A DNA stretch of 64,000 nucleotides from positions 25,061 through 89,060 of the forward strand of contig SSEF01000001.1 in assembly GCA_008012175.1 (NCBI GenBank), in the 5' to 3' direction. Shown here piece by piece: positions 1 through 64,000 of the stretch. Position 1 is the first letter of the stretch; every line of letters starts with the position of its first letter. A program made the position numbers and the translations under genes. Origin of the DNA: Candidatus Moraniibacteriota bacterium. Lineage in GTDB: Bacteria > Patescibacteriota > Minisyncoccia > Moranbacterales > UBA1568. The notes beneath the pieces are model-generated. The model did no database searches and had not been told where the DNA came from. It worked only from the letters and a program-made list of their open reading frames with translations.

Positions 1-348
1 GACGAGCTCATCGAGAAGTGTGCGCCGGAGTGGCCGCTCGAACAGGTGACTGTGGTCGACCGCAATATCCTCCGGCTTGGCATCGCCGAACTCATGTTCG
101 GGAACTACGAAGAGGTTCCGCCAAAAGTCGCAATCAATGAGGCAATCGAACTCGGCAAGAGCTTCGGGAGTGATGCGACGGCGCGTTTCGTCAACGGCGT
201 TCTCGGCAGTATCTACCGGGAGATGGGCGAGCCGATGAAGGATGATACGAGCGAAAAGCACAGGGCTCTGCGCGAGAAACGCGAAACCATAGCCGAAGAG
301 CCTGCGCCGGAAAAGAAACCAAAAAAGACAGTGAAGAAAAGTGCCTAG
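1..348 (+). CDS. nusB: Transcription antitermination factor NusB, 5'-truncated by the window edge, with a Lys/Glu-rich C-terminal tail
   Basis: Frame-1 translation from base 1 ([33 protein letters not shown]...ARFVNGVLG) matches the NusB C-terminal core. Stop TAG at 346-348. The lysine-rich tail [11 protein letters not shown] is atypical. Confidence 0.8.
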
Positions 349-383
349 CGGCGCTTTTCTTCCATGCAGAGGACCTACCTATC

Positions 384-1082
384 GTGATTATGACATTCAA
401 TTCCCAGAAAATTTCCCAGGCGCTCGGCATCCGGATCGGGAATGCCGCCTTTTTTCAGGAGGCAATGACACATCGGTCTTACTTGAATGAGCATAAAAAT
501 CATCCAGTGCCGCATAATGAGCGGCTTGAATTTCTCGGCGATGCTGTCCTTGAGCTCGTCGTGACCGAGCGGCTCTATGCAGATTTTCCCGATCGGCCCG
601 AGGGCGAACTGACAGCCCTCCGAGCGGCGCTTGTGAATAGTGATATGCTTTCGAAAATCGGCCGTGATCTTGGGGTTGAGCCATTCCTTCTCATGAGCCG
701 TGGCGAGGCGAAGGATACGGGCCGGGCACGCGCCTTTCTCATCGCGAACGCCGTGGAAGCGATCATCGGCGCACTTTATCTTGACCAGGGATACGAAGCA
801 GCCAAGGTTTTTATCGAAGCGCGCGTTTTGACCCGTATCCAAGAAGTGCTCGATGCGAAACTTTACACCGATCCGAAGAGCCGGTTTCAGGAATTATCGC
901 AAGAGAAACTCGGGGTGACACCCCAGTACCGCGTACTTCGCGAATCGGGCCCCGACCATGACCGTCGCTTTATTGCCGGTGTCTTTATCGGTGATGAGCT
1001 CATCGCCGAGGGGGAAGGACTCTCCAAGCAGGATGCGCAGCGGGGCGCCGCCAAGGAAGCGCTCGTGAAAAAGGGCTGGTAG
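384..1082 (+). CDS. rnc: Ribonuclease III
   Basis: RNase III signature HRSY...NERLEFLGDAVLELVVTERLY plus a C-terminal dsRBD-like region (SRFQELSQEKLGVTPQYRVL...). GTG at 384; an alternative ATG at 390. Confidence 0.9.
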   Translation: MIMTFNSQKISQALGIRIGNAAFFQEAMTHRSYLNEHKNHPVPHNERLEFLGDAVLELVVTERLYADFPDRPEGELTALRAALVNSDMLSKIGRDLGVEPFLLMSRGEAKDTGRARAFLIANAVEAIIGALYLDQGYEAAKVFIEARVLTRIQEVLDAKLYTDPKSRFQELSQEKLGVTPQYRVLRESGPDHDRRFIAGVFIGDELIAEGEGLSKQDAQRGAAKEALVKKGW

Positions 1083-1110
1083 AGTTTTCTCGGAATTCCG
1101 GTTTTCATAA

Positions 1111-1138
1111 GGGGCAGAAAGCCTCTTTTTCTTTTATT
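1111..1138 (+). terminator. Weak intrinsic terminator after rnc (GGGGC-AGAAA-GCCUC then a U-rich tract)
   Basis: Short GC stem followed by TTTTTCTTTTATT directly downstream of the rnc stop. Confidence 0.35.
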
Positions 1139-1149
1139 CAGGGAGAGGT

Positions 1150-1155
1150 TATACT
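1150..1155 (+). promoter_or_regulatory. Candidate -10 element TATACT upstream of the smc-like gene
   Basis: GGTTATACTGG. The same TATACT(G) hexamer recurs upstream of several genes in this window. Confidence 0.3.
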
Positions 1156-1216
1156 GGAAGCATACGGAAGAATGGCTGGAATCGACCACTTTCTTTGTTG
1201 GTGTCTACTTTTCTGC

Positions 1217-3517
1217 ATGTATCTCAAGAAACTCGAATTGAACGGTTTCAAGTCTTTCGCCACGAAGACGGTTTTGGATTTTCTCCCGGATTGTGATATC
1301 GCGGCCGGTGGCAAATGTGGCATCACGGCGATCGTCGGACCGAACGGCTCAGGCAAATCGAATGTTGCTGACGCGATCCGGTGGGCGATCGGCGAACAGT
1401 CATCGAAGAATCTCCGCGGCAAGAAATCGGAAGACGTCATTTTTGCCGGCACCGAGGGGAAAGCACGTCTCGGTACGGCGGCTGTCACGCTCTATTTCGA
1501 CAATACCGACAAGCGCATCCCGATAGAGTTCTCGGAAGTCGCTGTCACCCGCAAGGTTCACCGGAGCGGTGAGAGCGAATACCTGATCAATGGTTCGCGC
1601 GTCCGGCTTCTCGATGTGGTCGACCTCCTTGCCAAGGCAGGTGTCGGCAAAGACAGCTACTGCGTGATTACTCAGGGCATGAGCGATGCAGTCCTGAATG
1701 CGACCCCATTGGAACGGCGAGCTATTTTCGAAGATGCGGCCGGAGTCAAGCAGTATCAGATCGAAAAGGAACGGGCGCTCCGAAAACTCGAAAGCACCCG
1801 GGAGAATCTCGTCCGCGTCGATTCGCTCGTCATCGAGATAGAACCACACCTGAAAAATCTCCGCCGCCAGGCCGAAAAGGCCTCGCAGGCAAAGGATATT
1901 GCTCTGAAGCTTCGCTCGAAGCAGGAGCTCCTCTATAGCTACCTGTGGCACGCGTTCAGTGAAGAGCGCGAGAGCCTTGTTTCACGGCGGAAAGCCATCG
2001 AGGAAGCGATCGCCAAGCTCGAAGCAGAGACAGTCCAGCTCGAGGAGCAGTCTCAGCGCGCGGCCAAAGCGATGGAGACGAATGATCGGGAGGAAGTGAT
2101 CGAAATTGAGATCGGAAAGCTCCGGGAAGAACTGAACGGGACCATTCGTGAGAAAAGCATTCTTGAGGGCCGCCGTGAGGCTGAAGTGGAAAAACAGAAA
2201 GAGCGCGAAGAGATCGAGACCATTCCGGTCGATCTGAACTTCGTTCAGGCACGACTCGAGGAAATTTCTACGCTCCAGGCTGAGCTCATCGACAAGCTCG
2301 CTCATGCGGAAAAGCTGGAAGATCTTCAGGATATCCGTGAGTTCGCGACCGTCGTCCGGCAGCGGATCGCCGATTTACGTACGCAGGCTGGCGAGGGGAG
2401 TGTGAAGATGAAGAAAGTCATGGCCCTATCGGATGCGGAACGTGAAGCCGCAGCGGCACGCATGGCTGAGATCGAATCAGGACTCGTCCGGCTCGAGGCA
2501 AGCGTACACGCGGCGGAAACGAATGTCGCCAGCAAGAGCGCGGAACTCGCAGCGGTCCGCGAAGCCGGTCGCGCGGAACGTGAAGCATATTTCAATGCCG
2601 AAAAGGAATTCCGCGAGAAAGAGCATCTCCTCCAGCGAAGGAAAGACGAATTGAATGACCTAAAGGTCGGACTGGCTCGTGTCGAGGTTCGCGAAGAGGA
2701 TCTGACCAATCTCGTGCGCGAAGAGCTGTCGGTCGCCCCTGAAACGCTTCAGTATGACGGGACCCTGGTTGAGCGTGAGCGGCTCGAGCGCGAAGTGGCG
2801 CGTCTCAAGGTGGAAGTCGAGCATGCCGGCACGATCGATCCGCTCATCGTGGACGAGTTTCAGGAGACCGAAAAGCGGTTTGTCTTCCTTTCGACGGAGT
2901 CTGAAGACTTGAAGAAGGCGATCCTATCACTCAAGGAAGTGATCAAGGAGATGGATGGCAAGATCGATGCTGCCTTCAAAGATGCTTTCAAGGAGATCGA
3001 CAAGCGCTTCGCCGAATACTTCAAGATCATATTCGGAGGTGGTAAAGCGAGCCTCGAAATCGTGAAGGTAAAGCTCCGCAAGCAATCTGATGAGACAGCA
3101 GAAGACGAGGATGAATCCGCCGATGCCGAAGTCGCACCGGAAGCCTATGAGGTCGGCATCGAGATCGCAGCCTGTCCACCGGGAAAGCGCATTCACAACC
3201 TCTCCATGCTGTCCGGCGGCGAGCGATCGCTCACGTCGCTCGCGCTCCTTTTCGCCATCATCTCCCATAATCCGCCGCCGTTTGCCGTTCTCGATGAGGT
3301 AGAGGCCGCGCTCGATGAGGCGAACTCGCGGCGCTTCTCGAAGATGCTTGCCGAGCTATCCGAGCACACCCAGTTCATCGCGATCACGCATAATCGCGAG
3401 ACGATGGCACAGGCAGGACTCCTCTACGGCGTGACTATGGCCAAAGATGGCGTCTCGAAACTCCTCTCCGTCCGGCTCGATCAGGTCGGCGAGGGCGGAA
3501 AAGTCGAAGAGAAATAG
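1217..3517 (+). CDS. smc: SMC-family chromosome segregation ATPase (short, about 767 aa, no recognisable hinge)
   Basis: N-terminus MYLKKLELNGFKSFA with Walker A GPNGSGKSN. Long Glu/Arg/Ala coiled-coil region. C-terminal SMC signature LSGGERSLTSLALLFAI...FAVLDEVEAALDEANSRRF...FIAITHNRETM. The ORF can also start at ATG 1172; 1217 matches the conserved SMC N-terminus better. Confidence 0.75.
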   Translation: MYLKKLELNGFKSFATKTVLDFLPDCDIAAGGKCGITAIVGPNGSGKSNVADAIRWAIGEQSSKNLRGKKSEDVIFAGTEGKARLGTAAVTLYFDNTDKRIPIEFSEVAVTRKVHRSGESEYLINGSRVRLLDVVDLLAKAGVGKDSYCVITQGMSDAVLNATPLERRAIFEDAAGVKQYQIEKERALRKLESTRENLVRVDSLVIEIEPHLKNLRRQAEKASQAKDIALKLRSKQELLYSYLWHAFSEERESLVSRRKAIEEAIAKLEAETVQLEEQSQRAAKAMETNDREEVIEIEIGKLREELNGTIREKSILEGRREAEVEKQKEREEIETIPVDLNFVQARLEEISTLQAELIDKLAHAEKLEDLQDIREFATVVRQRIADLRTQAGEGSVKMKKVMALSDAEREAAAARMAEIESGLVRLEASVHAAETNVASKSAELAAVREAGRAEREAYFNAEKEFREKEHLLQRRKDELNDLKVGLARVEVREEDLTNLVREELSVAPETLQYDGTLVERERLEREVARLKVEVEHAGTIDPLIVDEFQETEKRFVFLSTESEDLKKAILSLKEVIKEMDGKIDAAFKDAFKEIDKRFAEYFKIIFGGGKASLEIVKVKLRKQSDETAEDEDESADAEVAPEAYEVGIEIAACPPGKRIHNLSMLSGGERSLTSLALLFAIISHNPPPFAVLDEVEAALDEANSRRFSKMLAELSEHTQFIAITHNRETMAQAGLLYGVTMAKDGVSKLLSVRLDQVGEGGKVEEK

Positions 3518-3518
3518 C

Positions 3519-4016
3519 ATGTGGATACTTGAGGGAAAGGAACGATCTGAAGCCGAGGCATATATCCGCGAGGCTGCATCTTGCGCTCGGTATTCCGGTT
3601 GCGATGATGCGCGTTGCGGAGCGGTGATTGTCCGGAACGGTGAGATCATCGGCCGTGGATTCAATGCGCCGCCAGCGGGGAGCTCCACCAAGCGTTGTCA
3701 CGTGCCCAAGACCAGGTACCATGCCAAGGTGACCGACAAGACCTGCTGCATCCACGCTGAGGTGCGGGCGATCCATGATGCGCTCCGATCGAGCCCTGAT
3801 CGGCTCCTGGGGTCGGATCTTTACTTCGTCCGAGTCGACGAATACGGCGAACCGAAGCGCTCTGGCGCTCCCTATTGCACGCTCTGCAGCAAGCTCTCTC
3901 TCGATGTCGGCATCGCGGCGTTCCATCTCTTCCAAGAGGAGGGAATCGTCGGATACCCAGCTGACGAATACAATGAACGCTCATTCGCCTACACGGACTA
4001 TCCGATCGCCCGTTGA
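3519..4016 (+). CDS. Cytidine/deoxycytidylate deaminase family zinc-binding protein
   Basis: CIHAEVRAI (H-A-E zinc motif) and PYCTLCSK (PCxxC) typical of the CDA fold. ATG at 3519 lies 1 nt after the smc stop. Confidence 0.7.
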   Translation: MWILEGKERSEAEAYIREAASCARYSGCDDARCGAVIVRNGEIIGRGFNAPPAGSSTKRCHVPKTRYHAKVTDKTCCIHAEVRAIHDALRSSPDRLLGSDLYFVRVDEYGEPKRSGAPYCTLCSKLSLDVGIAAFHLFQEEGIVGYPADEYNERSFAYTDYPIAR

Positions 4017-4082
4017 CAGGGAATGGGAATCAGGCTAGAATGGCCTTCGTATATCGCTTTTTACGCTTTTTTAGGGAAAATT

Positions 4083-4439
4083 ATGCTCGTCATCCGCCTC
4101 AACCGCTTCGGCAAACGCAATCAGGCCCAGTTCCGGGTCGTCCTCCAGGAGAAGACCAAGGCTCCGGGACATCGTCATGTCGAAATGCTCGGCAGCCACA
4201 ACCCACACTCCAAGGTCACGATCCTGAAGAAGGACCGTATCCTGCACTGGATCGGCCAGGGTGCCCAGCCGTCTGATCGGGTGCATAATATGCTCGTAAA
4301 AGAGGGTGTCATCGAGGGAAAGGTCATCCCGAAGAAGATGCCCCGCCCGGTGAAGAAAGAGGAAGAGGCTCCGAAGCCCGAGGAAACGCCCGCTCCAGCT
4401 GCAGAAGTCGCTTCGACAGAAGCTCCGAAGGCAGAGTGA
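4083..4439 (+). CDS. rpsP: 30S ribosomal protein S16 with a Lys/Glu/Pro/Ala-rich C-terminal extension
   Basis: MLVIRLNRFGKRNQAQFRVVLQEKTKAPGHRHVEMLGSHNP matches the S16 family. Tail KKEEEAPKPEETPAPAAEVASTEAPKAE is low-complexity. Confidence 0.85.
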   Translation: MLVIRLNRFGKRNQAQFRVVLQEKTKAPGHRHVEMLGSHNPHSKVTILKKDRILHWIGQGAQPSDRVHNMLVKEGVIEGKVIPKKMPRPVKKEEEAPKPEETPAPAAEVASTEAPKAE

Positions 4440-4440
4440 T

Positions 4441-4633
4441 CGGGGGTTGACGAGGACTCGTTTTCCGTATAGGATGGCACTACAACTGAATACTCCAGAG
4501 ACCTATGGTGCTGTCCGTATCGATTCTGATGTCGGCAGGTAAACCCCTAGCAGGAACACGTCACGGTTTTTTTGGCTGTTCGGTCTCCTGGAAGGGAGGT
4601 TTTTTTGTTTCTTTGCAGTTTACATAATCCAAT
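4441..4633 (+). promoter_or_regulatory. rplJ upstream leader region (possible L10 autoregulatory leader with promoter-like TTGACG and internal U-tracts)
   Basis: A 193-nt untranslated gap directly upstream of rplJ containing TTGACG, hairpin-prone segments and two T7 runs. Classic L10 leaders occupy this position. No structure was computed. Confidence 0.3.
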
Positions 4634-5161
4634 ATGCAGCAGAATAAATCACAGAAGACCGCTCTGGTTGCCGAGGTCGCAGCCAAGGCGAAGGAATCGA
4701 AGGCGCTCGTCTTCGCAAACTTCAAGGGTGTTTCCGTGAAGGACATCACGGCCCTTCGTCGGAGTCTCCGCGAGACGGGATCGAGCTGGCAGGTTCTGAA
4801 GAAGACCCTCCTCAGTCGTGCGCTCGGCGAGGTCGGTGTGAAGGTGGACGCGCGTGGACTCGACGGCCAGATCGGTGTCGCATTCTCGAGCGACGAGGTT
4901 GCCGCCGCCAAAACAATCGCTGATTTTCTCAAGGCGAATAAGGAATCGACACTTTCGATCGTCGGGGGATCGCTCGGTTCCGAGGCGCTCTCGGTGGAAG
5001 CAGTGAAGGCGCTCGCCAAGCTCCCATCGCGAGACGAGCTCCGGGCTCAGCTTGTCGGGACGCTTCAGGCACCGGTGAGCGGATTCGTCCGGACACTCTC
5101 GGGCAATCTCGCTGGTTTGGTCCGAGTGCTCGGTGCAGTGCGCGATAGCAAGGGTGTCTAA
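4634..5161 (+). CDS. rplJ: 50S ribosomal protein L10
   Basis: MQQNKSQKTALVAEVAAKAKESKALVFANFKGVSVKDITALRRSLRETG matches the L10 family. Followed by rplL. Confidence 0.9.
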   Translation: MQQNKSQKTALVAEVAAKAKESKALVFANFKGVSVKDITALRRSLRETGSSWQVLKKTLLSRALGEVGVKVDARGLDGQIGVAFSSDEVAAAKTIADFLKANKESTLSIVGGSLGSEALSVEAVKALAKLPSRDELRAQLVGTLQAPVSGFVRTLSGNLAGLVRVLGAVRDSKGV

Positions 5162-5191
5162 TCAATTTGTAATCATATAATTAGTACGCAT

Positions 5192-5599
5192 ATGTCAGAG
5201 GAAAAGAAGGAAGTCGTTGTGCCGGAGAAGTTCGAGAAGCTCGTTGCCGAGATCGAGAAGATGAGCGTACTTGACCTGTCTGAGCTCGTGAAAGTGCTCG
5301 AGGACAAGTTCGGCGTTTCGGCTGCTGCTCCGATGATGATGGGTGCGATGCCGGCCGCCGCTGGTGCTGCTGAGGCGGCTGAGGAGAAGACTGACTTTGA
5401 TGTCGAGCTCACCGCCGCTGGTGCTCAGAAGATCAACGTGATCAAGGCGGTCCGTGAGGTGACAGGTCTCGGTCTTAAGGAGGCGAAAGATCTCGTCGAT
5501 GGCGCACCGAAGGTCATCAAGGAGAAGGTCGCCAAGGCGGATGCCGAAGCGATGAAGAAGAAGCTCGAGGAAGCCGGTGCGACCGTGAACCTCAAGTAA
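5192..5599 (+). CDS. rplL: 50S ribosomal protein L7/L12
   Basis: Ala-rich flexible hinge ([22 protein letters not shown]) and C-terminal domain [29 protein letters not shown]. Confidence 0.95.
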
Positions 5600-5620
5600 T
5601 CTCAGTTTTCCAGAGATTTC

Positions 5621-5650
5621 AAAAAGACCCCGAAAGGGGTCTTTTGTTTA
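5621..5650 (+). terminator. Intrinsic terminator of rplL (GACCCC-GAAA-GGGGTC followed by TTTTGTTT)
   Basis: Perfect 6-bp GC stem with GAAA tetraloop and a U-tract 25 nt after the rplL stop. Confidence 0.8.
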
Positions 5651-5676
5651 TCTTAAAAATCAAGATCAAATTTTTA

Positions 5677-5707
5677 GGGCCACCTTGAGAGATCTCAAAG
5701 TGGCCCC
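5677..5707. terminator. 31-bp near-perfect palindrome centred on AGATCT between convergent genes; probable terminator hairpin for the minus-strand gene
   Basis: GGGCCACCTTGAGAGATCTCAAAGTGGCCCC; arms GGGCCAC/GTGGCCC and TTGAGA/TCTCAA. Confidence 0.5.
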
Positions 5708-5728
5708 TTGTTCGTGATGCTCAGCTCA

Positions 5729-6088
5729 TCAGGCGGTTTGCTGAGGCACCTTGTCTTCGGATACGACCGGGCTCTTCATCCTCCTTTCGTGTCTGCTCAG
5801 TAGTAGAGCAAACGGAGTGACAGAAAGGAAGGCTGCATAAATCGCAACCATCACGGGAAGGATGAAGGTGGCGAACTTCGCTGCCACGAGCGGAAGACCG
5901 ATGGCCAATATGGCCAGTGCCGGCCTATTGCCAAGGTCTGGGAAGAATGGGTTCAGGATATGTCCCCATACCCAGTCCATCCCGATGTGGGTCAGTAGGC
6001 CGACGAAGCAGAACGTGCAGCCCATCGTCGTCATCCCGAAGCATGAAAGGAAAACGGCCCACCAGCTATCGGGCTTTCTCTTTTGCAT
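5729..6088 (-). CDS. Small integral membrane protein (hypothetical, 3-4 predicted TM helices)
   Basis: Start chosen at MQKRKPDSWWAVFL (ATG at 6088) because GGAGG sits 7 nt upstream; the longer ORF to 6268 has no RBS. Hydrophobic throughout. Confidence 0.5.
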   Translation of the reverse strand: MQKRKPDSWWAVFLSCFGMTTMGCTFCFVGLLTHIGMDWVWGHILNPFFPDLGNRPALAILAIGLPLVAAKFATFILPVMVAIYAAFLSVTPFALLLSRHERRMKSPVVSEDKVPQQTA

Positions 6089-6326
6089 GGACGTTTTACC
6101 TCCAGAAATGGCCCTATAGATAGGCCGGTTAAAGAACTGGTTGACGGAGATCGCCAACATGAAAATATAGCATATTTTTAATGTAATGTCAATTGGGTCA
6201 AGCAACGCCTGAAAGGAGGCCTGTTTTTTGACAAAACACAGGAGAGGAGTAGGATGGCAAAGTATCAATTTTTGGCCTGGACAAGGCTTCTTTTGTTTGC
6301 AAAAAACCCAATAATTTTCTTAGCGT

Positions 6327-8417
6327 ATGTCGCTCGAAGTTGTGCTGGCAGTCCTCCTCCTCATGCTCATTTCTATCGGGACGTATTTTGTTGCGGGCCG
6401 GCTCAAGGTCCCGTATACAGTGTTGCTTGTCATCGTGGGCTCCATCCTGGTCCCGCTCTCGGACTTCCCATTCTTCCAGTTCATCAAGAGTTTTCAGCTG
6501 ACGCCGGAGCTCCTCTTCTTCGTCTTTCTCCCGGTGCTCATCTTCGAGTCGGCGTACAACATGAATATGCGCGAGATGGCGGAGAATATACGCTCTATCT
6601 CATGGCTTTCCGTGGTGAGCCTCATCGTGTCAGCTTTTTTTGTTGCCTTCGCCCTGTTCTGGGGGCTCAAACTGATCGGATTTCCCGTGCCTTTTATGGC
6701 GACCCTCATCTTCGGCGCCCTCATCTCGGCAACGGATCCGGTCGCCGTCCTCGCGCTCTTCAAGGAATTTGGAGTACCGCGACGTCTCTCGCTTATTTTT
6801 GAGGGCGAGAGTCTCTTCAATGACGGCACCTCCTTAGCGCTCTTCCTCATCGTCCTCGAAGTAGCGCTAGCTGGATTCTCCGGGCTTTCAAGTCTGCTCG
6901 AGGGAACTTTCATGTTTACGACTATGGTCGCGGGTGGTGTCGCCTTCGGACTTTTCATGGGATTCGTTTTCGCCAAGCTCATTGGCAAGGTGAAGGACAA
7001 TGAGCATATCGAGATCACGCTGACGATGCTCGTGGCGCACCTCACCTTCATTCTCTCTGAGCTTCTCTCACATCATCTCGTCCTCTTCGGGCAGGAGATA
7101 AAATTTTCCTCCATCATCGCGACGGTCATGGCCTCGATGGTTATCGGGAACTATGGCCGCTTCAAGATCTCTCCGCGCGTTGAGGAGTATATGGAGAAAT
7201 TCTGGGGCTACTTCGCCTTCGTAGCAAACTCGCTCGTGTTCATACTCATGGGGCTCCTTTTTGCCGATCTCCCAATCCGATTTGATCATTTCCTCGTCCC
7301 GATGCTGGTAACTGTCGTCATCGTGATGGTCGGCCGGGCGCTCTCGATCTACCCGGTGGTGGCGATCGTGAATCGTCTGAAAAAAGAAAAGCCTATTCCG
7401 ATGTCTTGGCAGCACCTCCTCGCCTGGGGGAGTCTCCGCGGTGCACTCGCGGTTACTATGGTGCTCCTTATTCCGGATACGCTGACTCTTCCGGGCTGGA
7501 ACTATGATTTTACTGTGAAGGAATTCATCGCGGCGATCACGATCGGCTGCATCTACTTTACGTTGTGCATCAAGGCGACCTCGATCGGGACGATGATAAA
7601 AAGGATGAAGCTGTCTGATCTGACGCCGCTTGAAACAGTGGAATACCATGAGTGTTCAGCGCTCATCTATCAGGAGGCGCTCGAGAAGCTAGAAGATTTT
7701 CATGCGAAGGGCTATGTGAAGAGCGATGTCTTCGAACGGCTGAAGAGTGAGTACGCTGAGCGCTATGAGAAATCAGTCGCTTCCTGTAGGGCGCTCTTTG
7801 CGGCCACTCCGGCCGACATGGGCCGGGCGCTTCAGATGTACGCGCTCGGTATGGAAAAGCGCTTCCTAAAAGAGCTTTATGTCTATCAAGAGATCTCGGA
7901 GTCGGAGTACAAGGAGATCCTGAATAAGATCGCTATTCAGACTAATCGCGTTGAAGAAGGCGAAGAGCAGCTTGTTCACCACGCGGAGCGTTTCCATCAG
8001 GATTGGTTTGAGAGGCTTATTGCTTGGTTTCGAGAGAAGTTCTGTACCAGGCCGGCGAAGCAGGAACTCCTTGAAGAATACCGGTACTATAGGGCGCAGG
8101 AAGTGGTTCTCGCCAAAGTGCTGCGCCGCCTAAAGTCAATTGCCGAACGTTTTCCTGGCCTCTACGGAGACGATGCCTCAATTCGTTCGGTTACTACCCT
8201 CTACGAGGGATTGCGGGCTGATGCCGGCCAAAAACGTGACGGTGTGGCGGCTCAAATCGGAACGGAACTCATCTATCTAAACGAATCGTTCGGACGCTAT
8301 GCGCTCTTCAAGACGGAAGAGCGGATGCTTGAGGAGCTTCTGGAGAATGCGATGCTGCCACGCAAAGTAGCAAATATGCTCTATAATGAGCTGAGAGATG
8401 AGGCATATTCGATCTAA
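6327..8417 (+). CDS. Monovalent cation:proton antiporter, CPA1 family (NhaP-type) with a long cytoplasmic C-terminal domain
   Basis: About 12 TM helices; motifs FLPVLIFESAYNMN, ISATDPVAV and FEGESLFNDGTSLALF typical of NhaP/NHE-type exchangers. Confidence 0.85.
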   Translation: MSLEVVLAVLLLMLISIGTYFVAGRLKVPYTVLLVIVGSILVPLSDFPFFQFIKSFQLTPELLFFVFLPVLIFESAYNMNMREMAENIRSISWLSVVSLIVSAFFVAFALFWGLKLIGFPVPFMATLIFGALISATDPVAVLALFKEFGVPRRLSLIFEGESLFNDGTSLALFLIVLEVALAGFSGLSSLLEGTFMFTTMVAGGVAFGLFMGFVFAKLIGKVKDNEHIEITLTMLVAHLTFILSELLSHHLVLFGQEIKFSSIIATVMASMVIGNYGRFKISPRVEEYMEKFWGYFAFVANSLVFILMGLLFADLPIRFDHFLVPMLVTVVIVMVGRALSIYPVVAIVNRLKKEKPIPMSWQHLLAWGSLRGALAVTMVLLIPDTLTLPGWNYDFTVKEFIAAITIGCIYFTLCIKATSIGTMIKRMKLSDLTPLETVEYHECSALIYQEALEKLEDFHAKGYVKSDVFERLKSEYAERYEKSVASCRALFAATPADMGRALQMYALGMEKRFLKELYVYQEISESEYKEILNKIAIQTNRVEEGEEQLVHHAERFHQDWFERLIAWFREKFCTRPAKQELLEEYRYYRAQEVVLAKVLRRLKSIAERFPGLYGDDASIRSVTTLYEGLRADAGQKRDGVAAQIGTELIYLNESFGRYALFKTEERMLEELLENAMLPRKVANMLYNELRDEAYSI

Positions 8418-8433
8418 GTATCACGATTAATTT

Positions 8434-9069
8434 ATGGAATTCTTCGGTATCGACATGGTGCAGGCGATCAAGACGGTTGGATATGTCGGACTCTTCGGTA
8501 TTGTATTCGCGGAAACAGGGCTCTTCCTCGGGTTTTTCTTTCCGGGTGACAGTCTCCTCTTCGTTGCGGGAGTGCTCGCGGCTCAGGGATTTTTCTCGCT
8601 CCCCATCCTTTTAATTATCCTCTTTATTGCGGCCTTCACTGGCAACATGGTTGGATATTGGTTCGGTGCTTTTGTTGGGCCAAAAATCTTTACTCGTGAG
8701 GACTCGCTTCTTTTCCGACGGTCGCATATCCTGAAGGCGCAGGCATTTTACGAACGCTATGGCGGCAAGACAATTGTCTTGGCGCGTTTCATCCCGATCG
8801 TCAGGACCTTCGCGCCAATCGTTGCTGGCGTGGCACGGATGCATTATGGAACGTTTGCCTTCTTTAATTTTATTGGAGCCTTGCTCTGGTCGGTCGGATT
8901 GACGACGGCAGCGTACTATCTCGGCAGTCTGATCGAGGATATCGACCGCTACCTTTTGCCGATCATAGTGCTCATTATTTTCCTGTCGGTTTTGCCGGGC
9001 ATCTTTGAATACTGGCGTGATCGGAGAGAAGCCAAGGCGAACGGCGAGTCGGCCATGGACAAAAGATAG
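8434..9069 (+). CDS. DedA/VTT-domain (SNARE-associated) membrane protein
   Basis: FFPGDSLLFVAG...YERYGGKTIVLARFIPIVRTFAPIVAG is the DedA family signature. Confidence 0.85.
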   Translation: MEFFGIDMVQAIKTVGYVGLFGIVFAETGLFLGFFFPGDSLLFVAGVLAAQGFFSLPILLIILFIAAFTGNMVGYWFGAFVGPKIFTREDSLLFRRSHILKAQAFYERYGGKTIVLARFIPIVRTFAPIVAGVARMHYGTFAFFNFIGALLWSVGLTTAAYYLGSLIEDIDRYLLPIIVLIIFLSVLPGIFEYWRDRREAKANGESAMDKR

Positions 9070-9150
9070 ATCAAGGAGTATGCTAGCCGGGTGAAAAACC
9101 GGATGCTGCTGTTCTATTTTTTATTTTTCTGAACGAGAGAGACTTTCGCT

Positions 9151-9687
9151 ATGTACCGCATGCTGAAGAAAATCCTGATGACGCCGCTTGTTGCAGAGAG
9201 CGAGAGAGATATCCGCGGATCGGAATTCGAGGTAGTTGGTGCGGCTGTGAAAGAACGGGCGAAGAGAGTGTTCGGCGGATCGATTGCGATCCGTGAAGTG
9301 GCAGCCGGATCGAGTAATGCAGAAGAGCAGGAGCTCACAGCTTTGACGAACGCCTACTATGATGTCGAGCGTTTTGGTGTTCATTTCGTCGCCTCTCCTC
9401 GGCATGCTGATATGCTGTTCGTGACGGGTCCGGTCAGTCGTAACATGGCCGATGGCGTCCGCCACGCATATGAAGCGATGCCAACACCAAAGTGGGTCGT
9501 AGCGGTCGGGGATGGCGCGATCGACGGCGGTATCTATCGCGATTCGTATGCTGTTTACAACAGCGTCGGAGATCTTATCCCGGTAGACTTCAAGATCCCG
9601 GGCGATCCGCCGTCACCTCTGGTAATTCTGAAAGCCATCCTTGAAATGCTTGACACCATTGATGCACATCGTCCTGACAAAGCCTAG
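9151..9687 (+). CDS. NuoB / [NiFe]-hydrogenase small-subunit homologue lacking all four [4Fe-4S]-ligating cysteines (EhrS-like)
   Basis: Aligns to the HycG/NuoB core (ASPRHADMLFVTGPV, VVAVGDGAIDGG, IPGDPP). The canonical GSCNGCE / GxCAxxGG / GCPP positions read GSSNAEE / GDGAIDGG / GDPP. The whole protein contains zero Cys. Confidence 0.8.
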   Translation: MYRMLKKILMTPLVAESERDIRGSEFEVVGAAVKERAKRVFGGSIAIREVAAGSSNAEEQELTALTNAYYDVERFGVHFVASPRHADMLFVTGPVSRNMADGVRHAYEAMPTPKWVVAVGDGAIDGGIYRDSYAVYNSVGDLIPVDFKIPGDPPSPLVILKAILEMLDTIDAHRPDKA

Positions 9688-9690
9688 GCT

Positions 9691-11748
9691 ATGGAATTTT
9701 TTCTGACTCAAGAGGCGCTGTTCCTTTTCGTAGGCCTTTTCCTTTTTGGGGCTATCGCTTCATTTATTGCTGATGTATGGATGAACGATGGCGGCCGACT
9801 GGCGAATCTCTTAGCGCATGGCGCGGCTATGATCGGTTCGTTCGTTGGATTCATAATGGCGGTAGTAGTCCTCGTGAATGGTCGAGGTGTCAATTGGGAG
9901 TTTGAAAGCGCCTTCCCGCTCCTCGAGCTTTCCTTTCGCCTCGATGGCATGAGCGCTTTTTTCCTCGGGCTCTCAGCCTGTATCGGAGTCCTTGCCTCGA
10001 TATACGGCTATGGCTATCAGCGGCACTTTATCGGGAGCGGCCGGCTCGGCTCGTACGGATTTTTCTACAACCTCTTCGTTGGGAGCTTGCTCCTTGTAGG
10101 AGTCGCGAATCAGGCGCTCTTCTTTCTCCTTATTTGGGAGATGATGTCTCTCGCATCTTACTTCCTTGTCGTTTTCGAGCGTGAGAAAATTGAAAATGTC
10201 AGAGCCGGCTTTCTCTATTTCCTCATGACTCATTTCGGAACGGCATTTATCGTGTTGGCATGCCTCTTAGCCTACCATGCGACCGGTTCATTCTCATTCG
10301 ATGCATGGCGTGAGGCATTCGGAACGCTTTCTTCCGGTACAGAATTCCTTATCCTCAGCTCTGCCCTTATTGGTTTTGCGACAAAAGCTGGGCTCATCCC
10401 GCTCCATATCTGGCTGCCAGAAGCTCATCCTGCAGCGCCGTCCCATGTCTCGGCTCTCATGTCTGGTATCATGGTGAAAACGGCGCTTTTCATGCTGTTC
10501 AGGTTCTTCTTCGATTTTTTTCAAGGCGCACGCGTTGAATGGGGGGTAGCATTTCTTATTATTGGGGCCATCTCGGCGATTCTAGGCATCCTTTATGCCA
10601 ATGCAGAGCGCGATCTGAAGCGAATCCTCGCCTATAGCACGGTTGAAAATGTAGGTATCATCACGATCGCCTTTGGCGCCGGTCTGGCGCTGTTTGCACT
10701 GGATCAGGAAAGGGTAGCGCTGTTTGCGCTCGCCGCCGCTTTTTACCACCTTGTAAATCATGCAGTCTTCAAGTCGCTTCTATTTTTCGGAGCAGGCTCT
10801 GTCGTGAGCACAACCGGTACGCGGAATACGGAATCGTATGGCGGACTGATTCGGGTAATGCCGTATACCGCCGCCTTTTTCCTCATTGGTTCTCTGGCAA
10901 TTTCAGCCCTGCCTCCGTTTAATGGATTTGTGAGCGAGTGGCTGACTTTTCAGGTTCTGTTCGTCGGGATTGTCGGGGCTCCGCTTGCCGTGAAGTCAGC
11001 TTTTCTCTTTGCACTGGCCGCACTTGTTTTCACAAGCGGACTGGCGCTTGCCTGTTTCGTAAAAGTCTTTGGAATCACTTTTCTTGCTCGGCCGCGGACG
11101 GATGGAGCGAAGGATGCCTGTGAGGTATCGTGGCTCATGCTGTCGCCGATGGCACTCCTCTCGATTGCTACACTGGCACTCGGACTCTTTTCATCTCATG
11201 TGCTTTCCGCCCTGACGGGAGTTGTTGCGAGCATCGGATTGACAAATCCAGCAACTTTACGTTTTCCATTTCTCGAAATCATCGCTTCGCGCCATGCGTT
11301 TGCTGACGTCTTACCGCTCGCTATGATTGCTATATTTCTTGTAATTACCTTGGCTGTCGTGTTTATGACTATCCGCATCATGACGCGCAATCGGACTGTG
11401 ACGATCGGTCCGACCTGGGACTGCGGATTTCCGCTCTCTGGACGGAACGAAATTACAGCGACCAGCTTTTCCCGATCGCTCGTCACTATTTTCCGCGGCG
11501 TGCTCCGCCCGACCCGACAGTCGATGATCGAATACCATGATGAACAAACGCGTTATTTTGTGAAGGCCGCATCCATCGAGACGGGACTCCAGGACATCTA
11601 TCGTGAACGGCTGTATTATCCGGCTGGTAAAATGTTGCATTTCTTGGCTGACCGTATCCGACGCATCCAGACAGGCAATGTGAATATGTATATTCTTTAC
11701 CTCGCTCTCGCATTAATTGGTGCGCTTCTCTGGGCAGCGCGAGCTTGA
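9691..11748 (+). CDS. NuoL/MrpA/HyfB-like antiporter-type membrane subunit
   Basis: 685 aa polytopic protein with the conserved WLPEAHPAAPSHVSALMSG... motif of complex I subunit L / Mrp antiporter subunit A. Confidence 0.85.
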   Translation: MEFFLTQEALFLFVGLFLFGAIASFIADVWMNDGGRLANLLAHGAAMIGSFVGFIMAVVVLVNGRGVNWEFESAFPLLELSFRLDGMSAFFLGLSACIGVLASIYGYGYQRHFIGSGRLGSYGFFYNLFVGSLLLVGVANQALFFLLIWEMMSLASYFLVVFEREKIENVRAGFLYFLMTHFGTAFIVLACLLAYHATGSFSFDAWREAFGTLSSGTEFLILSSALIGFATKAGLIPLHIWLPEAHPAAPSHVSALMSGIMVKTALFMLFRFFFDFFQGARVEWGVAFLIIGAISAILGILYANAERDLKRILAYSTVENVGIITIAFGAGLALFALDQERVALFALAAAFYHLVNHAVFKSLLFFGAGSVVSTTGTRNTESYGGLIRVMPYTAAFFLIGSLAISALPPFNGFVSEWLTFQVLFVGIVGAPLAVKSAFLFALAALVFTSGLALACFVKVFGITFLARPRTDGAKDACEVSWLMLSPMALLSIATLALGLFSSHVLSALTGVVASIGLTNPATLRFPFLEIIASRHAFADVLPLAMIAIFLVITLAVVFMTIRIMTRNRTVTIGPTWDCGFPLSGRNEITATSFSRSLVTIFRGVLRPTRQSMIEYHDEQTRYFVKAASIETGLQDIYRERLYYPAGKMLHFLADRIRRIQTGNVNMYILYLALALIGALLWAARA

Positions 11749-11758
11749 TTGCATACCT

Positions 11759-12733
11759 ATGACCACAAGCATCCTCTTCCTTGTTTTCCAGGTTGTCGCT
11801 GTCCCGACATTTTCACCTCTCATGATCGGAATCATCCGAAAAATGAAAGCGCGGCTTCAGGGGCGGGTCGGTGCGGATATCTTTCAACCATATCGTGATC
11901 TCCGGAAGCTTTTCTCCAAGGATGAGGTTATTTCATCTGATGCATCGTGGATCACGCGTTTCGCACCGTATGTCATTTTTTCAATTACGCTTCTTCTTGG
12001 CGCAACCGTGCCGCTTGTGACGGCGATAGCACCAATGATTCCGGGTCGGCCCGATCTTCTCTTGACGGCGACCGGCGATTTTCTCGTTATTGCCTACCTG
12101 TTTGCTCTTATGACATTTTTTCTCGCGCTCGCCGGCATGGATGCCGGAAGCGGCTTCGGTGGCTTTGGATCAAGCCGTGAAATGATGGTGGCTGCGCTTG
12201 CAGAGGCTGGTCTCATCTTCTCGCTTCTCCCAGCATCGTTTCTTGCAGGAACGGGACATATCCTCGACATGATCGGGCAGCTCGAAAATTTACCAATGAC
12301 ATCAGCCTTTCCGCTTTTTGTCGCTTTCCTTGCCTTCCTTATCGCGCTCCTTGCAGAGAACGCTCGATTCCCGGTGGATAATCCTGCGACACATCTTGAG
12401 CTCACTATGATTCACGAAGCGATGCTGCTCGAGTATTCGGGCAAGCGTCTGGCGCTCATGGAATGGGCGGGCGCCAACAAGCTCATGATTTTCATCGCGC
12501 TCGCCGTCAACATCTTCTTCCCTTGGGGGGTTGCTTTCGAGTTCTCTTCTCTTCAATCCCTTGCTGTTCCGGTGCTCATATTCTCAGTCAAGTCCTTGGG
12601 TCTTCTCATGCTGATCGCACTTATCGAGTCGCTTATGGCGAAGTTCCGGATCTTCCGAGTCCCAGATCTCCTTTTCACCTCATTTGTTCTCGGCATGATT
12701 GCCGTAGTATTGACCGTCTCGCTCACCGTCTAA
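11759..12733 (+). CDS. NuoH/HycD-like membrane subunit
   Basis: LMIGIIRKMKARLQGRVGADIFQPYRDLRKLFSKDEVIS matches the NuoH/HycD N-terminal signature. ATG at 11759 chosen because the longer ORF overlaps the upstream gene. Confidence 0.8.
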   Translation: MTTSILFLVFQVVAVPTFSPLMIGIIRKMKARLQGRVGADIFQPYRDLRKLFSKDEVISSDASWITRFAPYVIFSITLLLGATVPLVTAIAPMIPGRPDLLLTATGDFLVIAYLFALMTFFLALAGMDAGSGFGGFGSSREMMVAALAEAGLIFSLLPASFLAGTGHILDMIGQLENLPMTSAFPLFVAFLAFLIALLAENARFPVDNPATHLELTMIHEAMLLEYSGKRLALMEWAGANKLMIFIALAVNIFFPWGVAFEFSSLQSLAVPVLIFSVKSLGLLMLIALIESLMAKFRIFRVPDLLFTSFVLGMIAVVLTVSLTV

Positions 12734-13404
12734 TGATTTCCCATATGGAATCCCAGTTTCTCCAACTCGCCCTCTCGCTCGACCTGCTGGCCTTCATGGC
12801 TGTTATCGGGCTTCATCTGGTGAAGAGTACGAAGTATACGGTCAGGCTGTACGCTCTTCAGTCAGTAGCAGTTGCGGCCGTGCTTGTCATCTTAGGCATG
12901 GCAAAGGATGAACAGGGGCTTGTTGCAATCGGCATGATCACATTCTTCGCCAAAGTGATCATCGCCCCACTCCTTTTCTCCCGCCTGGTTCACCGATTCG
13001 GCAATTTAGTCGCGAGCGCCAGCTACCTCTCAACACCAGCGACGCTTGCAGTGCTTCTCGGACTCATTGTCTTTGCGGCCTCCTCGGTCTTTGATCCTCT
13101 CTGGAGTATCGCAGCCGTCACGCCGGATGTCTTCGTTTTCAATATCGCCATGGTTCTTATCGCGATCTTCCTCCTTATTAATCGGCAAGGCGCATTGGCT
13201 CAGATTATTGCCATCCTGGCACTTGAGAATAGCATCGTGCTCTTCGCTCTCTTCATCGGCGTGAAGCAGACCCTTGCCCTTGAGCTCGGCATCATTTTTG
13301 ACATCGTGATCTGGATGGTGATTGCCTACGCCTTTCTCCGTCTCGTCTATCGCCAGTTCGGATCATTGGATACTCGCGAGATGCGACAGCTGATTGAAGA
13401 CTAA
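12733..13404 (+). CDS. HyfE/NuoK-like small membrane subunit
   Basis: Entirely hydrophobic 223-aa protein (ILALENSIVLFALF...). Start overlaps the upstream stop (TAATG). The ORF-track extension to 12463 lies inside the previous gene. Confidence 0.6.
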   Translation: MISHMESQFLQLALSLDLLAFMAVIGLHLVKSTKYTVRLYALQSVAVAAVLVILGMAKDEQGLVAIGMITFFAKVIIAPLLFSRLVHRFGNLVASASYLSTPATLAVLLGLIVFAASSVFDPLWSIAAVTPDVFVFNIAMVLIAIFLLINRQGALAQIIAILALENSIVLFALFIGVKQTLALELGIIFDIVIWMVIAYAFLRLVYRQFGSLDTREMRQLIED

Positions 13405-13413
13405 GGAAACCAT

Positions 13414-14862
13414 ATGCTCCTCACTCTTGTATTCGTTCCATTTCTTACCGCACTTCTGGCCTTTCTCCTGCCGGCGAAGAAGACTCGCTTTATAGAAGCC
13501 GGGGTGATCATGGCGGCCGGAATCGAGCTTGCTTTGGCGGTGAGATGCATAAGCGTCATAGCGGCAGGCAATCTGGTCCGCGGGACGGCATCTTTGGCTA
13601 TTGATAGCCTTTCAAGCTTCCTGATCCTCCTGATCGCATTGGTCGGATTCTTCGTCTCACTGTATTCTGTCGGCTACCTTCGTACAGAGGTCGGGAAGGG
13701 GATTATCGGACCACGCCGAGTACGCCAGTTCTTCATCCTGCTCGAACTTTTTCTCTTCGCGATGTATCTGGCAGTTGCTACGGTGAATCCGATTATCACG
13801 TGGATCGCGATCGAGGCCACGACTCTAGCGACGGCATTTCTTATCAGCTTCTATAACAAGCCAACAGCAACTGAGGCAGCCTGGAAGTACCTCATCCTGA
13901 ATTCCCTTGGTCTCCTCATTGGCCTCCTTGGCACCCTCGTGTTTATTGCTATTCTCGGTGATCGGTCCGGAGCAGCAATCTGGTCGGAGATGGTAGCCTC
14001 TGCCGGTACGGTATCGCCAGCTGCGATAAAGATCGCTTTCGTATTCATCCTTATCGGATATGGCACCAAGGTCGGCCTTGTCCCGCTCCATGCGTGGCTG
14101 CCAGATGCTCACAGCAAGGCTCCATCGCCTATCTCAGCGCTTCTTTCCGGTGTTCTTCTCAATGTCGCCCTCTTTGCGGTGTTGCGCTGGAAAGAAGCGG
14201 CCGATGTCGCGCTCGGAAGCGATCAGTTCACGGGCGGACTGCTGATCTTCTTTGGTCTGCTCTCGGTTTTTCTCGCAGCATTCATCATTTTTGTTCAGCA
14301 GAACTACAAGCGTCTCTTGGCCTACTCAAGCATTGAGCATATGGGGCTCATAGTGATCGGTTTTGGTCTTGGAGGGGTGGGGACGATCGCTGGCCTTCTC
14401 CATATGCTCTACCATGCATTGGCAAAGTCGATGCTCTTCCTTCTGGCAGGCAATATCTTTCTTCGCTATAGCTCGACAAAGCTGAAAAATGTCAGCGGCC
14501 TTATTGAGGCACTGCCACTTTCGGGACCCCTGTTTTTTGCCGGTATTCTCATGCTGTCTGGATTGCCACCATTTGCTATCTTTATGACGAAATCACTCAT
14601 CCTTTCGGCGGGTATCGCTTTCTCGCCATGGCTAGTCGGAGCGCTGCTCATCGTACTTTCCGTCATGTTCTTCGGCCTGTTCCGTTTTGTCACCAAGCTC
14701 GCCTACGGGCCGGTTCCGGAGGGAATCGAGCAGGGAGAAGCGCATTTCCTGACGCAACTCCCAGTAATCCTTCTTTTCGCCCTGCTTCTCGTCTTGAGTT
14801 GGTATATGCCTGAGACGCTTGATACGGTTCTGGCTTCCATCCGAGAGACCTTCTTACGCTAA
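13414..14862 (+). CDS. NuoN/NuoM/HyfF-like antiporter-type membrane subunit
   Basis: 482 aa, about 14 TM, with motif LVPLHAWLPDAHSKAPSPISALLSG typical of complex I subunits M/N and Mrp subunit D. Confidence 0.8.
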   Translation: MLLTLVFVPFLTALLAFLLPAKKTRFIEAGVIMAAGIELALAVRCISVIAAGNLVRGTASLAIDSLSSFLILLIALVGFFVSLYSVGYLRTEVGKGIIGPRRVRQFFILLELFLFAMYLAVATVNPIITWIAIEATTLATAFLISFYNKPTATEAAWKYLILNSLGLLIGLLGTLVFIAILGDRSGAAIWSEMVASAGTVSPAAIKIAFVFILIGYGTKVGLVPLHAWLPDAHSKAPSPISALLSGVLLNVALFAVLRWKEAADVALGSDQFTGGLLIFFGLLSVFLAAFIIFVQQNYKRLLAYSSIEHMGLIVIGFGLGGVGTIAGLLHMLYHALAKSMLFLLAGNIFLRYSSTKLKNVSGLIEALPLSGPLFFAGILMLSGLPPFAIFMTKSLILSAGIAFSPWLVGALLIVLSVMFFGLFRFVTKLAYGPVPEGIEQGEAHFLTQLPVILLFALLLVLSWYMPETLDTVLASIRETFLR

Positions 14863-14874
14863 GCGACTACCTCT

Positions 14875-16461
14875 ATGATCGACCCAAAGAATCTTCTTCA
14901 ACGCTTCGGACTCGGTATTACCGAATCGAAAGTCGAGGATAACCGTATCTTGTTCGAAATCAATGCATCAGAACTTTCTTCCGTGGTTCGGACTCTGAAG
15001 AAAAATCATGCTTTGCCACTGAAGACGGTTACGGGGAGTGATGAACGCGCGATGGGGAGAAATTTCCGTATTTATTATGTTTTCGGAATCCCGAAGGAAA
15101 ACGTCTTCCTTATACCTTTCATTTCCGTGAGCGCAGAGAATCCCTCTTTCCCATCTCTGACGCCAGAGGATCAGGAATTTTCCATGTATGAACGTGAGAT
15201 CCTGACCTTTTTCGGGCTTATGCCAATTGGACATCCGGCTCCAGAGCGTATCACGCTTCATTCGGAAAATTTCCCCAAGGATATCCATCCGCTTCGGAAA
15301 GAGTTCAGATGGAATACGCCGATTGTCGAGCCGAAGGAGAAGGAATGGCCTACGTTCAAGAAATACGAAGGCGAGGGTGTCTACGAGATACCGGTTGGAC
15401 CGGTCCATGCTGGCATTATCGAACCGGGGCATTTTCGTTTCAGCGTGCTTGGCGAGGAAATCCTCCGTCTCGAGCCGCGGCTTGGCTATGTGCACAAGGG
15501 GACGGAGAAGCTTTTTGAGGCGCTTCCCTCGGAGCGGCAGGTAGCTTTAGCTGAGCGCATCTCAGGCGATAGCTCGTTTCATCATGCACTTGCCTATTGT
15601 CAGGCAATCGAATCGCTCGCTTCAACAGAGATCCCGAAGAGAAGTCTCTACCTTCGGATGATCATGGCCGAGCTCGAGCGTCTCGCCAATCACTATAACG
15701 ACCTTGCGTTCATCATGCTCGATACGGGGCTTGCTTTCGGTGGAAGCCAAGGAACGCGGCTCCGCGAGCGAGTACTGCAGTGGCATGAGCGCCTCACCGG
15801 CAGCCGGTTTCTACGCGGCGTGCTGGCACCGGGCGGACTCCTGAAGGATGTGCCGAAGCATGAGCTGGACGCGCTCAGAATCGACCTCATCGATCTTGAG
15901 AATGACTTTATTGAGGTGATGGAAGCAGTTTCCGAGAGTCTCTCCCTTCTCAATCGACTTCAGAATACTGGCCGCCTCGAGCGCTCGATCGGTGAGGATC
16001 ACGGCATCGTGGGCATCGGGGCGCGGGCGATCGGCCTCGAACGTGATGCGCGGATTGATTTTCCATACGCCGCCTACGATTCGGTCCATTTTTCTGTCCC
16101 AACCGAGGCAGATGGCGATGTGTATGCTCGCTATAAGGTCCGGGAACGCGAGATCCATCAGTCATTCAAGATAATCCACCAATCAATCGATCGAGCGATT
16201 TCGTCTAACGGGCCGGTCAGTATACCGATCGGCAATCTCGCTCCGAATGCTCACGCCGTCGGTCTCGTCGAGGGCTGGCGCGGGGACATCGTCTATTTCG
16301 TCCTGACCGATGCATCGGGCCTCATCATGCGGGTCAAAGTGCGCGACCCGTCGTTCCTTAACTGGCAGGTATTTCCGTATCTTGTGACAAGCGATATGGT
16401 TCCCGACTTCCCACTCATCAACAAGAGCCTCAATCTTTCTTATACGGGCAATGACCTCTGA
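14875..16461 (+). CDS. Fused NuoC-NuoD / HycE-like large subunit lacking the [NiFe]-site cysteines (EhrL-like)
   Basis: N-terminal NuoC-like domain, then a NuoD/large-subunit domain (IPVGPVHAGIIEPGHFRF...). The RxCGxC and DPCxxC positions read GPVHAG and RDPSFLNW. Only one Cys in 528 aa. Confidence 0.8.
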   Translation: MIDPKNLLQRFGLGITESKVEDNRILFEINASELSSVVRTLKKNHALPLKTVTGSDERAMGRNFRIYYVFGIPKENVFLIPFISVSAENPSFPSLTPEDQEFSMYEREILTFFGLMPIGHPAPERITLHSENFPKDIHPLRKEFRWNTPIVEPKEKEWPTFKKYEGEGVYEIPVGPVHAGIIEPGHFRFSVLGEEILRLEPRLGYVHKGTEKLFEALPSERQVALAERISGDSSFHHALAYCQAIESLASTEIPKRSLYLRMIMAELERLANHYNDLAFIMLDTGLAFGGSQGTRLRERVLQWHERLTGSRFLRGVLAPGGLLKDVPKHELDALRIDLIDLENDFIEVMEAVSESLSLLNRLQNTGRLERSIGEDHGIVGIGARAIGLERDARIDFPYAAYDSVHFSVPTEADGDVYARYKVREREIHQSFKIIHQSIDRAISSNGPVSIPIGNLAPNAHAVGLVEGWRGDIVYFVLTDASGLIMRVKVRDPSFLNWQVFPYLVTSDMVPDFPLINKSLNLSYTGNDL

Positions 16462-16634
16462 CCCGTTTGATGAAAGCCTTCTTTTCCCTCCGGAATGCGC
16501 TACGCTTGGGGTGCCTGCCATACACCGGTGAAGGGAGGAGGGTATCGACACAAGCGTACTGTTCATTCGTTCGCTCTGTATGCCGCCAACCTGGGACGGC
16601 ACTGGTCGCGAGAGACCGGTGCCTCTTTCTTGCG

Positions 16635-17012
16635 CTAGTGATGCATCCTATTGGAATCCGGATACCATTCTTTTTCCCATTCTTGCATCATATCGATCTC
16701 CTTTGTTTGTGCGGCAATGATGTCTTCGGCAAGCTTCCGAAGCTCGGGACGTTTTGAAGTCTCTAGCACCTGCTTAGCCATTGCTACGGCACCTTCATGA
16801 TGAATGACCATTTCTTGGAGGAATGCCTGATCAAACGTATCTCCTGTCTTTCCGGTGAGGCTGGCGGTCATGCTGTCCATACTTTCCTCCATGGTCATCT
16901 GGCTATGATCCATCGGGGCCTGGGCCGTCTTGGCTCCCCAGAGGCCGTAGCCGAGAGTGAGACCGATGCCAAGCGATACCAGGCCGAGATAGAGCGACTT
17001 GTTTGTTCCCAT
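16635..17012 (-). CDS. DUF305-family protein (metal-associated, signal peptide/TM at N-terminus)
   Basis: FDQAFLQEMVIHHEGAVAMAKQ...DIIAAQTKEIDMMQEW is the DUF305 signature. Confidence 0.8.
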   Translation of the reverse strand: MGTNKSLYLGLVSLGIGLTLGYGLWGAKTAQAPMDHSQMTMEESMDSMTASLTGKTGDTFDQAFLQEMVIHHEGAVAMAKQVLETSKRPELRKLAEDIIAAQTKEIDMMQEWEKEWYPDSNRMHH

Positions 17013-17046
17013 AGCGATACTTCCTACGGATTACTTCTCCTTCTTA

Positions 17047-17075
17047 GTATACTGCAACAAAAAACCGCCCCAGAG
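17047..17075 (-). terminator. Intrinsic terminator after the csp gene (minus strand)
   Basis: On the minus strand: GCCGTCCC-TCTG-GGGCGG followed by TTTTTTG, 30 nt downstream of the csp stop. Confidence 0.5.
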
Positions 17076-17106
17076 GGACGGCTTTATTGTTCGCAGGAGG
17101 AATGCC

Positions 17107-17304
17107 TTAGGCGCGGGTCACATTGACCGCGGCCGGGCCCTTCTCGGCCTCGATGACCTCGAAGCTGACGACATCGCCAACCTTGAGCTCGTCGAACGTC
17201 ACGCCGGAGAGCTCCTTGGAGTGGAAGAACAGATCCTTCGTCTCGCCTTCGCGAGCGATGAAACCGAATCCACGGTCCGTGAGCGTCTTGATAGTACCAG
17301 TCAT
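17107..17304 (-). CDS. csp: Cold-shock protein, CspA family
   Basis: MTGTIKTLTDRGFGFIAREGETKDLFFHSKEL carries the RNP1/RNP2 motifs of CspA. About 155-nt 5' UTR, typical of csp genes. Confidence 0.9.
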   Translation of the reverse strand: MTGTIKTLTDRGFGFIAREGETKDLFFHSKELSGVTFDELKVGDVVSFEVIEAEKGPAAVNVTRA

Positions 17305-17409
17305 AATGGTGCTGCTCTACATTTCAATTAATCTAGAATACGGGAAACTCGACTATATTCCTCGGCTTCTATTGCGTAGAGAATAGCATGTTTCCGAGAA
17401 AAAGGCAAC

Positions 17410-17437
17410 TTGCCACTCGAGACCGTCGTGCTATCCT
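17410..17437 (+). promoter_or_regulatory. Candidate sigma70-type promoter for the GFA gene (TTGCCA, 16-nt spacer, TATCCT)
   Basis: Read directly; RBS AGGGAGG 5 nt before the ATG at 17462. Confidence 0.35.
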
Positions 17438-17461
17438 GGGAGAAATAACAGGGAGGAAAAT

Positions 17462-17815
17462 ATGGAAAAATTTCATGGAAGATGCCACTGTGGAGCAGTG
17501 ACGTTTGAGGCTGAGGCGGAACTCAATCCCATTCTCGAATGTAACTGTTCCCACTGTAGTGTAAAAGGCCTGCTGCTCGCGTTCGTACCCGCCACACAAT
17601 TCCGACTCTTGTCCGGCGAGGCTGATCTTTCCGAATACCGGTTCAACAAGAAGGTGATAGCCCATCTTTTCTGCAAGCACTGCGGCGTCCAGCCTTTCGG
17701 CCGGGGACAGGATCCGGCTACGGGCGCAGAAACGGTCGCGATCAATGTCCGGACGCTTGCGGGCGTGGATGCTTCGAAGCTGACTCTGACACCGTTCGAT
17801 GGAAAGAGCTGGTAG
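17462..17815 (+). CDS. GFA-family (CENP-V/glutathione-dependent formaldehyde-activating enzyme-like) zinc protein
   Basis: GRCHCGAV...CNCSHCS...CKHCG cysteine pattern of the GFA domain. Confidence 0.8.
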   Translation: MEKFHGRCHCGAVTFEAEAELNPILECNCSHCSVKGLLLAFVPATQFRLLSGEADLSEYRFNKKVIAHLFCKHCGVQPFGRGQDPATGAETVAINVRTLAGVDASKLTLTPFDGKSW

Positions 17816-17818
17816 AGG

Positions 17819-18472
17819 CTAATGCGCGAGGAGCTGCTCGAGGAGCGCTGCTTGAGTATCAGCAGTATTGGCGGCTCCAGCCTTTTCGAGTGCCTCTTTC
17901 GAGTTCAATCCCCATGTTACGGCGATAATCGGTATCCCGGCTTCTTGGCAGGCTTCGACGTCGCGCACCTCGTCGCCGACATAGACCACGTCCGATGCCA
18001 CGAGCGACTGTTCGCGGAGTGTCCGTTTCAGGGCGCGGGCCTTGCCAAAGAGATTGCTGTGAGTGATGAAGTCAACCGCGAGGCCATTCGTTTCGAGAAT
18101 GGTTCGTATGGTGCGGACTTCGCTTGAGGACACCATGCCGATCCTTACCCCGTGATCGCGAAGCGTCGTAAAGACTTCTTTTGTTCCCGGGAAAACTGGC
18201 ACCTGACTTGCGAGAGCGTGGTAGTGCGCTCGTCCAGCACGGAGGATGAGCGGCAGCATGATGATGCGCCAGCCAAGCCGATGAAGGAGGAAGTCTCGCA
18301 GGTGGAGTTTTTTCAACTTGCTTGATTCGTCAGGAACGATAGGACTATAGCCGAAACGGGGCGCGAGGTCGTTCACGATGCGGAAAAAGACCAGCTCGGA
18401 ATCAGCAATTGTCCCGTCGAGGTCGAAGATGACAGTTTTGTGCATACGATCATAGGATAGCATATCGGACAA
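17819..18472 (-). CDS. HAD-superfamily hydrolase (phosphoglycolate phosphatase-like)
   Basis: Motif I FDLDGTIAD and motif IV VYVGDEVRDVEA. Confidence 0.8.
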   Translation of the reverse strand: MSDMLSYDRMHKTVIFDLDGTIADSELVFFRIVNDLAPRFGYSPIVPDESSKLKKLHLRDFLLHRLGWRIIMLPLILRAGRAHYHALASQVPVFPGTKEVFTTLRDHGVRIGMVSSSEVRTIRTILETNGLAVDFITHSNLFGKARALKRTLREQSLVASDVVYVGDEVRDVEACQEAGIPIIAVTWGLNSKEALEKAGAANTADTQAALLEQLLAH

Positions 18473-18535
18473 TTGACACGGACAAACCGAAACGCTATAA
18501 CGGGTGCATCGTCACTTACCAAAGAGAGGTGCCTC

Positions 18536-18964
18536 ATGGTTAGAAACCACCCTGTCGGCTTTCGGCTGATCGATTTGGCAGGGAGCGTTCCGCCTGATCA
18601 TCGCCCGCCGAAGCCCGGTGCCACCGGACCACGATCTGTCCGCTCGCAGCAGATCTGGGTTGACCGACAGACCGATGAGCTTTGGGAGATTGTGCTGATA
18701 TCAGCCGGCGCTTCAAGCCGGAAATTCCTTTTTACGCTGGAGCTTTACGGCGGCTACTGGGATCGGAAACGCAGGCTTTCCTGGTCGGTCCTGAACAATG
18801 GTTTTGAAGTGCTTGAAAACGCGGTCCGCTCTCGCAAAGAGAGGATTTTAGTCCTTCGGGAAATGTACATGAATGCCGAGGCCGGGACTGAGAGGTCTCC
18901 CGATGCCGCAAGTTACGTTCTTTCTTTCGGCTTCGATCCCGAGACCGGTTTCCGCATCAAATGA
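18536..18964 (+). CDS. Hypothetical protein
   Basis: ORF with normal GC. Start moved to the internal ATG (MVRNHPVGF...) because the longer ORF leaves zero intergenic space for the divergent HAD gene. No recognisable domain. Confidence 0.35.
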   Translation: MVRNHPVGFRLIDLAGSVPPDHRPPKPGATGPRSVRSQQIWVDRQTDELWEIVLISAGASSRKFLFTLELYGGYWDRKRRLSWSVLNNGFEVLENAVRSRKERILVLREMYMNAEAGTERSPDAASYVLSFGFDPETGFRIK

Positions 18965-18976
18965 TGCGGTCTTTTT

Positions 18977-19294
18977 TTACTTGAATTCGTAGAGGACGGA
19001 ACGGAAGTTCATGATTCGGTCGTTGATATCCAGCTGGATATTTTCTTTTTTGTAGAGTTTCATGCGTTCAGCGCGGTGCCGGTCGTCGATCCAGATGCGG
19101 CCGTCAGCGTAGACGATGCGGTGAAAGGGTATGGCTTTCTCCCCATTGCCCCAGGCTTTGGATAGGATGCTGGTGATCGATTGCGAGGCCATCGGTCCGC
19201 CGCCGGCAGCCCGAGCGATCCGGCCATAGGTCGTCACGTGACCGGCTGGGATGGAGAGTGCAAGACGCACCACTCGTTCGCTGAAGATTTGCAT
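18977..19294 (-). CDS. Alkyltransferase-like protein (MGMT/Ogt DNA-binding domain with active-site Cys replaced by Phe)
   Basis: IPAGHVTTYGRIA...PFHRIV corresponds to the MGMT HTH and the PCHR active-site motif, with Cys replaced by Phe. Confidence 0.6.
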   Translation of the reverse strand: MQIFSERVVRLALSIPAGHVTTYGRIARAAGGGPMASQSITSILSKAWGNGEKAIPFHRIVYADGRIWIDDRHRAERMKLYKKENIQLDINDRIMNFRSVLYEFK

Positions 19295-19351
19295 AATGTG
19301 CTGTCCCTGTGGGACGAAGTTGGAACCAAATTATTACAAGAAGACGCCTAG

Positions 19352-20125
19352 CTACTTTGAGAAACTATCTATCCAGTTAAGAAATAGACCTTTTATCTCT
19401 TCCAAGTGTCCTTGCTCTCGGAATGTATGGGATGCTCCTTTGATAATGTGTAATTTTTTGCTTCCAGGCAGCTTATCAAAAAAAATCTGTTGATGTTTTG
19501 GTGGTGTACTTGTGTCGCTTTCTCCGACAATAAGTAACACTGGCATCATAAGTTTATCCGCATTTTCCAAGAGATCATACCTCAAGCGATCTTCCATAAA
19601 AGACCATTTCAACTTTTTCATTACCCCTGGTTTTGATCTACTCTCACTGATGCGATATCCGGTTTCCTTCCACTTTTTGAGTTCTTCTCGGGTATATGTT
19701 TCGAGTAGCAAAGAGTTTGAAACAACAGTAGAGATAGGAGCCAGAGCTAACACCTTCTCTGGATATTGTTCTGAAAACAAAGCCGCGCAAAGTCCCCCGA
19801 GACTATGACCAGCAAGGACAAAAGGCTCCTGATACCATTGTTGATCTGCTGACCAGTGAAGGACGTCTTCTAAGTCTTCGTAATAGTTTGATACGGTGGC
19901 ATCTTCGTAATTCCCGTCACTTTCTCCAAGAGTATTTGTGGTATCAAACCGTACAACCGTAAATCCTTTCTCTTTGAACGCCTGAGCAAATGTTGCGATA
20001 TGAAGTTGTTCTTTAAATCCACCGAGTCCATGCATCACAAAAGCCAATCCTGTCTGATTGTCAGTTTTTTCGACGATCACCGAAATATTTTGACCGTTGC
20101 GGTTTTTAATAAAAAGTTTTTGCAT
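19352..20125 (-). CDS. Alpha/beta-hydrolase fold protein (serine hydrolase, GHSLGG nucleophile elbow)
   Basis: FVMHGLGG...LAGHSLGG...GESD..HIIKGASH catalytic-triad layout. Clearly lower GC (about 42 percent) than the flanks. Confidence 0.8.
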   Translation of the reverse strand: MQKLFIKNRNGQNISVIVEKTDNQTGLAFVMHGLGGFKEQLHIATFAQAFKEKGFTVVRFDTTNTLGESDGNYEDATVSNYYEDLEDVLHWSADQQWYQEPFVLAGHSLGGLCAALFSEQYPEKVLALAPISTVVSNSLLLETYTREELKKWKETGYRISESRSKPGVMKKLKWSFMEDRLRYDLLENADKLMMPVLLIVGESDTSTPPKHQQIFFDKLPGSKKLHIIKGASHTFREQGHLEEIKGLFLNWIDSFSK

Positions 20126-20161
20126 AAAGCATTGGCTGAACTTATGGGACGACGTTGGAGC

Positions 20162-20578
20162 CTATTTTAACCAATCAGGGGCCGTCTTTTCGGAAATTGA
20201 AGCATCAAATTCGTGGTAGTTATTGGTGAGTTCTTCACCGGGCTTAATCTCTCGGTTAGCAATGAAGTGTGGTTCTGGAGAAATAGCGATATCCATTACA
20301 ACACTGAGACTATGGTTTTTGGCATCATGGTTTGTATAGAGTGCCGGATCATTCTCCGGTGGAAAGATATACTGATGTGAGGCCAAGGAAAGATAAGCCA
20401 CTTTTTCCATGTACTCTTTTTCTTTCGTATTGAGATTTTCATATTCATTTTGTGAGAGGCTTCTGTCATGTTTTGGGACATACTTCCAAACAACAGCACC
20501 TTTAGGAATTTTCCCCACAGAAAAAACGCCTTTACCTTCAACGGCTGATTCTGCAACAGTGACAGGAAACAAGTACAT
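20162..20578 (-). CDS. SET-domain protein (putative protein-lysine methyltransferase)
   Basis: GKGVFSVGKIPKGAVV (SET N-region), YTNHDAKNHSL (NHSC-like) and IKPGEELTNNY (ELxxxY) motifs. Low GC. Start trimmed to ATG 20578 so it does not overlap the tRNA. Confidence 0.65.
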   Translation of the reverse strand: MYLFPVTVAESAVEGKGVFSVGKIPKGAVVWKYVPKHDRSLSQNEYENLNTKEKEYMEKVAYLSLASHQYIFPPENDPALYTNHDAKNHSLSVVMDIAISPEPHFIANREIKPGEELTNNYHEFDASISEKTAPDWLK

Positions 20579-20588
20579 AATTTTTGTG

Positions 20589-20660
20589 CTGGGGAGGATG
20601 GGATCGAACCATCGCATGGAGGCTTCAAAGGCCCCTGCCTTACCGCTTGGCTACTCCCCA
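20589..20660 (-). tRNA. tRNA-Gln (anticodon UUG)
   Basis: Reverse complement reads TGGGGAGTA-GCCAAGCGGTAAGGC-A-GGGGC-CTTTGAA-GCCTC-CATGC-GATGG-TTCGATC-CCATC-CTCCCCA-G. Cloverleaf with U1-A72, 3-bp D stem, anticodon loop CUUUGAA and T-loop TTCGATC. Closely resembles bacterial tRNA-Gln. CCA is not encoded. Confidence 0.85.
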
Positions 20661-20663
20661 AGG

Positions 20664-22295
20664 CTAGTTTGTTTCGGTCACGAGCTGGCCGCCGAGCATC
20701 TGGATAGCCTCGTCGATAATGGCGGGGCGTTCCGCCTGGGCCAGAGGGGCTTCGGCCGATGCTTCTTTCTCGGTGAAGATCCCCCAGGGCGTACGAAACC
20801 CCAAGATGGTAACAAAAGCCTGGTCGAGCGTCAATCGATTCGCCTCCTGCATGAGCCGCTCTTTGTGAAAAGGGTATTTCACCTGGAGCATGAGCCGGTT
20901 TCCCCTGATGACGGGGGTCGCAGTGGAGAGCGCGACGCCGAGAGAGGCGTTCAACCGGAGGGCATGCGTCTTTACGGCTGACCACTGGCGGAGCGCGAGG
21001 CCGAGGTCGACAGGCGCGTCAGCTGCGATCGGTTCCGAATCTGCTGCGGCCGACGCTCTGACGGGATCGACGGACACGGATTTTTTTGGTTCGACGGCCG
21101 GGGCAGTCGGGCGCTCGGATGGGGTTGGATCGGATGGTTTTTCAGCAGGGGAAGAAGAGGGCGGCGTAGATTTTGGCACGCTGACCGGCGGAGTAGCCGA
21201 TGTCCGATCGTTCTGAATCAGCTTCACGAGCGCGATCTCAATCGGGAGTTCGGGTAATGGCGAGACTTTTATCAGGCGATCGGCTTCCTGGAAGCGCTCG
21301 AGACACTCCACGATGCGCGGGGCGCCGAGGGATGCTGCGAGGGCGAAGAGGTCAGTCTTCTCTTCCACTGTGAAATCATCGATCAGCTTTTCAGCAGCGG
21401 TCCGGTCAACAGCGGCAAACAAGAGTTTGCGGCAGTATTCGAGGAGCGACAAGGCAAAACCGGAGAACTGAGCACCGGTGTCCCGGAGTTCAGCGATCAC
21501 CGAAAAAGCGCGCGTTATGTCGCGTTCGGCTATAGCGGCGAGGAGTGCGTGATTTTTAGTCACTGTAGTTGTACCAAGGAGGAGCGCGACTCGCTCGGCA
21601 TCGATAGGGGATTCCTCGAGTGTTGCGATCTGAGTGAAGAGGATTTCGGCATCGCGCATACCGCCTTGGGCCGTACGGGCGATTGAAGTGAGTGCGTCCT
21701 TCTCGACCTTCAATTTTTCGGCTTTAGCGATCTTCTCGAGCTTGGCGATGATCATATCGACAGGGAAACGCCGGAGGTCGTGCCGGAGCCTCCGTGAGAG
21801 TATGGTCTCGGGGACTTTCGCAGCATTGGTCGTGGCGAGGATGAAGACAACATGCGCTGGCGGCTCCTCGAGCGTTTTCAAGAGGGCGTTCCAGGCACCG
21901 ATCGAAAGCATATGGGCCTCATCGATGATATAGACTTTATGGCTCCCCAGGACGGGGGCGCTCGTCACAGTCTCGCGGAGCTCGCGGATATTGTCGACAC
22001 CGGTATGTGAGGCGGCATCGATCTCGATGACATCGAGCGAACGGCCATCGACAAAAGCAATGCAGTGGTCGCATTTCCCGCAAGGCTCGAACCCTTTTCG
22101 TTTTGAGCAATTGAGGGCTTTAGCAAAGAGCCGGGCGAGCGTGGTCTTTCCGGTGCCGCGCGGCCCAGTGAAAAGATAGGCGTGGGCAAGCTTTCCTGTC
22201 ACGAGGCTCTGGGTCAGGACGGTTACCGCAGTTTCTTGGCCTATGACATCTTTGAATTGAAACGGCCGGTATTTTCGATAGAATGTTTCAGACAT
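20664..22295 (-). CDS. dnaX: DNA polymerase III subunit gamma/tau
   Basis: YRPFQFKDVIGQE...LFTGPRGTGKTTLARLFAKALNC...CGKCDHC and the downstream clamp-loader boxes. Confidence 0.9.
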   Translation of the reverse strand: MSETFYRKYRPFQFKDVIGQETAVTVLTQSLVTGKLAHAYLFTGPRGTGKTTLARLFAKALNCSKRKGFEPCGKCDHCIAFVDGRSLDVIEIDAASHTGVDNIRELRETVTSAPVLGSHKVYIIDEAHMLSIGAWNALLKTLEEPPAHVVFILATTNAAKVPETILSRRLRHDLRRFPVDMIIAKLEKIAKAEKLKVEKDALTSIARTAQGGMRDAEILFTQIATLEESPIDAERVALLLGTTTVTKNHALLAAIAERDITRAFSVIAELRDTGAQFSGFALSLLEYCRKLLFAAVDRTAAEKLIDDFTVEEKTDLFALAASLGAPRIVECLERFQEADRLIKVSPLPELPIEIALVKLIQNDRTSATPPVSVPKSTPPSSSPAEKPSDPTPSERPTAPAVEPKKSVSVDPVRASAAADSEPIAADAPVDLGLALRQWSAVKTHALRLNASLGVALSTATPVIRGNRLMLQVKYPFHKERLMQEANRLTLDQAFVTILGFRTPWGIFTEKEASAEAPLAQAERPAIIDEAIQMLGGQLVTETN

Positions 22296-22345
22296 AGGAG
22301 ACGGGGAAAATCAAAGCAACGCCTCTCATTATACCGGTTCTTTTC

Positions 22346-22378
22346 AAGCAAAACAAAACCCCGCTTGCCTGGAGCGGG
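22346..22378 (-). terminator. Intrinsic terminator following the gtrA-like gene (minus strand)
   Basis: Minus strand: CCCCGCTCCAGGCAAGCGGGG followed by TTTTGTTTTG. Confidence 0.6.
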
Positions 22379-22392
22379 GAGGAGGTGGGGGG

Positions 22393-22872
22393 CTACTTCT
22401 TGAAAACGAAAAGCTTGTAGCCGACAAAGTTCCAGACGAGCGAAAATCCGGTTGCAAGAAGTTTGGCAACGACAACCCAATTTTCCGCCGACAAGCCGAA
22501 CATCGGCTGAGTGAAGGTTGTAATAACGTAGACGACACCGCTGTTGATGCTGATCCCAATCAGGCTGACAGCGAAGAATTGTGAGAATTTGAATGGCTCC
22601 TTCTCGCTCCGGGTCTTATCCTCGAAGGTCCAGAGCTTGTTCATGAAATAGCTGTTCACGACAGCTACCGAAAATGAAACAGCATTCAGTACGACGATTC
22701 CAATGCCACCGGTGATGCCGGTGACGCCAACAAGGATGCGAAGGATCACAACATCGATACCGGTATTGATTCCGCCGACGATGATGAATTTTGAAAATTG
22801 CTTTATTGTCCGAAAAAACCAGGCCTTCGAGAATCGCGCAACTTCAGGGCTCGGAACGGGATTAATGTCCAT
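22393..22872 (-). CDS. GtrA-family polysaccharide-synthesis membrane protein
   Basis: Four TM helices, FSKFIIVGGINTGIDVVIL and KLWTFEDK motifs of the GtrA family. Confidence 0.8.
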   Translation of the reverse strand: MDINPVPSPEVARFSKAWFFRTIKQFSKFIIVGGINTGIDVVILRILVGVTGITGGIGIVVLNAVSFSVAVVNSYFMNKLWTFEDKTRSEKEPFKFSQFFAVSLIGISINSGVVYVITTFTQPMFGLSAENWVVVAKLLATGFSLVWNFVGYKLFVFKK

Positions 22873-22913
22873 AAAACAGTATATTATTTCAATTGATGAA
22901 TGATTAACTGGCG

Positions 22914-23684
22914 CTAGCGGCCTTCAGAGATTTCCTTCTCGATTTTTTCCATGTCCTTTACCCAGGCATCGAGTGGAGAGAGATCGGCTGATAGAGGCAA
23001 CGGATCTCCACTGGCAGTAGCCGGGGCTATTCCTTCGTCGTGGGCGCCGTTTCCAGCGAGCTCCTTTTTCCAATCCGTATTGAGATGACGCTCAGCGGGC
23101 CGCTTGACGGGCGGTGGCGTTATTCCTAAAGCGCCCTTCTGGAGAATGTTTTCGATGGCAACCCAGGAAGCGGAGAGGTCGCGCGGCATTGTGACAGCCA
23201 CTTCATCACCCGGTTCAGCCCGGAAGTACGTGATGGACGCAAGCAAAACCCGAAAAGGTTCTCCCTCGACGACGATATGATAATTCCCGCTTTCATCTTG
23301 GCTGACGATGCCGATCGCGTGACGCCGTTCGATCGGGCCGATCTGCTTGTAGATGAACGATCCATCGGACGTGATGGTGAGCTTGAGCATGTCGCCCTCA
23401 ACGAGCTTGGATTTTGAGGCGTAGTTGGCGGGAACCGGATACTGCTTGCCATCAGTCCCCAGCATGATCTGGCCATCAAAAGTTCCTTCAACTACGGTTC
23501 CAGTACCGTCACTTTCGGATTTTTTTGGGCGACCAGTTTTTTTCTTTCCTTCCAGTTGGAGCAACATCGCCTTCGCCCCTTGTATGGTGCGCTCAGCATT
23601 CAAGACCATCTCGCGCAGCGCCTGGATCTTGGCAGTAGCATCAGGGGCGGGCTGAAAGTTCGGATCAGTTGAAACGTCAGACAT
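22914..23684 (-). CDS. Hypothetical protein (N-terminal coiled coil, central beta-rich domain, acidic C-terminus)
   Basis: Start set at MSDVSTDPNFQ (ATG 23684); the upstream extension is low complexity. No recognisable domain. Confidence 0.45.
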   Translation of the reverse strand: MSDVSTDPNFQPAPDATAKIQALREMVLNAERTIQGAKAMLLQLEGKKKTGRPKKSESDGTGTVVEGTFDGQIMLGTDGKQYPVPANYASKSKLVEGDMLKLTITSDGSFIYKQIGPIERRHAIGIVSQDESGNYHIVVEGEPFRVLLASITYFRAEPGDEVAVTMPRDLSASWVAIENILQKGALGITPPPVKRPAERHLNTDWKKELAGNGAHDEGIAPATASGDPLPLSADLSPLDAWVKDMEKIEKEISEGR

Positions 23685-23827
23685 ATTTTTTATGTTTGCT
23701 TTTTCTGAATTTTTTCTGCGGACCTTTCTGAAGAGAATTATACAGAATATGTCTGTCAATAGCAAACGTTCCGTAGAATGGATAAAAGCATGAATAAGCA
23801 ATAGTTTCTCTAAGTTATTTTCTACTC

Positions 23828-23857
23828 TTGACAAAATATAGTATTATGCGTTAATAT
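23828..23857 (+). promoter_or_regulatory. Candidate promoter: TTGACA, 17-nt spacer, TTAATA/TAATAT
   Basis: Perfect -35 hexamer in an AT-rich divergent intergenic region upstream of the HTH gene. Confidence 0.4.
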
Positions 23858-23893
23858 AAGTCGCTATCAAGTTTGTTAATTTTTGATGTTTTT

Positions 23894-24967
23894 ATGGCTG
23901 AAAGAAGGAGAACGATAAATCTCGATCATCTGTCAAGCGCCCGGACTGCCGGAAGTCTTTTGACCGTGCTACTTTCATCTTTCCCTGAGCGTTCAGGGGC
24001 GATCATTCGTGAACGTTACGGGATTGCTGATGGACGGGAAAAGACGTTGGAAGAGATCGGAAAGATCCATGGCGTGACGCGCGAGCGCGTTCGTCAGATC
24101 GTCGATGTCATTATGAAGCGCGTGAAAGAAATCATGGCACGCGAATACACACATCCGCTGGTCTCCGGTGTTACGGAATTGATCCGGTCTAGGGGCGGGA
24201 TTGTAACGATTGAAGATCTTCTTGCAGCGTTCGGTAAAGAGGATATTGCCGAGAGGAAGTCGCTCTCAGCGCTTTTGCCAGCCCTCCCGGGTATTGTGAT
24301 AGCCAAGGAAACGGTGAAACACAAAGACATTGTCACGGCAAAGGACTTTTCGATGGATGTTTGGGAAAGGATGATTGTCGCGATTGTGAAGATTCTCAAT
24401 GAGTTAGGAGATGTCCAGCCGCTCGACAACCTGTATTCTCTCTATACGAAGCGGGTAGCTACCCCCGATCTTTCTAAGGATGCCTTTGAGTCATTGATTG
24501 CGCCGTCGATAGAAATTGAGAAGAACGCCTTTGGTTACTATGGACTGTCGCACTGGAGTGCGGTGCGTCCGCGCGGGACGCGCGAGCGAGCCTACCTTAT
24601 CCTTCAGGTAATGAAGAAGCCGCTGCATTTTCGGGAGATTGCCCGTCTTATTGATGAACATGGCCTCTACAAGTCTGGCAAGAAGACGCATCCTCAGACG
24701 GTGCACAACGAGCTCATCAAGGATAAGCGTTTCGTGCTGGTTGGCCGCGGAACGTACGCTCTTTCCGATTGGGGCTTCCAGCCAGGGACCGTCCGCGAGG
24801 TGCTTTCGTCCATACTGAAAGAGCATGAGGCGCCGATGACGCGCGAAGAACTTCTTTCAGCGGTGATGAAAGTTCGCCAAGTGAAGCGCTCGACAGTGAT
24901 TATTAATCTCAATAGCTTTTTTTCGAAGGTGGGGAAGAACATCTACTCCCTGCGTGACGGGGCCTAG
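23894..24967 (+). CDS. Sigma-70 region-4-like HTH plus HARE-HTH domain protein
   Basis: TLEEIGKIHGVTRERVRQI resembles sigma-70 region 4. C-terminal LHFREIARLID...TVHNELIKDKRFVLVGRGTYAL resembles the HARE-HTH domain. The ORF track starts at TTG 23873; the first ATG is 23894. Confidence 0.6.
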   Translation: MAERRRTINLDHLSSARTAGSLLTVLLSSFPERSGAIIRERYGIADGREKTLEEIGKIHGVTRERVRQIVDVIMKRVKEIMAREYTHPLVSGVTELIRSRGGIVTIEDLLAAFGKEDIAERKSLSALLPALPGIVIAKETVKHKDIVTAKDFSMDVWERMIVAIVKILNELGDVQPLDNLYSLYTKRVATPDLSKDAFESLIAPSIEIEKNAFGYYGLSHWSAVRPRGTRERAYLILQVMKKPLHFREIARLIDEHGLYKSGKKTHPQTVHNELIKDKRFVLVGRGTYALSDWGFQPGTVREVLSSILKEHEAPMTREELLSAVMKVRQVKRSTVIINLNSFFSKVGKNIYSLRDGA

Positions 24968-25095
24968 CTGTTGAAATTCCTGTTGCATGCCCGGAGGCCG
25001 ATGCCTGGTGAAGTGACGGATTTGCTCCACGTGCAAAACTCTCTATACTGCAGGAAGGGGGCGAAGCCTTCCTTAAATGCTCGAAGCCTGTTTGG

Positions 25096-26373
25096 ATGTT
25101 GGAAATTTTTTATAATATGGCGACGATCGCGTCCGTAGCGGGCGATGTCTGGTTCTATATTATCCCGTTTGTTTTCTATCCGATCTTCATGCTGCTCTGG
25201 TTGGATAGTCGGAACGAGAAATTTGGCAGTAAGATCGAATGGGTTCTACTCGAGATCATCCCACCCAAGGAACTCGAGAAGAGTCCGCACCCGATGGAGC
25301 TTATCTATTCGGGGTTTGCTGGAGTGATCAAGACATCGAGTACATTTGAAGAGTATGTTCTGGGGGAATATCCAGCGAAATTTTGCCTTGAACTCGTAAG
25401 CACCGAAGGAAAAGTGCACATGTATATCCGGACCCAGAAGCAGTTCCGGAATCTTGTTGAGGCGCATTTTTACGCTCAGTATCCAAATGTTGAGCTCATT
25501 GAGGCGGAAGACTATACATCGGGAGTGCCGCGGACTTTGCCGAATAGGGATTGGGATCTCTGGGGGACGGAATTTAAGCTGTTCAAACCCGATCTTTATC
25601 CGATCCGGACGTATAAGTTTTTCGAAGAATCTGTAACCGGAAAAATGCTCGATCCGTTGGCTGGGCTTATAGAGACGATGGGGAAGCTCGGGCCGGGCCA
25701 GCATCTCTGGCTTCAGTTTCTTGCAACTCCGATAAAGGAGGACTGGGGCGCGAAGAGCGGGCAGTCGACGATCGAAGAGTTTCTTGGCCATGAGGAGGTG
25801 GAGAGGCCGGGAATGCTCGCTCGCCTCTGGCATGATCTAGCGGACGTTTTTCGTAATCTTTTTACCGGCCTCCTTGGAAAGGAACTCGAATGGACCAGTC
25901 TCGCCGAAGCTGCCAAAGCGGAAGAGCAGCCGGTAGAGTTCCGGCTTACACCAGGGCAGAAGGATATTCTGAAGGCGCTCGAAAGCAATATCGGCAAACC
26001 GATGTTCAGGATCAAGATGCGCCATCTCTATATCGGGAAAAAGGAGCATTTTTCCAAAGCGGTCGGTGTCTCGGCTTTCATCGGCGGTATAAAGCAGTTC
26101 AATGATCTTTCAATGAACAGCATGGTACCAGACGATTTTAGCAAGACATACGCCAGTTACATTTTCGTCGAGCCGCGGCTTCGGTATCGTCAGCGGAGGA
26201 TTTTCCGCCGCTATATCACTCGTGATTCTGAGCCGGGAGAAAATTGTTTTCTGCTCTCTTCCGAGGAGCTCGCGACGATTTTCCATCTGCCGGACATGCA
26301 GGTGCTCGCTCCATCGCTTTCGCGAGTGGCAACGAAGCGGGGTGGTGCGCCTGGTAATTTGCCGGTACAATAA
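25096..26373 (+). CDS. Membrane protein (two N-terminal TM helices plus large soluble domain), partner of the downstream ATPase
   Basis: MLEIFYNMATIASVAGDVWFYIIPFVFYPIFMLLWL, then a 350-aa hydrophilic domain. No recognisable catalytic motif. Confidence 0.5.
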   Translation: MLEIFYNMATIASVAGDVWFYIIPFVFYPIFMLLWLDSRNEKFGSKIEWVLLEIIPPKELEKSPHPMELIYSGFAGVIKTSSTFEEYVLGEYPAKFCLELVSTEGKVHMYIRTQKQFRNLVEAHFYAQYPNVELIEAEDYTSGVPRTLPNRDWDLWGTEFKLFKPDLYPIRTYKFFEESVTGKMLDPLAGLIETMGKLGPGQHLWLQFLATPIKEDWGAKSGQSTIEEFLGHEEVERPGMLARLWHDLADVFRNLFTGLLGKELEWTSLAEAAKAEEQPVEFRLTPGQKDILKALESNIGKPMFRIKMRHLYIGKKEHFSKAVGVSAFIGGIKQFNDLSMNSMVPDDFSKTYASYIFVEPRLRYRQRRIFRRYITRDSEPGENCFLLSSEELATIFHLPDMQVLAPSLSRVATKRGGAPGNLPVQ

Positions 26374-26438
26374 TGAACGTCTTTATCTCAACAGAACAAA
26401 TGGACAGGTTCTCTCCTTGCTAAAGATCGGCGCATCGT

Positions 26439-28475
26439 ATGTCTCCTCTTCCTGACGACAATCCCATAACCGTTTTTGCCAAAACGAATTTCCGCAACCA
26501 GGAGCGGGTCTTCGGTATCAAGGCTGACGATCGCCGTCGGCATATGTATGTCATCGGCAAGACCGGCATGGGGAAAACAAATCTTCTCGAGAACTTGGCG
26601 ATTCAGGATATCCAGCAGGGCCACGGTATTTGCTTCATTGATCCGCATGGCGATGTCGCGCTGAAGCTCATCAAGGCAATTCCGCCGGAGCGCATCAATG
26701 ACGTTATCTATTTTGATCCGGCAGATCAGGCTTTCCCGATCGCGTTCAATGTGCTCGAACAGGTCGGTCCGGACCAGCGCTCTCTGGTCGCCTCGGGACT
26801 CGTCGGCGTTTTCAAGAAGATCTGGGCCGATTCGTGGGGGCCGCGGCTCGAATATATCTTACGGAACGCTATCCTCGCGCTTCTCGAATATCCAGGGTCG
26901 AGCCTGCTCGGGGTCATGCGCATCCTTGTCGATAAATCGTACCGCGAACGTGTCATGGAGAAAGTGACCGATCCGGTCGTGAAGCAATTCTGGACTGTGG
27001 AATTTGCTGGCTGGAACGAGCGTGTATTGCAGGAGGTCATATCGCCGATTCAGAACAAGGTCGGCCAGTTTACGTCAAATAGCCTGATTCGCAACATCAT
27101 CGGCCAGGCGACGAGCGCATTTGATGTGCGTCAGATTATGGATGAGAAGAAGATTCTCATTATGAATCTTGCCAAGGGGAAAATTGGGGAAGACTCCAGC
27201 GCGCTTCTTGGTGCGATGATGATCACCAAGATCCAACTGGCCGCTATGGGCCGGGTGGATCTGCCAGAGGAGGACCGGAAGGATTTCTACCTCTATGTCG
27301 ACGAATTCCAGAACTTCGCGACCGACTCATTTGCCAACATCCTTTCCGAGGCGCGTAAATATCGCCTCTCGCTCATCCTTGCCAACCAGTACATCACCCA
27401 GCTCGAGGAGCCGGTGCGCGATGCTATTTTTGGTAATGCTGGAACGATCATCTCATTCCGTGTCGGGGCGGCTGATGCCGAATTCCTCGAGAAGGAGTTC
27501 GAGCCGGTCTTTATGATGAATGACATGGTGAATCTTCCCAAGTATCAGATTTACCTGAAACTCATGATCGACGGCATTGCGGGCGATGCCTTTTCGGCAA
27601 CCACGCTGCCACCTATCCTTATCGAGACACCCGGTATCAATGACAAGGTGATCGCGGTCACGCGCGAACGTTACGCATCATCACAGGCTGAAGTGGAAGA
27701 GAAAATTCGCCGCTGGACCGGGATGCTGACCGAAGAGGAGAAGCAGGCGCTACGAGCCCCCCGTCCCGCAGCTGATCCCGTTCCTCGCGCCGCCGTTTCA
27801 TCGTCTCGTGAAAGAGTGCCGCTTCGCGGGGCTGAAGCGATCGTGAAGCGGGAGCGGACAACAGTGCCGATCGAGTCCGTCCGTCCGGTGAAAATTCCAA
27901 AGCCGAAAATGGCAGCGGTTCCTCAAAAGACAGCCCTTTCTTCCGTATCCGACCAGCATTTGTCAGCAACAACCGTCGCAGAAGCGCCGAGGAGTCCGAT
28001 GCCCGTCCCGAAAGTCGCTGCATTTGATGGGGCGGATCGGTCTCAGGAATCAGCCGAGACATCGCCCGTTGCTGCAGTTCCTGAAAAAGTACTCTATCCG
28101 TCCGTTTGTGCAACATGTGGCATTGAAATCGAGGTGCCGTTTCAGCCTGACGCCTCGAGACCGACATTTTGTAAGGATTGTCTCCGCGATTATCAGCGGG
28201 CCGTGGCGCGCGAACGCAATCAGGAGGTGAACCGTCGGGAGCGATCCCTTTCGCCGCCGCACGGTTCAGACCGCCAGCCGAAGGAACGATATCGCCATAA
28301 GCGCACCTCGGAGCTCCGGGCCTATGCTCCATCTGAGCAGCCAATGAAGCTGTCTCAAACCCAATATATTGAACCCAAGAAATTCAAGGCGCTTCGGAAG
28401 AAGCCGGACATCAATGTCAGCGCCGTCCGAGCGCTCATCGATGGTGCGCGTCAAGGGAAGGATATTCAAGCTTGA
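26439..28475 (+). CDS. HerA/FtsK/VirD4-superfamily P-loop ATPase (DUF87/TraG-like) with a disordered tail and a C-terminal CxxC-x17-CxxC zinc ribbon
   Basis: Walker A YVIGKTGMGKTN, Walker B LYVDEFQNF and ARKYRLSLILANQY (RKYG..L.L..Q family motif). C-terminus CATCGIEIEVPFQPDASRPTFCKDC. Confidence 0.7.
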   Translation: MSPLPDDNPITVFAKTNFRNQERVFGIKADDRRRHMYVIGKTGMGKTNLLENLAIQDIQQGHGICFIDPHGDVALKLIKAIPPERINDVIYFDPADQAFPIAFNVLEQVGPDQRSLVASGLVGVFKKIWADSWGPRLEYILRNAILALLEYPGSSLLGVMRILVDKSYRERVMEKVTDPVVKQFWTVEFAGWNERVLQEVISPIQNKVGQFTSNSLIRNIIGQATSAFDVRQIMDEKKILIMNLAKGKIGEDSSALLGAMMITKIQLAAMGRVDLPEEDRKDFYLYVDEFQNFATDSFANILSEARKYRLSLILANQYITQLEEPVRDAIFGNAGTIISFRVGAADAEFLEKEFEPVFMMNDMVNLPKYQIYLKLMIDGIAGDAFSATTLPPILIETPGINDKVIAVTRERYASSQAEVEEKIRRWTGMLTEEEKQALRAPRPAADPVPRAAVSSSRERVPLRGAEAIVKRERTTVPIESVRPVKIPKPKMAAVPQKTALSSVSDQHLSATTVAEAPRSPMPVPKVAAFDGADRSQESAETSPVAAVPEKVLYPSVCATCGIEIEVPFQPDASRPTFCKDCLRDYQRAVARERNQEVNRRERSLSPPHGSDRQPKERYRHKRTSELRAYAPSEQPMKLSQTQYIEPKKFKALRKKPDINVSAVRALIDGARQGKDIQA

Positions 28476-28554
28476 TTTCGGTCGATTTTCTGGTAGGCTA
28501 GATGTCTGATGCGATGCTCGATCATGCTTGGCATTGGACACCAACCGCCTACTT

Positions 28555-29628
28555 ATGCCAGGAAAAATTTCGGAAAAGGTTGCCATCCTTGTCTCCGGCG
28601 GCGTCGATAGTTCGGTCGCGCTGGCTCTCCTCAAAGAGGCAGGTTTTGATGTGACTGCGTTCTATATAAAAATCTGGCTTGAGGATGAGTTGGCGTTTCT
28701 CGGCGATTGCCCTTGGGAAGAGGACCTCGCCTTCGTTCGGGTCGTGACGGAAAGGCTCGGCGTTCCGCTCGAGATCGTGCCGCTCCAGAAAGAGTATTGG
28801 GATCGCGTGGTGGCAGAAGCGATCAACGAGGTGAAGGTCGGCCGGACGCCAAATCCTGATATGCTCTGCAATAGCAGGATCAAGTTCGGTGCGTTCTATG
28901 ATGCGATCGGCACTGGTTACGCAAAAATCGCGACTGGACACTATGCCCAGGTGGAGGAGAAGTCCGGAAATTTCTTCCTTAAGAAAGCACCAGATCCCGT
29001 GAAAGATCAGACATATTTTCTCTCTCAGCTCTCGAAGAGCCAGTTGTCGCGAGCGATTTTTCCAATCGGTGAATATGCGAAACCGGAAGTTCGCGCGCTG
29101 GCAGAAAAATTCCAATTGCCGAATGCGAAGCGCAAAGACAGCCAAGGGATCTGCTTTCTGGGAAAAATCCCGTTCAATGAATTCTTGCGGCACCATCTCG
29201 GGATGAAACTGGGTCCGCTCGTCGAATTTGAAACTGGCGAGACGATCGGGGAGCATCCCGGATTCTGGTACTTCACGATCGGCCAGCGTGGGGGTATCGG
29301 GCTCTCGGGCGGGCCGTGGTATGTTGTCGGCAAGGATACGGAAACGAATACCGTCTTTATTTCGCATGCTGAGCATCGGGCAGAACGGGCAAGGGATCGC
29401 GTGCTCGTCCGGGATCTGAACTGGTTCAACGAACAGCCGGAAGACGGGGCAATGCTTTCGGTGAAGCTCCGCCATGGGCCGAAAGAATATCCGTGCCAGG
29501 TCCAGTGGCAGGACGATAAGACGCTTGAAGTATTCCTCCAAAAAGAAACCGACGCTGGAGTGGCGTCGGGGCAGTATGCGGTATTTTACCGGGACGACTA
29601 TTGTCTCGGTGGCGGCACGATCAGTTGA
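28555..29628 (+). CDS. mnmA: tRNA-specific 2-thiouridylase MnmA
   Basis: PP-loop VAILVSGGVDSSVA, DMLCNSRIKFGAF, QTYFLSQL and catalytic Cys (GICFLG). Confidence 0.9.
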   Translation: MPGKISEKVAILVSGGVDSSVALALLKEAGFDVTAFYIKIWLEDELAFLGDCPWEEDLAFVRVVTERLGVPLEIVPLQKEYWDRVVAEAINEVKVGRTPNPDMLCNSRIKFGAFYDAIGTGYAKIATGHYAQVEEKSGNFFLKKAPDPVKDQTYFLSQLSKSQLSRAIFPIGEYAKPEVRALAEKFQLPNAKRKDSQGICFLGKIPFNEFLRHHLGMKLGPLVEFETGETIGEHPGFWYFTIGQRGGIGLSGGPWYVVGKDTETNTVFISHAEHRAERARDRVLVRDLNWFNEQPEDGAMLSVKLRHGPKEYPCQVQWQDDKTLEVFLQKETDAGVASGQYAVFYRDDYCLGGGTIS

Positions 29629-30127
29629 TCAAATGCAGGATTGCGGCCTTCAGCCGATCAGAAGCAGCATGGTACTGGTCTTCCTGTCGTGCCGTCCAGC
29701 AGGTAATAAGGGGTCGCCGAAATAGATCGGCGGTCGCGTCCAGGATCAGTGAATCGACCAAGAAGCAGAGCTTTGATGCTGATGGAAGAGAATGCCATTC
29801 GGTACTGGCACAGCGAACGAATGTTTTGCCACTGATCTGGGCTGCCAAGGAAACATCGATACCCTGATCTGAGAGCTTCATGAACTCTGCGGCCGCGATC
29901 TTCATAAGGTCGAGGAACAAACTCTTCCTGATCAAGGATGGATCGCTGCCGGCCCCGGCCAATACCTCTATCCGGATGTCCTGAGCGAACTCGAGCCGCA
30001 GAAGCGGTAACCTGGGACCGTCAGAATCATGATCGACCGGAACGTATGCCGCGACATCCGTAAAGCTCTCCGGGTCGGTACGTGTTTTGAACCAACAAAG
30101 ACCGGTGGGAAAACTGGTGTAGTCCAT
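29621..30127 (-). CDS. Hypothetical protein
   Basis: ATG at 30127 preceded by GAGGAG 8 nt upstream. Convergent 8-nt overlap with mnmA. No recognisable domain. Confidence 0.4.
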   Translation of the reverse strand: MDYTSFPTGLCWFKTRTDPESFTDVAAYVPVDHDSDGPRLPLLRLEFAQDIRIEVLAGAGSDPSLIRKSLFLDLMKIAAAEFMKLSDQGIDVSLAAQISGKTFVRCASTEWHSLPSASKLCFLVDSLILDATADLFRRPLITCWTARQEDQYHAASDRLKAAILHLIN

Positions 30128-30226
30128 AGCATTCTCCTCAAAAGTGGTATAACGAGATGGAAAAGGACGATGGTACACTCATGCCTGGTTCGACATGAGA
30201 AAATATTCTACGATAGTATAAAAGCC

Positions 30227-31198
30227 ATGTCAATCAGAAAGGAAAAAATCATCTTCTTTGAGCGTCATCTCATGGATTTTTTTCAGAAGGCAGGCCGCTC
30301 TGAACTACCATGGAGGAAGAAGCATATCTCGGCTTACGAGGTGTGGGTATCGGAAATCATGCTGCAGCAGACCCAGGTATCACGCGTAGTCGGATACTAT
30401 GAACGCTTCCTGGAGCGGTTTCCGACAGTCGAATCGCTCGCGCAAGCGACTTGGGAAGAATTTCTTCCATGCTACCAGGGACTTGGATACTATGCTCGTG
30501 GCCGCAATATGCTCCGTGCAGCCCGCATGATCGTCGATCAGTATGACGGAAGGTTTCCGCGTGATACTGAGACTCTCCGAAAAATTCCTGGTGTCGGTCC
30601 GTACACGGCTGCGGCGATCATGAGTTTCGCGTACGGAGGCAAACACCTGGCTTGGGATACGAATCTCCGGCGGGTTATCGGGCGCTTCTTCTTTGGGAGC
30701 CGAACGGCAATGATTGATGAGGCATATCTTGAGGAGCGCTTTACCGTGGCAAGGAAGAAGATGAATGCAGCTCTCATGGATTTCGGGAGCGCACTTTGTA
30801 CGGCGCGTCCCAAATGTACCGCCTGCCCACTCCGTCTGCGGTGTATCTATGCACGGGAGAAAGGGAGGCATGAGGCCGGAAAAGCACAAAAAAGGACTCC
30901 AAAAGGTGACTGGTCGTCTGCGGAAGCGGTCATCATCCTTCATGACAGGCATTGCATCTACTATTCCTCCCTGCAGACGAAGTACGCGCCGTTCGTCTTG
31001 CCCGCCACCTACAATACGCGTGCCGGGATCAAGGCATACTTTGAAAAACGCTACGGACTTTCGCTCGCGGTCCGCCCTCCTCACGAAAGAAGAATAGATC
31101 GTGGTCATCCACGCATCTTCGTCCGGGCTCAGATCCTCCTCGGATCGCCAGTGTTCCGTGCGTTTCCATCGGAGAACATCCGAGGAAGAGGGGTTTGA
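30227..31198 (+). CDS. mutY: A/G-specific adenine DNA glycosylase MutY
   Basis: VSEIMLQQTQV, HhH-GPD element (IPGVGPYTAAAIMSFA) and a 4Fe-4S loop CTARPKCTACPLRLRC. NUDIX-like C-terminal domain. Confidence 0.8.
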   Translation: MSIRKEKIIFFERHLMDFFQKAGRSELPWRKKHISAYEVWVSEIMLQQTQVSRVVGYYERFLERFPTVESLAQATWEEFLPCYQGLGYYARGRNMLRAARMIVDQYDGRFPRDTETLRKIPGVGPYTAAAIMSFAYGGKHLAWDTNLRRVIGRFFFGSRTAMIDEAYLEERFTVARKKMNAALMDFGSALCTARPKCTACPLRLRCIYAREKGRHEAGKAQKRTPKGDWSSAEAVIILHDRHCIYYSSLQTKYAPFVLPATYNTRAGIKAYFEKRYGLSLAVRPPHERRIDRGHPRIFVRAQILLGSPVFRAFPSENIRGRGV

Positions 31199-31229
31199 TC
31201 AGGCAGTTTTCTTCGCCGCCTATCTCGGC

Positions 31230-31235
31230 TATACT
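31230..31235 (+). promoter_or_regulatory. Candidate -10 element TATACT upstream of the AI-2E transporter gene
   Basis: GGCTATACTGG 36 nt before the ATG at 31271. Confidence 0.3.
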
Positions 31236-31270
31236 GGAGACGGGGTCAGTTTTTACTGATGTAAAATATC

Positions 31271-32329
31271 ATGCAGGTTCGCCATCTCAATGTCTATTTT
31301 TTCTTCCTCATCATGCTTGTCGTTGGGGCGATGGTCTTTTTTATCTTTCAGCCATTCCTAACCGCGATTGTCGCTGCAACGATCCTTTCTGTGCTGTTTC
31401 GTCCGGCATACCATTCGCTCCTGCGGATGCTGCCTGGCCGGCCCGGTTCGGCATCGATTATCACATGCCTTCTGGTTGGGATCATCATCGTTACCCCCAT
31501 TCTCTCCGTCCTCTCTCTTGCGGTAGCCGAGGCAAATCATCTCTATCATACGATCGCTGAGGAGCGATCCTTCGCGAGTGTCATTGAGGTAGGGGTGAGG
31601 ACGGTCCAGGAAACGTCATTCGGACAGATCGTTCTCAAAGACTCGGCTTTTACGGTAGAGCGAGTGACGGAAGATATCCGTCAATTCAGCCAAAATGCCT
31701 TGGGATTGCTCCAAACTGCTTACCAGAGTGTGACACATTTCTTCTTCTGGGTTTTCGTCATGTTCTTCACCCTGTTCTACTTTCTCATAGATGGCGACCA
31801 GGCCTTTAGGCGGCTGATGCAGCTTTCTCCGCTCAAGACCGAACATGAGACGCTTCTCGCCTCGAAGTTCATATCTATTAGCCGTGCCACCCTGAAAGGA
31901 ACGCTCGTGGTTGGCGTGGTTCAGGGGATGCTTGGCGGCCTGGCGTTTTGGATTGTCGGCGTTCCGTCACCGGCGATCTGGGGATTACTCATGGTGCTGC
32001 TCTCCATCATTCCTTTGGTGGGATCAGCATTGGTCTGGCTTCCAGCGGGCATCATCCTCCTCTTGATAGGGCAGGTTTGGCAAGGTGTTTTCCTCCTAGC
32101 CGTCGGTTTTGGAGTGATTTCGATCATCGATAATATCTTGCGTCCGAAACTTGTCGGTAAAGATACGCAGATGCACCCCCTGATCGTTTTTTTTGCGACG
32201 CTCGGAGGCATTTCATTTTTCGGTCTGCCAGGCTTCATCATCGGTCCGATCATTGTCTCTCTTTTCATGGCGCTCGGTGAGATCTACGCCATTGAATTCA
32301 AGGGTCAACTTGCGGCATATAACGATTAG
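31271..32329 (+). CDS. AI-2E family transporter (PerM/YdiK-like)
   Basis: Eight TM helices and the conserved LNFIPxIG-type region (LLSIIPLVGSALVWLPAG). Confidence 0.85.
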   Translation: MQVRHLNVYFFFLIMLVVGAMVFFIFQPFLTAIVAATILSVLFRPAYHSLLRMLPGRPGSASIITCLLVGIIIVTPILSVLSLAVAEANHLYHTIAEERSFASVIEVGVRTVQETSFGQIVLKDSAFTVERVTEDIRQFSQNALGLLQTAYQSVTHFFFWVFVMFFTLFYFLIDGDQAFRRLMQLSPLKTEHETLLASKFISISRATLKGTLVVGVVQGMLGGLAFWIVGVPSPAIWGLLMVLLSIIPLVGSALVWLPAGIILLLIGQVWQGVFLLAVGFGVISIIDNILRPKLVGKDTQMHPLIVFFATLGGISFFGLPGFIIGPIIVSLFMALGEIYAIEFKGQLAAYND

Positions 32330-32332
32330 GCT

Positions 32333-33154
32333 ATGCATGCCCTGTGGCAGTCGCTGCCGCTTTTGCTTGATCCGATCGCGCTCCATATCGGCCCCTTTCC
32401 GATAACCTGGTATGCAGCGATGTATATTGCCGGAGTGTTTTTTTCAAGCCTGTATTTCATATCACTTGCTCGTCGCCGTGGCATCTTGGCAGATGCGGGC
32501 ATCGCGACTGAAATGATCGTTAGCGTGCTCTGGGGAGTCCTTGTTGGCGCCCGGCTCGGCTATGTGTTTTTCTACGGAGGTTCGGATTTTATCGTTGAAC
32601 CCTGGCGCATCATTTCGCCGTATGACTTCGAGCTTGGTGAGTGGATCGGCATCAGGGGAATGAGCTTCCATGGAGGCCTTATCGGCGGCGCGTTCGGTCT
32701 CCTTGTATTTGTTCGTGAGTCGAAATATAGCTTCTTCCAATTTTCTGATATCCTGGTCCAAGCAATTCCGATCGCACTTCTCTTCGGGCGGATTGGGAAC
32801 TTTTTGAATCAGGAAATTCTGGGTCGCGCTACCGAGACCCGTTGGGGGATGTATTTTCCAGCGTCTGGCCCGGGGCTCTTCCACCCTGCTACGCTTTATG
32901 AGGCTTTCTTCGAAGGCCTGATGCTCTTCGTCGCTATGCTGATTCTTGGGCGTTTTATCCGAACGCCAGGACGGCTCACGGCATTTTTCCTCTTCCTCTA
33001 CGCGGCGGTCCGTTATGTGGCGGAAAGCTACCGGGCTCTGCCTCACCCGGAGGACCTGGTTCTAGGGATGTGGTCTATTGGCCAGGCACTCTCTTTGGCT
33101 ATGGTGTTTCTCGGGGTTGCGATTCTGCTCTGGCCTCGAAAACGCGTGGTATAA
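32333..33154 (+). CDS. lgt: Prolipoprotein diacylglyceryl transferase
   Basis: GRIGNFLNQEILG signature and H...G motifs of Lgt. Confidence 0.9.
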   Translation: MHALWQSLPLLLDPIALHIGPFPITWYAAMYIAGVFFSSLYFISLARRRGILADAGIATEMIVSVLWGVLVGARLGYVFFYGGSDFIVEPWRIISPYDFELGEWIGIRGMSFHGGLIGGAFGLLVFVRESKYSFFQFSDILVQAIPIALLFGRIGNFLNQEILGRATETRWGMYFPASGPGLFHPATLYEAFFEGLMLFVAMLILGRFIRTPGRLTAFFLFLYAAVRYVAESYRALPHPEDLVLGMWSIGQALSLAMVFLGVAILLWPRKRVV

Positions 33155-33177
33155 TTCGGAAAAGACCCGCACTTAGT

Positions 33178-33555
33178 ATGGAAAAAAAACAAGGAATTGC
33201 ATTTTTAGTCGGCATGATGGTAGTGATTGGCGGACTCATTTGGTGGGGATTGGCCGAGGAGGGGATGAAGGAAACGTTTGATCAATCCGTCACGACATAC
33301 TTTTATGGTGAGGAGTGCCCGCATTGTCGGGATGTTCGAAAGTTTCTCGACGAGAACAAGGTCGAAGAGAAGTTCAGCTTTGTGAAGCGGGAAGTATGGC
33401 ATGACAGTGCCAATGCGTCGCTCATGCGCGAGGCGGCAAGTGCCTGTGCCCTCCAGTCGGATGAAGTCGCTGTACCATTTGTCTTTTCCGAAGGGAAGTG
33501 TCTCGTTGGTACGCCGAAAGTGATTGAATTCTTCAAACAAAAAGCTGGCATCTAA
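33178..33555 (+). CDS. Membrane-anchored glutaredoxin/thioredoxin-fold protein (CPHC active site)
   Basis: N-terminal TM helix; YFYGEECPHCRDV redox motif. Confidence 0.6.
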   Translation: MEKKQGIAFLVGMMVVIGGLIWWGLAEEGMKETFDQSVTTYFYGEECPHCRDVRKFLDENKVEEKFSFVKREVWHDSANASLMREAASACALQSDEVAVPFVFSEGKCLVGTPKVIEFFKQKAGI

Positions 33556-33791
33556 AATCCATGCGAGAAATCGTTCCTCCTACTGCGAAATCCATATCGC
33601 ACGCCAAGATGTTTATCGATGGCGTGGCTCGTGGTCGCGAGTACCGATCTCCGCGGCCTGGCTCGGCACCCCGATCGATTGTCTCCCCAGCAATGATACG
33701 GGCGCGGCGGCAGCTGGATGTCGTTCTGCTTCGGGAGCGTTCTGGCGCCAAGGACCCCTTTCTGAGGGTCAAGCGAGTATGGAAGAAACTT

Positions 33792-34550
33792 ATGCTTTTC
33801 CGCCGGCTCTTTGTCATTGCTCGCCGAATCAGCCGCCGACTCAGCCGATATGTTCCGGAGCCGGGAAATCTTTCGCCTAAGAAGGCTCTCTATGCTTCGC
33901 TCTTCGCCGGAGTCAGCTTTGGTATGGTGTCGATGTCGGTCATCCAGGACCTGAAAGGTGATGAGGTGAATGCAGGAACAGCGGTCACCGTCGCTCCGGT
34001 GGTTGAAGAGACTGAAGGGGAGAAGCTTGCCAAGGAACTTTCCGAGGAGAAGAAGAAATATGATCCAAACGACGACCTCTTCCTGCAGTTCTTCAGTGAA
34101 GCGGAAAAAGAGGAATACCGCGGGCAGATCGAAGAGCTCGTCAAGGGTTATCCGATCGAAGACATGCTCCCGTACATTCTGGAGAAGGACCGTATCGTTG
34201 CAGCGTTCCTCATCGGTATTGGAAAGAAGGAGTCGAATTGGGGGAAGCGCGTCCCGGTCCTCGATGGTCAGGACTGCTTCAACTACTGGGGATACCGGGG
34301 AGTGCGGCGGCTTATGGGAACGGGCGGGCATACCTGTTTCAATAGCCGAAAGGACGCTGTCGATACGGTCGCACTCCGGATCGAATCTCTTATCTATTCA
34401 TCAAAAATCGATACGCCAGCCAAGATGATCATCTGGAAGTGCGGCTACAGTTGCGATGGTCACAGCCGGGAGAGCGTGCGGAAATGGATCGCGGACGTCG
34501 ATATGTACTTCAAGGAACTGAATCAGGCCGAGGGCGGTCCAGGCGAGTAG
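33792..34550 (+). CDS. Secreted/membrane-anchored protein with conserved Cys-rich C-terminal domain (paralogue 1)
   Basis: Shares with 34755-35501 the domain GYPIE.M.P...I(G)IAKKESNWGKRVP...DCFNYWGY.G...GH.CF...MIIWKCG.SC..HS.ESVRKWIADVD.YF. Start uncertain (ATG 33792; upstream in-frame sequence is Arg-rich low complexity). Confidence 0.5.
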   Translation: MLFRRLFVIARRISRRLSRYVPEPGNLSPKKALYASLFAGVSFGMVSMSVIQDLKGDEVNAGTAVTVAPVVEETEGEKLAKELSEEKKKYDPNDDLFLQFFSEAEKEEYRGQIEELVKGYPIEDMLPYILEKDRIVAAFLIGIGKKESNWGKRVPVLDGQDCFNYWGYRGVRRLMGTGGHTCFNSRKDAVDTVALRIESLIYSSKIDTPAKMIIWKCGYSCDGHSRESVRKWIADVDMYFKELNQAEGGPGE

Positions 34551-34754
34551 TTCTTTTCTGATATTGACTTTTAAAATTTTCGTTGTGTAAATTAAACTGC
34601 TAAATCTGGCAGTTTTTGCCTTTATAGAGGCAAATTTTCCTTTATTTATGGGAAAAGTTCTTTGACTCGGAGGGTGAAAAATGCTATCCTCAGGCTTGCG
34701 TCCCAAAAATATTTTCCCCTATCGGATGCCTAATTTCTGAAAAAATAATCGTCC

Positions 34755-35501
34755 ATGAATTCCCGATCGACTACTCAGAAAAAACGCGAAAATGACGTCT
34801 TTTCCCGATCCTGCCAGGTGATCGGCCTTATTGGCATGCTTTCTTTCGCCCTCGGTCAAGCCGGTCAGGCTTCGAGCGATTCTGGAGCGGATCAGGGCGG
34901 CGATGTTCCCTTATCGCGAGTGAGTCTCTGTGATTGGCAGTATGATTATAATTTTTTCACTGGGAAGAAAGCTGAGAAGGGCGAGTCTTCGGTTCCTTGC
35001 GATACGGCTTTTGATCGGAACGTGGCGTCTGGACCTGGCACGGATCATGCACCTATTCCTCCGAAGAACGAGAAGTCCCTTTTTGAGGCTGAGCTTTATT
35101 CCATTGTCTCCGGCTATCCCATCGAGGCGATGGTGCCAGTGATCGCTGAATACGACAGGGATATCGCTGGTCTCATCGTCGGAATCGCTAAGAAAGAGAG
35201 TAATTGGGGCAAGCGGGTGCCTCGGACGGACGAAGGCGACGACTGCTTTAATTATTGGGGGTACAAGGGTGCTGGCGTGCGGGGTACTGCGATGGGTCAT
35301 GGCTGTTTCGGCGATCCGGCTGAAGCGGTTCATACGATCGGCAACCGCCTCCAGGAACTTGTCGCGCTTCGCAAGACCAGCGAGCCCGCCAATATGACGA
35401 TCTGGAAGTGCGGCTCATCGTGCGCGACCCATTCGCCGGAGAGCGTGCGGAAATGGATCGCGGACGTCGACCTTTATTTCCGTCAGATCGCGCAGCGATA
35501 G
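34755..35501 (+). CDS. Secreted/membrane-anchored protein with conserved Cys-rich C-terminal domain (paralogue 2)
   Basis: N-terminal TM/signal (VIGLIGMLSFALG). Same C-terminal domain as 33792-34550, including a 35-nt identical nucleotide stretch (34465-34499 versus 35435-35469). Confidence 0.55.
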   Translation: MNSRSTTQKKRENDVFSRSCQVIGLIGMLSFALGQAGQASSDSGADQGGDVPLSRVSLCDWQYDYNFFTGKKAEKGESSVPCDTAFDRNVASGPGTDHAPIPPKNEKSLFEAELYSIVSGYPIEAMVPVIAEYDRDIAGLIVGIAKKESNWGKRVPRTDEGDDCFNYWGYKGAGVRGTAMGHGCFGDPAEAVHTIGNRLQELVALRKTSEPANMTIWKCGSSCATHSPESVRKWIADVDLYFRQIAQR

Positions 35502-35579
35502 TCCGGCCTGCTACATCGGAGAAGTATCGCGTGACATCTCAGTGGTCTTGTCGGAAACCTGCTATCGGCATTGTGGTGG

Positions 35580-35585
35580 TATACT
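35580..35585 (+). promoter_or_regulatory. Candidate extended -10 promoter (TGgTATACT) for the DMT-like membrane protein gene
   Basis: TGG immediately upstream of TATACT, 20 nt before the ATG at 35606. Confidence 0.35.
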
Positions 35586-35605
35586 GAAGTTAAACAGATA
35601 CCCTC

Positions 35606-36544
35606 ATGCACTGGCTTACCTTCGCTCTCGCGGGATACTTTTTCAACGCGGTTACCGCTATTTTCGATAAATTTCTCCTGGCTGGCCGGATTAAGGAGCC
35701 GGTAGTATATGCCTTCTTCGTTTCCATCCTTTCGCTTTTTGCCATCGTTCTCGTGCCCTTCGGATACCAGCCAATTCCTTGGCAGACCAGTGTCGTATTC
35801 GTGATCTCTGGCATGCTCTTTCTGTACGGCCTGGTCGCATTTTATAATGCCGTAAAGCGAAGCGAGATCTCACGGGTCGCTCCGCTCGTCGGCATCACGA
35901 TTTCGGTTATTGCTGGAGTGGCATCGCTTGCCTTTGGCCCTGCCGCCTATGTTACGCTTTCGCCCGGGCACTTCTTTTCGCTCCTTCTCCTTTTGGCTGG
36001 AGCATTCCTTATCGCTTTCGATCTCCCACTAAAGGAAAATGATGCGCTCATGAAATCGACGCTTCTGTCCGGAGCGCTGATGGCACTATCGCTCCTTTTC
36101 CTGAAGACGGGATATCGGAATGCGGATTTTGTAAATGGGCTCCTTTGGTCACGGCTCGGTTTCATCGTGGGAGGCTTCAGTCTCTTTATCATCCCGGAGT
36201 ATCGGCGGATCATTTTGGAAAATACGCGCACCCTTTCGTCATCGAATCGGCGCGATGTTTCAACTGGCGCGCTCTTCATATTGAATAAGATTTTTGGAGC
36301 AGCCGCGTCATTTCTCCTCACCTATGCAGCATTCCTCGGCCCGGTGACGTTTATCCAGGCGCTGAATGGAGTTCAGTATGCGTTCGTGCTCGTTCTTACT
36401 ATCCCGCTCGCAATGCGTTTTCCAAAGATTTTCGAAGAAAAATTGTATTTTTGGGACTGGTTCCAGAAAGGTATCGCGATCATTTTCATTGCGCTTGGCA
36501 TGTGGCTAGCGGTGGATCAGGGCGTGGATTTTCTCTTCCTTTAG
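35606..36544 (+). CDS. Polytopic membrane protein, DMT/EamA-like superfamily
   Basis: About 10 TM helices arranged as two 5-TM halves. No soluble domain. Confidence 0.55.
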   Translation: MHWLTFALAGYFFNAVTAIFDKFLLAGRIKEPVVYAFFVSILSLFAIVLVPFGYQPIPWQTSVVFVISGMLFLYGLVAFYNAVKRSEISRVAPLVGITISVIAGVASLAFGPAAYVTLSPGHFFSLLLLLAGAFLIAFDLPLKENDALMKSTLLSGALMALSLLFLKTGYRNADFVNGLLWSRLGFIVGGFSLFIIPEYRRIILENTRTLSSSNRRDVSTGALFILNKIFGAAASFLLTYAAFLGPVTFIQALNGVQYAFVLVLTIPLAMRFPKIFEEKLYFWDWFQKGIAIIFIALGMWLAVDQGVDFLFL

Positions 36545-36564
36545 GATTTTAGGCTGAATTTTGT

Positions 36565-37635
36565 ATGAGCCAGCCAGTGGATCGACATAAGATCAATCCC
36601 ACATCGCTAGCCTCCAATCGCTGGCGGGGCGTAGTTAAGTCGACTGGCTATGCGGTCGGAGTGGTGCTGGTCGTCCTGCTTGTGGTTTTCGGGTATTTCA
36701 ACCTGCCTGGCCCGGCACCGCGAGAAGACGTACATCTCGGCATGACTTTTTCGTCCAGATACGCGACGGATCTCGGGCTCGACTGGCGTGAGGCGTATCG
36801 AGCGCTTCTCGAGGAGGTGGGCGTGAAGAAGCTTCGCATTCCGGTGTACTGGGATCTGACGGAACGATCCTCAGGAGAACGCGACTTTTCCGATGTCGAC
36901 TGGCAGTTGGATGAAGCCGAGCGAGCGGGTGCGACCGTTATCCTCTCCATCGGCCAACGGGTGCCGCGCTGGCCGGAGTGCCATATTCCCGCTTGGGCAA
37001 AAGAGCGCCCCGAATCCGAGCGGCAAGAAGCCCTGAGATCCTTCATGAAAGAAACGGTCGAGCGTTATCGCGATCGTGAGGTGATCACAACCTGGCAGGT
37101 GGAGAATGAGCCTTTCCTTGTCTTTTTCGGCGAGTGTCCTCCTCTTGATGTTGATTTCCTTGAGCAAGAAGTTTCGTTAGTGAAGAAGCTCGATTCGTCG
37201 CGTCCAGTACTTCTGACAGATTCGGGCGAACTCTCAGTCTGGTACCGGGCAGCAAAGCGCGGGGATCAGTTCGGGACGACGATGTACCGCATGATTTACA
37301 AGGGCGGCTGGGGCTATGTGACGTACCCGATCGGGCCGAATTTCTTCCGAGCGAAAGAGAGACTGGTCCGTCTCCTGACCGATCAGGATCATTTTTCAGT
37401 GATCGAGCTCCAGGCTGAGCCGTGGGCGAGCGGTTGGGTGGCAAACGTACCGCTCGAGGAGCAGTTCATCACGATGAATGAGCGCTTGCTCGAGGAGAAT
37501 GTAACCTATGCCCGGCGCGTCGGTTTCGAGGATATTTATCTCTGGGGCGGAGAGTGGTGGTATTGGCTCAAAACGAAGAAAGACTACCCGGCGGTGTGGG
37601 AAAAGGGGAAAGAGCTCTTCCGTCGGTATCCGTGA
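36565..37635 (+). CDS. Membrane-anchored glycoside hydrolase, clan GH-A-like (TIM barrel)
   Basis: N-terminal TM helix. WQVENEP (acid/base NEP motif on strand 4) and IELQAEPW (candidate nucleophile Glu), characteristic of GH-A families. Confidence 0.55.
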   Translation: MSQPVDRHKINPTSLASNRWRGVVKSTGYAVGVVLVVLLVVFGYFNLPGPAPREDVHLGMTFSSRYATDLGLDWREAYRALLEEVGVKKLRIPVYWDLTERSSGERDFSDVDWQLDEAERAGATVILSIGQRVPRWPECHIPAWAKERPESERQEALRSFMKETVERYRDREVITTWQVENEPFLVFFGECPPLDVDFLEQEVSLVKKLDSSRPVLLTDSGELSVWYRAAKRGDQFGTTMYRMIYKGGWGYVTYPIGPNFFRAKERLVRLLTDQDHFSVIELQAEPWASGWVANVPLEEQFITMNERLLEENVTYARRVGFEDIYLWGGEWWYWLKTKKDYPAVWEKGKELFRRYP

Positions 37636-37642
37636 TGCGATC

Positions 37643-38158
37643 ATGATCCTCGTCCTCGACAATCTCCGGAGTGCCTACAATGTCGGAGCACTTCTCCGAT
37701 CGGCTGACGGCGCAGGTGTGACGCATGTGTATCTTGTCGGTATCACACCGGCGCCAGCGAAGCCCAACAGTCTCTACCAGACAGTGGCCGAAAAGGCGCT
37801 CGCGAAAACAGCGCTCGGTGCCGAGCGTTCGGTACCGTGGTCGAGTACGAAGTCACTGGCTCGGCTTGCTGCGCGCCTCCATCGGGACGGCCATGAACTC
37901 ATCGCTCTTGAAGAGGGTGGAGGTGTCGATGCGATCGACTATCGTGACTGGAGACCGGCCCGAGGGAGAGGACCAGCACTTATCGTTGGGAATGAGGTCG
38001 ACGGGCTTAACTCGAAGACGCTTGCGCTTGCAGATGTGGCTATCCGGCTTCCGATGCGCGGGAGCAAGAATTCGCTGAATGTGTCGGTGGCAGGGAGTAT
38101 TGCCTTATACCACCTGTCGGCTACAATGGAAAAGGAAAAGAAAGTTTCTAGTGGCTAG
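37643..38158 (+). CDS. SpoU/TrmH-family RNA 2'-O-methyltransferase (SPOUT)
   Basis: LVLDNLRSAYNVGALLRSADGAGV...LIVGNEVDGL...SLNVSVAGSIALY motifs. Confidence 0.8.
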   Translation: MILVLDNLRSAYNVGALLRSADGAGVTHVYLVGITPAPAKPNSLYQTVAEKALAKTALGAERSVPWSSTKSLARLAARLHRDGHELIALEEGGGVDAIDYRDWRPARGRGPALIVGNEVDGLNSKTLALADVAIRLPMRGSKNSLNVSVAGSIALYHLSATMEKEKKVSSG

Positions 38159-38248
38159 AGTTGTTAGTTATTAGAGCAGAAAAGAGTCAGAGCAGCCGGT
38201 TTCCTATCCCGCTAGAAACTAGCGACTAAGCACTAGCAACTTTTTTGG
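38141..38248. repeat. CTAG-rich intergenic repeat block A (five CTAG in 100 nt; GTTTCTAG ... CTAGAAACTAG ... CACTAGCAAC)
   Basis: Shares 8-20-nt motifs, in inverted orientation, with the block downstream of the HAD gene. Overlaps the trmH stop codon. Confidence 0.45.
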
Positions 38249-38959
38249 ATGAAAAAGGAAACGAAAGACAAGAGAATCGCCATTTTCGATATCGATGGCA
38301 CCATTTTCCGGAAAAACCTGCATTTCGAGCTCATCAACGAGCTTGCATGGCTGAAGGTTTTCCCGGATTCGGTCCGGCGTGAGTTGACCGAGGTATACAG
38401 CCACTGGCTGGAGCATTCCGGTACGTACGAGGACTATCGGAAGGCGATTGTCCGCATCTATGCTGAGCATATCGCGGGTGTCTCCGAGGCAGAGGTCCGT
38501 GAAGCGGCGCATATTGTCGTGCCGTTTCATGCCCGGCGCACCTACCTCTTTTCCGAGTCGCTCATCAAGGATCTGCGCGCCAAGGGCTATCACCTCCTTG
38601 CTATCTCGGGCTCGCCGATCGAGATCGTGGAGGAATACAACGAGCACTACCTCCATTTCGACCGCGTCTTCGGCAGTATCTATGCCAAAGATACGAAGGG
38701 GATATACACTGGGGAAGCCGAATTCGAGCCTTCGCGGAACAAGGGCGAGGCTTTGCAGCAGTATGTTTATGAACACGGGCTTTCGCTCGATGATTCCTAT
38801 GGCGTTGGCGATACAGAGAGCGATGCCAGTTTCCTCCGCATGGTGACTCATCCGATAGCGTTCAATCCGAACCAGAACCTGAAAGCGATGGCGGATACCG
38901 AGGGTTGGCGCATCGTTATCGAGAAGAAAGATGTCGTGTACGAGATAGGGAAGAAATAG
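38249..38959 (+). CDS. HAD-IB family hydrolase (phosphoserine phosphatase-like)
   Basis: IAIFDIDGTIF motif I, ISGSP and GVGDTESD motifs. Confidence 0.8.
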   Translation: MKKETKDKRIAIFDIDGTIFRKNLHFELINELAWLKVFPDSVRRELTEVYSHWLEHSGTYEDYRKAIVRIYAEHIAGVSEAEVREAAHIVVPFHARRTYLFSESLIKDLRAKGYHLLAISGSPIEIVEEYNEHYLHFDRVFGSIYAKDTKGIYTGEAEFEPSRNKGEALQQYVYEHGLSLDDSYGVGDTESDASFLRMVTHPIAFNPNQNLKAMADTEGWRIVIEKKDVVYEIGKK

Positions 38960-39046
38960 TTGCTAGTGACTAGTTTCTAAATATGCATCAGGGGAATGAA
39001 TCGCTCCGTTTACCCAATCGGCTAACAACTAATAGTAGATACTTCC
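38957..39046. repeat. CTAG-rich intergenic repeat block B (TAGTTGCTAGTGACTAGTTTCTAA ...)
   Basis: Its reverse complement matches block A at both termini (TAGAAACTAG...CACTAGCAAC and TTGTTAG...). The 10-mer ACTAGTTTCT recurs at 60009-60018. Confidence 0.45.
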
Positions 39047-39175
39047 ATGGCGTTCAACCTGAATAGCTCACTCGATAGTTTCCTGAAGAAGACCCTCTGG
39101 CTCTGGCTGCCCTTCTATGCATTTCGCACCCTTCTGAAGGAGTTCGCTATCTGGCTCGCCCGGGAGAAGAAGTAG
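39047..39175 (+). CDS. Candidate small ORF (42 aa) translationally coupled to vanZ
   Basis: MAFNLNSSLDSFLKKTLWLWLPFYAFRTLLKEFAIWLAREKK; stop 1 nt before the vanZ ATG. Absent from the ORF track because it is under 60 aa. Confidence 0.3.
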   Translation: MAFNLNSSLDSFLKKTLWLWLPFYAFRTLLKEFAIWLAREKK

Positions 39176-39176
39176 T

Positions 39177-39608
39177 ATGTTTCTTCGAATACTCCAGACT
39201 GATTGGCTGCGCCGATTCGTCCCGCTGATTCTCTGGTGTGCTGTGATCTTTGCTTTTTCCGAGATGCCAGGAAGCGGACTCGAGGTCACACCGCCTCTCT
39301 GGTATGTGCTGGAACGCAAGTCTGCTCATGTCTTTGAGTATGCCATACTCGCACTTCTCAGCTATCGTTTTTTTTCGAGAATCTATCCGCTGGAGCGTTT
39401 CTCACGGGTCGCTATGCTCTCGGGAGCATTTGCGCTGACGTATGGGGTGCTCGACGAATTTCATCAGCTATTCGTCTTCGGGCGCGGAGCGCGGCTCTCG
39501 GATGTCGCGATCGACGGAATTGGCATCCTTATAGCCATCAGCAGCCTCATTTTTCTCCATCGCAGCTATCGCGATGGTATACTGGAAAAGACAGTTGCTC
39601 GTGACTAG
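39177..39608 (+). CDS. VanZ-like family membrane protein
   Basis: GVLDEFHQLFVFGRGARLSDVAIDGIGILIA is the VanZ family signature. Confidence 0.8.
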   Translation: MFLRILQTDWLRRFVPLILWCAVIFAFSEMPGSGLEVTPPLWYVLERKSAHVFEYAILALLSYRFFSRIYPLERFSRVAMLSGAFALTYGVLDEFHQLFVFGRGARLSDVAIDGIGILIAISSLIFLHRSYRDGILEKTVARD

Positions 39609-39663
39609 TCTTTTGTTTCTAGTAGGTTATACTCCTTGCCGCTAGCAGTTAAGAACTAGAAAC
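39594..39663. repeat. CTAG-rich intergenic repeat block C (GTTGCTCGTGACTAGTC ... GTTTCTAGTAGG ... GCTAGCAGTTAAGAACTAGAAAC)
   Basis: Same motif family as blocks A and B; overlaps the vanZ stop. Contains TATACT (39628-39633) and TAGAAA (39657-39662) -10-like hexamers before the ATG at 39671. Confidence 0.45.
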
Positions 39664-39670
39664 CTCTCCC

Positions 39671-41854
39671 ATGTCCCTCGCTCGTTCACGCACCATCCAA
39701 TACATCGGCATCCTCTTTACTCTTGGCCTCATAGCGGCCGGGTACTGGTATTTTTCTGCACGCGCCTCGACAACGCTGAACAAGACGCCGACCGGATCGC
39801 TTACGAACGGTCTCGTCGGGTATTGGACCTTCGATGGAGCGGATATCTCAGGGACAACGGTGACGGATCGGAGCGGGTCAGGCAACAACGGAACGCTCAC
39901 TGGTGGTCCGAGCCCTGCGATCGGCAAGCTCGGCCAAGCCCTCGACTTCGACGGAAGCGATGACTATGTGAGTATCCCAGATGCGAGTGTCCTCGATGTC
40001 GGTGATACGGCTGACCTCTCCCTCTCAGGCTGGTTCTCTCGCGATTCCTTCACGACCGATGACACGCTCCTCGCCAAGCGCAACGGGCAGGCGGCGGGCG
40101 ATACGGGATATGTCCTCTACCTCGATGACACCACGGATCAGCTCATCTTCGAAGTCTCTGATGGGACAGATGAGTACAGCCTCGCCTCGACTACAACCTT
40201 CACCGCCGCCGGCTGGCACCACTATGCCATCACCTGGGACCAGGACTCAGCCGCCAATTCCGAGATCTTCATCGATGGCGTTGCCAATAGCGCTACGGAT
40301 ACCGGAACGATCGGGAATATCGGCGACCTCTCGAATGCCCTCACACTCCGCACCGGGGCAGAGAGTGACGATGGCAATCCGTTCGACGGCAGGCTCGACG
40401 AAGTCCGGGTGTATAATGCTGTCTTGACAGCCGAAAAGGTGAAGAATCTCTACGATCTCGGCAGTTCAGACAAGGTAAATAGCAGCGCTTCCCAGTCGCA
40501 GGGGGCTGGCCTTGATTCGGGTCTGGCTGGCTATTGGAAGCTTGATGAAGGCAGCGGCACGAGCGCGGCTGATGCGAGTGGCAACGGTCGGACTGGCACG
40601 CTCAATAACGGCGTAACCTGGACGACTGGCCGGATCGGTGGAGCGGTCGATCTTGACGGAGCTAACGACTATATTAGCGTGACTTCGCCGCCTACACTTG
40701 GGACAAGCTACACGATCGCATATTGGGCTAAACTTGATGTTGTAGCATCTACAGGTGTCATAGTTGGTTATCGGAGTACTACCGCAGGCACACCAGTATA
40801 TTTTCAAATAAATGCTGATACAAGTTCAACATTTGTTGTTCGGAGTTCGAGTGGTAGTGGTGAAGGTATATCAACATACACGAATGGTCTTTCTACGACT
40901 GGAGTCTGGTATCATGTCACGGGCGTGCGGAGAGGTAATACGATTCAGGTGTATATTAATGGAAACCCCGGGACAGCGGATCTGACCTCAACTTTTGGGG
41001 CTATCGCGGCTAATTCATTGCTTATAGGCGCGACGAACGTTGGGTCCTCTAGTCCAAGTTTCTTTTTCAATGGGCAGATCGACGAAGTCCGGCTCTACGA
41101 CCGTGCTCTCTCAGAAGACGAGATCACCCAGCTCTATCATCTCAGCACCCCGACAGGGATCGATGCGGGACTGAAAGGCTATTGGACCTTCAATGGGGCG
41201 GATATTTCCGGCACATCGGCCTATGACCGGAGCGGGTCAGGCAACAACGGAACGCTCACCGGCGGTCCGAGCCCTGCGATCGGCAAGCTCGGCCAAGCCC
41301 TCGACTTCGACGGATTAAACGATTATATCGTGGTTGGAGACCCTTCCAGTTTGCGGGATATCGAGGGGCAGGGCGGTGGAGGCATGTCGATAAGCGTCTG
41401 GATCAACCCTAGGAGCAACGGAGGAAACGGCAGTGGCAATGGGCACATTGTTGGCAAGAACAATAATGATAGCGGCCCGGGCAGTGGCGATTGGGGACTG
41501 TCGCTTGGCTCGAGCGGAAACAATATTAATTTCGGTCATTCACGCGCCACTCAGCCGATCGCGGCCACTATTAGCAATGTCTGGACCGCTAACCAGTGGA
41601 CGCATGTCGTGGTGACTTTCAATGGCGGGACGACGGCTTCGACAGCGATTCAGTTCTATATCAATGGCGTATTGCAGACGCATGCGTATGACCAGGATGG
41701 TTCCGGTTCTTTTGCATCAGATTCCGGACTCGCGTTCCATATCGGTGGCAGTGGGACGAGTTGGCAGTTCGACGGCAAGCTCGACGAAGTCCGGGTGTAT
41801 AATCGTATCCTCTCAGCAGATGAGGCCTTTGCGCTGTACAATGCAGGGAGATGA
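39671..41854 (+). CDS. Membrane-anchored surface protein with three tandem LamG-like (concanavalin A-like lectin) domains
   Basis: Three repeats of LVGYWTFDG...GSGNNGTLTGGPSPAIGKLGQALDFDG.DDY...W.H.A.TWD...FDG.LDEVRVYN..L...E. N-terminal TM helix. Confidence 0.75.
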   Translation: MSLARSRTIQYIGILFTLGLIAAGYWYFSARASTTLNKTPTGSLTNGLVGYWTFDGADISGTTVTDRSGSGNNGTLTGGPSPAIGKLGQALDFDGSDDYVSIPDASVLDVGDTADLSLSGWFSRDSFTTDDTLLAKRNGQAAGDTGYVLYLDDTTDQLIFEVSDGTDEYSLASTTTFTAAGWHHYAITWDQDSAANSEIFIDGVANSATDTGTIGNIGDLSNALTLRTGAESDDGNPFDGRLDEVRVYNAVLTAEKVKNLYDLGSSDKVNSSASQSQGAGLDSGLAGYWKLDEGSGTSAADASGNGRTGTLNNGVTWTTGRIGGAVDLDGANDYISVTSPPTLGTSYTIAYWAKLDVVASTGVIVGYRSTTAGTPVYFQINADTSSTFVVRSSSGSGEGISTYTNGLSTTGVWYHVTGVRRGNTIQVYINGNPGTADLTSTFGAIAANSLLIGATNVGSSSPSFFFNGQIDEVRLYDRALSEDEITQLYHLSTPTGIDAGLKGYWTFNGADISGTSAYDRSGSGNNGTLTGGPSPAIGKLGQALDFDGLNDYIVVGDPSSLRDIEGQGGGGMSISVWINPRSNGGNGSGNGHIVGKNNNDSGPGSGDWGLSLGSSGNNINFGHSRATQPIAATISNVWTANQWTHVVVTFNGGTTASTAIQFYINGVLQTHAYDQDGSGSFASDSGLAFHIGGSGTSWQFDGKLDEVRVYNRILSADEAFALYNAGR
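39870..39955 (+). repeat. Intragenic 86-nt direct repeat, copy 1 (about 98 percent identical to 41229-41314)
   Basis: GGAGCGGGTCAGGCAACAACGGAACGCTCAC.GG.GGTCCGAGCCCTGCGATCGGCAAGCTCGGCCAAGCCCTCGACTTCGACGGA; two mismatches to copy 2. Confidence 0.8.
41229..41314 (+). repeat. Intragenic 86-nt direct repeat, copy 2
   Basis: See copy 1; lies in LamG domain 3 of the same gene. Confidence 0.8.
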
Positions 41855-41902
41855 TACATCCGCATGTTCCTGGTATCTCTTGTTACGCCTTTTCCCTTCA
41901 TT

Positions 41903-43432
41903 ATGAATCGAGAACTCTTCCAGCAGCTGAAACGGTGGCGCGACGAGCAGGCACGGATCGAAGGGGTCGAAGCTTATCGTATTCTGAACAACGCGACTCT
42001 GGATGCACTGGTCGGAGCATCGCCCCGGACCAAGGAGGAGCTTTGTGGGGTGAAAGGTATCAAGGATGCGAAATACCGGAAATACGGAAGGGCTATCCTC
42101 GCGCTCATCGCAGAATTTTCTGGCAGAGAAGATCCGGACCGCCTACCAATGGAAGAAGGGCAGGGAGTATCAAATGATGAGTCGAAGCTGACCGATCCGC
42201 TCTCGGTGTCGCAATTTCTTGACAGCCTGAATCTCGAGCTCTCCGGTATGGCGGCCCGGCTCCGCGGCGAGGTCTCGAGCGTCGATATCCGCGAACGCGT
42301 TGTCTACTTCACTCTGAAAGACAGTCAGGATGAGAGCCTCCTCTCCTGTCTCATTTTCCGCTATCAGTATGAGGTGTCAGGGATTGCGCTCGCGATCGGA
42401 GATGAAGTCATCGTGGAGGGCGTCCCAGATATCTACAAGCCGTCGGGCCGGCTCAGTCTGAAGGTCGGCGTCATCGAATACGCGGGCGAAGGAGAGCTGA
42501 AGAAGGCCTATGATGCCCTTTATCGGAAATTGGAACTCGCGGGTACCTTCGCGCCGGAGCAGAAGCGGCCGATTCCGGAGTTTGCTGAGCGACTGGCGCT
42601 CATCACCTCGCGCGAAGGGGCGGCGATCGGGGACTTTACGATGAATCTCGCCCGAACCGGTTTCCATGTTGATTTCTACCCGACGCTCGTCGAAGGGAAG
42701 AAGGCTGTCTTCGAGATCATCGAAGCGATCCGGTATTTCAATCGGGTACCGGAGCGCTATGACGCGCTCGTCATCATCCGTGGCGGCGGCAGCCTAGAGA
42801 GCTTGCAGGCCTTCAATACCGAAGCGCTCGTCCACGAAATTTCGGTCTCGCGGATTCCGGTCCTTGCCGGCATCGGGCATGAGCGCGATGTTTCACTGGC
42901 AGCGCTTGCCTCGGACGCTATGGTCTCGACGCCGACTGCGGCTGCACGCTATCTTTCGGTATCTTGGGATGAAGCCCGGGCCAGCCTCGGTAAGCATGTA
43001 CTGGCATTGGCTCGCGCGATGCAGGAATTTCGCACGCTCGTCCGGGAGCGGATACAGAGGGGAGAAGAATCTCTGCGGCGGGCGCTCAGCGATATACTGG
43101 AGCGTGTCGGTATGGCACAAGCAGCGTTTCGCGAGGCCGTCGCCCTGTTCCCTGAGTATTGTCGGAGGGTAGCATCCCGACTCGAATCCGATGCAGCGCT
43201 GTGGCAAGCGCGGACCGCTGCCGCTGCCACAAATGCTCGTGATCGACTCAGCGATATCGAGGCGCGGCTCCGTCAGTACGATCCGGTGCGAGCGCTGCAG
43301 CTCGGATATAGCCTGGTGCGCAAAGAAGGAAAGGTGATCCGGGGAATCGCCGGAGTTTCTGTTGGGGATCGGATCAATATACAACTTGGTCGAGGCGGTA
43401 TAGAATCAGAGGTAATTGGAATAACGGAATAG
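41903..43432 (+). CDS. xseA: Exodeoxyribonuclease VII large subunit with an N-terminal HRDC domain fusion
   Basis: N-terminal 80 aa resemble an HRDC domain (LFQQLKRWRDEQARIEGVEAYRILNNATLDAL...LCGVKGI). Then the XseA OB-fold and catalytic core (LITSREGAAIGDF, IIRGGGSLESLQAFN, AGIGHERD). ORF track starts at 41864; ATG 41903 chosen. Confidence 0.8.
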   Translation: MNRELFQQLKRWRDEQARIEGVEAYRILNNATLDALVGASPRTKEELCGVKGIKDAKYRKYGRAILALIAEFSGREDPDRLPMEEGQGVSNDESKLTDPLSVSQFLDSLNLELSGMAARLRGEVSSVDIRERVVYFTLKDSQDESLLSCLIFRYQYEVSGIALAIGDEVIVEGVPDIYKPSGRLSLKVGVIEYAGEGELKKAYDALYRKLELAGTFAPEQKRPIPEFAERLALITSREGAAIGDFTMNLARTGFHVDFYPTLVEGKKAVFEIIEAIRYFNRVPERYDALVIIRGGGSLESLQAFNTEALVHEISVSRIPVLAGIGHERDVSLAALASDAMVSTPTAAARYLSVSWDEARASLGKHVLALARAMQEFRTLVRERIQRGEESLRRALSDILERVGMAQAAFREAVALFPEYCRRVASRLESDAALWQARTAAAATNARDRLSDIEARLRQYDPVRALQLGYSLVRKEGKVIRGIAGVSVGDRINIQLGRGGIESEVIGITE

Positions 43433-43434
43433 CT

Positions 43435-43647
43435 ATGACGACAAAGAATGGATCGCTCGGTGAGGCGCTCAAAAAACTCGAGGGCATCACGGACTGGTTC
43501 GAGAATCAGGAAGAGATCGATGTTGAGAAGGCGCTCGAGAAAGTGAAAGAGGGTGTCGCACTCGTCAAATCAAGCAAGGAGCGGCTCCGCGAAGTCGAGA
43601 ACGAGTTCGAGATCGTGAAGAGAGAACTCGACGGCACGGCTTCGTGA
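43435..43647 (+). CDS. xseB: Exodeoxyribonuclease VII small subunit
   Basis: 70 aa, SLGEALKKLEGITDWFENQEEIDVEKALEKVKEG helical hairpin typical of XseB; immediately follows xseA. Confidence 0.85.
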   Translation: MTTKNGSLGEALKKLEGITDWFENQEEIDVEKALEKVKEGVALVKSSKERLREVENEFEIVKRELDGTAS

Positions 43648-43659
43648 GCGCTTCAGCTC

Positions 43660-43668
43660 TGCTATACT
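43660..43668 (+). promoter_or_regulatory. Candidate extended -10 promoter TGcTATACT upstream of korA
   Basis: TG dinucleotide one base upstream of TATACT, 31 nt before the korA ATG. Confidence 0.4.
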
Positions 43669-43699
43669 GGGAATAGAAAAACAAAGACACATCTTTATC

Positions 43700-45397
43700 A
43701 TGCATCGTTTTACTGGGGATATTTCTATAGTGCTCGGCGGCGCAGCGGGGCAGGGGATTCAGACGGTGGAAACACTGCTTGTCCAGGTCCTCAAGAGGGA
43801 GGGGTATTTTGTTTTCGCGTCCAAGGAGTATATGTCGCGGATCCGCGGAGGCAGTAATTCGACCGAGATCCGACTGACGTCCACAAAGCGGCGCGCCTAT
43901 GTCGATCGCATCGACCTCCTGTTCGCGCTCGACAAGAATGTCGTGCCGCATCTCGAGCACCGCATCAGCCGGAAAACCGTTATCATCGGCGAGAAGGAAA
44001 AAGTCTGCGAGACGGAGTGTCGGGTCATCGATGTGCCATTCACTCATTTTGCATCCGAGCTCGGGCATCCGATCTACACCAGCACGGTTGCAGTCGGTGT
44101 CGTCCTCGGCCTTCTCAAGGCTGAGGAGTCCGTTTTTCACGATTTTCTTCGGACGCATTTCGCTCGGAAGGGGGAGGAAGTGGTTGCCAAGAATATCGAG
44201 GCCGCGAAGAAGGGCTATACTCACGGGTCACACATCTCTTTCCTTGAAGGCATAGAAATTTCGATTCCTCGAACCGCTGATCCAGGAGAGCTTCTTCTTG
44301 ATGGAGCGGAGAGCGTGGGTCTTGGCACGATTGCAGCTGGCTGCAATTATATCTCTTCCTACCCGATGTCCCCGGGAACGGGGCTGCTTACCTTTCTTGC
44401 GGCTCACAAGAAAGACTTCGGCATTGTTGTAGATCAGGCCGAGGACGAAATCGCTGCTATCAACCAGGGGCTTGGTGCCTGGTATGCTGGTGCTCGTGCG
44501 GTTGTGACGACCTCGGGCGGTGGCTTTGCACTTATGTGTGAAGGAGTGAGTCTTTCCGGCATGATCGAGACGCCGATCGTTGTGCATATCGGGATGCGTC
44601 CGGGGCCGGCGACGGGGCTGCCCACTCGCACCGAACAGGCCGATCTCAATCTCGCGCTTTATGCTGGACATGGTGAATTTCCGCGCGCCATTTTTGCTCC
44701 TGGTACCGCCGAGGAAGCCTATCACGTCATGACGCAGGCGTTTTTCATCGCCGATAAGTATCAGATTCCGGCGTTTGTCCTGACAGATCAGTTTCTCCTC
44801 GACTCGGTCACGACCGTCCGATCCCGAGACCTACAGGCCGCATCGGATGCGATGCACATCGTTGAGACGGACAGCGCATATGAGCGCTATGCGGTTACTC
44901 CGGATGGGGTTTCGCCGCGCGGCGTCCCGGGCTTCGGTCCCGGGCTCGTCGGTGTTGATTCGGATGAACATGACGCAGCTGGCCACATCACCGAGAGTCA
45001 TCTGATTCGGATCGAACAGCATAGCAAGCGACTTCGAAAGCTTCGGGCAGTCGCCGAGGCAGCGCTTGTGCCGACCGCCTCGTCCAACCTGAAGAAGGCA
45101 AAGACAGTGATCGTTACCTGGGGTTCGAATCGGGGAGTTGTCGAGGAGACGCTTGCCATACTGGGTGACGCCTATTTCGCGCAGGTGCACTTCACCCAGG
45201 TCTATCCGCTCTCAGCTGAAGGGAAAAAGATGCTTGCCAAGACGAAAACCGTCGTGGTTGTTGAGAATAATGCAGTTGGCCAGTTCGCCGATCTCCTCGA
45301 ACGGGAGTACGGCATCAAGGTATCGGATCGCATCCTTCAGTCTGATGGTAATCCGTTCTCGGTCGAAACTCTCATCAAGCGTTTTTCAAAGCTATGA
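43700..45397 (+). CDS. korA: 2-oxoacid:ferredoxin oxidoreductase, fused gamma-alpha subunit (KorA/PorA-type)
   Basis: N-terminal gamma domain ([17 protein letters not shown]) fused to the alpha domain ([17 protein letters not shown]...). Confidence 0.85.
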
Positions 45398-46251
45398 TCG
45401 ACAAGAAACTCTATGATATGCCGCATGGGACAGACATGGCCTGGTGTCCGGGCTGTGGCAACTTTCCCATCCTGAATATCGTGAAGGGTGTCCTCGCCGA
45501 GATGGATATCCCGCCAACCGAAGTGGTTATCTGTTCCGGCATCGGCCAGGCCGCCAAGACCCCGCACTACTTGCGTGTGCATTATTTCAACGGACTCCAT
45601 GGACGGGCACTACCGCCGGCGATCGCCATCAAGACGGCGAATCCGAAACTGACTGTCATCGCGGAAAGCGGAGACGGCGACACCTATGGTGAAGGCGGCA
45701 ATCATTTTCTCCACACGATACGACGCAATCCGGACATCACCAATATCGTCCATAACAACATGATCTACGGCCTCACCAAGGGCCAGGCATCGCCGACCTC
45801 GGAAAAAGGGATGCAGACACCGGTTCAGGTGGATGGGGTCATGCTCGAGCCGTTCAATCCGATGGCGATCGCCATTTCGGCCGGTGCGACATTTGTTGCC
45901 CGTGCATTCTCTGGTGATATCCCACAAGCCAAAGAAATCGTGAAGGCCGCCATCCAGCACCGGGGCTATGCGCTGGTCGACGTGTTCCAGCCCTGCGTCG
46001 TCTTCAACAAGCAGAATACCTTCCAGTGGTTCCGCGATCATACCTACTATCTCGGGGATGAGCATGACAGGGGCGACCAGGCCAGGGCTCTCGGCATCGC
46101 TCTCGATACCGAGCGGCTCGCACTCGGCATTCTCTACCAGGAGACGGGTCAGCCGAGCTATGAGCAGGTCGTGCGTGAAGGTGCTGAGCCGCTCCATGAG
46201 CAGGCGCTTGACAAGAAGAAACTCGATCTTCTCCTGAAGCAGTATCGGTAG
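45394..46251 (+). CDS. korB: 2-oxoacid:ferredoxin oxidoreductase beta subunit (TPP-binding)
   Basis: [26 protein letters not shown] motif. ATGA overlap with korA. Confidence 0.85.
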
Positions 46252-46263
46252 TGAAAACGAAAA

Positions 46264-46293
46264 CCGCCCCTCGGTAAAGTCGGGCGGTTTTTC
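46264..46293 (+). terminator. Intrinsic terminator after korB (CCGCCC ... GGGCGG then TTTTT)
   Basis: 6-bp GC stem with a 12-nt loop and a T5 run, 13 nt after the korB stop. Confidence 0.6.
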
Positions 46294-46454
46294 AGGGCCT
46301 ATCTCAAAAATGGCTTTCAGACGCTTTCGAGTAAGTTTTGAGCGAAAAACTTGAAATGCGAAGAGGAATAATGACTTTATTTTGATAAGCAGTGAAAGTT
46401 TTGCAGCCAAAACTAACCGAAAGCCAGTCAAAGTATATTTTTGAGATAGGCCCT
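46294..46454. repeat. 161-bp AT-rich palindromic element with perfect 18-bp terminal inverted repeats (AGGGCCTATCTCAAAAAT / ATTTTTGAGATAGGCCCT) and nested internal inverted repeats
   Basis: Further internal complementary pairs: TGGCTTTC/GAAAGCCA, AGTTTTG/CAAAACT, AAAACTT/AAGTTTT. About 35 percent GC against a much higher-GC background. Lies between the korB terminator and the sufT stop. Confidence 0.6.
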
Positions 46455-46776
46455 AGTCGAGGCCGAGCTGGATTTTGGCTTCAGGTGTCATGAGCGCAAT
46501 CGTCCATGGCGGATCAAATGTGAGTACCGTCTCGACATCCTCGACTCCGTCGACCTCCATCACCCGATCCTCGATCTCTTTCTGGATCTGTCCGAAGAGC
46601 GGGCATCCCATGGTCGTGAGCGTCATCGTGATGCCGCACTTCCCTTCGGCATCAACCGTGATGCCGTAAATCAGGCCGAGTTCGACGATTGAGATGCCGA
46701 GTTCGGGATCGAGCACGAGGTGGAGTTTCTCGCGCACTTGGCCTTCAATGGATTTTTCTTGTGACGCGTTCGGCAT
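46453..46776 (-). CDS. sufT: DUF59/MIP18-family Fe-S assembly protein (SufT-like)
   Basis: VREKLHLVLDPELGISIVELGLIY...CGITMTLTTMGCPL is the DUF59 signature. Confidence 0.75.
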   Translation of the reverse strand: MPNASQEKSIEGQVREKLHLVLDPELGISIVELGLIYGITVDAEGKCGITMTLTTMGCPLFGQIQKEIEDRVMEVDGVEDVETVLTFDPPWTIALMTPEAKIQLGLD

Positions 46777-46832
46777 AGGGGAGAAAAAAGGAACCAGGCG
46801 TCTGCCTGATTCCTCCTCGGCGACAGAGGGAA

Positions 46833-47102
46833 TTATTCGGGGAAGATTTGCTTGCCGCTCGCGTCCTTGATGCGGATCGCGGCGACCGGACAGCCCCGGG
46901 CGGCGTTCAGGATCGTTTCTTGGTCGTCAGCATCGACCGTCGAGAGGATGGCTGCTTTGCCGCCCTCGTCGAGCGCGAACGAATTCGGAGCCATCGCGGT
47001 GCAGGGCGCGGCGCCGATGCAGACGCCACGATCGACTTCGACGATCCAGCCGTTCGAAAGAATCACAGGACCAGCGGGCTTACCTTCATCCTTCCAAGCC
47101 AT
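46833..47102 (-). CDS. Small ferredoxin (single-cluster, Cx5C...CP type)
   Basis: VDRGVCIGAAPC...ARGCPVAAIRI cysteine spacing of single-cluster ferredoxins. Between the suf genes and korAB. Confidence 0.7.
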   Translation of the reverse strand: MAWKDEGKPAGPVILSNGWIVEVDRGVCIGAAPCTAMAPNSFALDEGGKAAILSTVDADDQETILNAARGCPVAAIRIKDASGKQIFPE

Positions 47103-47119
47103 AAGGTATTTCTTATGAG

Positions 47120-47482
47120 TTATTTATCCGTGAGCGATTTCTTGAGCGTCTCAAGCGAAAGCAGTCCGCACTTAACCCTTCCGGGCGACAGCGGGACACC
47201 GAGAAGCTCGAGAATGTCTTGCGGCCCGAGCGAGAGGGCTGTTTTAACGGTCTTTCCTTTGACGTATTCGATCAAAAGCGATGCCGATGCCTGAGAAATG
47301 GCGCAGCCGGAGCCGGAGAACCTCACATCGGCAATAGTACCATTTTGTACGGCGATGTCCATGTGAAGGGAGTCGCCGCAGGTGGGATTTTTTACTTCGG
47401 CTACATGGGTTGGTTTTTCGAGAGAGCCGAAATTCCGCGGGTTGCGGTAGTGATCGAGGATCTGGTCTTGATAAAGGGTCAT
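47120..47482 (-). CDS. sufU: SufU/IscU-like Fe-S scaffold protein
   Basis: NPTCGD...GSGCAISQASAS...RVKCG three-Cys scaffold motifs. Start set at MTLYQDQILDHY. Confidence 0.8.
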   Translation of the reverse strand: MTLYQDQILDHYRNPRNFGSLEKPTHVAEVKNPTCGDSLHMDIAVQNGTIADVRFSGSGCAISQASASLLIEYVKGKTVKTALSLGPQDILELLGVPLSPGRVKCGLLSLETLKKSLTDK

Positions 47483-47492
47483 AGGGCAGACT

Positions 47493-48758
47493 TTAAGCGA
47501 AGATACGGCTGATTTTCTCCATCGTTCGGATGAGCCGATCGATATCATCTTTCGTATTGTAGACCGAAAGGCTGAGGCGGGTGGTCGCGGGAAATCCAGC
47601 TGTCCGGTGGAGTGGAGAAGCGCAGTGTTCGCCAGCCCGGACACAGATGTTCTCTTCGCCGAGGAGATGAGCCAGATCATGAGGGTGAAGCCCATCGAGT
47701 GTGAAAGAGATGATACCGGCCCGCTGATTGGGATCATCCGTTCCGAGGATGTGGATCCGCTGACCGAAAGCTCCCTTCAATCCCTCGAGCGCGTACCGGA
47801 TGAGCATTGTCTCATGAGCTCGGACGGATTCAAGTCCAAGCGCTTCTATGTATTCGATTGCCTCAGCGAGACCGATGGCCCCGGCAATATTTGGTGTCCC
47901 ACCTTCCAGATTTTCGGGGAGCTTCTTGTACACAGTGGTTGGGCCGCAGGCATCGAGCACAGTGCCGCCACCAACATTCATCGGAGTGAGGCGCTCGAGT
48001 GACTCTTTCTTCCCTGCAAGTATACCGATACCAGTCGGACCGAAGAGCTTGTGGCCGGAAAAAACGACGAAATCAGCTCCCCAGCGCTCGATATCGATGT
48101 TGATATGTCCGGCAGCCTGACACGCGTCGACGAGGATGAGTGCTTCAGGATTCTTCTTCCTGATGATTCGGACCAGATCGGCGACTGGATTGATGATGCC
48201 GAAGACGTTCGAGACGGCCGAAAACACAACGATGGTTGTTGTTTCATCGATGGATGTTTCGAGGTGCGCCGTATCGATGGTTCCGTCGGCAGTGAACTTC
48301 ACGCTCCGGAATATGGCGTCTCGGCGTCGCGAGAGCTCCTTCCACGGGAGATAGTTCGAGTGATGCTCGAGTTCGGTGACAACGATGTTGTGCCCGGGCT
48401 TGATCGACGCTTCGAGACCGAGGGCGACGAGATTGATCGCGTGCGTGGCATTGGCGGCGAAGACAACCGTTTCTTTCTCTCCGGCATGCACGAAGCGAGC
48501 GATCCGTTCTCGAGCCATATCGAGCGCAGTCGTCGCGCCTTCGGCCAGGGGGTACAGCCCGCGGCCGGCATTCGCCGAATATTCGAGGTAGTATTCGTTC
48601 ATTGCATCGATGACGGCTTTCGGTTTCAGCGCGGTTGCGGCTGAATCGAGATAGACGAGACCCGGTTCTGCATCGTAGATCGGGAAGTCGCGGCGGATTG
48701 CAAGTGGATCAAGCATAAGTTTATGTGAATAGTTGTGACCGGATCTTTTCGAGCTCAT
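47493..48758 (-). CDS. sufS: Cysteine desulfurase, SufS type (class II aminotransferase V)
   Basis: YLDSAAT, PLP-lysine region FSGHKLFGPTGIG and RAGEHCA active-site Cys loop. Alternative start at ATG 48716. Confidence 0.85.
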   Translation of the reverse strand: MSSKRSGHNYSHKLMLDPLAIRRDFPIYDAEPGLVYLDSAATALKPKAVIDAMNEYYLEYSANAGRGLYPLAEGATTALDMARERIARFVHAGEKETVVFAANATHAINLVALGLEASIKPGHNIVVTELEHHSNYLPWKELSRRRDAIFRSVKFTADGTIDTAHLETSIDETTTIVVFSAVSNVFGIINPVADLVRIIRKKNPEALILVDACQAAGHINIDIERWGADFVVFSGHKLFGPTGIGILAGKKESLERLTPMNVGGGTVLDACGPTTVYKKLPENLEGGTPNIAGAIGLAEAIEYIEALGLESVRAHETMLIRYALEGLKGAFGQRIHILGTDDPNQRAGIISFTLDGLHPHDLAHLLGEENICVRAGEHCASPLHRTAGFPATTRLSLSVYNTKDDIDRLIRTMEKISRIFA

Positions 48759-49323
48759 CTTCCGGGACCCCCAGCTTTTCCATCTGTTCCAGTGTCTCTT
48801 GAAAGAACCCTTGGGTTAGGAGTTTTCTCGCAGCGTTTTCCGATATGCCGCGCGACGTCACAAAAAAGAGCGATTCTTCACCTGGCGGTCCGGCTGTCGC
48901 AGCATGGCGGCATTTTACGTCATGAGCGAGGATTTCGAGAGCTGGCCGAGCATAGGCTCGCGCCCCGGGTGAGAGGAGGAGAGCGCGGCTTTCCTGTCTC
49001 GCATCGGAACGGTGGGCATCTTTGGAGATCCGGATCGTGCCATCGTAAGCGAAAGAGGCTTGATCATCCAGCGCCGTCTTCACGGTAGCGGATGAAACGG
49101 TATCTGGCGCGAGGTGTCCCTGTTTAAGAGAAAGCGATTTCTTCTCCGGGCCTCTTCCTGTATAGAAAGCGAAGACGTGAGCCCTCGCTCCCGGGTGAGA
49201 GAGTTCAAGGGAGATGTCACCCGCTCGGTTCAACACAAAAAACACCACTGTTTCGCTCGTAGCGATCCGGTAGCATGGGTTCGTATCGGCGGAGATGTCC
49301 TGGTAACGCATAGGATTATCCAA
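48721..49323 (-). CDS. sufD: SufD-like Fe-S assembly protein (short, 200 aa)
   Basis: LEILAHDVKCRHAATAG...LFFVTSRGISENAARKLL corresponds to the SufB/SufD C-terminal beta-helix and helical domain. About half the usual SufD length. Confidence 0.7.
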   Translation of the reverse strand: MDNPMRYQDISADTNPCYRIATSETVVFFVLNRAGDISLELSHPGARAHVFAFYTGRGPEKKSLSLKQGHLAPDTVSSATVKTALDDQASFAYDGTIRISKDAHRSDARQESRALLLSPGARAYARPALEILAHDVKCRHAATAGPPGEESLFFVTSRGISENAARKLLTQGFFQETLEQMEKLGVPEDELEKIRSQLFT

Positions 49324-50722
49324 TCGAACCCTTCATCTCAATATTGATGAGGCGGTTGAGTTCGATCGAGTACTCAAGGGGGATCTCTTTTGCGACGGGA
49401 TCGATGAAGCCATTGACGAGGAGCCCTTCAGCATCGCTTTCCGATATGCCGCGGGAAGTGAGATAAAACAGCTTCTCAGCCCCGATCCGCTCGACGGTCG
49501 CCTCATGTTCGACGGTCGCAGTTTCTTCATGTATGCGCATGGTCGGGTAGGTATCAGAACGCGAGTGTTCATCGAGGAGGAGCGCATCGCAGACGATTCT
49601 CGTTTTTGCATTGGTCGCCCCATCGGCGATGTGGACAAGGCCGCGGTATGAGGAACGTCCGCCGTCCTTCGAGATCGACTTGGAGACGACGCGCGAAGTG
49701 GTATCGGGCGCGAGGTGGACCATCTTGGCGCCGGCATCCTGATGCTGATGCCGCCCAGCGTACGCGATGGAGAGGACCTCGCCTCTGGCGCCCCGGCCGG
49801 CGAGATAGACGGCAGGGTATTTCATCGTGACGCCGGAACCGATATTGCAGTCGATCCATTCCATGACGGCGTTCTCTTCGGCTCGGGCCCGCTTGGTCAC
49901 GAGGTTGTAGATGTTCTTCGACCAGTTCTGAACAGTCGTGTAACGGACGCGCGCGTTTTTCTTCACGAAAATCTCGACAACTGCCGAATGGAGCGAGCTC
50001 GAACGGTAGATAGGGGCCGTGCAGCCCTCGACATAGTGCACCGAGCTTCCCTCTTCCGCGATGATGAGTGTTCGTTCGAACTGGCCGAAGGACTCGGCAT
50101 TGATGCGGAAGTAGGCCTGGAGAGGGAGATCGACTCGTACGCCTTTCGGGACGTAGACAAACGAGCCGCCGCTCCAGACGGCAGAATTGAGCGCAGCGAA
50201 CTTGTTGTCGTTCGGCGGAATGAGCTTCCCGAAATATTCCCTCACGATTTCCGGATACTTCTTGACCGCGGTATCCATGTCGCAGAAGAGGACGCCTTGC
50301 CTGGTCAATTCCTTCTGGATGCTTTCGTAGACGACTTCGGATTCGTATTGTGCCGAGACGCCAGCGAGGAAGTTCTTTTCGGCTTCCGGCACCCCGATCT
50401 TGTCATAGGTATCCTTGATCTCTTTCGGGAGGTCTTCCCAGGTTTTTGACTGTTCCTGCGTCGCCTTCAGATAATAGGTGATGCTATCGAAGTCGATCTT
50501 CGAGAGGTCGGCGCCCCATTCAGGCATGGGTTTATCCAGAAATGTCTGATAGCTCTTGAGCCGGAAGTCACGCATCCACTCTCCTTCGTTTTTGACGCGG
50601 GAAATCTCGGTCACCGTAGTCGCATCCAAACCAGCGCTCGTCTTGTGGACGGAGCGTTCAGGCATGGAGAAGCCGTACTGGTAGTCTCCGATATCGATGG
50701 CTGATTTTTTCGCGTGGGCCAT
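49316..50722 (-). CDS. sufB: Fe-S cluster assembly protein SufB
   Basis: 468 aa, conserved FYLTSRGISESDAEGLLVNGF and the beta-helix core. Confidence 0.9.
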   Translation of the reverse strand: MAHAKKSAIDIGDYQYGFSMPERSVHKTSAGLDATTVTEISRVKNEGEWMRDFRLKSYQTFLDKPMPEWGADLSKIDFDSITYYLKATQEQSKTWEDLPKEIKDTYDKIGVPEAEKNFLAGVSAQYESEVVYESIQKELTRQGVLFCDMDTAVKKYPEIVREYFGKLIPPNDNKFAALNSAVWSGGSFVYVPKGVRVDLPLQAYFRINAESFGQFERTLIIAEEGSSVHYVEGCTAPIYRSSSLHSAVVEIFVKKNARVRYTTVQNWSKNIYNLVTKRARAEENAVMEWIDCNIGSGVTMKYPAVYLAGRGARGEVLSIAYAGRHQHQDAGAKMVHLAPDTTSRVVSKSISKDGGRSSYRGLVHIADGATNAKTRIVCDALLLDEHSRSDTYPTMRIHEETATVEHEATVERIGAEKLFYLTSRGISESDAEGLLVNGFIDPVAKEIPLEYSIELNRLINIEMKGSIG

Positions 50723-50724
50723 AC

Positions 50725-51441
50725 TTATTTGATCGAGTCGAATCCTTGCTCTTCGATTTTTTTTGCGAGCGCGGCGCGGCCAGTTTTAACCAGCCGTCCA
50801 TCTTTGAGGATAAGGACCTGGTCCGGCTGGGTCGCCCGGAGGAGGCGGACAGAGTGAGTAATGAAGATGAGAGTCGTCTCTTCCGGTAGGTGCCGCCTGA
50901 GGAATTTCGTTATCGTCTTGAGCGCATCGACATCGACGCCTGTATCGATCTCGTCAAAGATGGCGAAGCGGGGCGATAGGAGGGCGGCCTGAAGGGCTTC
51001 AAGCTTCTTTTTCTCACCGCCGGAGAACCCAACGTTTAGTGATCGCCGAAGAAGCTCGTCCTTGATCCGGAGCTCCTTCGCGTGCTTCGCGACAAGGGTA
51101 TGGAGTTCGACGGGTGCGATCTTTTTTTCGAGCGCGAGCCGGAGGAGTTCGAAGACGTTGACGCCGGCGAGCTCCATCGGTGTCTGGAACGAGAGGAACA
51201 CCCCGAGTCGGGCGCGTTCGTCAGGCGCGAGATTTTTCAGGTTCTTCCGGCCGAGGAGGATTTTGCTTGGGCGCGAGAGCGTGTATGCTGGATGGCCCAT
51301 GATGGCGCTCGCCAGGGTCGATTTTCCGGAGCCGTTCGGCCCCATGAGCGCGTAGGTTTTACCTGGAAGGAAATCGAACGCGAAATCGCGCAGGATTTTC
51401 TTTCCCTCGACGGAAACGGTGAGGTTCTTGATGGAGAGCAT
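50725..51441 (-). CDS. sufC: Fe-S cluster assembly ATPase SufC
   Basis: Walker A GPNGSGKST, ABC signature FSGGEKKK, Walker B AIFDEIDTGVD. The longer ORF to 51501 overlaps rrf2. Confidence 0.9.
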   Translation of the reverse strand: MLSIKNLTVSVEGKKILRDFAFDFLPGKTYALMGPNGSGKSTLASAIMGHPAYTLSRPSKILLGRKNLKNLAPDERARLGVFLSFQTPMELAGVNVFELLRLALEKKIAPVELHTLVAKHAKELRIKDELLRRSLNVGFSGGEKKKLEALQAALLSPRFAIFDEIDTGVDVDALKTITKFLRRHLPEETTLIFITHSVRLLRATQPDQVLILKDGRLVKTGRAALAKKIEEQGFDSIK

Positions 51442-51445
51442 AGTT

Positions 51446-51850
51446 TTATCGAGCGTTATGGGAGAGGTGTTCGAGCGAGATATCTGAAAGCGTTTCTTCA
51501 ATTTTTCCCTCGAGCGTCCGCCACACCTGATTCGTCTGACAGTGGCTGACCTGGAGACAGGGGAGTGCGCCTTTCACCGGTGGATTGAACATCTCGATCG
51601 GACCATCAAGGACATGGAGAATATCCCAGGCGCTGGTCTCCTTGGGACTTCGAGCGAGCGCATACCCACCAGTGACGCCTTTGGTCGCCTCGACCAGGCC
51701 TGCTTTTCTGAGCGTCTGGAGGATTTTCTCGAGGTAGTCTTCGGGCAGGTGTTCGGATTCAGCCAAGGCGCGAATCGAAAGCGGCCGATCAGACTGGGCA
51801 AGAGCGATCGAGGCACGGAGCCCGTAGTATGCCTTTTTTGAGACTTTCAT
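51446..51850 (-). CDS. Rrf2-family transcriptional regulator (IscR/SufR-like)
   Basis: MKVSKKAYYGLRA...Rrf2 winged HTH. Only two Cys (CLQVSHC). First gene of the suf operon. Confidence 0.8.
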   Translation of the reverse strand: MKVSKKAYYGLRASIALAQSDRPLSIRALAESEHLPEDYLEKILQTLRKAGLVEATKGVTGGYALARSPKETSAWDILHVLDGPIEMFNPPVKGALPCLQVSHCQTNQVWRTLEGKIEETLSDISLEHLSHNAR

Positions 51851-51865
51851 AGAAAATATGCATAC

Positions 51866-51966
51866 GACCCTTAAAGGGCTATAATATAATTCGGACCAAT
51901 TTAGTCCAATATTAGAGAATAATGAGTGTCCCTGTCAAGAGTCTTTGAATTTATGCCATTGACAGG
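51866..51966. promoter_or_regulatory. Divergent promoter/operator region upstream of rrf2-suf
   Basis: Minus-strand TTGACA (rc of 51933-51938) and TAATAT (rc of 51909-51914) with 18-nt spacing. Palindromes GGAC-N7-GTCC (51893-51907), CCCTT-a-AAGGG (51868-51878) and CCTGTCAA-N20-TTGACAGG (51931-51966). Confidence 0.35.
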
Positions 51967-52089
51967 TTTTGGATAAGTGCGATAGTGGATGCAGTTTTTC
52001 TGCGCATCGCGCATAGTTCTTTGATTCATCCAGGCGGATCAACAGTTGCTTTCTCGATCTTTTCGTTTTCCGATTCGGGGGATAAAGAG

Positions 52090-52410
52090 ATGAAAATAGT
52101 TTTCGGAAATCAGGTCCTGACGGGCGATCAAATCAAGGAATTTACGAAGGCACGGGATCCAAAGTGGCTTCTAGAATTTTTCCGGCATATTCTCGACAAA
52201 GAGAATTCCTTTGCAGTAGGCATCAAGGTGCAGGGAGGCGATCGCTGTGGCCGTTTCATTCTGACGAGCGGCAGCCTCTCTCGTTTGGCCTTGATAGCGG
52301 ACGGGAAGTACAGGTACATCGGGCCGATCATTGAATGGGAGGTTTTGCTTGGATGCTCCGATGCGGAAGAGGCACGAAGAAAGTTTTTTGGCGCGTTGGG
52401 GGACAGGTAA
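52090..52410 (+). CDS. Hypothetical small protein (106 aa)
   Basis: ATG 52090 preceded by GGGGGA. No recognisable domain. The longer ORF from 51985 has no RBS. Confidence 0.4.
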   Translation: MKIVFGNQVLTGDQIKEFTKARDPKWLLEFFRHILDKENSFAVGIKVQGGDRCGRFILTSGSLSRLALIADGKYRYIGPIIEWEVLLGCSDAEEARRKFFGALGDR

Positions 52411-52528
52411 TGGGACTGGTCCCGCTCTCATATGCGAGACGGTGGTCTGGAGGGGTGTCACATCGTGCGCTCCTCTTTTTTCTATCATTTGCCGCCCGGC
52501 TGGCGGGAATGGTAAGCTTTTCTACACT

Positions 52529-53539
52529 ATGAAAAAGGATTTTTGGCAGGCATTGCCACGACCGTTTTTTGTCTTGGCTCCGCTTGCAAATATTACAGAC
52601 TACAGCTTTCGCCAGTTTATTGCCCGATATAAGAAGCCGGATGTTTTTTGGACGGAGTTTGTCGCAGCTGATGGACTCTGCCATCCGAAGGGTCGCGAAG
52701 CATTGATCCGTGACCTGAAGTTCGATGATAACGAGCGGCCGGTGGTCGCTCAGCTCTTCACCGGTCAACCGGAAAATATGTTCGAAGGAGCAAGGCTTGT
52801 GAAGGAGCTCGGTTTCGACGGACTTGATATCAATATGGGGTGTCCCGATAAAAACGTAATGAAACAGGGTGCTGGCGCTGCCTGCATGAAGGACCCCGTG
52901 CTTGCTCAGGCTATCATTCGTGCGGCGATGGACGGGGTTCGGGCCGATGGCAAAGATCCGATCCCAGTTTCGATAAAGACGCGACTGGGATTTAATCGTG
53001 ATGATTTGGAGGAGTGGCTGCCAAAAGTGCTTGAGACCGGTCCAGCAGCTGTCACCCTGCATCTTCGAACGAAGAAGGAGATGTCACTCGTCCCGGCTCA
53101 CTGGGATCGGATGAACCGGGCTGTCGAGATCCGGAATGAATATAATCCAAAGACGCTCATCATCGGCAACGGCGATGTTCAGACCTTGGACGAAGGTCGG
53201 AGGAAATGTGTTGAAACCGGATGTGACGGCGTAATGATTGGCCGCGGGGTTTTCGGGAACCCCTGGATTTTCGATGAAGCCAAAACGAAGGTCTCAGTTC
53301 GCGAACGGCTTGAGGCAATGCTGGTCCTAACCGAGCTGTTTGTTGATGTTTGGGAAGGGGCGAAAAGTTTTGAACTCTTAAAAAAACATTTTCAAGCCTA
53401 TATTGCCGGTTTTCCTGGCGCTCGGGAGCTTCGTGCCGAGCTTATGCTGGTCTATGACGGGCAGGCTGTGAAGGATCGAGTCAGGAGTTTCCTCAGTGCT
53501 CATGCGGCTTTGGCAGAGCAGGAAATTTTGCTGAAGTGA
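52529..53539 (+). CDS. dus: tRNA-dihydrouridine synthase
   Basis: FVLAPLANITDYSFRQF, DINMGCP and catalytic Cys, FMN-binding TIM-barrel motifs. Start at MKKDFWQ (ATG 52529). Confidence 0.85.
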   Translation: MKKDFWQALPRPFFVLAPLANITDYSFRQFIARYKKPDVFWTEFVAADGLCHPKGREALIRDLKFDDNERPVVAQLFTGQPENMFEGARLVKELGFDGLDINMGCPDKNVMKQGAGAACMKDPVLAQAIIRAAMDGVRADGKDPIPVSIKTRLGFNRDDLEEWLPKVLETGPAAVTLHLRTKKEMSLVPAHWDRMNRAVEIRNEYNPKTLIIGNGDVQTLDEGRRKCVETGCDGVMIGRGVFGNPWIFDEAKTKVSVRERLEAMLVLTELFVDVWEGAKSFELLKKHFQAYIAGFPGARELRAELMLVYDGQAVKDRVRSFLSAHAALAEQEILLK

Positions 53540-53660
53540 AGTCATGCCGGCCAAGAATATCCTGACGGGCCACTATGGTTATTGCTGAACTTACGGAATG
53601 TTTCCTTCACACCAAGGTTGCGATCTGCTAGATCTTTTTCCCTCAAAATCTGGCTAGGGG

Positions 53661-53666
53661 TATACT
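53661..53666 (+). promoter_or_regulatory. Candidate -10 TATACT only 6 nt upstream of the GT4 ATG (probably leaderless mRNA)
   Basis: GGGGTATACTGGTGACATG; transcription from this -10 would start at or within a few nt of the ATG at 53673. Confidence 0.35.
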
Positions 53667-53672
53667 GGTGAC

Positions 53673-54899
53673 ATGGCTGTAAAGACCGAAAACACGGAAA
53701 AAAAAGTCCTGATGATCGCGCCGACCCCGTTCTTCTCGGACCGGGGGACGCATATTCGTATCTTGGAAGAGGCGCTCGCTCTCGAGCGGCGCGGCTATAG
53801 CGTGACCATCGCGACCTATCACGTCGGCCAGAACCTGCCCGAGTCGCTCGCGGCGAAGGTCGAGGTGCGGCGCATCCTCCGTCTCCTCTTCTGGTACAAG
53901 AAACTCGAAGCGGGTCCCGATTGGCAGAAGATCATCCTCGATCTCATGCTCATCCGGAAAGTCTTCTTCCTCGCGCGCACCACGCGGCCGGATATCCTGC
54001 ATGGCCACCTGCACGAGGGCGCCGCAATCGGCTGGATCGTGCAGAAGGCGCTTTTCTGGCGGGGGATGAAGCTCGTCGCGGACTTCCATGGCAGCCTGAC
54101 CAAAGAGATGGTGTCGCATGCGTACCTCCAGACCGGACCGCTCCGGGCGCTCTTCGAATGGGTCGAGCGCTTCATCAATAATCTCGGCGATGCGGCCGTG
54201 ACGAGCTCGTGGAAGAACACGAAAGAGATCGCAGCAACCCGGAAAACAAGCGAGCCGGTCACGGTGCCCGATGGCGTTGGTACGGACGCTGATGAGGCGG
54301 TCGATTTCCCGCGCGCGGCGCTCCGGCGGAAATACGGCATCCCCAAGGAGATGCTCGTCGCGACCTATACCGGCGCGCTCGTCGCCAACAAAGGCATCCA
54401 GCATTTCGTCTCAGCCATCCCGCTCATCCTCTCGGGCGATCCGCGGGCGCATGTCGTCATCGCCGGTTTCCCTTGGAATGAAGTCGCCAAGCGTTTCGAG
54501 GGCAAGCCGTGGATGGACCGTGTCACCGTCATCACGCCGCTCCCGTATTTCTCTCTCCGCGAGATCCTCGCCATGAGCGATGTCGGCATCGACCCCAAGG
54601 AGGAGGGTGTCGGTCAGGCGAGCGGGAAGATGCTCCAATATATGGGGGCAGGGCTTCCGGTTGTCTGCTTCGATACCGAAAACAATCGCGAGTACCTCGC
54701 CGAAGGCGGGGAGTACGCGCGTGTCATTTCGAGCGTCGGCCTCTCTGACGCGGTGCTCCGCCTCTTCCGCGATCCCGAACTCCGCCGTCGCAAGGGCGAG
54801 GCCAATCGCGCCCGCGCCCAGGAGCGTTTCAGCTGGGACCGGACGGGCGATATACTGGTAGACGTGTATGCTGGAGTATTGGCTAAACGGAGCGCATGA
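53673..54899 (+). CDS. Glycosyltransferase family 4 (GT-B)
   Basis: N-terminal KVLMIAPTPFFSDRGTHIR and C-terminal GT4 motifs (E..G.P...D). Confidence 0.8.
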   Translation: MAVKTENTEKKVLMIAPTPFFSDRGTHIRILEEALALERRGYSVTIATYHVGQNLPESLAAKVEVRRILRLLFWYKKLEAGPDWQKIILDLMLIRKVFFLARTTRPDILHGHLHEGAAIGWIVQKALFWRGMKLVADFHGSLTKEMVSHAYLQTGPLRALFEWVERFINNLGDAAVTSSWKNTKEIAATRKTSEPVTVPDGVGTDADEAVDFPRAALRRKYGIPKEMLVATYTGALVANKGIQHFVSAIPLILSGDPRAHVVIAGFPWNEVAKRFEGKPWMDRVTVITPLPYFSLREILAMSDVGIDPKEEGVGQASGKMLQYMGAGLPVVCFDTENNREYLAEGGEYARVISSVGLSDAVLRLFRDPELRRRKGEANRARAQERFSWDRTGDILVDVYAGVLAKRSA

Positions 54900-56089
54900 A
54901 GACTTTCCTCATAAAAATCGGCAAAGCGTGGAGCGTGATCCGGCGCGATGGCGTAGTCCGGGGCGGCCGGCGCGTGGCGGAAGCATTCGCCGCGCTCTTC
55001 GCGCGGGTGGAGCCGGGCGATATCCTCTTTATCTCGGGGGGCGTGGGTGACAGCGCGCGCTATCGCACGACACATGTCGCCGAAGAACTCCAGCTGAAGG
55101 GCTTCCGCGCCTCAGTCACGGTGCAGGACAACCCGCGCCTCCTCTCGTATGCAGACCAGTTCCAAGTCTTCGTCTTCCATCGGGTGCTCTATACTGGCGC
55201 GGTCCCAAAACTCATCGCACGGCTCAAGGAACTCGGGAAGACGATTCTCTTTGAGACGGACGATCTCGTCTATGATCCGGCATTCCTCGTCCACATGGAC
55301 TACTGGCATCAGATGAATGCGCTCGAGCGGAAGCTCTACGAACACGGCGTCGGTGGCGAGATACTCGCCGACCCGTACGTCTCTGTCGCGACAACAACAA
55401 CCGGATTCCTCGCCGACAAGCTCCGCGAAAAAGGGAAGACAGTCTACGTCGTTCCGAATCGGCTCTCGGAACAGGACATCGCCTGGGCGCATACGGCGCT
55501 CGATGAGAAAGCCAAGGATAAAAAGCCAGAAACGGTGAACACTGTCCGCGTCGGCTATCTCTCCGGTACCCCGAGCCATAACAAGGACTTTGCCACCATT
55601 ACCGCCGCGCTCGTTGCGCTCTTCGAACGCTATCCCGAGATGCGGCTTGTGCTCGCTGGGCCGCTCGACACCGAGAGCGTGCTCAACCAGTATGCCGATC
55701 GCATCGAACGCCTGCCGTTCGTCCCGCGCCGCGAGCTCTTCGTCAATATCGCCTCGCTCGATATCAATCTCGCGCCGCTCGAGATCGGCAATCCATTCTG
55801 CGAATCAAAATCCGAGCTGAAGTTCTTCGAGGCGGGCATTGTCGGCGTGCCAACGGTCGCTGCCGCGACGCGCACGTTCCGCGAGGCGATCACCAACGGC
55901 ACTGACGGCTTCGTCGCGACGACGACCGAAGAATGGATAGAGAATATCAGCGCCCTCATCGCGGATCCAGCGCTTCGCGCGCGTGTGGGTGCAGCCGCCC
56001 ACGAGACGGCGCTGGAGGAGTACACGAACGCGGCCGCCCGGAACGACGCCTATTATGAATACCTCCGTGGTATCTTGAAAAAGCACTAG
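54896..56089 (+). CDS. Glycosyltransferase, GT-B fold (GT4-like)
   Basis: C-terminal FFEAGIVGVPTVAAATRTFREAITNGTDGF matches the GT1/GT4 sugar-donor binding region. Confidence 0.7.
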   Translation: MKTFLIKIGKAWSVIRRDGVVRGGRRVAEAFAALFARVEPGDILFISGGVGDSARYRTTHVAEELQLKGFRASVTVQDNPRLLSYADQFQVFVFHRVLYTGAVPKLIARLKELGKTILFETDDLVYDPAFLVHMDYWHQMNALERKLYEHGVGGEILADPYVSVATTTTGFLADKLREKGKTVYVVPNRLSEQDIAWAHTALDEKAKDKKPETVNTVRVGYLSGTPSHNKDFATITAALVALFERYPEMRLVLAGPLDTESVLNQYADRIERLPFVPRRELFVNIASLDINLAPLEIGNPFCESKSELKFFEAGIVGVPTVAAATRTFREAITNGTDGFVATTTEEWIENISALIADPALRARVGAAAHETALEEYTNAAARNDAYYEYLRGILKKH

Positions 56090-56095
56090 ACCCGT

Positions 56096-56890
56096 ATGGC
56101 GAAACGCATTTTCCCGGAAAGCAAGCTCGCCCACCGTTATCTCGATGGGCTCACCGGCCTCGAGATCGGAGCTTCGGCGCACAATCCCTTCGGCCTCGAC
56201 ACGAAAAATGTCGACATTGCCGACGAGTTCAATCGGAGCACCTACAAGAAGCGCGAGCTTCACATCTCGGGCGAAGTAGCGCCGATCGATATCGTCGCGC
56301 CGGGGGACAAACTGCCTGTCGAGGACGCATCGGTGGATTTCGTCATCTCTTCGCATGTGCTGGAGCACTTCGCCGATCCGATTGCGGCGCTCCGCGAGTG
56401 GTACCGCGTGGTGCGGCCGGACGGCTACATCTATATGATCGTGCCGCACATGGAGCGTACGTTCGATCGCGGCCGGACCCGCACGATTGTGGCCGAGCTC
56501 GAGGCACGCCATGCCGGCACACTCGCGGCGACGCCCGACCCTGAGACGGGACACTATAGCTATTGGGTGACCGAAGATATCGTCGATCTCGTCCGGGGGA
56601 TCGGCCTCGACTGGGAATTGGTTGATTTCCAGGACACGGATGATAAGATAGGGAACGGCTTTGCGATCGTCCTCCGAAAGGGTGCTCTCTCAGCCGAAGA
56701 ACGGAAGCATGTCGATGCCAAGTGGGCGGCGCATCTCGCGAAACGACAGGAATTGTCCGAGTCATTCTTCCGGCCCGGATCGCCGGTCGGACGGGCGCTC
56801 GAGCTCGTGGGCAATGCCTATCGCGAACTCGTCCGGAGCGGGCCGCTCGGTCTGTGGAAACGTATCAAGGAAATGAAGCATAGATCATAG
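56096..56890 (+). CDS. Class I SAM-dependent methyltransferase
   Basis: LEIGASAHNPFGL (motif I) and DFVISSHVLEHF (motif II/III). Confidence 0.8.
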   Translation: MAKRIFPESKLAHRYLDGLTGLEIGASAHNPFGLDTKNVDIADEFNRSTYKKRELHISGEVAPIDIVAPGDKLPVEDASVDFVISSHVLEHFADPIAALREWYRVVRPDGYIYMIVPHMERTFDRGRTRTIVAELEARHAGTLAATPDPETGHYSYWVTEDIVDLVRGIGLDWELVDFQDTDDKIGNGFAIVLRKGALSAEERKHVDAKWAAHLAKRQELSESFFRPGSPVGRALELVGNAYRELVRSGPLGLWKRIKEMKHRS

Positions 56891-56941
56891 AACAAAGATC
56901 ATTCAATCAAGAATCGCCAGCAGGGATATTGATCAAAATGC

Positions 56942-57313
56942 ATGGATAAAAACTTCCAAGAAATTTTGAAAGAGAAGGGGGACGCGTATGCATCTGGTGT
57001 CTATCGATTGAGCCGGTCGTTTCCTAAAGACGAGCTGTATGGACTTACTTCACAGCTTCGAAGGTCGGCATTGTCAGTTGTGCTTAATTGCATCGAGGGG
57101 TATGCTCGGGCGAGTGACGGGCAATACAGGAATTTTCTTCATATCGCGTATGGTTCCTTGAAGGAATCGGAGTACTTGCTCGGTTTTGCCAAAAGGGAGA
57201 ATTATGTTGATAATGAGGCAGTTTACGAAGAATTGCTCGGTCTGGCTGATGAAATAGGAGCGATACTTTGGAAGACTATCGATGGTCTGAAAGACAGGCA
57301 GGGGCAGTCCTGA
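56942..57313 (+). CDS. Four-helix-bundle protein (TIGR02436 family)
   Basis: Typical SLS..R.A.SV..N..EG motif (LRRSALSVVLNCIEGYAR). Lower GC (about 46 percent) than its neighbours. Confidence 0.8.
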   Translation: MDKNFQEILKEKGDAYASGVYRLSRSFPKDELYGLTSQLRRSALSVVLNCIEGYARASDGQYRNFLHIAYGSLKESEYLLGFAKRENYVDNEAVYEELLGLADEIGAILWKTIDGLKDRQGQS

Positions 57314-57337
57314 TTAATGTTTAATGATTCGTGATTT

Positions 57338-58309
57338 ATGAAAAAGAAAGGCATGAAAGTCCTCATTACCGGCGGGGCAGGATTCATCGGGAGCGCGACG
57401 GCGCGGGCCCTCATGGACCGCGGGGACACACCGATCCTCATCGACAATTTCAACGATTACTATGACCCGCGGATCAAAGAGGACCGCATCAAGAAGTTTC
57501 TCAAAGACTACAAGGGTCAGTTCAAGCTCTATCGCGGCGATATCCGCGACCGCGCCTTCCTCGAAAAAGTCTACAAGAAAGAACGGCCCGAGAAAGTCGT
57601 CCATCTCGCTGCCATGGCGGGCGTGCGGAACAGTCTGAAGGATCCGGCGCTCTATGCTGATGTGAACGTGATGGGGACGACGTACCTCCTCGACCTCGCG
57701 GTGAAGTACGGCGTGAAGAATTTCCTCTACGCCTCATCGTCATCGGTCTACGGCAACAATACCAAGCTGCCGTTCGCTGAGACCGATCCAGTCGATACGC
57801 CGATCTCGCCCTATGCCGCGACCAAGAAGGCGACCGAGCTCCTTGCCCATGTCTACAGCCATATCCATGCGCTCCCCACGACGGGACTCCGCTTCTTCAC
57901 CGTCTACGGCCCGTGGGGCCGGCCGGACATGGCGCTCTTCACGTTCACCCAGGACATCATCGCGGGAAATACGATCAAGGTGTACAACTACGGCGATATG
58001 ACGCGGAACTTCACCTATATCGACGACATCGTGTCGGGGATATTGACCTGCCTCGATGCCGACCTCGCCTGCGCGGTCATGAATATCGGCGGTGACAAGG
58101 AGGAGCGCCTCACCCGCTTCATCGAAGTCATCGAGGAAAATGTGGGAAAGAAGGCCAAGAAGAAAATGATGCCCATCCAGCCCGGCGATGTGAAGAGTAC
58201 CGTCGCGGATATCCGTCGCTTGCGCAAACTCGGCTGGAAGCCGACCACCCGCATCGAAGTCGGCATCAAGAACTTTGTGGAGTGGTATAAGGGGTATTTT
58301 AAGGCTTAA
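57338..58309 (+). CDS. NAD-dependent nucleotide-sugar epimerase/dehydratase (extended SDR)
   Basis: VLITGGAGFIGS Rossmann motif and catalytic YAATK. Confidence 0.85.
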   Translation: MKKKGMKVLITGGAGFIGSATARALMDRGDTPILIDNFNDYYDPRIKEDRIKKFLKDYKGQFKLYRGDIRDRAFLEKVYKKERPEKVVHLAAMAGVRNSLKDPALYADVNVMGTTYLLDLAVKYGVKNFLYASSSSVYGNNTKLPFAETDPVDTPISPYAATKKATELLAHVYSHIHALPTTGLRFFTVYGPWGRPDMALFTFTQDIIAGNTIKVYNYGDMTRNFTYIDDIVSGILTCLDADLACAVMNIGGDKEERLTRFIEVIEENVGKKAKKKMMPIQPGDVKSTVADIRRLRKLGWKPTTRIEVGIKNFVEWYKGYFKA

Positions 58310-58418
58310 CTTCGAGGAAGGGACTATGTCGTCGATGGAAAGATTGCCGAACTTGTCTTTTGTTGGAGATGTTTCCGATAAGGCGCGAAAAGAAAAACGA
58401 AAAGAGTAAGAGCGCTTT

Positions 58419-59336
58419 ATGATCGAGGATCATCGGCTTAGGATTTCTCAAGAAGAAAAAGATAAACTTGCTCGTCATGAAGTAGCGAAGACCCCAGAGG
58501 AAATTCGCCTGTTTGAATTTGCCGACTCTTGGGGACAGAAACGTCAGGAAATCTGTGGTGCTACCCCCTATCAATTTCCGGTAAGGAACATTTTTCTCTT
58601 GAAACCGGATGGCTATAACGAAATGGTTGGTGGAAGCGGCGCGACTGGGTATGTCGATTCTCAGCGAATTGCGATGGTTATCCAGGACAACAAGTATAAT
58701 CTCACATCAAAAGTATTCCATGAGATGACACATTGTCGGGGTAAAATCGTTGTTGAAATTGCTGAGCGCGATCAACGGGTACTTGGGAATACGCTGCGGA
58801 CGGGGCTCACCGTTCATTCAACGAGTACTCAGAATCGAAGAGGGGAAAGTCATAAACATCTACATGGCTTAGAGGAAGCAGTGGTGTCTCAGGAGGAAGT
58901 TTATTTCAGTTTTGCTTTACTGGATCGTCCAGAGTTCAAAGAGCTAAAAAGAATGATGCTATCTGAATCAGGTAGGGCGGAAAGAGAGCGTATTTGCGAC
59001 GCTAAAAAACTTGATAATGATGACCTACTCTGCTTTGATCCAGAGAAAAAAGAATATGAAATCGTAGGTTACTCGAAGCAGAGAAAAGTACTACGCTACG
59101 TCTGCCAAGAGATTGCTGAGGCAGTGAATAGCACTGAGAATGAAGTCTATTTCTTGTTTTTAAAAGCCCATTTTTCTGGTCATCTCCTTGAAATTGCTCG
59201 GTTGTTTGAGAAAACATTTGGTTCGGGGGCTTTTCGAAGACTTGGGGATATGGGCACAGACTCTGTCTCTGCTGTTCAGACACTTGAGGCTTTGAAAAGA
59301 ATGAGAGCCGGCATGATAGGAACTCGAGATAAGTAA
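58419..59336 (+). CDS. Hypothetical protein with HExxH (HEMTH) zincin-like motif; low-GC gene
   Basis: SKVFHEMTHCRG. GC about 43 percent, well below the flanks. No further family assignment possible by eye. Confidence 0.45.
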   Translation: MIEDHRLRISQEEKDKLARHEVAKTPEEIRLFEFADSWGQKRQEICGATPYQFPVRNIFLLKPDGYNEMVGGSGATGYVDSQRIAMVIQDNKYNLTSKVFHEMTHCRGKIVVEIAERDQRVLGNTLRTGLTVHSTSTQNRRGESHKHLHGLEEAVVSQEEVYFSFALLDRPEFKELKRMMLSESGRAERERICDAKKLDNDDLLCFDPEKKEYEIVGYSKQRKVLRYVCQEIAEAVNSTENEVYFLFLKAHFSGHLLEIARLFEKTFGSGAFRRLGDMGTDSVSAVQTLEALKRMRAGMIGTRDK

Positions 59337-59375
59337 AAAAAACGAGACGGCCCGGAGGTCGTCTCTTGTTTTGTG
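59337..59375. terminator. Bidirectional intrinsic terminator between convergent genes
   Basis: A8 run, GAGACGGCC-CGGA-GGTCGTCTC hairpin, then TTGTTTTG; reads as a terminator on both strands. Confidence 0.6.
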
Positions 59376-59407
59376 CGCGCGTTGGCGCGGGATGGTATCG
59401 TCGGAGC

Positions 59408-59950
59408 CTAGCCCTGAACGGGGTAGAACATCCGGCGCTTTGCTCGGGCTCGATCAAGGAAGCCTGGATCTTGGCTCGCCTGGACCTGTTCCGCCAGTCG
59501 GCGATAGACAGCGGCCGTTTCATCGTCCCAGCCAACAGGGAGACAGATGATGTTGAGATGGTCGACCGTCACAGGCGGATGGCCTTCGCCAGTAGCGGAG
59601 AGCTCTCCGAGTTTGACTGCCTGCAAGCTGATCCCGGCGAATTCCAGCGCCGTATTGGTCCGCTGCGGTATCAACGAAGCGTGGCGTCCGAGCGAGGTGC
59701 AGGACGGTTGACTGCGGATCGACAGTTTGCTCCACGGATTGAGTCCGTCGAGGTCAAATCGGCAATGCTGTTCATATAGCTCGAACACGCTTCTCTGTAT
59801 TTCCAGGATGATCAGAACTTGATCCGCCTCTCCGGTGGTGACGATGTCATCGTAGAGATATATACGGTGAAGCAATCCTGGTTTCCGGCTTTTCCGGGCG
59901 ACATCGGCCAAGGCCAAAGCAATGGCGGCTGCTTGTCTGAGTGTCGGCAT
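59408..59950 (-). CDS. Phosphoribosyltransferase-like protein (PRPP-binding motif near the N-terminus)
   Basis: LHRIYLYDDIVTTGEA matches the PRT-family PRPP-binding signature (four hydrophobics, D-D, two hydrophobics, T-T-G). The motif sits at residues 28-43 of 180, an atypical position. AGGAGG RBS 7 nt upstream. Confidence 0.5.
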   Translation of the reverse strand: MPTLRQAAAIALALADVARKSRKPGLLHRIYLYDDIVTTGEADQVLIILEIQRSVFELYEQHCRFDLDGLNPWSKLSIRSQPSCTSLGRHASLIPQRTNTALEFAGISLQAVKLGELSATGEGHPPVTVDHLNIICLPVGWDDETAAVYRRLAEQVQASQDPGFLDRARAKRRMFYPVQG

Positions 59951-60003
59951 ATACTACCTCCTATCTGATTTTAAGGTCCAAAAAACGTCCATTGGGACAT
60001 CCT

Positions 60004-60032
60004 ATTCTACTAGTTTCTCTTGTCGGCGTCAA
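60004..60032 (-). promoter_or_regulatory. Sigma70-type promoter for the PRTase-like gene (minus strand: TTGACG, 17-nt spacer, TAGAAT)
   Basis: rc of 60027-60032 gives TTGACG; rc of 60004-60009 gives TAGAAT. Spacer contains ACTAGTTTCT, the same 10-mer as repeat block B. Confidence 0.5.
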
Positions 60033-60072
60033 GGAGAAATGAAAACGGACGACCAATTTTTTTGGTCGTCCG
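60033..60072 (-). terminator. Intrinsic terminator after small-protein gene B (minus strand)
   Basis: Minus strand: CGGACGACCAA-AAAAA-TTGGTCGTCCG (perfect 11-bp stem) followed by TTTTCATTT. Confidence 0.7.
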
Positions 60073-60100
60073 GAATGCTGGCAAGGCAGCGCGAACAGTG

Positions 60101-60427
60101 TTACTCACTGAGAGGCTCGCAATAATCCCGTTTGTAGCGGATCACTGCTCCTGGCATCTGGCTCCAATAGCGAGCAGCCTCGTATTTTCCTTGGGCGGTG
60201 AGAGCGGCTACGACGTCGCTTTTCATGACATAGTAGCCACTCGGTTCGTCCAGAAAGCACTGTCCGTCACGGGTCTCAGACAGCGCGGCAGCGACTTTGT
60301 ATCCGTCGATCCGTATTGTGCAGCCGACAAGCGCCTGATAGTGGGTCAGGAGCGCATCGGATGGGGCGGTCGGTCGGCGGATGATGCGGATCCGTTGGAT
60401 CTCGGTATCAGCGGTCAGTTCAGACAT
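60101..60427 (-). CDS. Small hypothetical protein B (108 aa), paralogue of the upstream gene
   Basis: AGGAGG RBS 7 nt upstream. N-terminal TADTEIQRIRIIRRPTAP aligns with PADTEPGIPRLVQIIRRPPDI of protein A. Also AALSETRDGQC versus AELSETMGIC. Confidence 0.55.
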   Translation of the reverse strand: MSELTADTEIQRIRIIRRPTAPSDALLTHYQALVGCTIRIDGYKVAAALSETRDGQCFLDEPSGYYVMKSDVVAALTAQGKYEAARYWSQMPGAVIRYKRDYCEPLSE

Positions 60428-60428
60428 C

Positions 60429-60797
60429 TCATTCCTCCTTCGGAGTGTTCATTGGCGGGTGGGGAGTCGCAAATCCCGGATCATCCGGAATGACAGCTGT
60501 GTATATGTAGCAGTCAAACGGAATTCTTGTCGCGCGACCAAGCGGAAGACAAATGCCCATCGTCTCGGACAATTCTGCTCCGAATTTTGTATCGAGGGCG
60601 GTGCGTATCGCCCGATTGTCGAGGAAGAGGGCGTACGCATCACGCCCGAACGCGGGGTCATCAGTCAGAGAACGGAGTGCCGGATCGACTTCTACACAGA
60701 GGTCGATGAGTACGGCCCCGAGCGCCGGATTGATGTCCGGTGGGCGGCGGATGATCTGGACGAGGCGCGGTATTCCTGGTTCGGTATCTGCAGGCAT
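60429..60797 (-). CDS. Small hypothetical protein A (122 aa), paralogue of the downstream gene
   Basis: AAGGAGG RBS 5 nt upstream of ATG 60797; 1-nt gap to gene B. Confidence 0.55.
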   Translation of the reverse strand: MPADTEPGIPRLVQIIRRPPDINPALGAVLIDLCVEVDPALRSLTDDPAFGRDAYALFLDNRAIRTALDTKFGAELSETMGICLPLGRATRIPFDCYIYTAVIPDDPGFATPHPPMNTPKEE

Positions 60798-60842
60798 TTT
60801 TCGCCTCCTTGCTATGTTGTCAAAGAATTTTTCGTCCCCGAA

Positions 60843-60872
60843 ATAATAGCAATGATAATCCGATTTTGTCAA
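60843..60872 (-). promoter_or_regulatory. Sigma70-type promoter for the A-B small-protein operon (minus strand: TTGACA, 18-nt spacer, TATTAT)
   Basis: rc of 60867-60872 gives TTGACA; rc of 60843-60848 gives TATTAT. Confidence 0.5.
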
Positions 60873-60911
60873 TAGGAGCGTAAGTGGATGTTATGATGGA
60901 TAAACTACTAT

Positions 60912-61856
60912 ATGCATCGGATTGTTGTTTGGATATTGATATGTATTGTCAGTATCGGGGCGCTGTATGCGTTTGAGTCGGCGCGCGTCCCGTGCCGTTC
61001 GCCGCTCGGGTACGGGATCGGGCAATTCGACGGCCGCTTCGACATCACGCCGGATGAATTCCGCATGGCTCTGGCCGAAGCCGAAGAGCCATGGGAGCGG
61101 GCGCTTGGACGCGAGCTTTTCCAATATCGGGATAAAGCACTTTTCCCAGTGAATCTCATCTTCGACGAGCGGCAGCAGCGCACCATCGATGGGAAGAATC
61201 TGGAAGACGAACTGGCTGATGTCACAGCGATGCAGACTAGCATCCGTGAGAAATACGCAGCTGCGGCCGATACGCTCTCAGCCCGGCGGAAGGAATATGA
61301 TGCCATGCTCGCTCGTTTTGAGCAGGACCTTGAGCGTTACAATCGGCGAGTGGCTGATTGGAATGGGAGCGACCGCACCGATGAGGACGAGCTCGAATGG
61401 CTCCGAAAGGAAGAGCGCCGTCTCGATCGGACCAGCGCCGAACTCGAGACGCTTCGCGGGAAAGTAAATGCGCTCGTCGCAATCGTTAACCGCTATGCCA
61501 AAGAAGAGGAGAAAGTCGTCGATCGATACAATGCGGAGGTTGAGACATTCGCGGAGACGTACGGGACCGGTGAAGCGTTCGATCAGGGCGTGTATGACGG
61601 TCAGGGGATCGACATCTACCAGTTTGATGATCGGGAGCATCTCGTGATGGTGCTCACCCACGAGCTCGGGCATGCGCTCGGTCTCGAGCATGTCGCCAAC
61701 CCAAAGTCCATCATGTACCCCGTTCTCGGTGAGCAGGATCTCGGCGAACTCGCGCTTTCGGCAGAAGACCGCGCGGCGCTCGAAGCGGTCTGCTCGGTCA
61801 CAGTGATCGATCTTCTCGTCCGTGACGCGCGTCAGGCATGGCTGGGCCTTTTTTGA
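60912..61856 (+). CDS. Membrane-anchored metzincin (matrixin/M10-like zinc metalloprotease) with a coiled-coil region
   Basis: HELGHALGLEHVANPKSIMYP corresponds to HExxHxxGxxH plus a Met-turn. N-terminal TM helix. Confidence 0.75.
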   Translation: MHRIVVWILICIVSIGALYAFESARVPCRSPLGYGIGQFDGRFDITPDEFRMALAEAEEPWERALGRELFQYRDKALFPVNLIFDERQQRTIDGKNLEDELADVTAMQTSIREKYAAAADTLSARRKEYDAMLARFEQDLERYNRRVADWNGSDRTDEDELEWLRKEERRLDRTSAELETLRGKVNALVAIVNRYAKEEEKVVDRYNAEVETFAETYGTGEAFDQGVYDGQGIDIYQFDDREHLVMVLTHELGHALGLEHVANPKSIMYPVLGEQDLGELALSAEDRAALEAVCSVTVIDLLVRDARQAWLGLF

Positions 61857-61933
61857 GTCGACGATAGAGGAAGCATTTTCTAGCGGGAAGTCAATGCTCG
61901 AAACCGCAGCCGAAGTAAGGTAGAATAGGGAAC

Positions 61934-63073
61934 ATGAAAATCGCTCTCGTCCATGACTATCTGGTGCAGTACGGCGGCGCCGAGCGCGTGCTCGAAGCGT
62001 TCACTGAGATCTGGCCGTATGCGCCGATCTACACGCTCCTCCACGATCCCGAGGCGATGCACGGGAAATTCGAGGGAAAACGCATCTATACCTCGTTCCT
62101 CCAGAGGTCCCGCTTCGCCCGGAAGCATCACCGGCTCTTCCCGCCGCTCATGCCGGTCGCGATCGAGAGCTTCGACTTCTCGAAGTACGATGTCGTCCTG
62201 TCGGACTCGTCGAGCTATGCGAAGGGCATCATCACTGGTCCAGAGACGCTTCATATCTCGTATGTCCATACGCCGATGCGCTACGCCTGGGACGACTGCC
62301 AGAAATATACCGAGGACTTCGGCTGGCCGCGCTTCATCAAGAAGCTCGTGCCGTTCTTCATGAACCCGATCCGGCTCTGGGACAAGGCTTCGGCCGACCG
62401 GGTCGACCACTTTATCGCCAATTCCGAATTCGTCCGGGCGCGCATCGCGAAATACTATCGCAAGGAGTCCGATGTGATCCATCCGCCGGTCGAGGTGGCG
62501 CGTTTCCGGGTGGCGTCCGCGAGCGGGGTGAAAGGCTACTACCTCATGGTCGGCCGGCTCATCGCCTACAAGCGGCACGATATCGCGATCGAGGCGTTCA
62601 ATCGGATGAAGCTACCGCTCAAGATCATCGGCCGCGGTCCCGAACTCGAACGACTGAAGAAGCTGGCCGGACCGACGATCGAATTCCTCGGACGCGTCCC
62701 GGACGAGGAGCTGCCGAAATACTATGCCGAATGCCAGGCCTTCATCTTTCCGCAGGAGGAGGACTTCGGCATCGTCGCTGAGGAAGCCTTCGCTTCGGGT
62801 CGGCCGGTGATCGCGTATCGTGGCGGCGATATCGTCGAGCATCTCGAAGAGGGGAAGATGGGCGAATTCTTCGACGAGCAGACGGCTGATGCGCTCGTTC
62901 ACGCGATGGAGCGTTTTCGCGGCCGGTCCTACGACAGCGCCTTGATCCGCTCGAAGGCTGAGCGTTTTGACAAGGAGCGCTTTAAGGCTAGAATAAGTGA
63001 CCTGGTCGAGCACCTGGTTCGCGAACATCTCGCGGGCAGGTCTAAGCAGGTATCGGGAAAGGTTAATCCCTAA
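61934..63073 (+). CDS. Glycosyltransferase family 4 (GT-B)
   Basis: MKIALVHDYLVQYGGAERV N-terminus and FIFPQEEDFGIVAEEAFASGRPVIA (E-x7-E motif). Confidence 0.85.
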   Translation: MKIALVHDYLVQYGGAERVLEAFTEIWPYAPIYTLLHDPEAMHGKFEGKRIYTSFLQRSRFARKHHRLFPPLMPVAIESFDFSKYDVVLSDSSSYAKGIITGPETLHISYVHTPMRYAWDDCQKYTEDFGWPRFIKKLVPFFMNPIRLWDKASADRVDHFIANSEFVRARIAKYYRKESDVIHPPVEVARFRVASASGVKGYYLMVGRLIAYKRHDIAIEAFNRMKLPLKIIGRGPELERLKKLAGPTIEFLGRVPDEELPKYYAECQAFIFPQEEDFGIVAEEAFASGRPVIAYRGGDIVEHLEEGKMGEFFDEQTADALVHAMERFRGRSYDSALIRSKAERFDKERFKARISDLVEHLVREHLAGRSKQVSGKVNP

Positions 63074-63087
63074 GCGCCGAGGATAAT

Positions 63088-63711
63088 ATGGAACTCCGTG
63101 ATTTTCTCCAATTATTTGTTTATCGCTGGCGGCTCATGTCCGGCGTATTCATTCTTGCCATTATGGCTGGCGCCGTGGTTTATCGGCTGCAGCCGCAATT
63201 CTATCGCGGTGAGCTGCTTCTCTCGGTAGCTCGCCAAGGGAGCGGAACGATCTCGTCTGAATACCGGTATGACCAGTACTATCGCCTCCAGGCTGATGAG
63301 CGCATAGGGGAAATGGTGGCCCGTTATCTGGGGACAGAGACTGGCATCCATGAAGTCGCTCGCCGTTCCTCGCTCTCTCTTCAACAAGAAATGGCATTTC
63401 GGGAAAGCGACGTATCGGCCCTCCATCTTTCAACGGGGCTCGTGAAAATTGTCTATCATGCCGAGACACCGGCTGCAGCCGAACGAATCGCTGATGGTTT
63501 CTTGGAAGCAGCCGAGCAGCAGGTGAGCGGATTGAACGAGCGGTCAGCGGAACGTGATTGGTTCACGCTCGTTTCGACCGAGCCGGTCGTATCGGATGGC
63601 CGCTTCTCGATCCTGTTTGCTCTCGGCATCGCTGCGCTTGCCGGAGTCTTCTTCGGATTTTGGGCGGTGCTCGGGCTCTGGTACTGGAATGGCAGCAGTT
63701 ATCGCCGCTAG
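63088..63711 (+). CDS. Wzz-like polysaccharide chain-length determinant domain protein (short)
   Basis: FVYRWRLMSGVFILAIMAGAVVY N-terminal TM plus a C-terminal TM (ILFALGIAALAGVFFGFWAVLGLWYW). 207 aa is short for Wzz. Confidence 0.5.
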   Translation: MELRDFLQLFVYRWRLMSGVFILAIMAGAVVYRLQPQFYRGELLLSVARQGSGTISSEYRYDQYYRLQADERIGEMVARYLGTETGIHEVARRSSLSLQQEMAFRESDVSALHLSTGLVKIVYHAETPAAAERIADGFLEAAEQQVSGLNERSAERDWFTLVSTEPVVSDGRFSILFALGIAALAGVFFGFWAVLGLWYWNGSSYRR

Positions 63712-63765
63712 TTTTCCGGGGAAACACAGAAATTCAGCCGTGATTGATCTGCGGTATCCATACAT

Positions 63766-64000
63766 ATGAGAATTGGCATTGACATCCGCCCGCTTGCAGC
63801 CGGAAGACGGACGGGCGTCGAAGAATACACCATCGGCCTCCTCTCTGAACTCTTCCGCTCTGGTACCGAGCACGAGTACGTGCTCTTCTTCAATGCCTGG
63901 GGGAAGGCTGAGCCCGACCTGTCATGGGCCGAAGGGTTTCCGAATGTTACGATCCGGCGTTTCCAGTATCCCAACCGGCTCCTCAATCTCTCGCTCTGGT
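63766..64000 (+). CDS. Glycosyltransferase family 4, N-terminal part (3'-truncated by the window edge)
   Basis: MRIGIDIRPLAAGRRTGVEEYTIGLLSEL is a typical GT4 N-terminus; the ORF runs off the window. Confidence 0.6.
   Translation, partial: MRIGIDIRPLAAGRRTGVEEYTIGLLSELFRSGTEHEYVLFFNAWGKAEPDLSWAEGFPNVTIRRFQYPNRLLNLSLW

Follow-up and report, generated by a model that had tools for sequence, protein, structure and literature searches.

The Ehr (energy-converting hydrogenase-related) complex of Geobacter sulfurreducens (GSU0739-45; EhrA-D, EhrL and EhrS) is built from the same six subunit types as the complex encoded by the locus considered here, and its large subunit is likewise devoid of the NiFe cysteines and carries the signature S-G-D-[ST]...S-Y-x-G. 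In contrast to the Geobacter-type complexes, the small subunit of our locus has lost all four [4Fe-4S] cysteines, its gene is the first and not the last in the operon, the NuoI-like domain is absent, and the clade is marked by K235 in EhrD and, in most members, by the E184Q replacement in EhrC. The same six-gene layout is also found in the group 4f/Hyf [NiFe] hydrogenases (E. coli hydrogenase 4 and the Thermincola and Ectobacillus loci), whose HyfB, HyfC, HyfE and HyfF proteins are the best family matches for our membrane subunits and whose beta1-beta2 loop and C-terminal PDFPLINKSF motif recur in our locus with near-identical residues. The locus differs from this group, however, in lacking NiFe ligands, a C-terminal maturation peptide, nearby hyp genes and the HyfH/NuoI-like 2x[4Fe-4S] domain, which in Thermincola is fused to the small subunit.

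That the large subunit is cysteine-less in CPR Ehr complexes is known from Jaffe et al. 2020 (BMC Biol 18:69; PMC7304191). As far as the text of that paper was searched, it describes a group that is monophyletic within Ehr and lacks the metal-binding cysteines, and that is probably the clade of our locus; it deals with the large subunit only, and neither the small subunit nor the ion-path residues nor the synteny is brought up. Of the novelty claimed in a preliminary description of this DNA, the loss in the small subunit stands as new, while the cysteine-less large subunit had already been published there. The conserved ion-path residues, the low dN/dS and the synteny with atp, NhaP and DedA genes are also new.

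Organization of the locus

The window, as we call the whole 64,000-nucleotide stretch (64 kb) analysed, comes from Candidatus Moraniibacteriota (CPR/Patescibacteria). Six closely packed genes at 9151-16461 (+) form a complete Ehr-type set in the order NuoB/HycG-like, HyfB/NuoL-like, HyfC/NuoH-like, HyfE-like, HyfF/NuoN-like and fused NuoC-NuoD/HycE-like, the six co-directional ORFs being spaced by 3, 10, -1, 9 and 12 nt. The ORF coordinates and the Pfam and NCBIfam assignments agree with the six-gene operon on one strand that was originally proposed, and the same databases identify both neighbours named at that time, a Na+/H+ antiporter and a DedA protein. The features are as follows.

6228..6255, + strand: promoter-like site TTGACA-16-TAGGAT, 5' of the NhaP gene (consensus scan only, 10/12 match)
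6327..8417, + strand: NhaP/CPA1-type Na+/H+ exchanger, 696 aa (Pfam Na_H_Exchanger, E 3.5e-54; NCBIfam TIGR00831, E 9e-75)
8434..9069, + strand: DedA/VTT-domain membrane protein, 211 aa (Pfam VTT_dom, E 1.5e-17; NCBIfam DedA family, E 5e-55)
9056..9084, + strand: weak promoter-like site at the 81-nt DedA-EhrS spacer (consensus scan, 9/12 match)
9151..9687, + strand: EhrS, NuoB/HycG/MbhJ-like small subunit, 178 aa (Pfam Oxidored_q6/NuoB, E 3e-23)
9691..11748, + strand: EhrA, HyfB/NuoL/MrpA-like antiporter-type subunit, 685 aa (NCBIfam HyfB, E 2e-187)
11759..12733, + strand: EhrB, HyfC/HycD/NuoH-like subunit, 324 aa (Pfam NADHdh/NuoH, E 5e-40)
12733..13404, + strand: EhrC, HyfE-like subunit, 223 aa, C-terminal half NuoK-like (NCBIfam HyfE, E 3.5e-15)
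13414..14862, + strand: EhrD, HyfF/NuoN/MrpD-like antiporter-type subunit, 482 aa (NCBIfam HyfF, E 2e-130)
14875..16461, + strand: EhrL, fused NuoC + NuoD/HycE-like large subunit, 528 aa (Pfam Complex1_30kDa + Complex1_49kDa)
16598..16623, + strand: terminator-like hairpin, 10-bp stem with 7 GC pairs and a T-rich tail (pattern scan)

The start of EhrB is placed at 11759 according to independent gene calls on identical contigs (the ORF list has a TTG at 11717). Its stop codon overlaps the EhrC start by 1 nt; EhrC also has a weak match to Pfam Oxidored_q2. Among 170 related loci fetched, many of which end at a contig edge, the complete ones carry the same six genes. The NhaP-type exchanger, which has a C-terminal extension of about 270 aa, is a conserved neighbour and not an Ehr subunit, and so is DedA, which lies directly 5' of the operon here and is kept upstream of it in four relatives; the NhaP-DedA-Ehr order is retained in relatives whose large subunits are 84, 65 and 53% identical to ours. 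The promoter-like site upstream of NhaP may mark the start of a common NhaP-DedA-Ehr transcription unit, and the terminator-like hairpin, the match listed first by the pattern scan of a 12-kb region, lies about 137 nt past the EhrL stop codon.

Former cofactor sites of the peripheral subunits

The cytoplasmic cap consists only of the NuoB-like subunit and the fused NuoC-NuoD-like subunit. EhrS contains no cysteine at all, as had been noticed at first sight, but the initial reading of its four cluster positions as S/A/D/D has to be corrected: alignment to MbhJ, Nqo6 and NDUFS7 places S55/E58/G122/D152 at the former [4Fe-4S] ligand positions, and none of the cluster N2 cysteines of complex I NuoB has a counterpart in EhrS in these alignments. 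The S-E-G-D combination is found in 112 of the 119 closest EhrS homologue clusters, and 107/119 are cysteine-free. The AF2 model of EhrS has the NuoB fold (mean pLDDT 79.9) and carries no information on metals.

The large subunit aligns at the residue level with HycE (7z0s_E, E 2.7e-65). In this alignment the HycE motif RvCGiCGF becomes RISGDSSF, the cysteines being replaced by S230 and S233, and DPCYSC becomes NLSYTG, with S522 and G525 in place of the cysteines (RISGDS spans 227-233 and NLSYTG 520-525); neither the L1 (RxCGxC) nor the L2 (DPCxxC) motif of group 4 [NiFe] hydrogenases is present in EhrL. These are the true replacements, and not GPVHAG and DPSFLNW as previously proposed. The latter two correspond to the conserved beta1-beta2 loop and the R-x-P-S-F-x-N motif, common to all family members. 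The only cysteine in the 528 residues, a count that proved right, is C242, which is not a ligand. EhrL ends in ...GNDL, three residues past the last former cysteine position, without the maturation extension, while HycE runs on. The quinone-site Tyr87 and His38 of respiratory complex I (NDH-1; Nqo4 numbering) are also missing: H38 aligns to I182 and Y87 to G231 of EhrL.

When aligned to solved structures, the predicted cap is thus shown to carry no ligand set for a NiFe centre, a proximal [4Fe-4S] cluster or the complex I quinone site; all eight metal ligands are absent even after realignment, so that the central claim of the preliminary description survives the correction of its motifs. At the same time, the altered site is strictly maintained. 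In 16 homologues E227, S230, G231, D232, H237, S522, Y523, G525, D527 and the beta1-beta2 loop are invariant, and these site residues are also common to other Ehr complexes. D232 is an Ehr-specific gain, A, V or I being found at this position in the NiFe sisters.

Placement among Ehr complexes and the search for redox partners

Assignment of the complex to the Ehr type is supported because three lines agree: the six-subunit composition, the large-subunit signature and the grouping of the NuoD-like subunit with Ehr sequences, beside the group 4f enzymes, in a neighbour-joining tree without support values. The signature S-G-D-[ST]...S-Y-x-G is common to 76 Ehr-type large subunits including ours, and eight sister NiFe enzymes carry C-G-x-C...C-x-x-C instead. 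The Ehr reading first offered is therefore upheld, and so is the loss of ligands from both peripheral subunits, but the latter is not typical of Ehr. Of 60 Ehr operons that fall outside the clade of our locus, 59 retain all four small-subunit cysteines (C-C-C-C) and some also keep a fused NuoI-like 2x[4Fe-4S] domain; our complex is therefore a derived variant.

Judging by these comparisons, the small-subunit ligand loss would be confined to a CPR-centred subclade, a restriction that has not been described before. Two operon types or more have lost the cluster, one being the B-first CPR-centred clade and another a B-last lineage with D-[ATV]-D-N. Among Ehr lineages the NuoI-like domain shows successive stages of degeneration, and the large-subunit site is identical in Ehr complexes with and without the small-subunit cluster. 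As a second new point, our locus stands at the end of a series in which the electron wire is lost step by step. The repeated cluster loss, the NuoI-like degeneration and the unchanged large-subunit site suggest that Ehr function is independent of electron delivery.

The absence of partner genes points in the same direction as the earlier statement that a NuoI/HycF-like ferredoxin subunit and hyp genes are missing: the six frames of the 64 kb window contain no CxxCxxCxxxC motif, and no members of the Hyp, NuoI, NuoEFG or Fdh families were found among 30 further larger ORFs. NuoA, NuoJ, NuoI, NuoEFG or an equivalent input module are absent from the operon and the scanned ORFs. The window does encode a SUF system and a KorAB-like 2-oxoacid:ferredoxin oxidoreductase (OFOR), from which it follows that the organism makes Fe-S proteins and that the loss is specific to the Ehr complex. 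KorAB had been listed previously together with a ferredoxin; the oxidoreductase is there, but a canonical 2x[4Fe-4S] ferredoxin was not found in the window.

Since KorAB-type enzymes reduce ferredoxin in characterised homologues, one might still imagine a redox-driven pump which receives electrons from subunits encoded elsewhere, or from OFOR-made ferredoxin, through a cofactor that is not ligated by cysteines. Other Ehr complexes do keep the proximal cluster and sometimes the NuoI-like domain, and Margulisbacteria and Saganbacteria have been proposed to possess an FDH-Ehr complex (PMC6349859). We regard this scheme as improbable. In the cysteine-free EhrS only E58, D152 and S55 stand at ligand positions, too few for a cluster, EhrL has neither the NiFe ligands nor the quinone-site Tyr/His, no electron-input gene lies beside the operon in any of about 26 clade loci, and the window scans revealed no Fdh, NuoEF or NuoI.

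Membrane arm and proposed function

The membrane part resembles a miniature complex I arm made of a NuoH-like, a HyfE-like and two antiporter-type subunits. EhrA can be aligned over its entire length with the HyfB and NuoL models (residues 14-682 for NuoL), and its E150, K232, H246, K263, H357 and K361 are kept in nearly all of 71 homologues; the same is true of E134, K219, H334 and K338 of EhrD among 83 homologues, K235 being clade-specific (E or Q elsewhere). Nearly all homologues of EhrB, which matches HycD (7z0s_D, E 1.6e-41), keep E141, E149, E200, D207, E214, E220, E225, E290 and R297, and nearly all those of EhrC keep E165; E184 of EhrC is present here and is Q in 9/12 clade members. 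The Mrp-type set of a TM5 Glu and the TM7, TM8 and TM12 Lys/His residues is complete in both EhrA (E150, K232, K263, K361) and EhrD (E134, K219, K338). All the charged ion-carrying residues of complex I, Mbh and Mrp are present in the arm.

All six genes are under strong purifying selection, with dN/dS of 0.05 for the cap subunits (EhrS 0.050, EhrL 0.049) and 0.05-0.08 for the membrane subunits, compared to 0.04-0.05 for ribosomal L10 and L7/L12. The reductive nature of CPR genomes and the loss of all cofactor ligands could suggest that hydrogenase genes are here in decay and have no function left, but values of about 0.05, on par with ribosomal proteins, already contradict this. The six ORFs are intact with coupled spacing, more than 100 homologue clusters share the same replacement residues, the ion-path residues are kept in nearly all homologues, and the operon persists in genomes that, at about 1 Mb, have little room to spare; decay is thus highly implausible.

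The function that we consider most likely, with a probability of about 0.5, is that of a redox-independent, gradient-driven cation/proton transporter. The Ehr complex would no longer carry out redox chemistry and would perform an Mrp-like exchange, probably of Na+ (or K+) for H+. Protons would pass through the antiporter-type subunits, the NuoH/HyfE region may carry the counter-ion or gate the path, and the NuoB/NuoCD cap, with Ser/Asp/Glu in place of metal ligands, might act as a structural lid or gate at the cytoplasmic entrance. A precedent is provided by the deactive mitochondrial complex I, which behaves as a Na+/H+ antiporter when its redox domain is disconnected (PMC3464577), although that state is reversible and leaves the cofactors present, whereas here evolution has removed them. 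The Mrp antiporter likewise possesses a pair of MrpA/MrpD-type subunits in which the Glu/Lys/His set is complete, and its secondary, gradient-driven exchange without redox input would be the mode of our complex by analogy. The locus lacks, however, MrpB, C, E, F and G, its only small membrane subunit being HyfE-like, and has NuoH-, NuoB- and NuoCD-like subunits foreign to Mrp. Since the missing Mrp subunits are thought to form the Na+ path in Mrp and Mbh, the ion specificity is a guess.

The beta1-beta2 loop GPVHAGIIEPGHFRF, residues of the NuoH loop and the former active site, which serve coupling in redox-driven relatives, are invariant; this would seem to exceed what a passive lid requires and could point to ligand chemistry at the former active site. 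The Ser/Asp/His pocket would then bind, for example, a cation, some metabolite or a partner protein, or support other non-redox chemistry, its occupancy driving or gating translocation, and the complex would work as a ligand-coupled pump, as a sensor or in the regulation of ATP synthase and ion balance rather than as a plain antiporter. The invariant EhrL residues from E227 to D527 and the beta1-beta2 loop would suit such a pocket, as would the Ehr-specific D232, the tight linkage to the atp operon described below, and the carboxylates found in the small subunit exactly at former cluster-ligand positions (D/T-C-D-D, S-E-G-D, D-A-D-N), where they could provide a mononuclear cation site. Such conservation is equally to be expected, however, if the residues serve only to keep the NuoB/NuoD/NuoH interface together. 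The AF2 model is uninformative on metals, and no candidate ligand or conserved partner gene has emerged, the neighbours varying by lineage. We hold this explanation to be unlikely, albeit less so than electron input from elsewhere.

Under the gradient-driven transporter reading, a fermenter that has no respiratory chain would use the complex to convert the H+ and Na+ gradients generated by the F1Fo ATPase into each other or to keep them in balance, a role that fits the position of the operon by NhaP and DedA here and by the atp operon in sister lineages. The synteny with atp, NhaP and DedA genes is suggestive and partly reflects the shared ancestry of the loci. Genes of the atp operon were seen in none of the cysteine-complete loci examined and adjoin the Ehr operon in 8 of about 26 sister loci, the gamma-beta-epsilon genes lying immediately 5' in seven of them (L003, L060, L074, L087, L091, L098 and L108) and atp genes flanking the Ehr cluster in the eighth (L004). 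The neighbours of the Ehr operon otherwise vary among lineages.

The Ehr operon and its missing ligands

The operon comprises six genes, assigned to families by profile searches and listed here in the order 5' to 3':

9151-9687, plus strand: EhrS, small subunit, NuoB/Oxidored_q6 family, 178 aa (E 3e-23)
9691-11748, plus strand: EhrA, HyfB/NuoL-type subunit, 685 aa (E 2e-187)
11759-12733, plus strand: EhrB, NuoH/NADHdh family, 324 aa (E 5e-40)
12733-13404, plus strand: EhrC, HyfE family, 223 aa (E 3.5e-15)
13414-14862, plus strand: EhrD, HyfF/NuoN-type subunit, 482 aa (E 2e-130)
14875-16461, plus strand: EhrL, large subunit, a fusion of NuoC (Complex1_30kDa) and NuoD/HycE (Complex1_49kDa), 528 aa

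The spacers between these ORFs are 3, 10, -1, 9 and 12 nt, and gene calls made independently on identical contigs in public databases yield these six products too. Among solved structures, the nearest relatives are MbhJ for EhrS (E 4.5e-24), HycE of E. coli formate hydrogenlyase for EhrL (E 2.7e-65) and HycD for the NuoH-like EhrB (E 1.6e-41). At the protein level EhrL has a 100% identical match in an NCBI MAG named Candidatus Moraniibacteriota. The preliminary description had proposed a six-gene complex-I/group-4-hydrogenase-like operon of the Ehr type at 9151-16461; the ORFs and their families bear this out, and the complex has the Ehr composition, together with the Ehr signature in its large subunit.

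The complex carries no ligands for a NiFe centre, a [4Fe-4S] cluster or a quinone site. EhrS contains no Cys and EhrL only C242, in line with the earlier counts. Alignment with MbhJ, Nqo6 and NDUFS7 places S55, E58, G122 and D152 (motifs GSSNAEE, VGDGA and PGDPP) at the four cluster-ligand positions of EhrS, which had initially been read as S/A/D/D, and alignment with HycE puts RISGDSSF at the site of RvCGiCGF and NLSYTG at that of DPCYSC. The segments of EhrL formerly taken for the replaced NiFe motifs are a conserved beta1-beta2 loop (GPVHAG) and a motif common to all relatives (DPSFLNW). The loss of ligands that was originally claimed is thus upheld by alignment to solved structures, and the positions of the motifs have to be corrected. 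A true hydrogenase with misaligned cysteines is excluded, as EhrS has no Cys whatsoever and C242 lies off the ligand positions. The quinone-site residues H38 and Y87 of Nqo4 correspond to I182 and G231 in EhrL, and a complex-I-type quinone reductase is rejected because this Tyr/His site is absent. EhrL ends three residues past the last former Cys position and is therefore devoid of a C-terminal maturation peptide.

The complex also stands without a nearby electron-input module. When 30 further larger ORFs of the window were searched with Pfam, neither Hyp nor NuoI, NuoEFG or formate dehydrogenase proteins turned up, and the CxxCxxCxxxC motif is absent from all reading frames of the 64 kb, in agreement with the initial impression that a NuoI/HycF-like subunit and hyp genes are missing. 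Genes for a KorAB-type 2-oxoacid:ferredoxin oxidoreductase, for SufS and SufBD and for an Fe-S assembly protein are present in the window, so the organism makes Fe-S proteins and the ligand loss is specific to the Ehr complex. A hidden redox partner driving the complex is considered less likely. The genes beside operons of the window's clade vary, among them a cytochrome c552-like gene (Firestonebacteria), a Pyr_redox_2 gene (Endomicrobiales) and a malic enzyme gene (Saccharibacteria), and no conserved redox partner adjoining these operons was found. With every redox ligand lost, the clade's function is argued not to be electron transfer. A Cup/Dab-type CO2-hydration partner was also considered and was not encountered among the neighbouring ORFs scanned.

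The oxidoreductase genes (43700-46251) adjoin that of the Fe-S assembly protein (46453-46776, minus strand). The SUF genes of this region (43700-51850 as a whole) lie on the minus strand, with SufS at 47493-48758 and SufBD at 49316-50722; judged by position, the minus-strand ORFs 50725-51501 and 51446-51850 are a putative SufC and a putative Rrf2-like regulator.

Loss of the small-subunit cluster among Ehr relatives

A pattern scan for the large subunit, with one genome per species, found relatives in at least 591 species-level genomes, and the Ehr-bearing taxa include Nitrospira, Acidobacteria, Rokubacteria, ammonia-oxidising archaea, Firmicutes and CPR. In the 80 loci retained from the matches for comparison of gene order, the small subunit comes first in CPR, Rokubacteria, Chloroflexia and Binatia, and last in Nitrospira, Acidobacteria, Verrucomicrobia, Firmicutes and Thaumarchaeota; the latter arrangement is presumably that of the Geobacter ehr cluster. 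Eight large subunits of the retained loci are of the true NiFe type (C-C-C-C). The Ehr signature, S/A-x-S-G at the former Cys positions plus an Asp gained at 232, is found in 76 other sequences including that of the window, and it does not differ between large subunits whose partner keeps its cluster and those whose partner has lost it. Two Nitrospirota MAGs (L043:4772-19841 and L073:1-14012) each carry two complete Ehr operons in tandem on one strand, with an SSSG-type large subunit in one operon, an STSG-type large subunit in the other and Cys-complete small subunits in both.

The loss of the small-subunit cluster is clade-specific. Outside the clade of the window, 59 of 60 Ehr operons keep all four Cys; within the gene-order set, ligand loss is confined to the loci nearest the window, and the ligand-less loci group together in a neighbour-joining tree built without support values. 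At the four ligand positions, S-E-G-D or T-E-G-D is found in the window, its Moranbacteria relatives and loci L001, L067 and L074, and D/T-C-D/G-D/N in Daviesbacteria, Saccharibacteria, Magasanikbacteria, Firestonebacteria, Endomicrobiales and a 3-Mb genome. Of the 119 nearest small-subunit clusters from a collection of 5.8 billion proteins, 112 have S-E-G-D and 107 have no Cys. This CPR-centred clade is also represented in a 3.08-Mb contig (L088) and in Firestonebacteria, Endomicrobiales and Fibrobacteria MAGs. Public MAG records assign sequences of this clade, namely L001, L006 and the proteins P0016 and P0291, to Bdellovibrionales, Thermoleophilia and Undibacterium, which could reflect either lateral transfer or mis-binning.

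Nine further small-subunit-first loci without ligands came from a metagenome scan, as did a second cluster-less lineage, in which the small subunit comes last and reads D-[ATV]-D-N (motifs GSDNAxEIE...VGDDAC...PGNPP). It comprises ten metagenome contigs (L105, L109, L119, L123, L128, L137, L146, L148, L152 and L168), six of which also carry the large subunit, there of the SGDESG type. Ligand-less small subunits occur with both gene orders, and at least two operon types have therefore lost the cluster.

The window is the end member of a reductive series. At one extreme, the small subunit bears an N-terminal NuoI/HyfH-like domain with two CxxCxxCxxxC motifs, as in the true NiFe enzyme of Thermincola and in the Ehr small subunits of a Firmicutes-like group (SESG-type) and of Vicinamibacteria. 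In Verrucomicrobia and Acidobacteria the Ehr small-subunit ORF is similarly long and lacks the canonical motif; among such ORFs only that of the Verrucomicrobia locus L012 has a confirmed NuoI-like match (E 2.7e-14). Nitrospira and Rokubacteria have the NuoB domain alone with its four Cys, and in the CPR-centred clade these Cys are missing as well.

The confirmed match lies in the extension of L012:11378-12229 and is to NuoI/HycF models. Verrucomicrobia and Acidobacteria ORFs reaching about 110 residues beyond the NuoB domain are found in L012, L015, L017, L027, L035, L037, L039, L044, L056, L058 and L059; as they have no canonical CxxCxxCxxxC, their ferredoxin domain appears cluster-less, and the NuoB part retains four Cys. 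A Chloroflexota MAG (JALYXG010000207.1, L075:8600-12280) combines a large subunit having all four NiFe Cys with an E-C-E-D small subunit (GSENSCDWE, VGDEAC and PGDPP) whose ORF still holds one ferredoxin-type motif; either a shift in the alignment or a NiFe site that lacks its proximal cluster could account for this.

Conservation, ion paths and linked genes

The Ehr complex is under strong purifying selection. Against L090, a relative with an 84% identical protein, dN/dS is 0.050 for the small subunit, 0.049 for the large subunit and 0.052-0.083 for the four membrane subunits, next to 0.043 for L10 and 0.049 for L7/L12, all of these ratios being approximate since dS (0.6-2.2) is close to saturation. 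E58, G122 and D152 of EhrS are invariant in one alignment of homologues, and S230, G231, D232, H237, S522, Y523, G525 and D527 of EhrL in another; a pseudogene or dead remnant is ruled out by the dN/dS values and by conservation. The AlphaFold2 monomer model of EhrS, confident overall (mean pLDDT 79.9), has the NuoB/PSST/MbhJ fold, with less confident stretches at residues 15-20 near the N-terminus and in the former CxxC loop (56-64). In the main rival explanation, the strongly conserved former active site would bind a non-redox ligand or a cation and thereby gate transport.

The predicted ion paths are intact. No more than six of the 68-83 homologues aligned for the subunit in question deviate at any of the following residues: E150, K232, H246, K263, H357 and K361 of EhrA; E134, K219, H334 and K338 of EhrD; E141, E149, E200, D207, E214, E220, E225, E290 and R297 of EhrB; and E165 of EhrC. 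Two positions are clade-specific: K235 of EhrD, elsewhere E or Q, and E184 of EhrC, which is E in the window and Q in most members of the D/T-C-D-D type.

The complex is linked to genes handling ion gradients. As noticed at the outset, a Na+/H+ antiporter and a DedA protein are its neighbours: the gene of an NhaP-type exchanger is followed after 16 nt by dedA and after a further 81 nt by the Ehr operon. Pattern scans mark a promoter-like site 5' of the exchanger gene and terminator-like hairpins at 5622-5645 and 16598-16623. Relatives retain the NhaP-DedA-Ehr order at identities of 84, 65 and 53%, and DedA-Ehr at 56%. Some E. coli DedA proteins depend on protons and are required for tolerance of alkaline conditions, as would suit a gene cluster for ion homeostasis. 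The exchanger (6327-8417) is extended at its cytoplasmic C-terminus by about 270 residues (roughly 430-696), which lie outside the Pfam match and which NCBIfam TIGR00831 covers only as far as residue 538; the extra length is retained in relatives (692-702 aa).

In seven other loci of the clade (L003, L060, L074, L087, L091, L098 and L108) the F1Fo genes atpG-atpD-atpC (gamma, beta, epsilon) lie directly upstream on the same strand, and in a Daviesbacteria locus (L004) the Ehr cluster lies between atpD and atpC. Such linkage, seen in 8 of about 26 small-subunit-first cluster-less loci and in none of more than 100 Cys-complete loci or of the second cluster-less lineage, carries no formal probability, as the atp-linked loci are mutually related. 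In L004:2932-20714 (MAG JAQTZF010000001.1) the Ehr cluster (4263-11506, plus strand) and about 5 kb of other genes separate atpD (16265-17647, minus strand) from atpC (2932-3360, minus strand), and the atp operon appears to have been split by insertion.

Proposed function

Complexes of the Ehr type are already known (Geobacter GSU0739-45), and the literature calls their function unknown, none having been assigned since they were named in Geobacter. Cys-less Ehr large subunits were reported in 2020 as a monophyletic CPR group (PMC7304191), the searched part of that text not treating the small subunit. In our literature search, the coverage of which is incomplete, we found no description of a cluster-less Ehr small subunit or its clade restriction, nor of the reductive series or the atp/NhaP/DedA-Ehr synteny.

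We infer that the window's Ehr complex is most likely a redox-independent, gradient-driven cation/proton transporter, in which the NuoB/NuoCD cap would act as a lid or gate. There is a precedent in the deactive mitochondrial complex I, which, with its redox domain disconnected, behaves as a Na+/H+ antiporter (PMC3464577). A further step, which we regard as possible and rather doubtful, is that in CPR the NuoB-NuoD-NuoH "adaptor" common to complex I and membrane hydrogenases might have become a redox-free gate lined by carboxylates and hydroxyls, the assembly being a complex-I-shaped secondary ion transporter that partners the F1Fo ATPase and sets or converts the membrane gradient of ultra-small fermenters. 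On this reading, the loss of the cluster in at least two operon types with the large-subunit site unchanged would make Ehr complexes in general ion machines that need no electron transfer.

A variant without any redox ligand, with predicted ion paths intact and under strong purifying selection, narrows the question of Ehr function, and the clade's complex, small and free of cofactors, lends itself to expression, transport assays and cryo-EM. In the study of complex I it may serve as a natural test of the NuoB/NuoD/NuoH coupling module without the driving redox reaction. For the biology of CPR, it suggests that organisms without a respiratory chain have a conserved, atp-linked device with which they manage their membrane ion gradients.

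Elsewhere in the window, a 678-aa protein (26439-28475) combines type IV secretion coupling-protein domains (TrwB_AAD_bind and TraG-D_C) with a treble-clef zinc finger, and a 727-aa protein (39671-41854) with three Laminin_G_3 (concanavalin-like lectin) domains is possibly a surface or attachment protein.

Follow-up and report, generated by a model that had tools for sequence, protein, structure and literature searches.

A low-GC patch in a Candidatus Moranbacteria genome (Patescibacteria/CPR) probably comprises the first two units of an integron-like cassette array that is docked at the 3′ end of a tRNA-Gln gene and served by an enzyme acting in trans. The window, i.e., the whole stretch of 64 kb that was analyzed, contains these two units between the tRNA and a conserved downstream gene. 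They carry a SET-domain protein and an alpha/beta hydrolase, and an earlier note on this DNA had described them as one islet. Arrays of this kind are modular in anatomy, polymorphic for the presence or absence of units, uniform in polarity, anchored to tRNA-Gln, broadly distributed, and foreign in composition.

CPR/Patescibacteria account for much of the diversity of bacteria. They have tiny genomes from which, to our knowledge, few classical mobile elements have been reported, and the ways in which they acquire and shuffle accessory genes are largely unknown. If our interpretation is true, a widespread tRNA-linked cassette array would provide a concrete route for gene flux in these organisms and a second, independently evolved answer to the problem that integrons solve. 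The array would also be a natural docking site for the engineering of CPR organisms that are hard to manipulate, and its cargo would form a catalogue of dispensable, exchangeable functions that may matter for an episymbiotic lifestyle.

A low-GC patch at the 3′ end of tRNA-Gln

The patch (19295-20587; 1293 nt) has a GC content of 40.8% compared to 53.8% for the whole window, which is the minimum of the 64 kb and about 4.3 SD below the mean of same-size windows (SD 3.0%). Its two genes have GC3 values of 0.366 (hydrolase) and 0.391 (SET), while the remaining ORFs of the window reach 0.629±0.071. The low GC content beside the tRNA and the foreign, horizontally acquired look of both genes that the earlier note had described are thus borne out by GC and GC3 values 3-4 SD low and by the absence of both from the closest sister genome. 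Mis-assembly can be excluded because the same dnaX-tRNA-SET-hydrolase junctions were recovered in 4 independent assemblies.

The conserved proximal flank of the locus is dnaX (DNA polymerase III gamma/tau; 20664..22295, minus strand; Pfam DNA_pol3_delta2, E 1e-42), whose stop codon ends 3 nt before the tRNA gene. The same gene lies upstream of and co-oriented with the array in 12 array loci and adjoins tRNA-Gln in L002, L005, L006, L085, and L217. The tRNA-Gln(UUG) gene (20588..20660, minus strand; ARAGORN, Rfam tRNA 61.5 bits) serves as anchor and docking site: Its 3′ end reads ...CCTCCCCAGC, and the first cassette begins at the next base. On the distal side, the array is bounded by a gene of normal GC content (18977..19294, minus strand; Pfam DNA_binding_1, E 2e-12; GC3 0.705) that had already been called ATL-like (alkyltransferase-like), correctly so because it encodes an MGMT DNA-binding domain with PFHR replacing PCHR. 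In L001 and L217, orthologues of 74% and 77% identity, respectively, likewise adjoin this locus; the gene is a flank and no cassette.

A search for a terminator-like site in the interval from dnaX to the ATL-like gene found none. Judging from this arrangement, the array may be co-transcribed, and expression would probably occur via read-through from dnaX/tRNA-Gln. Missing Shine-Dalgarno sequences were ruled out as a cassette-specific trait since they are found at only 9 of 46 genes and the whole genome is largely devoid of them.

The two cassettes and their cargo

Cassette 1 (20135..20587, minus strand; 453 nt) is composed of a 9-nt leader (ACAAAAATT; 20587-20579), the SET coding sequence, and a 33-nt terminal element. 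The gene (20162..20578, minus strand) encodes a stand-alone minimal SET-domain protein of 138 aa, a putative protein-lysine methyltransferase. This assignment, which had first been made from motifs (GxG, NHS(C)-like, and ELTNNY), is supported by a Pfam match (PF00856, E 2e-10; 41.3 bits compared to a gathering cut-off of 22.4), by the alignment of EGKG (GxG), YTNHD (i.e., NHD here), and EELTNNY with the SET cores of KMT2 proteins including KMT2D, and by the predicted fold. The top Foldseek matches of the AF2 model (pLDDT 88.4) are MLL1, Set7, SETD8, and vSET at probability 1.0, with TM values of 0.59-0.74 for 3kma and 5h6z, and sequence identity to solved SET structures is about 20% at most. 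The protein has no post-SET cysteines and belongs to a CPR-centred subfamily with members that are 46-86% identical; 25 positions are invariant among 51 homologues, including G15, G17, N83, H84, E115, E116, and Y121. As claimed before, the gene begins close behind the tRNA, and its true start is the ATG at 20578, 9 nt past the tRNA, which yields 138 aa as in all homologues. As a side observation, the SET ORF of 151 aa in the NCBI record overlaps the tRNA, and this annotation needs correcting.

For the case of an episymbiont, the SET protein had previously been proposed as a plausible host-interaction factor, with rarity and a typical role as effector ascribed to SET proteins of bacteria. This view of the family is outdated, given 675 cluster representatives of the minimal stand-alone type (E<=1e-10), and given that, according to a review (PMC3980110), free-living and environmental species have bacterial SETs as well and these fall into clades apart from those of eukaryotes. 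Nothing supports the effector idea in the present case either, since the protein opens directly in the SET core and neither its sequence nor its model contains a signal peptide, ankyrin, or other targeting domain. The protein would rather be an intracellular protein methyltransferase that is carried as ordinary cargo.

Cassette 2 (19300..20134, minus strand; 835 nt) comprises a 9-nt leader (CAATGCTTT), the hydrolase coding sequence, a 19-nt spacer, and its own 33-nt terminal element. The hydrolase (19352..20125, minus strand; 257 aa) is a serine carboxylesterase-type alpha/beta hydrolase, and its earlier recognition by the GHSLGG motif, which forms the nucleophile elbow GxSxG, agrees with matches to Pfam Hydrolase_4/Abhydrolase_1 (Hydrolase_4 at E 2e-20; 73.7 bits compared to a cut-off of 27). 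E-values from 7e-20 to 1e-15 link it to MHETase-like and cinnamoyl esterases in the PDB, and no equivalog was reached in a search of NCBIfam. We found 2216 homologues of this enzyme, with 65-70% identity across Patescibacteria.

A conserved 33-nt element closes each cassette

Each cassette is closed by a 33-nt element (consensus AAAnAGGTTCCAACATCGTCCCAGACnGCCAGC) ending in CAGC. Copy 2 of this element (20135..20167, minus strand; AAATAGGCTCCAACGTCGTCCCATAAGTTCAGC; nhmmer 27.5 bits, E 4e-6) terminates the SET cassette, with the SET stop codon TAG falling inside it, and copy 1 (19300..19332, minus strand; AATTTGGTTCCAACTTCGTCCCACAGGGACAGC; nhmmer 31.9 bits, E 2e-7) terminates the hydrolase cassette and is followed by ACATT and the ATG of the ATL-like gene. 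The two copies form an imperfect direct repeat with 76% identity, and exactly two copies exist in the 64 kb window. Across all elements, conservation includes positions that had been left free by the search pattern and stops abruptly after CAGC, which is invariant and common to the 3′ terminus of tRNA-Gln (A72-G73-C74). The earlier statement that the window contains neither an integrase nor a repeat of the tRNA end holds insofar as no integrase was found and the repeats are no tRNA copies, but it had overlooked the direct repeat that closes each gene.

What this element represents was addressed from several angles. A duplicate of the tRNA-Gln 3′ end had been suggested as a signature to look for, but the repeats of the window have only GGTTC and CAGC in common with the tRNA. 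In shuffle tests, the interior of the element showed no significant similarity beyond these motifs, and we rejected its origin as a decayed tRNA 3′ copy. RNAalifold on 115 element copies predicted no consensus structure for either strand, nor any covariation (mean MFE z +0.45), and we could find no inverted repeat, hairpin, or recognizable dyad symmetry in the element. Without consensus structure or MFE excess, and with manual T-arm pairing failing, an attC-like or tRNA-like fold was dismissed as well; the GTTRRRY core is absent, and the invariant core is CAGC instead. A scan against Rfam found only the tRNA and no family for the element.

Could the element mainly be an expression signal, acting in RNA 3′-end formation or processing, as a substitute terminator, or in translation re-initiation, and accompany small accessory genes by chance, while modularity arises by ordinary rearrangement and low GC is intrinsic to the genes? 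It always resides on the coding strand, after the stop codon of one gene and 2-70 nt ahead of the ATG that follows, and such a role would suit a genome with Shine-Dalgarno sequences at just 9 of 46 genes as well as the GC content of around 40% that SET and hydrolase homologues have in several hosts. However, with two copies in 64 kb and no copy among 80 dnaX loci of other lineages, the element is no general signal, and we discarded it as a genome-wide regulatory motif on the same count of 2 copies per 64 kb. The lack of RNA structure, covariation, an Rfam family, or a T-arm-like fold also speaks against this explanation, as does the coincidence of break-points and empty sites with the element (see below), and we consider it improbable. 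A function in expression can coexist with recombination but cannot replace it.

Presence and absence of single cassettes in relatives

An empty site is seen in L091, where the tRNA is joined straight to the hydrolase gene without SET. The tRNA end ...CCTCCCCAGC is followed by CAATGCTTTTATG (hydrolase) in this relative, while in the window ...CCTCCCCAGC is followed by ACAAAAATTATG (SET) and the TTCAGC closing that cassette by CAATGCTTTATG (hydrolase). Homology to L091 (93% at the nucleotide level) covers 20138-19300 and ends exactly at the element end; L091 lacks exactly cassette 1, and the hydrolase leader is found directly 3′ of its tRNA. Conversely, homology to L092 (86% at the nucleotide level) covers 20593-20135 and stops there. 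The edges at 20135 (L092) and 19300 (L091) show that a 3′ element moves together with the ORF preceding it, and a leader together with the ORF that it precedes.

Other relatives present further combinations. An unrelated 165-aa gene with an element occupies the SET slot in L090, L085 carries a 164-aa gene between tRNA-Gln and SET, which an element follows, and SET directly follows tRNA-Gln in L217/L218. The comparison to a sister genome that the earlier note had proposed was informative, too: The closest one, L001 (DnaX 56% and ATL 74% identical), has dnaX, tRNA-Gln, GFA, and ATL together, but its small array at this tRNA is another one and contains other cargo and neither SET nor hydrolase. 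Beyond this locus, the Vut_1 cassette, which begins after CAGC with TCGCTTTTTT, is located behind the tRNA in one locus (L156) and behind the third element of another (L135), and 92% identity between L148 and L164 starts at an element. These comparisons confirm the tRNA 3′ flank as insertion point, as had been suspected. Globally, 24 of 268 break-points fell within ±40 nt of an element end compared to 3 of 150 random positions. The modest size of this enrichment counts against our interpretation; the signal is genuine, but homology of core genes dilutes it, and we therefore relied on individual pairs of loci.

Going by comparative evidence throughout, with presence/absence patterns and positional shuffling across relatives, cassettes may be individually mobile. 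Units would be gained, lost, and swapped singly with the junction at or just after the invariant CAGC, and the SET cassette may have been inserted between the tRNA and an esterase cassette that was already resident, with both probably originating from a lower-GC CPR gene pool.

In contrast, the same data largely refute the model of a single islet that was delivered by a since-lost tRNA-targeting integrase and carries SET as the host-directed effector of an episymbiont. Adjacency to the tRNA 3′ end, low GC and GC3, and the CPR host would be in line with this model, and the relatives L085, L001, and L020 do possess true partial copies of the tRNA-Gln 3′ end (33, 18, and 14 nt, respectively), but the repeats of the window are no such copies, and no integrase emerged from the window or its 120 related loci. 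What had been taken for one islet are two modules with independent distributions and a boundary element of their own in between, as L091, L090, and L092 illustrate: The hydrolase occurs without SET in L091, and SET without the hydrolase in L085, L092, and L217. Furthermore, SET comes without a signal peptide or additional domains and belongs to a large stand-alone family, and bacterial SETs are not specific to pathogens. A link to phages or plasmids was likewise rejected since a motif scan of viral contigs gave 3 weak partial matches only and no match came up by blastn in collections of phages and plasmids. Altogether, we regard a single islet as highly improbable.

A metagenome survey of arrays

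Scanning metagenomes for the element revealed at least 120 loci with 244 elements, and not a single locus had elements on both strands. Among the loci that include tRNA-Gln, this gene always shares the orientation of the elements (39 of 39), and every element is located downstream of it (77 of 77). Some arrays may not be anchored to this tRNA: Of the 27 loci whose upstream sequence exceeded 3 kb, 11 showed no tRNA-Gln. Units consist of a leader of 5-11 nt, one ORF, and the 33-nt element (median 669 nt), and arrays range from 1 to at least 8 of them. One co-oriented ORF with its stop codon abutting the element fills at least 60% of the unit in 57 of 115 cases, 54 of which fall among the 87 units shorter than 1300 nt. 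Cargo genes of many kinds are present, among them those for esterases, NUDIX and HAD hydrolases, phosphatases, transporters, and the SET methyltransferase, with no recombinase among the genes encoded in cassettes. From its anatomy, each unit can be pictured as a promoter-less, co-oriented module of leader, one ORF, and an unstructured element. A gradient of element decay from proximal-young to distal-old was rejected because elements correlate only weakly with their distance from the tRNA (rho -0.14, p 0.04), which likewise counts against our interpretation, and because ascertainment bias affects this value.

The search for a catalyst

Exchange is probably site-specific and catalyzed in trans by an enzyme that is not encoded in the cassettes. 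Across 2 Mb of loci and the window, phmmer found no tyrosine recombinase with XerD as a single seed that divergent enzymes could escape, while a Hin seed recovered one serine-type Hin-like ORF, located in L210. A regular expression for tyrosine-recombinase motifs matched none of the window ORFs, and clustering of recurrent neighbors uncovered no recombinase that recurs beside arrays. For an HTH ORF between dnaX and tRNA-Gln in 4 loci, we dropped the label “LAGLIDADG-like” because Pfam and PDB gave no support beyond a faint resolvase HTH. That no recombinase was identified near the arrays and that the element has no inverted repeat or hairpin count against site-specific exchange; structures of this kind characterize the attC sites of integrons and the targets of the majority of site-specific recombinases.

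A different type of enzyme is enriched at the docking site: Of 12 GIY-YIG ORFs in 2.06 Mb, 6 lie within 60 nt of tRNA-Gln (binomial P ~4e-8), with Pfam matches at E 8e-18 and 9e-16, and such genes are flanked by local tRNA duplicates in L001, L020, L090, L152, L217, and L218. This pattern, together with the lack of a nearby recombinase and the unstructured element, would be in line with homologous exchange driven by nucleases or transformation without any dedicated recombinase. Selfish GIY-YIG (and possibly other) nucleases would cut in or near tRNA-Gln, and repair would use the DNA of relatives with dnaX/tRNA-Gln as anchor on one side and elements, shared cassettes, or ATL on the other, so that flanking cassettes are co-converted; the element would persist as an aid to spreading or as recognition site of the nuclease. 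The tRNA-Gln gene is near-identical between lineages and would offer a 73-nt anchor, and relatives' DNA would be imported by natural competence of CPR bacteria, which is reported for Saccharibacteria (PMC10633639). However, the window has no GIY-YIG gene at its tRNA-Gln, and insertion of SET requires a right-hand crossover between an element and the tRNA end, where GGTTC and CAGC are all they have in common and thus too little homology for a RecA-type event to be plausible. The sharp edge at CAGC and the co-inheritance of the leader with the downstream ORF also favor a fixed crossover point over 33-nt homology, and we view nuclease- or transformation-driven exchange as rather unlikely.

Returning to site-specific capture in trans, we tentatively propose, with somewhat less than even confidence, that the arrays may constitute an undescribed gene-capture platform of Patescibacteria that uses the tRNA-Gln 3′ end as dock and 33-nt tags, is analogous to integrons yet mechanistically distinct, and employs a new or repurposed trans-acting enzyme (e.g., a GIY-YIG nuclease or an unrecognized recombinase), with SET and the esterase as cargo.

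Comparison to known systems

Among the cargo, the SET protein resembles vSET, S. pombe Set7, and archaeal Go1-SET, which methylates an archaeal chromatin protein, in its stand-alone core of about 120-140 aa with GxG, NH(S/D), and ELxxxY motifs. It differs from these minimal SETs by identity of only about 20% to any solved SET, the absence of post-SET cysteines, and membership in a CPR-centred subfamily of its own.

Acinetobacter pdif modules and the minimal mobile elements of Neisseria are small modules that are exchanged without a transposase of their own, relying on host Xer recombinases or on transformation and homologous recombination. They share with our arrays that small modules are bounded by short conserved sites or flanks. 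Yet pdif sites are 28-nt XerC/XerD sites in alternating orientation, whereas all elements described here are direct repeats without dyad symmetry, and minimal mobile elements have no internal repeat.

The tycheposons and tRNA-anchored islands of Prochlorococcus are similar in that cargo accretes 3′ of a specific tRNA with newer units pushing older ones distally, in the tRNA-related repeats between units, and in their streamlined hosts with few classical mobile elements. However, an integrase and modules for replication are part of the tycheposons themselves, and partial tRNA copies of about 40 nt flank them (10.1101/2020.12.28.424599). The arrays studied here have single-gene units, no integrase, and a repeat whose similarity to the tRNA is limited to GGTTC and CAGC, and true partial tRNA copies are limited to some relatives (L001, L020, and L085).

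Integrons, including chromosomal arrays and integrase-less CALINs, differ from the present arrays at the level of mechanism. No intI is found by the dock or elsewhere in our loci, and the dock is the 3′ end of a functional tRNA-Gln instead of attI. While attC sites are 57-141 nt long, conserved in structure, and variable in sequence, the element has 33 nt, is conserved in sequence, unstructured, and built around CAGC rather than GTTRRRY. The architecture is nevertheless the same, with co-oriented, mostly single-ORF, promoter-less cassettes that each have their own 3′ element, a probable crossover at the extreme end of this element so that the first bases of the cassette come next, and a fixed dock at the head of an array of very diverse cargo.

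A low-GC two-gene stretch closed by a repeated element

The window derives from a metagenome-assembled genome of Candidatus Moranbacteria (Patescibacteria/CPR; DnaX is TXH08268.1). Between its tRNA-Gln(UUG) (20588-20660, minus strand) and an alkyltransferase-like (ATL) gene lies a 1293-nt interval of 40.8% GC, compared to 53.8% window-wide, which is the GC minimum among same-size stretches in the 64 kb and about 4.3 SD under their mean. It encodes a SET-domain protein (Pfam match, E 2e-10; SET-domain protein-lysine N-methyltransferase in the NCBI record) and a Hydrolase_4-type alpha/beta hydrolase, with GC3 values of 0.39 and 0.37, respectively, against 0.63±0.07 in the remaining window ORFs. 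The tRNA/SET/hydrolase junctions recur in four independent assemblies, so that the islet cannot be put down to misassembly, and an earlier note's description of a low-GC gene pair at tRNA-Gln is thus borne out by composition, Pfam matches and assemblies alike. The public SET annotation TXH08267.1 (151 aa, 20162-20617, minus strand) begins at an upstream ATG and overlaps the tRNA-Gln 3' end by 30 nt; we prefer the 138-aa form starting with the ATG at 20578, 9 nt past the tRNA, because this length is common to all homologues.

Only one other window ORF has islet-like composition (58419-59336, plus strand; 305 aa, GC 0.44, GC3 0.39). It adjoins a GDP-mannose-dehydratase/epimerase gene, matches nothing in Pfam or NCBIfam, and was probably acquired horizontally as well, perhaps as part of a surface-polysaccharide cluster. 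The roughly 500 nt between ATL and a HAD hydrolase gene (18473-18976) are devoid of a credible gene, as a 163-aa plus-strand ORF there has no family match; related locus L217 carries a 268-aa gene at the matching position, and the stretch may be a decayed gene remnant.

No direct repeat of the tRNA 3' end had been noticed in the window, but a 33-nt imperfect direct repeat (the element) closes both genes, at 20167-20135 after SET and at 19332-19300 after the hydrolase (both minus strand), and these are its only copies in the 64 kb. All three junctions share one form on the coding strand: tRNA ...CCTCCCCAGC|ACAAAAATT-ATG(SET), ...TAAGTTCAGC|CAATGCTTT-ATG(hydrolase) and ...AGGGACAGC|ACATT-ATG(ATL).

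We rejected the idea that the element simply duplicates the tRNA end, with which it has only GGTTC and CAGC blocks in common and no significant interior similarity. CAGC is the terminus of every tRNA-Gln gene examined for its ending, apart from that of related locus L085 (...GGGCAAC). Real partial tRNA copies hold the element's position in some relatives, which suggests a graded series from tRNA copy to diverged element. No conserved secondary structure was found on either strand, so that the element is unlike integron attC sites, and it matched no Rfam family. It was not found in 80 dnaX loci from other lineages or in phage and plasmid collections, and viral contigs gave weak partial matches only.

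Independent modules in related genomes

Among other species of the genome collection, the one most closely related is L001 (identities of 56% for DnaX, 74% for ATL and 66% for GFA), which has dnaX, tRNA-Gln, GFA and ATL clustered and lacks SET, hydrolase and HAD. Its tRNA is inverted and bears on its 3' side a small low-GC array of its own, composed of GIY-YIG, an 18-nt true tRNA 3'-end copy, an 83-aa ORF, a decayed element and a terminator. The cargo at the locus thus differs between relatives, which supports, on the earlier note's own terms, the horizontal acquisition that it had proposed.

The same note had envisaged one islet, yet the relatives reveal two independent modules. At L091 (93% nucleotide identity to window 20138-19300), SET is absent and the tRNA-Gln 3' end is joined straight to the hydrolase leader (...CCTCCCCAGC|CAATGCTTTTATG); homology ends exactly at the element end, beyond which lies an unrelated methyltransferase gene. 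Conversely, L092 carries a SET gene 86% identical to the window's, and its homology (20593-20135) also terminates at the element. The order at L090 is tRNA-Gln, an unrelated 165-aa gene with element, hydrolase with element, and an inositol-phosphatase gene, while L085 has dnaX, tRNA-Gln, a partial tRNA copy, a 164-aa gene, SET with element, and a DDE transposase. L217 and L218 share the window's proximal and distal flanks and read dnaX, GIY-YIG, tRNA-Gln, SET, a diverged element, several other genes, ATL and HAD. From these gene orders it follows that the element moves with the upstream ORF and the leader with the downstream ORF, the junction lying at CAGC. Such shuffling was seen independently in L156/L135 and L148/L164, confirming the modularity.

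In L085 (3371-3515), the partial tRNA copy is a 33-nt tRNA-Gln 3' end located 35 nt downstream of the locus's own tRNA. It agrees with the tRNA of the window (94.6% identity) rather than with L085's own, and the array is attached to it, which suggests that a donor tRNA end was brought in along with a cassette.

A survey of arrays in metagenomes

Scanning metagenome contigs with the pattern TTCYAACNTCGTCCCANNNNNNCAGC yielded at least 120 stretches, with around 10 chance matches by our estimate from an assumed collection size. The consensus of 115 unique element copies is AAAnAGGTTCCAACATCGTCCCAGACnGCCAGC; positions left free by the pattern are conserved as well (-8 A 89%, -2 G 91%, -1 T 99%, +16 A 91%), and conservation drops off sharply past CAGC. 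A profile search found at least 244 elements among the at least 120 loci listed, none of which has elements on both strands. These totals are underestimates because the profile misses a second, diverged variant, GTTC[CT]GA[AG]C[AG]C[AG]TCCAA[CT]AAGCCCAGC, which borders SET cassettes (L092:176-202 and L217:6462-6488).

Most tRNAs in the listed loci are tRNA-Gln (39/46; UUG or CUG), co-oriented with the elements in 39/39 loci and upstream of 77/77 elements there, although tRNA-Gln was not seen in 11 of the 27 loci whose upstream sequence exceeds 3 kb. The most frequent upstream neighbour is dnaX (12 of the at least 120 loci listed). Units have a median length of 669 nt, and 57/115 contain one co-oriented ORF spanning at least 60% of the unit, whose stop codon mostly borders on, or overlaps with, the A-rich beginning of the element. 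Cargo is diverse, comprising NUDIX (three cases), GDSL, HAD, PAP2, histidine phosphatase, cytidine deaminase, MBL-fold, Vut_1, HD, tRNA_bind and several DUF proteins, and no recombinase occurs among the surveyed cassettes. We are confident that these loci are cassette arrays in the descriptive sense.

Cargo proteins of the window

The SET model has a confident SET fold (pLDDT 88) closest to MLL1, S. pombe Set7, SETD8 and viral vSET, and its GxG, NHD and ELTNNY motifs are invariant in 51 homologues. Its suggested role as a host-directed effector finds no support, because pre-SET and post-SET modules, signal peptide and targeting domain are all absent, because the protein belongs to a large stand-alone family of 120-150 aa (675 cluster representatives at E<=1e-10), and because, according to a review (PMC3980110), SET genes of bacteria are present in free-living and environmental species and form clusters separate from those of eukaryotes. 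Our default reading is a putative intracellular protein methyltransferase. The hydrolase, judged from its sequence, is a predicted generic serine carboxylesterase with MHETase-like and cinnamoyl esterases as solved relatives; it meets no NCBIfam equivalog. The family is found very widely across Patescibacteria, and one member is an ordinary operonic gene (L216).

Cassettes would be expressed by read-through from dnaX/tRNA-Gln, as we infer because the genes are co-oriented, the leaders are 9 nt long and terminator-like sites are lacking. A Shine-Dalgarno-like sequence precedes only 9/46 window genes in a lenient test, and translation initiation in this genome seems to proceed mostly without such pairing.

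Possible mechanism of cassette exchange

The exactness of the empty and filled sites, together with the strict polarity and the abrupt end of conservation, leads us to argue for a crossover fixed at or beside CAGC that would be catalysed in trans, with tRNA-Gln in an attI-like role and a logic as in integrons. Neighbour clustering and phmmer searches with XerD and Hin, which divergent enzymes could escape, found no recombinase in cassettes, beside arrays or in the window, and we consider the chances of site-specific catalysis about even. The main rival is exchange driven by a nuclease or by transformation: GIY-YIG genes show a striking link to tRNA-Gln (6/12 are no farther than 60 nt from one; P about 4e-8), and duplicates of the local tRNA's sequence border them in two patterns that recur, but tRNA end and element share only 4-6 nt, between which RecA-type crossovers are hard to explain. 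Taken as a whole, the reading as an integron-like cassette array with a fixed crossover appears somewhat the better bet from comparative sequence data.

In one pattern (L090:76-147, L152:2897-2971, L217:5537-5660 and L218:240-364), a second 5' portion of the local tRNA (acceptor and D-arm) lies upstream of a GIY-YIG gene that precedes an intact tRNA-Gln. The D-loop of this duplicate is broken by one or two GC-rich hairpins (e.g., CCCGCCTCGACTCGC...GCGAGGCGGG), and the duplicate leads directly into the GIY-YIG start codon, which looks like a selfish nuclease gene duplicating or rebuilding its target tRNA. The other comprises GIY-YIG cassettes at L001:12184-12547 (minus strand) and L020:17958-18301, from different phylum-level lineages, which share the leader TATCCTTCGCTAAAGCTAC[A/G]GAATAGCA and directly follow tRNA-Gln(UUG) in one case and tRNA-Gln(CUG) in the other. 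Each is followed by GGATAC and a 14-15 nt copy of its own genome's tRNA 3' end, a target-duplication-like signature not expected from a classical attP-borne repeat.

Between dnaX and tRNA-Gln, four loci (including L085:2683-3357 and L119:323-1060; cluster 5) carry an ORF of 225-245 aa. An HTH at its N terminus faintly matches the resolvase HTH_7, and the motif LWLIGxALxWxEGSK is conserved. The ORF matches no family and no PDB entry, and we regard it as a candidate for an enzyme or regulator associated with the arrays.

Comparison with known systems

Our full-text literature search turned up no account of cassette arrays at tRNA-Gln in CPR bacteria. In its way of working, the cassette system resembles both integrons and tycheposons or other tRNA-anchored tandem islands. 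It lacks defining features of both, namely intI and attC structure in the case of integrons and, in the case of tycheposons, an integrase encoded by the element and (within the window) a genuine tRNA repeat. We tentatively raise the possibility, to which we give slightly less than even chances, that these arrays are a mechanistically distinct gene-capture platform.

Follow-up and report, generated by a model that had tools for sequence, protein, structure and literature searches.

The hairpin-forming element between the korB-like and sufT-like genes is best explained, as a whole, as a MITE (a non-coding, non-autonomous cut-and-paste DNA transposon) that entered the sufT stop codon at its TA, was mobilised in trans, most likely by a transposase of the IS630/Tc1-mariner type, and is now a relic. 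We assign this reading a probability of about 0.8. The element is non-coding and shorter than approximately 300 bp, its terminal inverted repeats (TIRs) lie at the exact ends of the inserted DNA, it is flanked by a TA duplication, and its site exists in filled and empty forms. Insertion into TA with a 2-bp TA duplication, the recognised mark of IS630/Tc1-mariner elements (PMC2170065), was found at 7 of 8 junctions. All coordinates refer to the window, the whole 64-kb stretch of DNA that was analysed, unless a contig is named.

The left neighbour of the element is a korB-like ORF (2-oxoacid:ferredoxin oxidoreductase beta subunit; 45394-46251, + strand) with the Pfam domains TPP_enzyme_C and PFO_beta_C, which is convergent with sufT. 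Named homologues of this KorB come from Candidatus Moraniibacteriota, a lineage of the CPR/Patescibacteria, and the organism was therefore placed in that group. Downstream of korB is a terminator-like site on the + strand (46260-46293), consisting of an inverted repeat, AAAACCGCCC...GGGCGGTTTT, preceded by an A-tract and followed by a T-tract. The hairpin proper occupies 46260-46291, with the T-run next to it, and ends 2 nt before the element. Because korB is separated from the element by this terminator, the element has no bearing on korB termination; the preliminary description, which had placed it directly after the terminator and judged it unnecessary there, was correct. On the other side, the sufT-like gene (46453-46776, - strand; an ORF with the Pfam domain FeS_assembly_P) is the last gene of a suf operon with the order sufBD-sufS-nifU-ferredoxin-sufT. 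Its stop codon, which the insertion changed from TAA or TGA to TAG, reads CTA on the + strand (46453-46455) and shares 2 nt with the right 18-bp arm described below, so that the arm does lie over the sufT stop as had been claimed. The architecture suggests that the terminator serves both convergent operons. Transcripts of sufT must cross the element before they reach the terminator, and the suf mRNA would therefore contain a large hairpin in its 3′ UTR.

An inverted-repeat search recovered the perfect 18-bp TIRs reported previously, with AGGGCCTATCTCAAAAAT at 46294-46311 and its exact reverse complement at 46437-46454. These arms were the sole two matches to AGGGCCTATCTCAAAAAT in the window when up to three mismatches were allowed, and two or more matches to the 18-bp arm occurred in 0 of 100 shuffles. 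They also formed the only perfect inverted repeat of at least 14 nt within 400 nt anywhere in the window, and neither the mismatch-tolerant search nor a profile search revealed a second copy of the element there. All of the nested complementary pairs named earlier are present inside the element (TGGCTTTC/GAAAGCCA, AGTTTTG/CAAAACT and AAGTTTT/AAAACTT). The GC content of the 161-bp element is 37.9%, compared with 53.8% for the window, in line with the low GC that had been noted. The lack of coding capacity was likewise confirmed. Stop codons interrupt five of the six frames of the 159-bp core, the element has no Pfam match, and a protein search with the one open frame, intended also to pick up spurious ORFs called on other copies, found no homologue. 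A 273-aa ORF without homologues (45610-46431, - strand) has its TTG start codon within the element and extends through korB in antisense orientation. It is almost certainly spurious, though gene callers could mis-annotate it.

The element folds as a single long imperfect hairpin, whether as RNA of either strand or as DNA. The RNA fold has a predicted energy of -70.5 kcal/mol (z -10.9) on the + strand and -59.1 kcal/mol (z -9.6) on the - strand, and the DNA fold has a value of -41.9 (z -10.2). The stable fold proposed in the preliminary description thus has a z-score of about -10. Sliding-window folding found no other comparable long hairpin in the window. Two other regions, both unlike the element, were recorded: a cluster of unusually stable short hairpins at 5561-5760 (residual z -3.6), and the segment of lowest GC in the window, at 23731-23880 (28.7%).

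Comparison with related contigs showed that the whole unit is an insertion. The element was present at the same place in ten of ten metagenome contigs encoding an identical SufT, and every contig with a KorB identity of 99-100%, or with an identical SufT, had a filled site. Empty sites were found in relatives with KorB identities of 95% (L144 and L145), 92% (L146), 91% (L147) and 86% (L149), and it is from these that the insertion follows. In the empty-site relatives the stop codons of korB and sufT are 39-48 nt apart, the length of the terminator alone; the terminator is their only intergenic feature, and is conserved across L144-L149. The empty site of L144 reads GGCGGTTTTTTTATC/AGTCGAGG and aligns with the filled site GGCGGTTTTTC/AGGGCC...GGCCCT/AGTCGAGG, indicating that the inserted DNA runs exactly from arm to arm. 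L146, L147 and L149 contain a single TA at the insertion point, within a TAA sufT stop. In the closest empty-site relatives, L144 and L145, the sufT stop is TGA (ATCAG), and the exact ancestral target was therefore deduced from the more distant relatives. The preliminary description had associated a single-copy element conserved in position across relatives with a structured regulatory RNA; this one is single in the window, but its position is unoccupied in relatives at 95-86% KorB identity. Another Moraniibacteriota relative, L148 (KorB 88%), carries a different insertion of approximately 630 bp in the korB-sufT spacer (L148:2859-3484), which holds a 158-aa ORF without a Pfam match. The spacer appears to be a recurrent landing site for insertions.

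The ends of the element are better drawn as 17-bp arms, enclosing a core of 159 bp (46295-46453). This core is a non-coding, long imperfect palindrome of 38% GC, and was defined from the folds, the empty sites and the homologue L065/L270 described below. The left arm, GGGCCTATCTCAAAAAT (46295-46311, + strand), recurs in L065/L270, L083 and L135, and is the presumed transposase-binding end; the right arm (46437-46453, - strand) is its reverse complement. The boundary given in the preliminary description included one extra base at either end, since the outer T/A is part of the duplicated TA target. If the T/A were the element's own, sufT would have had no stop codon before insertion; the TA is therefore duplicated target DNA. 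In the window the 17-bp arms are flanked by CA on the left (46293-46294) and by TA on the right (46454-46455), the latter forming the TAG stop of sufT on the - strand together with C46453. The left CA, which occurs in ten of ten strain contigs at the position where other copies have TA, is read as a degenerate TA duplication.

Other copies were sought with the exact 17-mer GGGCCTATCTCAAAAAT. A scan of 185,579 species-representative genomes (596 Gb of genomes) gave 47 single matches, none of which was a genuine copy, and a scan of metagenome contigs gave 86 matches. Checking the metagenome matches for interior similarity found the same locus only; a paired inverted-arm search then gave L065, L083 and L135/L085. 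As an exact 17-mer was required, diverged copies would be missed by these scans. Across all collections scanned in this way, four independent loci carry the arms, including the window. L065 and L270 represent one locus in two samples, as do L135 and L085 (contigs Ga0210064_1053996 and Ga0055473_10018123); L083 is contig WOR8_10008706. The cores measure 158 bp in L065/L270, 190 bp in L083 and 140 bp in L135/L085, and TA was found at both ends, outside the 17-bp arms, in L270, L065, L083 and L135. The left end in the window (CA) is thus the one exception among the eight junctions of the four independent loci. Among all 133 matches to the 17-mer, TA flanks were present in 18, compared with approximately 8 expected. 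The search for additional TIR copies that had been proposed therefore yielded nothing more in the window, but did yield three further TA-flanked loci in other metagenome contigs.

L065/L270 is located between genes for a polysaccharide flippase and a GT4 glycosyltransferase, on a contig of 38% GC. The best named relatives of this glycosyltransferase are from Falkowbacteria and "Patescibacteria group" MAGs. In a related MAG (L271) the same two genes are separated by 79 nt, compared with approximately 77 nt for L065 minus the element, a length consistent with a second empty site. The two CPR hosts are alike in that the element interrupts a stop codon at its TA and supplies the terminal G of a new TAG, so that neither protein is altered. 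The window element and L065 can be aligned over their full length with 66% identity, the arms being 97% and the interior 57% identical. L083 and L135 share the arms, but their interiors are unrelated. Intact ends combined with free interiors are the pattern expected if a transposase recognises the arms.

The hairpin is maintained between the two CPR copies through eight compensatory pair changes. When the MFE structure of the window element was imposed on L065, eight two-sided compensatory pairs were kept, compared with 0-2 in slid controls. RNAalifold, applied to the window element and L065, gave two-sided compensatory changes in 9 of 47 pairs.

Of the identities first suggested for the element, a MITE-like mobile element is the one borne out by the empty sites, the TA flanks and the independent copies at unrelated loci; the many copies in the same genome that this identity had implied were not found, the element being single in the window. 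No further copy was found in the only JGI sample holding the organism. Ten independent assemblies read through the element, which, given how short-read assemblers behave, argues against many near-identical copies per genome.

Several groups of matches were set aside. The paired-arm candidates L027, L028, L046/L075 and L097 were rejected as chance matches, with four mismatches, no TA flanks or the wrong orientation, and L051/L089, L040, L102, L100, L025, L098 and L122 are ordinary or coding sequence. The 17-mer also occurs in frame in conserved genes of Bacteroidota and Sphingomonadales, where it encodes the peptide motifs AYLKN or IFEIG (contigs L014, L057, L143, L125, L063 and L048; L017, L031, L036, L111, L130 and L139). 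A sizeable share of the exact matches is thus neither due to chance nor related to the element. Four contigs (L128, L134, L137 and L090, from the related samples Ga0126330-32 and Ga0136654) share a TA-flanked 17-mer and approximately 330 nt of non-coding-looking sequence, for example L137:6330-6680 (- strand), beyond which the sequences of L137 and L090 differ. A search over 4 kb revealed no partner arm in any of the four; they could contain a longer element that shares this end, or the match could be due to chance.

The ten strain contigs (L001-L010) contain five haplotypes of the element between almost invariant flanks. The left arm reads GGGCC or GGGCA, and the right end CCCT, CCCCCT or CTCT. 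An apical segment of 63 bp (46333-46395) is polymorphic among strains, being missing from 6 of the 10 contigs, so that long alleles of 161-163 bp coexist with short alleles of 98-100 bp that form a shorter hairpin. The segment is bounded by an 8-bp direct repeat, AAGTTTTG, at 46333-46340 and 46396-46403. Since the homologous 63 bp are present in L065, the long form is ancestral and the short form is a slippage deletion between the AAGTTTTG repeats. The deletion was seen on at least three arm backgrounds (CC/CCCCCT, CC/CTCT and CA/CTCT), pointing to recurrent slippage at AAGTTTTG or to recombination among co-existing strains. Together with the degenerate left TA, this strain variability indicates a relic under little constraint. 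At korB-sufT the element is now fixed in one species-level Moraniibacteriota lineage, as a relic that is probably immobile.

No autonomous parent was recovered. None of the 133 genome and metagenome matches and 120 viral matches to the 15-17-mers belonged to an autonomous IS with matching arms, and no parent was found in plasmids or phages by blastn or in viral contigs by a 15-mer scan. Candidates for a parent IS, drawn from recurrent ORFs, degenerate partner arms with TA, and long ORFs abutting TA-flanked matches, proved to be ordinary genes, such as one for a TonB-dependent receptor. Pfam searches of translations of the L083 and L135 interiors found no transposase remnants, and no transposase was found near any copy. 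A literature search found no paper reporting the arm sequence.

The mechanistic model for the element is provided by ISY100 and other IS630 members. IS630/ISY100/Tc1-mariner transposases bind the terminal repeats, move by cut-and-paste and insert almost exclusively into TA, which is duplicated (PMC2170065); approximately 30 bp of each end suffices for ISY100 (PMC2170065). In the case of the window element, a DDE transposase supplied in trans would have bound the two 17-bp arms and excised the element, which would then have been joined into a staggered break spanning the TA of the sufT stop, originally a TAA, and so have come to lie between sufT and the shared terminator. Duplication of the TA on insertion would have left the terminal G of the element to remake a TAG stop. 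As this G regenerates TAG, the insertion was silent for the protein and SufT is unchanged. Later decay would have converted the left TA to CA, varied the outer bases of the arms and repeatedly removed the apical 63 bp by slippage. The 3′ UTR of the suf operon would now contain the element hairpin of approximately 160 nt upstream of the terminator, and this hairpin could incidentally alter the stability of suf mRNA. In 3 of 39 ISY100 insertions analysed the transposon was flanked by TA at one end but by A alone at the other (PMC2170065), and such aberrant products match the CA/TA junctions of the window element. ISY100 and its IS630 relatives are autonomous, approximately 1 kb long and encode their transposase, whereas the present element encodes nothing, and its arms were matched to no IS630 member.

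Bacterial MITEs such as Correia, RUP and ERIC are TA-flanked stem-loops of 100-200 bp (PMC2229807), and the element resembles each of them in part. RUP (repeat unit of pneumococcus), for which IS630-Spn1 is the proposed mobiliser, is likewise small (107 bp), non-coding and intergenic, with TIRs, insertion into TA and a stem-loop (PMC2229807). Compared by description, each genome has approximately 108 copies of RUP, whose arms correspond to those of a known IS, whereas our element occurs once in 64 kb and its parent was not found. Correia/NEMIS elements of Neisseria are also TA-flanked, with TIRs of 24 bp and transcripts that form long hairpins, and their size classes of approximately 107 and 155 bp, which differ by an internal segment, parallel our alleles of 98-100 and 161-163 bp (PMC2229807). 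Unlike our element, Correia is highly repeated, restricted to Neisseria, and contains IHF-binding and promoter motifs; the two sizes of our element, unlike those of Correia, arise at one locus, where strains differ by a deletion between 8-bp direct repeats. ERIC/IRU is, like our element, an imperfect palindrome (approximately 127 bp) located in intergenic regions that are transcribed, and its termini carry TA (PMC2229807). It differs in being enterobacterial and in having contiguous terminal repeats of only about 7 bp. ERIC can change the stability of flanking mRNA (PMC2229807); for the present element such an effect is hypothetical.

The TA duplication makes an enzyme of the IS630/Tc1-mariner type the most likely mobiliser. 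It is possible, though unlikely, that the same MITE was moved instead by a transposase of the IS5/PIF-Harbinger type (IS427/IS1301-like subgroup). The duplication is not unique to IS630, being a feature also of some members of the IS5 family such as IS1301/IS427. Three of the four reconstructed targets (TTTAG, TTTAG, ATTAA and AATAA) fit a YTAR-like site, and the arm pattern G-G-G-C-C-T-N-T-C-T-C-A-A-A-A-A is one that we take to resemble the ends of IS5-family elements. A 2-bp TA duplication is nevertheless documented as the hallmark of IS630/Tc1-mariner (PMC2170065), and RUP, which forms with its IS the best-supported bacterial MITE-IS pair, is linked to IS630 (PMC2229807). Neither an IS5 nor an IS630 transposase was found near the copies. 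By comparison, we consider it very improbable that the element is a functional structured RNA, kept as a 3′-UTR stabiliser, a processing site or an sRNA for the regulation of suf or kor. The very stable fold and the compensatory changes that keep the hairpin between two copies would suit such a role, as would the transcribed positions of the element in both CPR hosts and the effects on mRNA stability reported for ERIC (PMC2229807), but long stem-loops are generic to bacterial MITEs. In the window, RNA of the + strand is 11 kcal/mol more stable than that of the - strand; this asymmetry is absent from L065 (-65.4 versus -66.8). The sRNA proposed in the preliminary description did not hold up, as the element has no Rfam match, no convincing promoter, no counterpart in relatives and a variable sequence among strains. 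Rfam gave no match in a local search with E values up to 5 or, at the gathering score, in a search of the whole window, which detected only a tRNA-Gln elsewhere. This tRNA gene (anticodon TTG; 20588-20660, - strand) is the only RNA gene in the window. One promoter-like site was found where 0.5 would be expected, which is at chance level. Relatives with 95-86% KorB identity lack the element, which exists as five haplotypes with a 63-nt deletion among strains with identical SufT and has a homologous copy, L065/L270, in an unrelated gene context.

The least credible explanation is that the palindrome was made locally, by a template-switch inverted duplication, or that it is a recombination or att site left by an integrative element. 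A near-complete palindrome at the terminator of convergent genes would be in keeping with such an origin, as would the different insertion, with its 158-aa ORF, at the same intergenic spot in L148. This explanation is largely refuted by the dispersed copies in other organisms, where the same arms lie between TA dinucleotides at unrelated loci. The window contains no sequence that could have served as a template for the arms, and the immediate neighbours are korB and sufT, with no adjacent integrase or cargo. The att-like site suggested in the preliminary description was accordingly rejected, because homologous copies are scattered over unrelated loci and no attC-like core is present: RYYYAAC/GTTRRRY cores are absent from the ends, which read GGGCCTATC.../...GATAGGCCC. 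A broader reading joins the observations into a Patescibacteria-associated family of hairpin transposons that spreads horizontally at very low copy number, with 17-bp ends intact across lineages of 38% and 54% GC and a stem kept by compensatory evolution. Such a family would survive preferentially in the TA of stop codons, where the terminal G gives TAG, would add large 3′-UTR hairpins to operons in genomes otherwise poor in mobile elements, and might depend on a transposase encoded outside the recipient, perhaps by the host cell or a phage of these episymbionts. Taken in full, we regard this reading as doubtful.

As a MITE, the element explains a low-GC, hypervariable spot in the otherwise conserved kor-suf locus, and in annotation it is best masked or labelled as a repeat instead of a regulatory RNA. 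The known workings of such elements are unchanged by the finding. The family is previously undescribed, very low-copy and present in at least two Patescibacteria lineages; it is new, though the kind of element is ordinary. A full-text literature search for MITEs in combination with the Candidate Phyla Radiation brought up only one paper, which by its title and abstract deals with other elements. The genomes of CPR/Patescibacteria are tiny and are considered poor in mobile DNA. The 17-bp end could serve as a lead to the responsible transposase, and a TA-targeting MITE common to Moraniibacteriota and a Falkowbacteria-like genome would mark DNA transposon traffic within the radiation.
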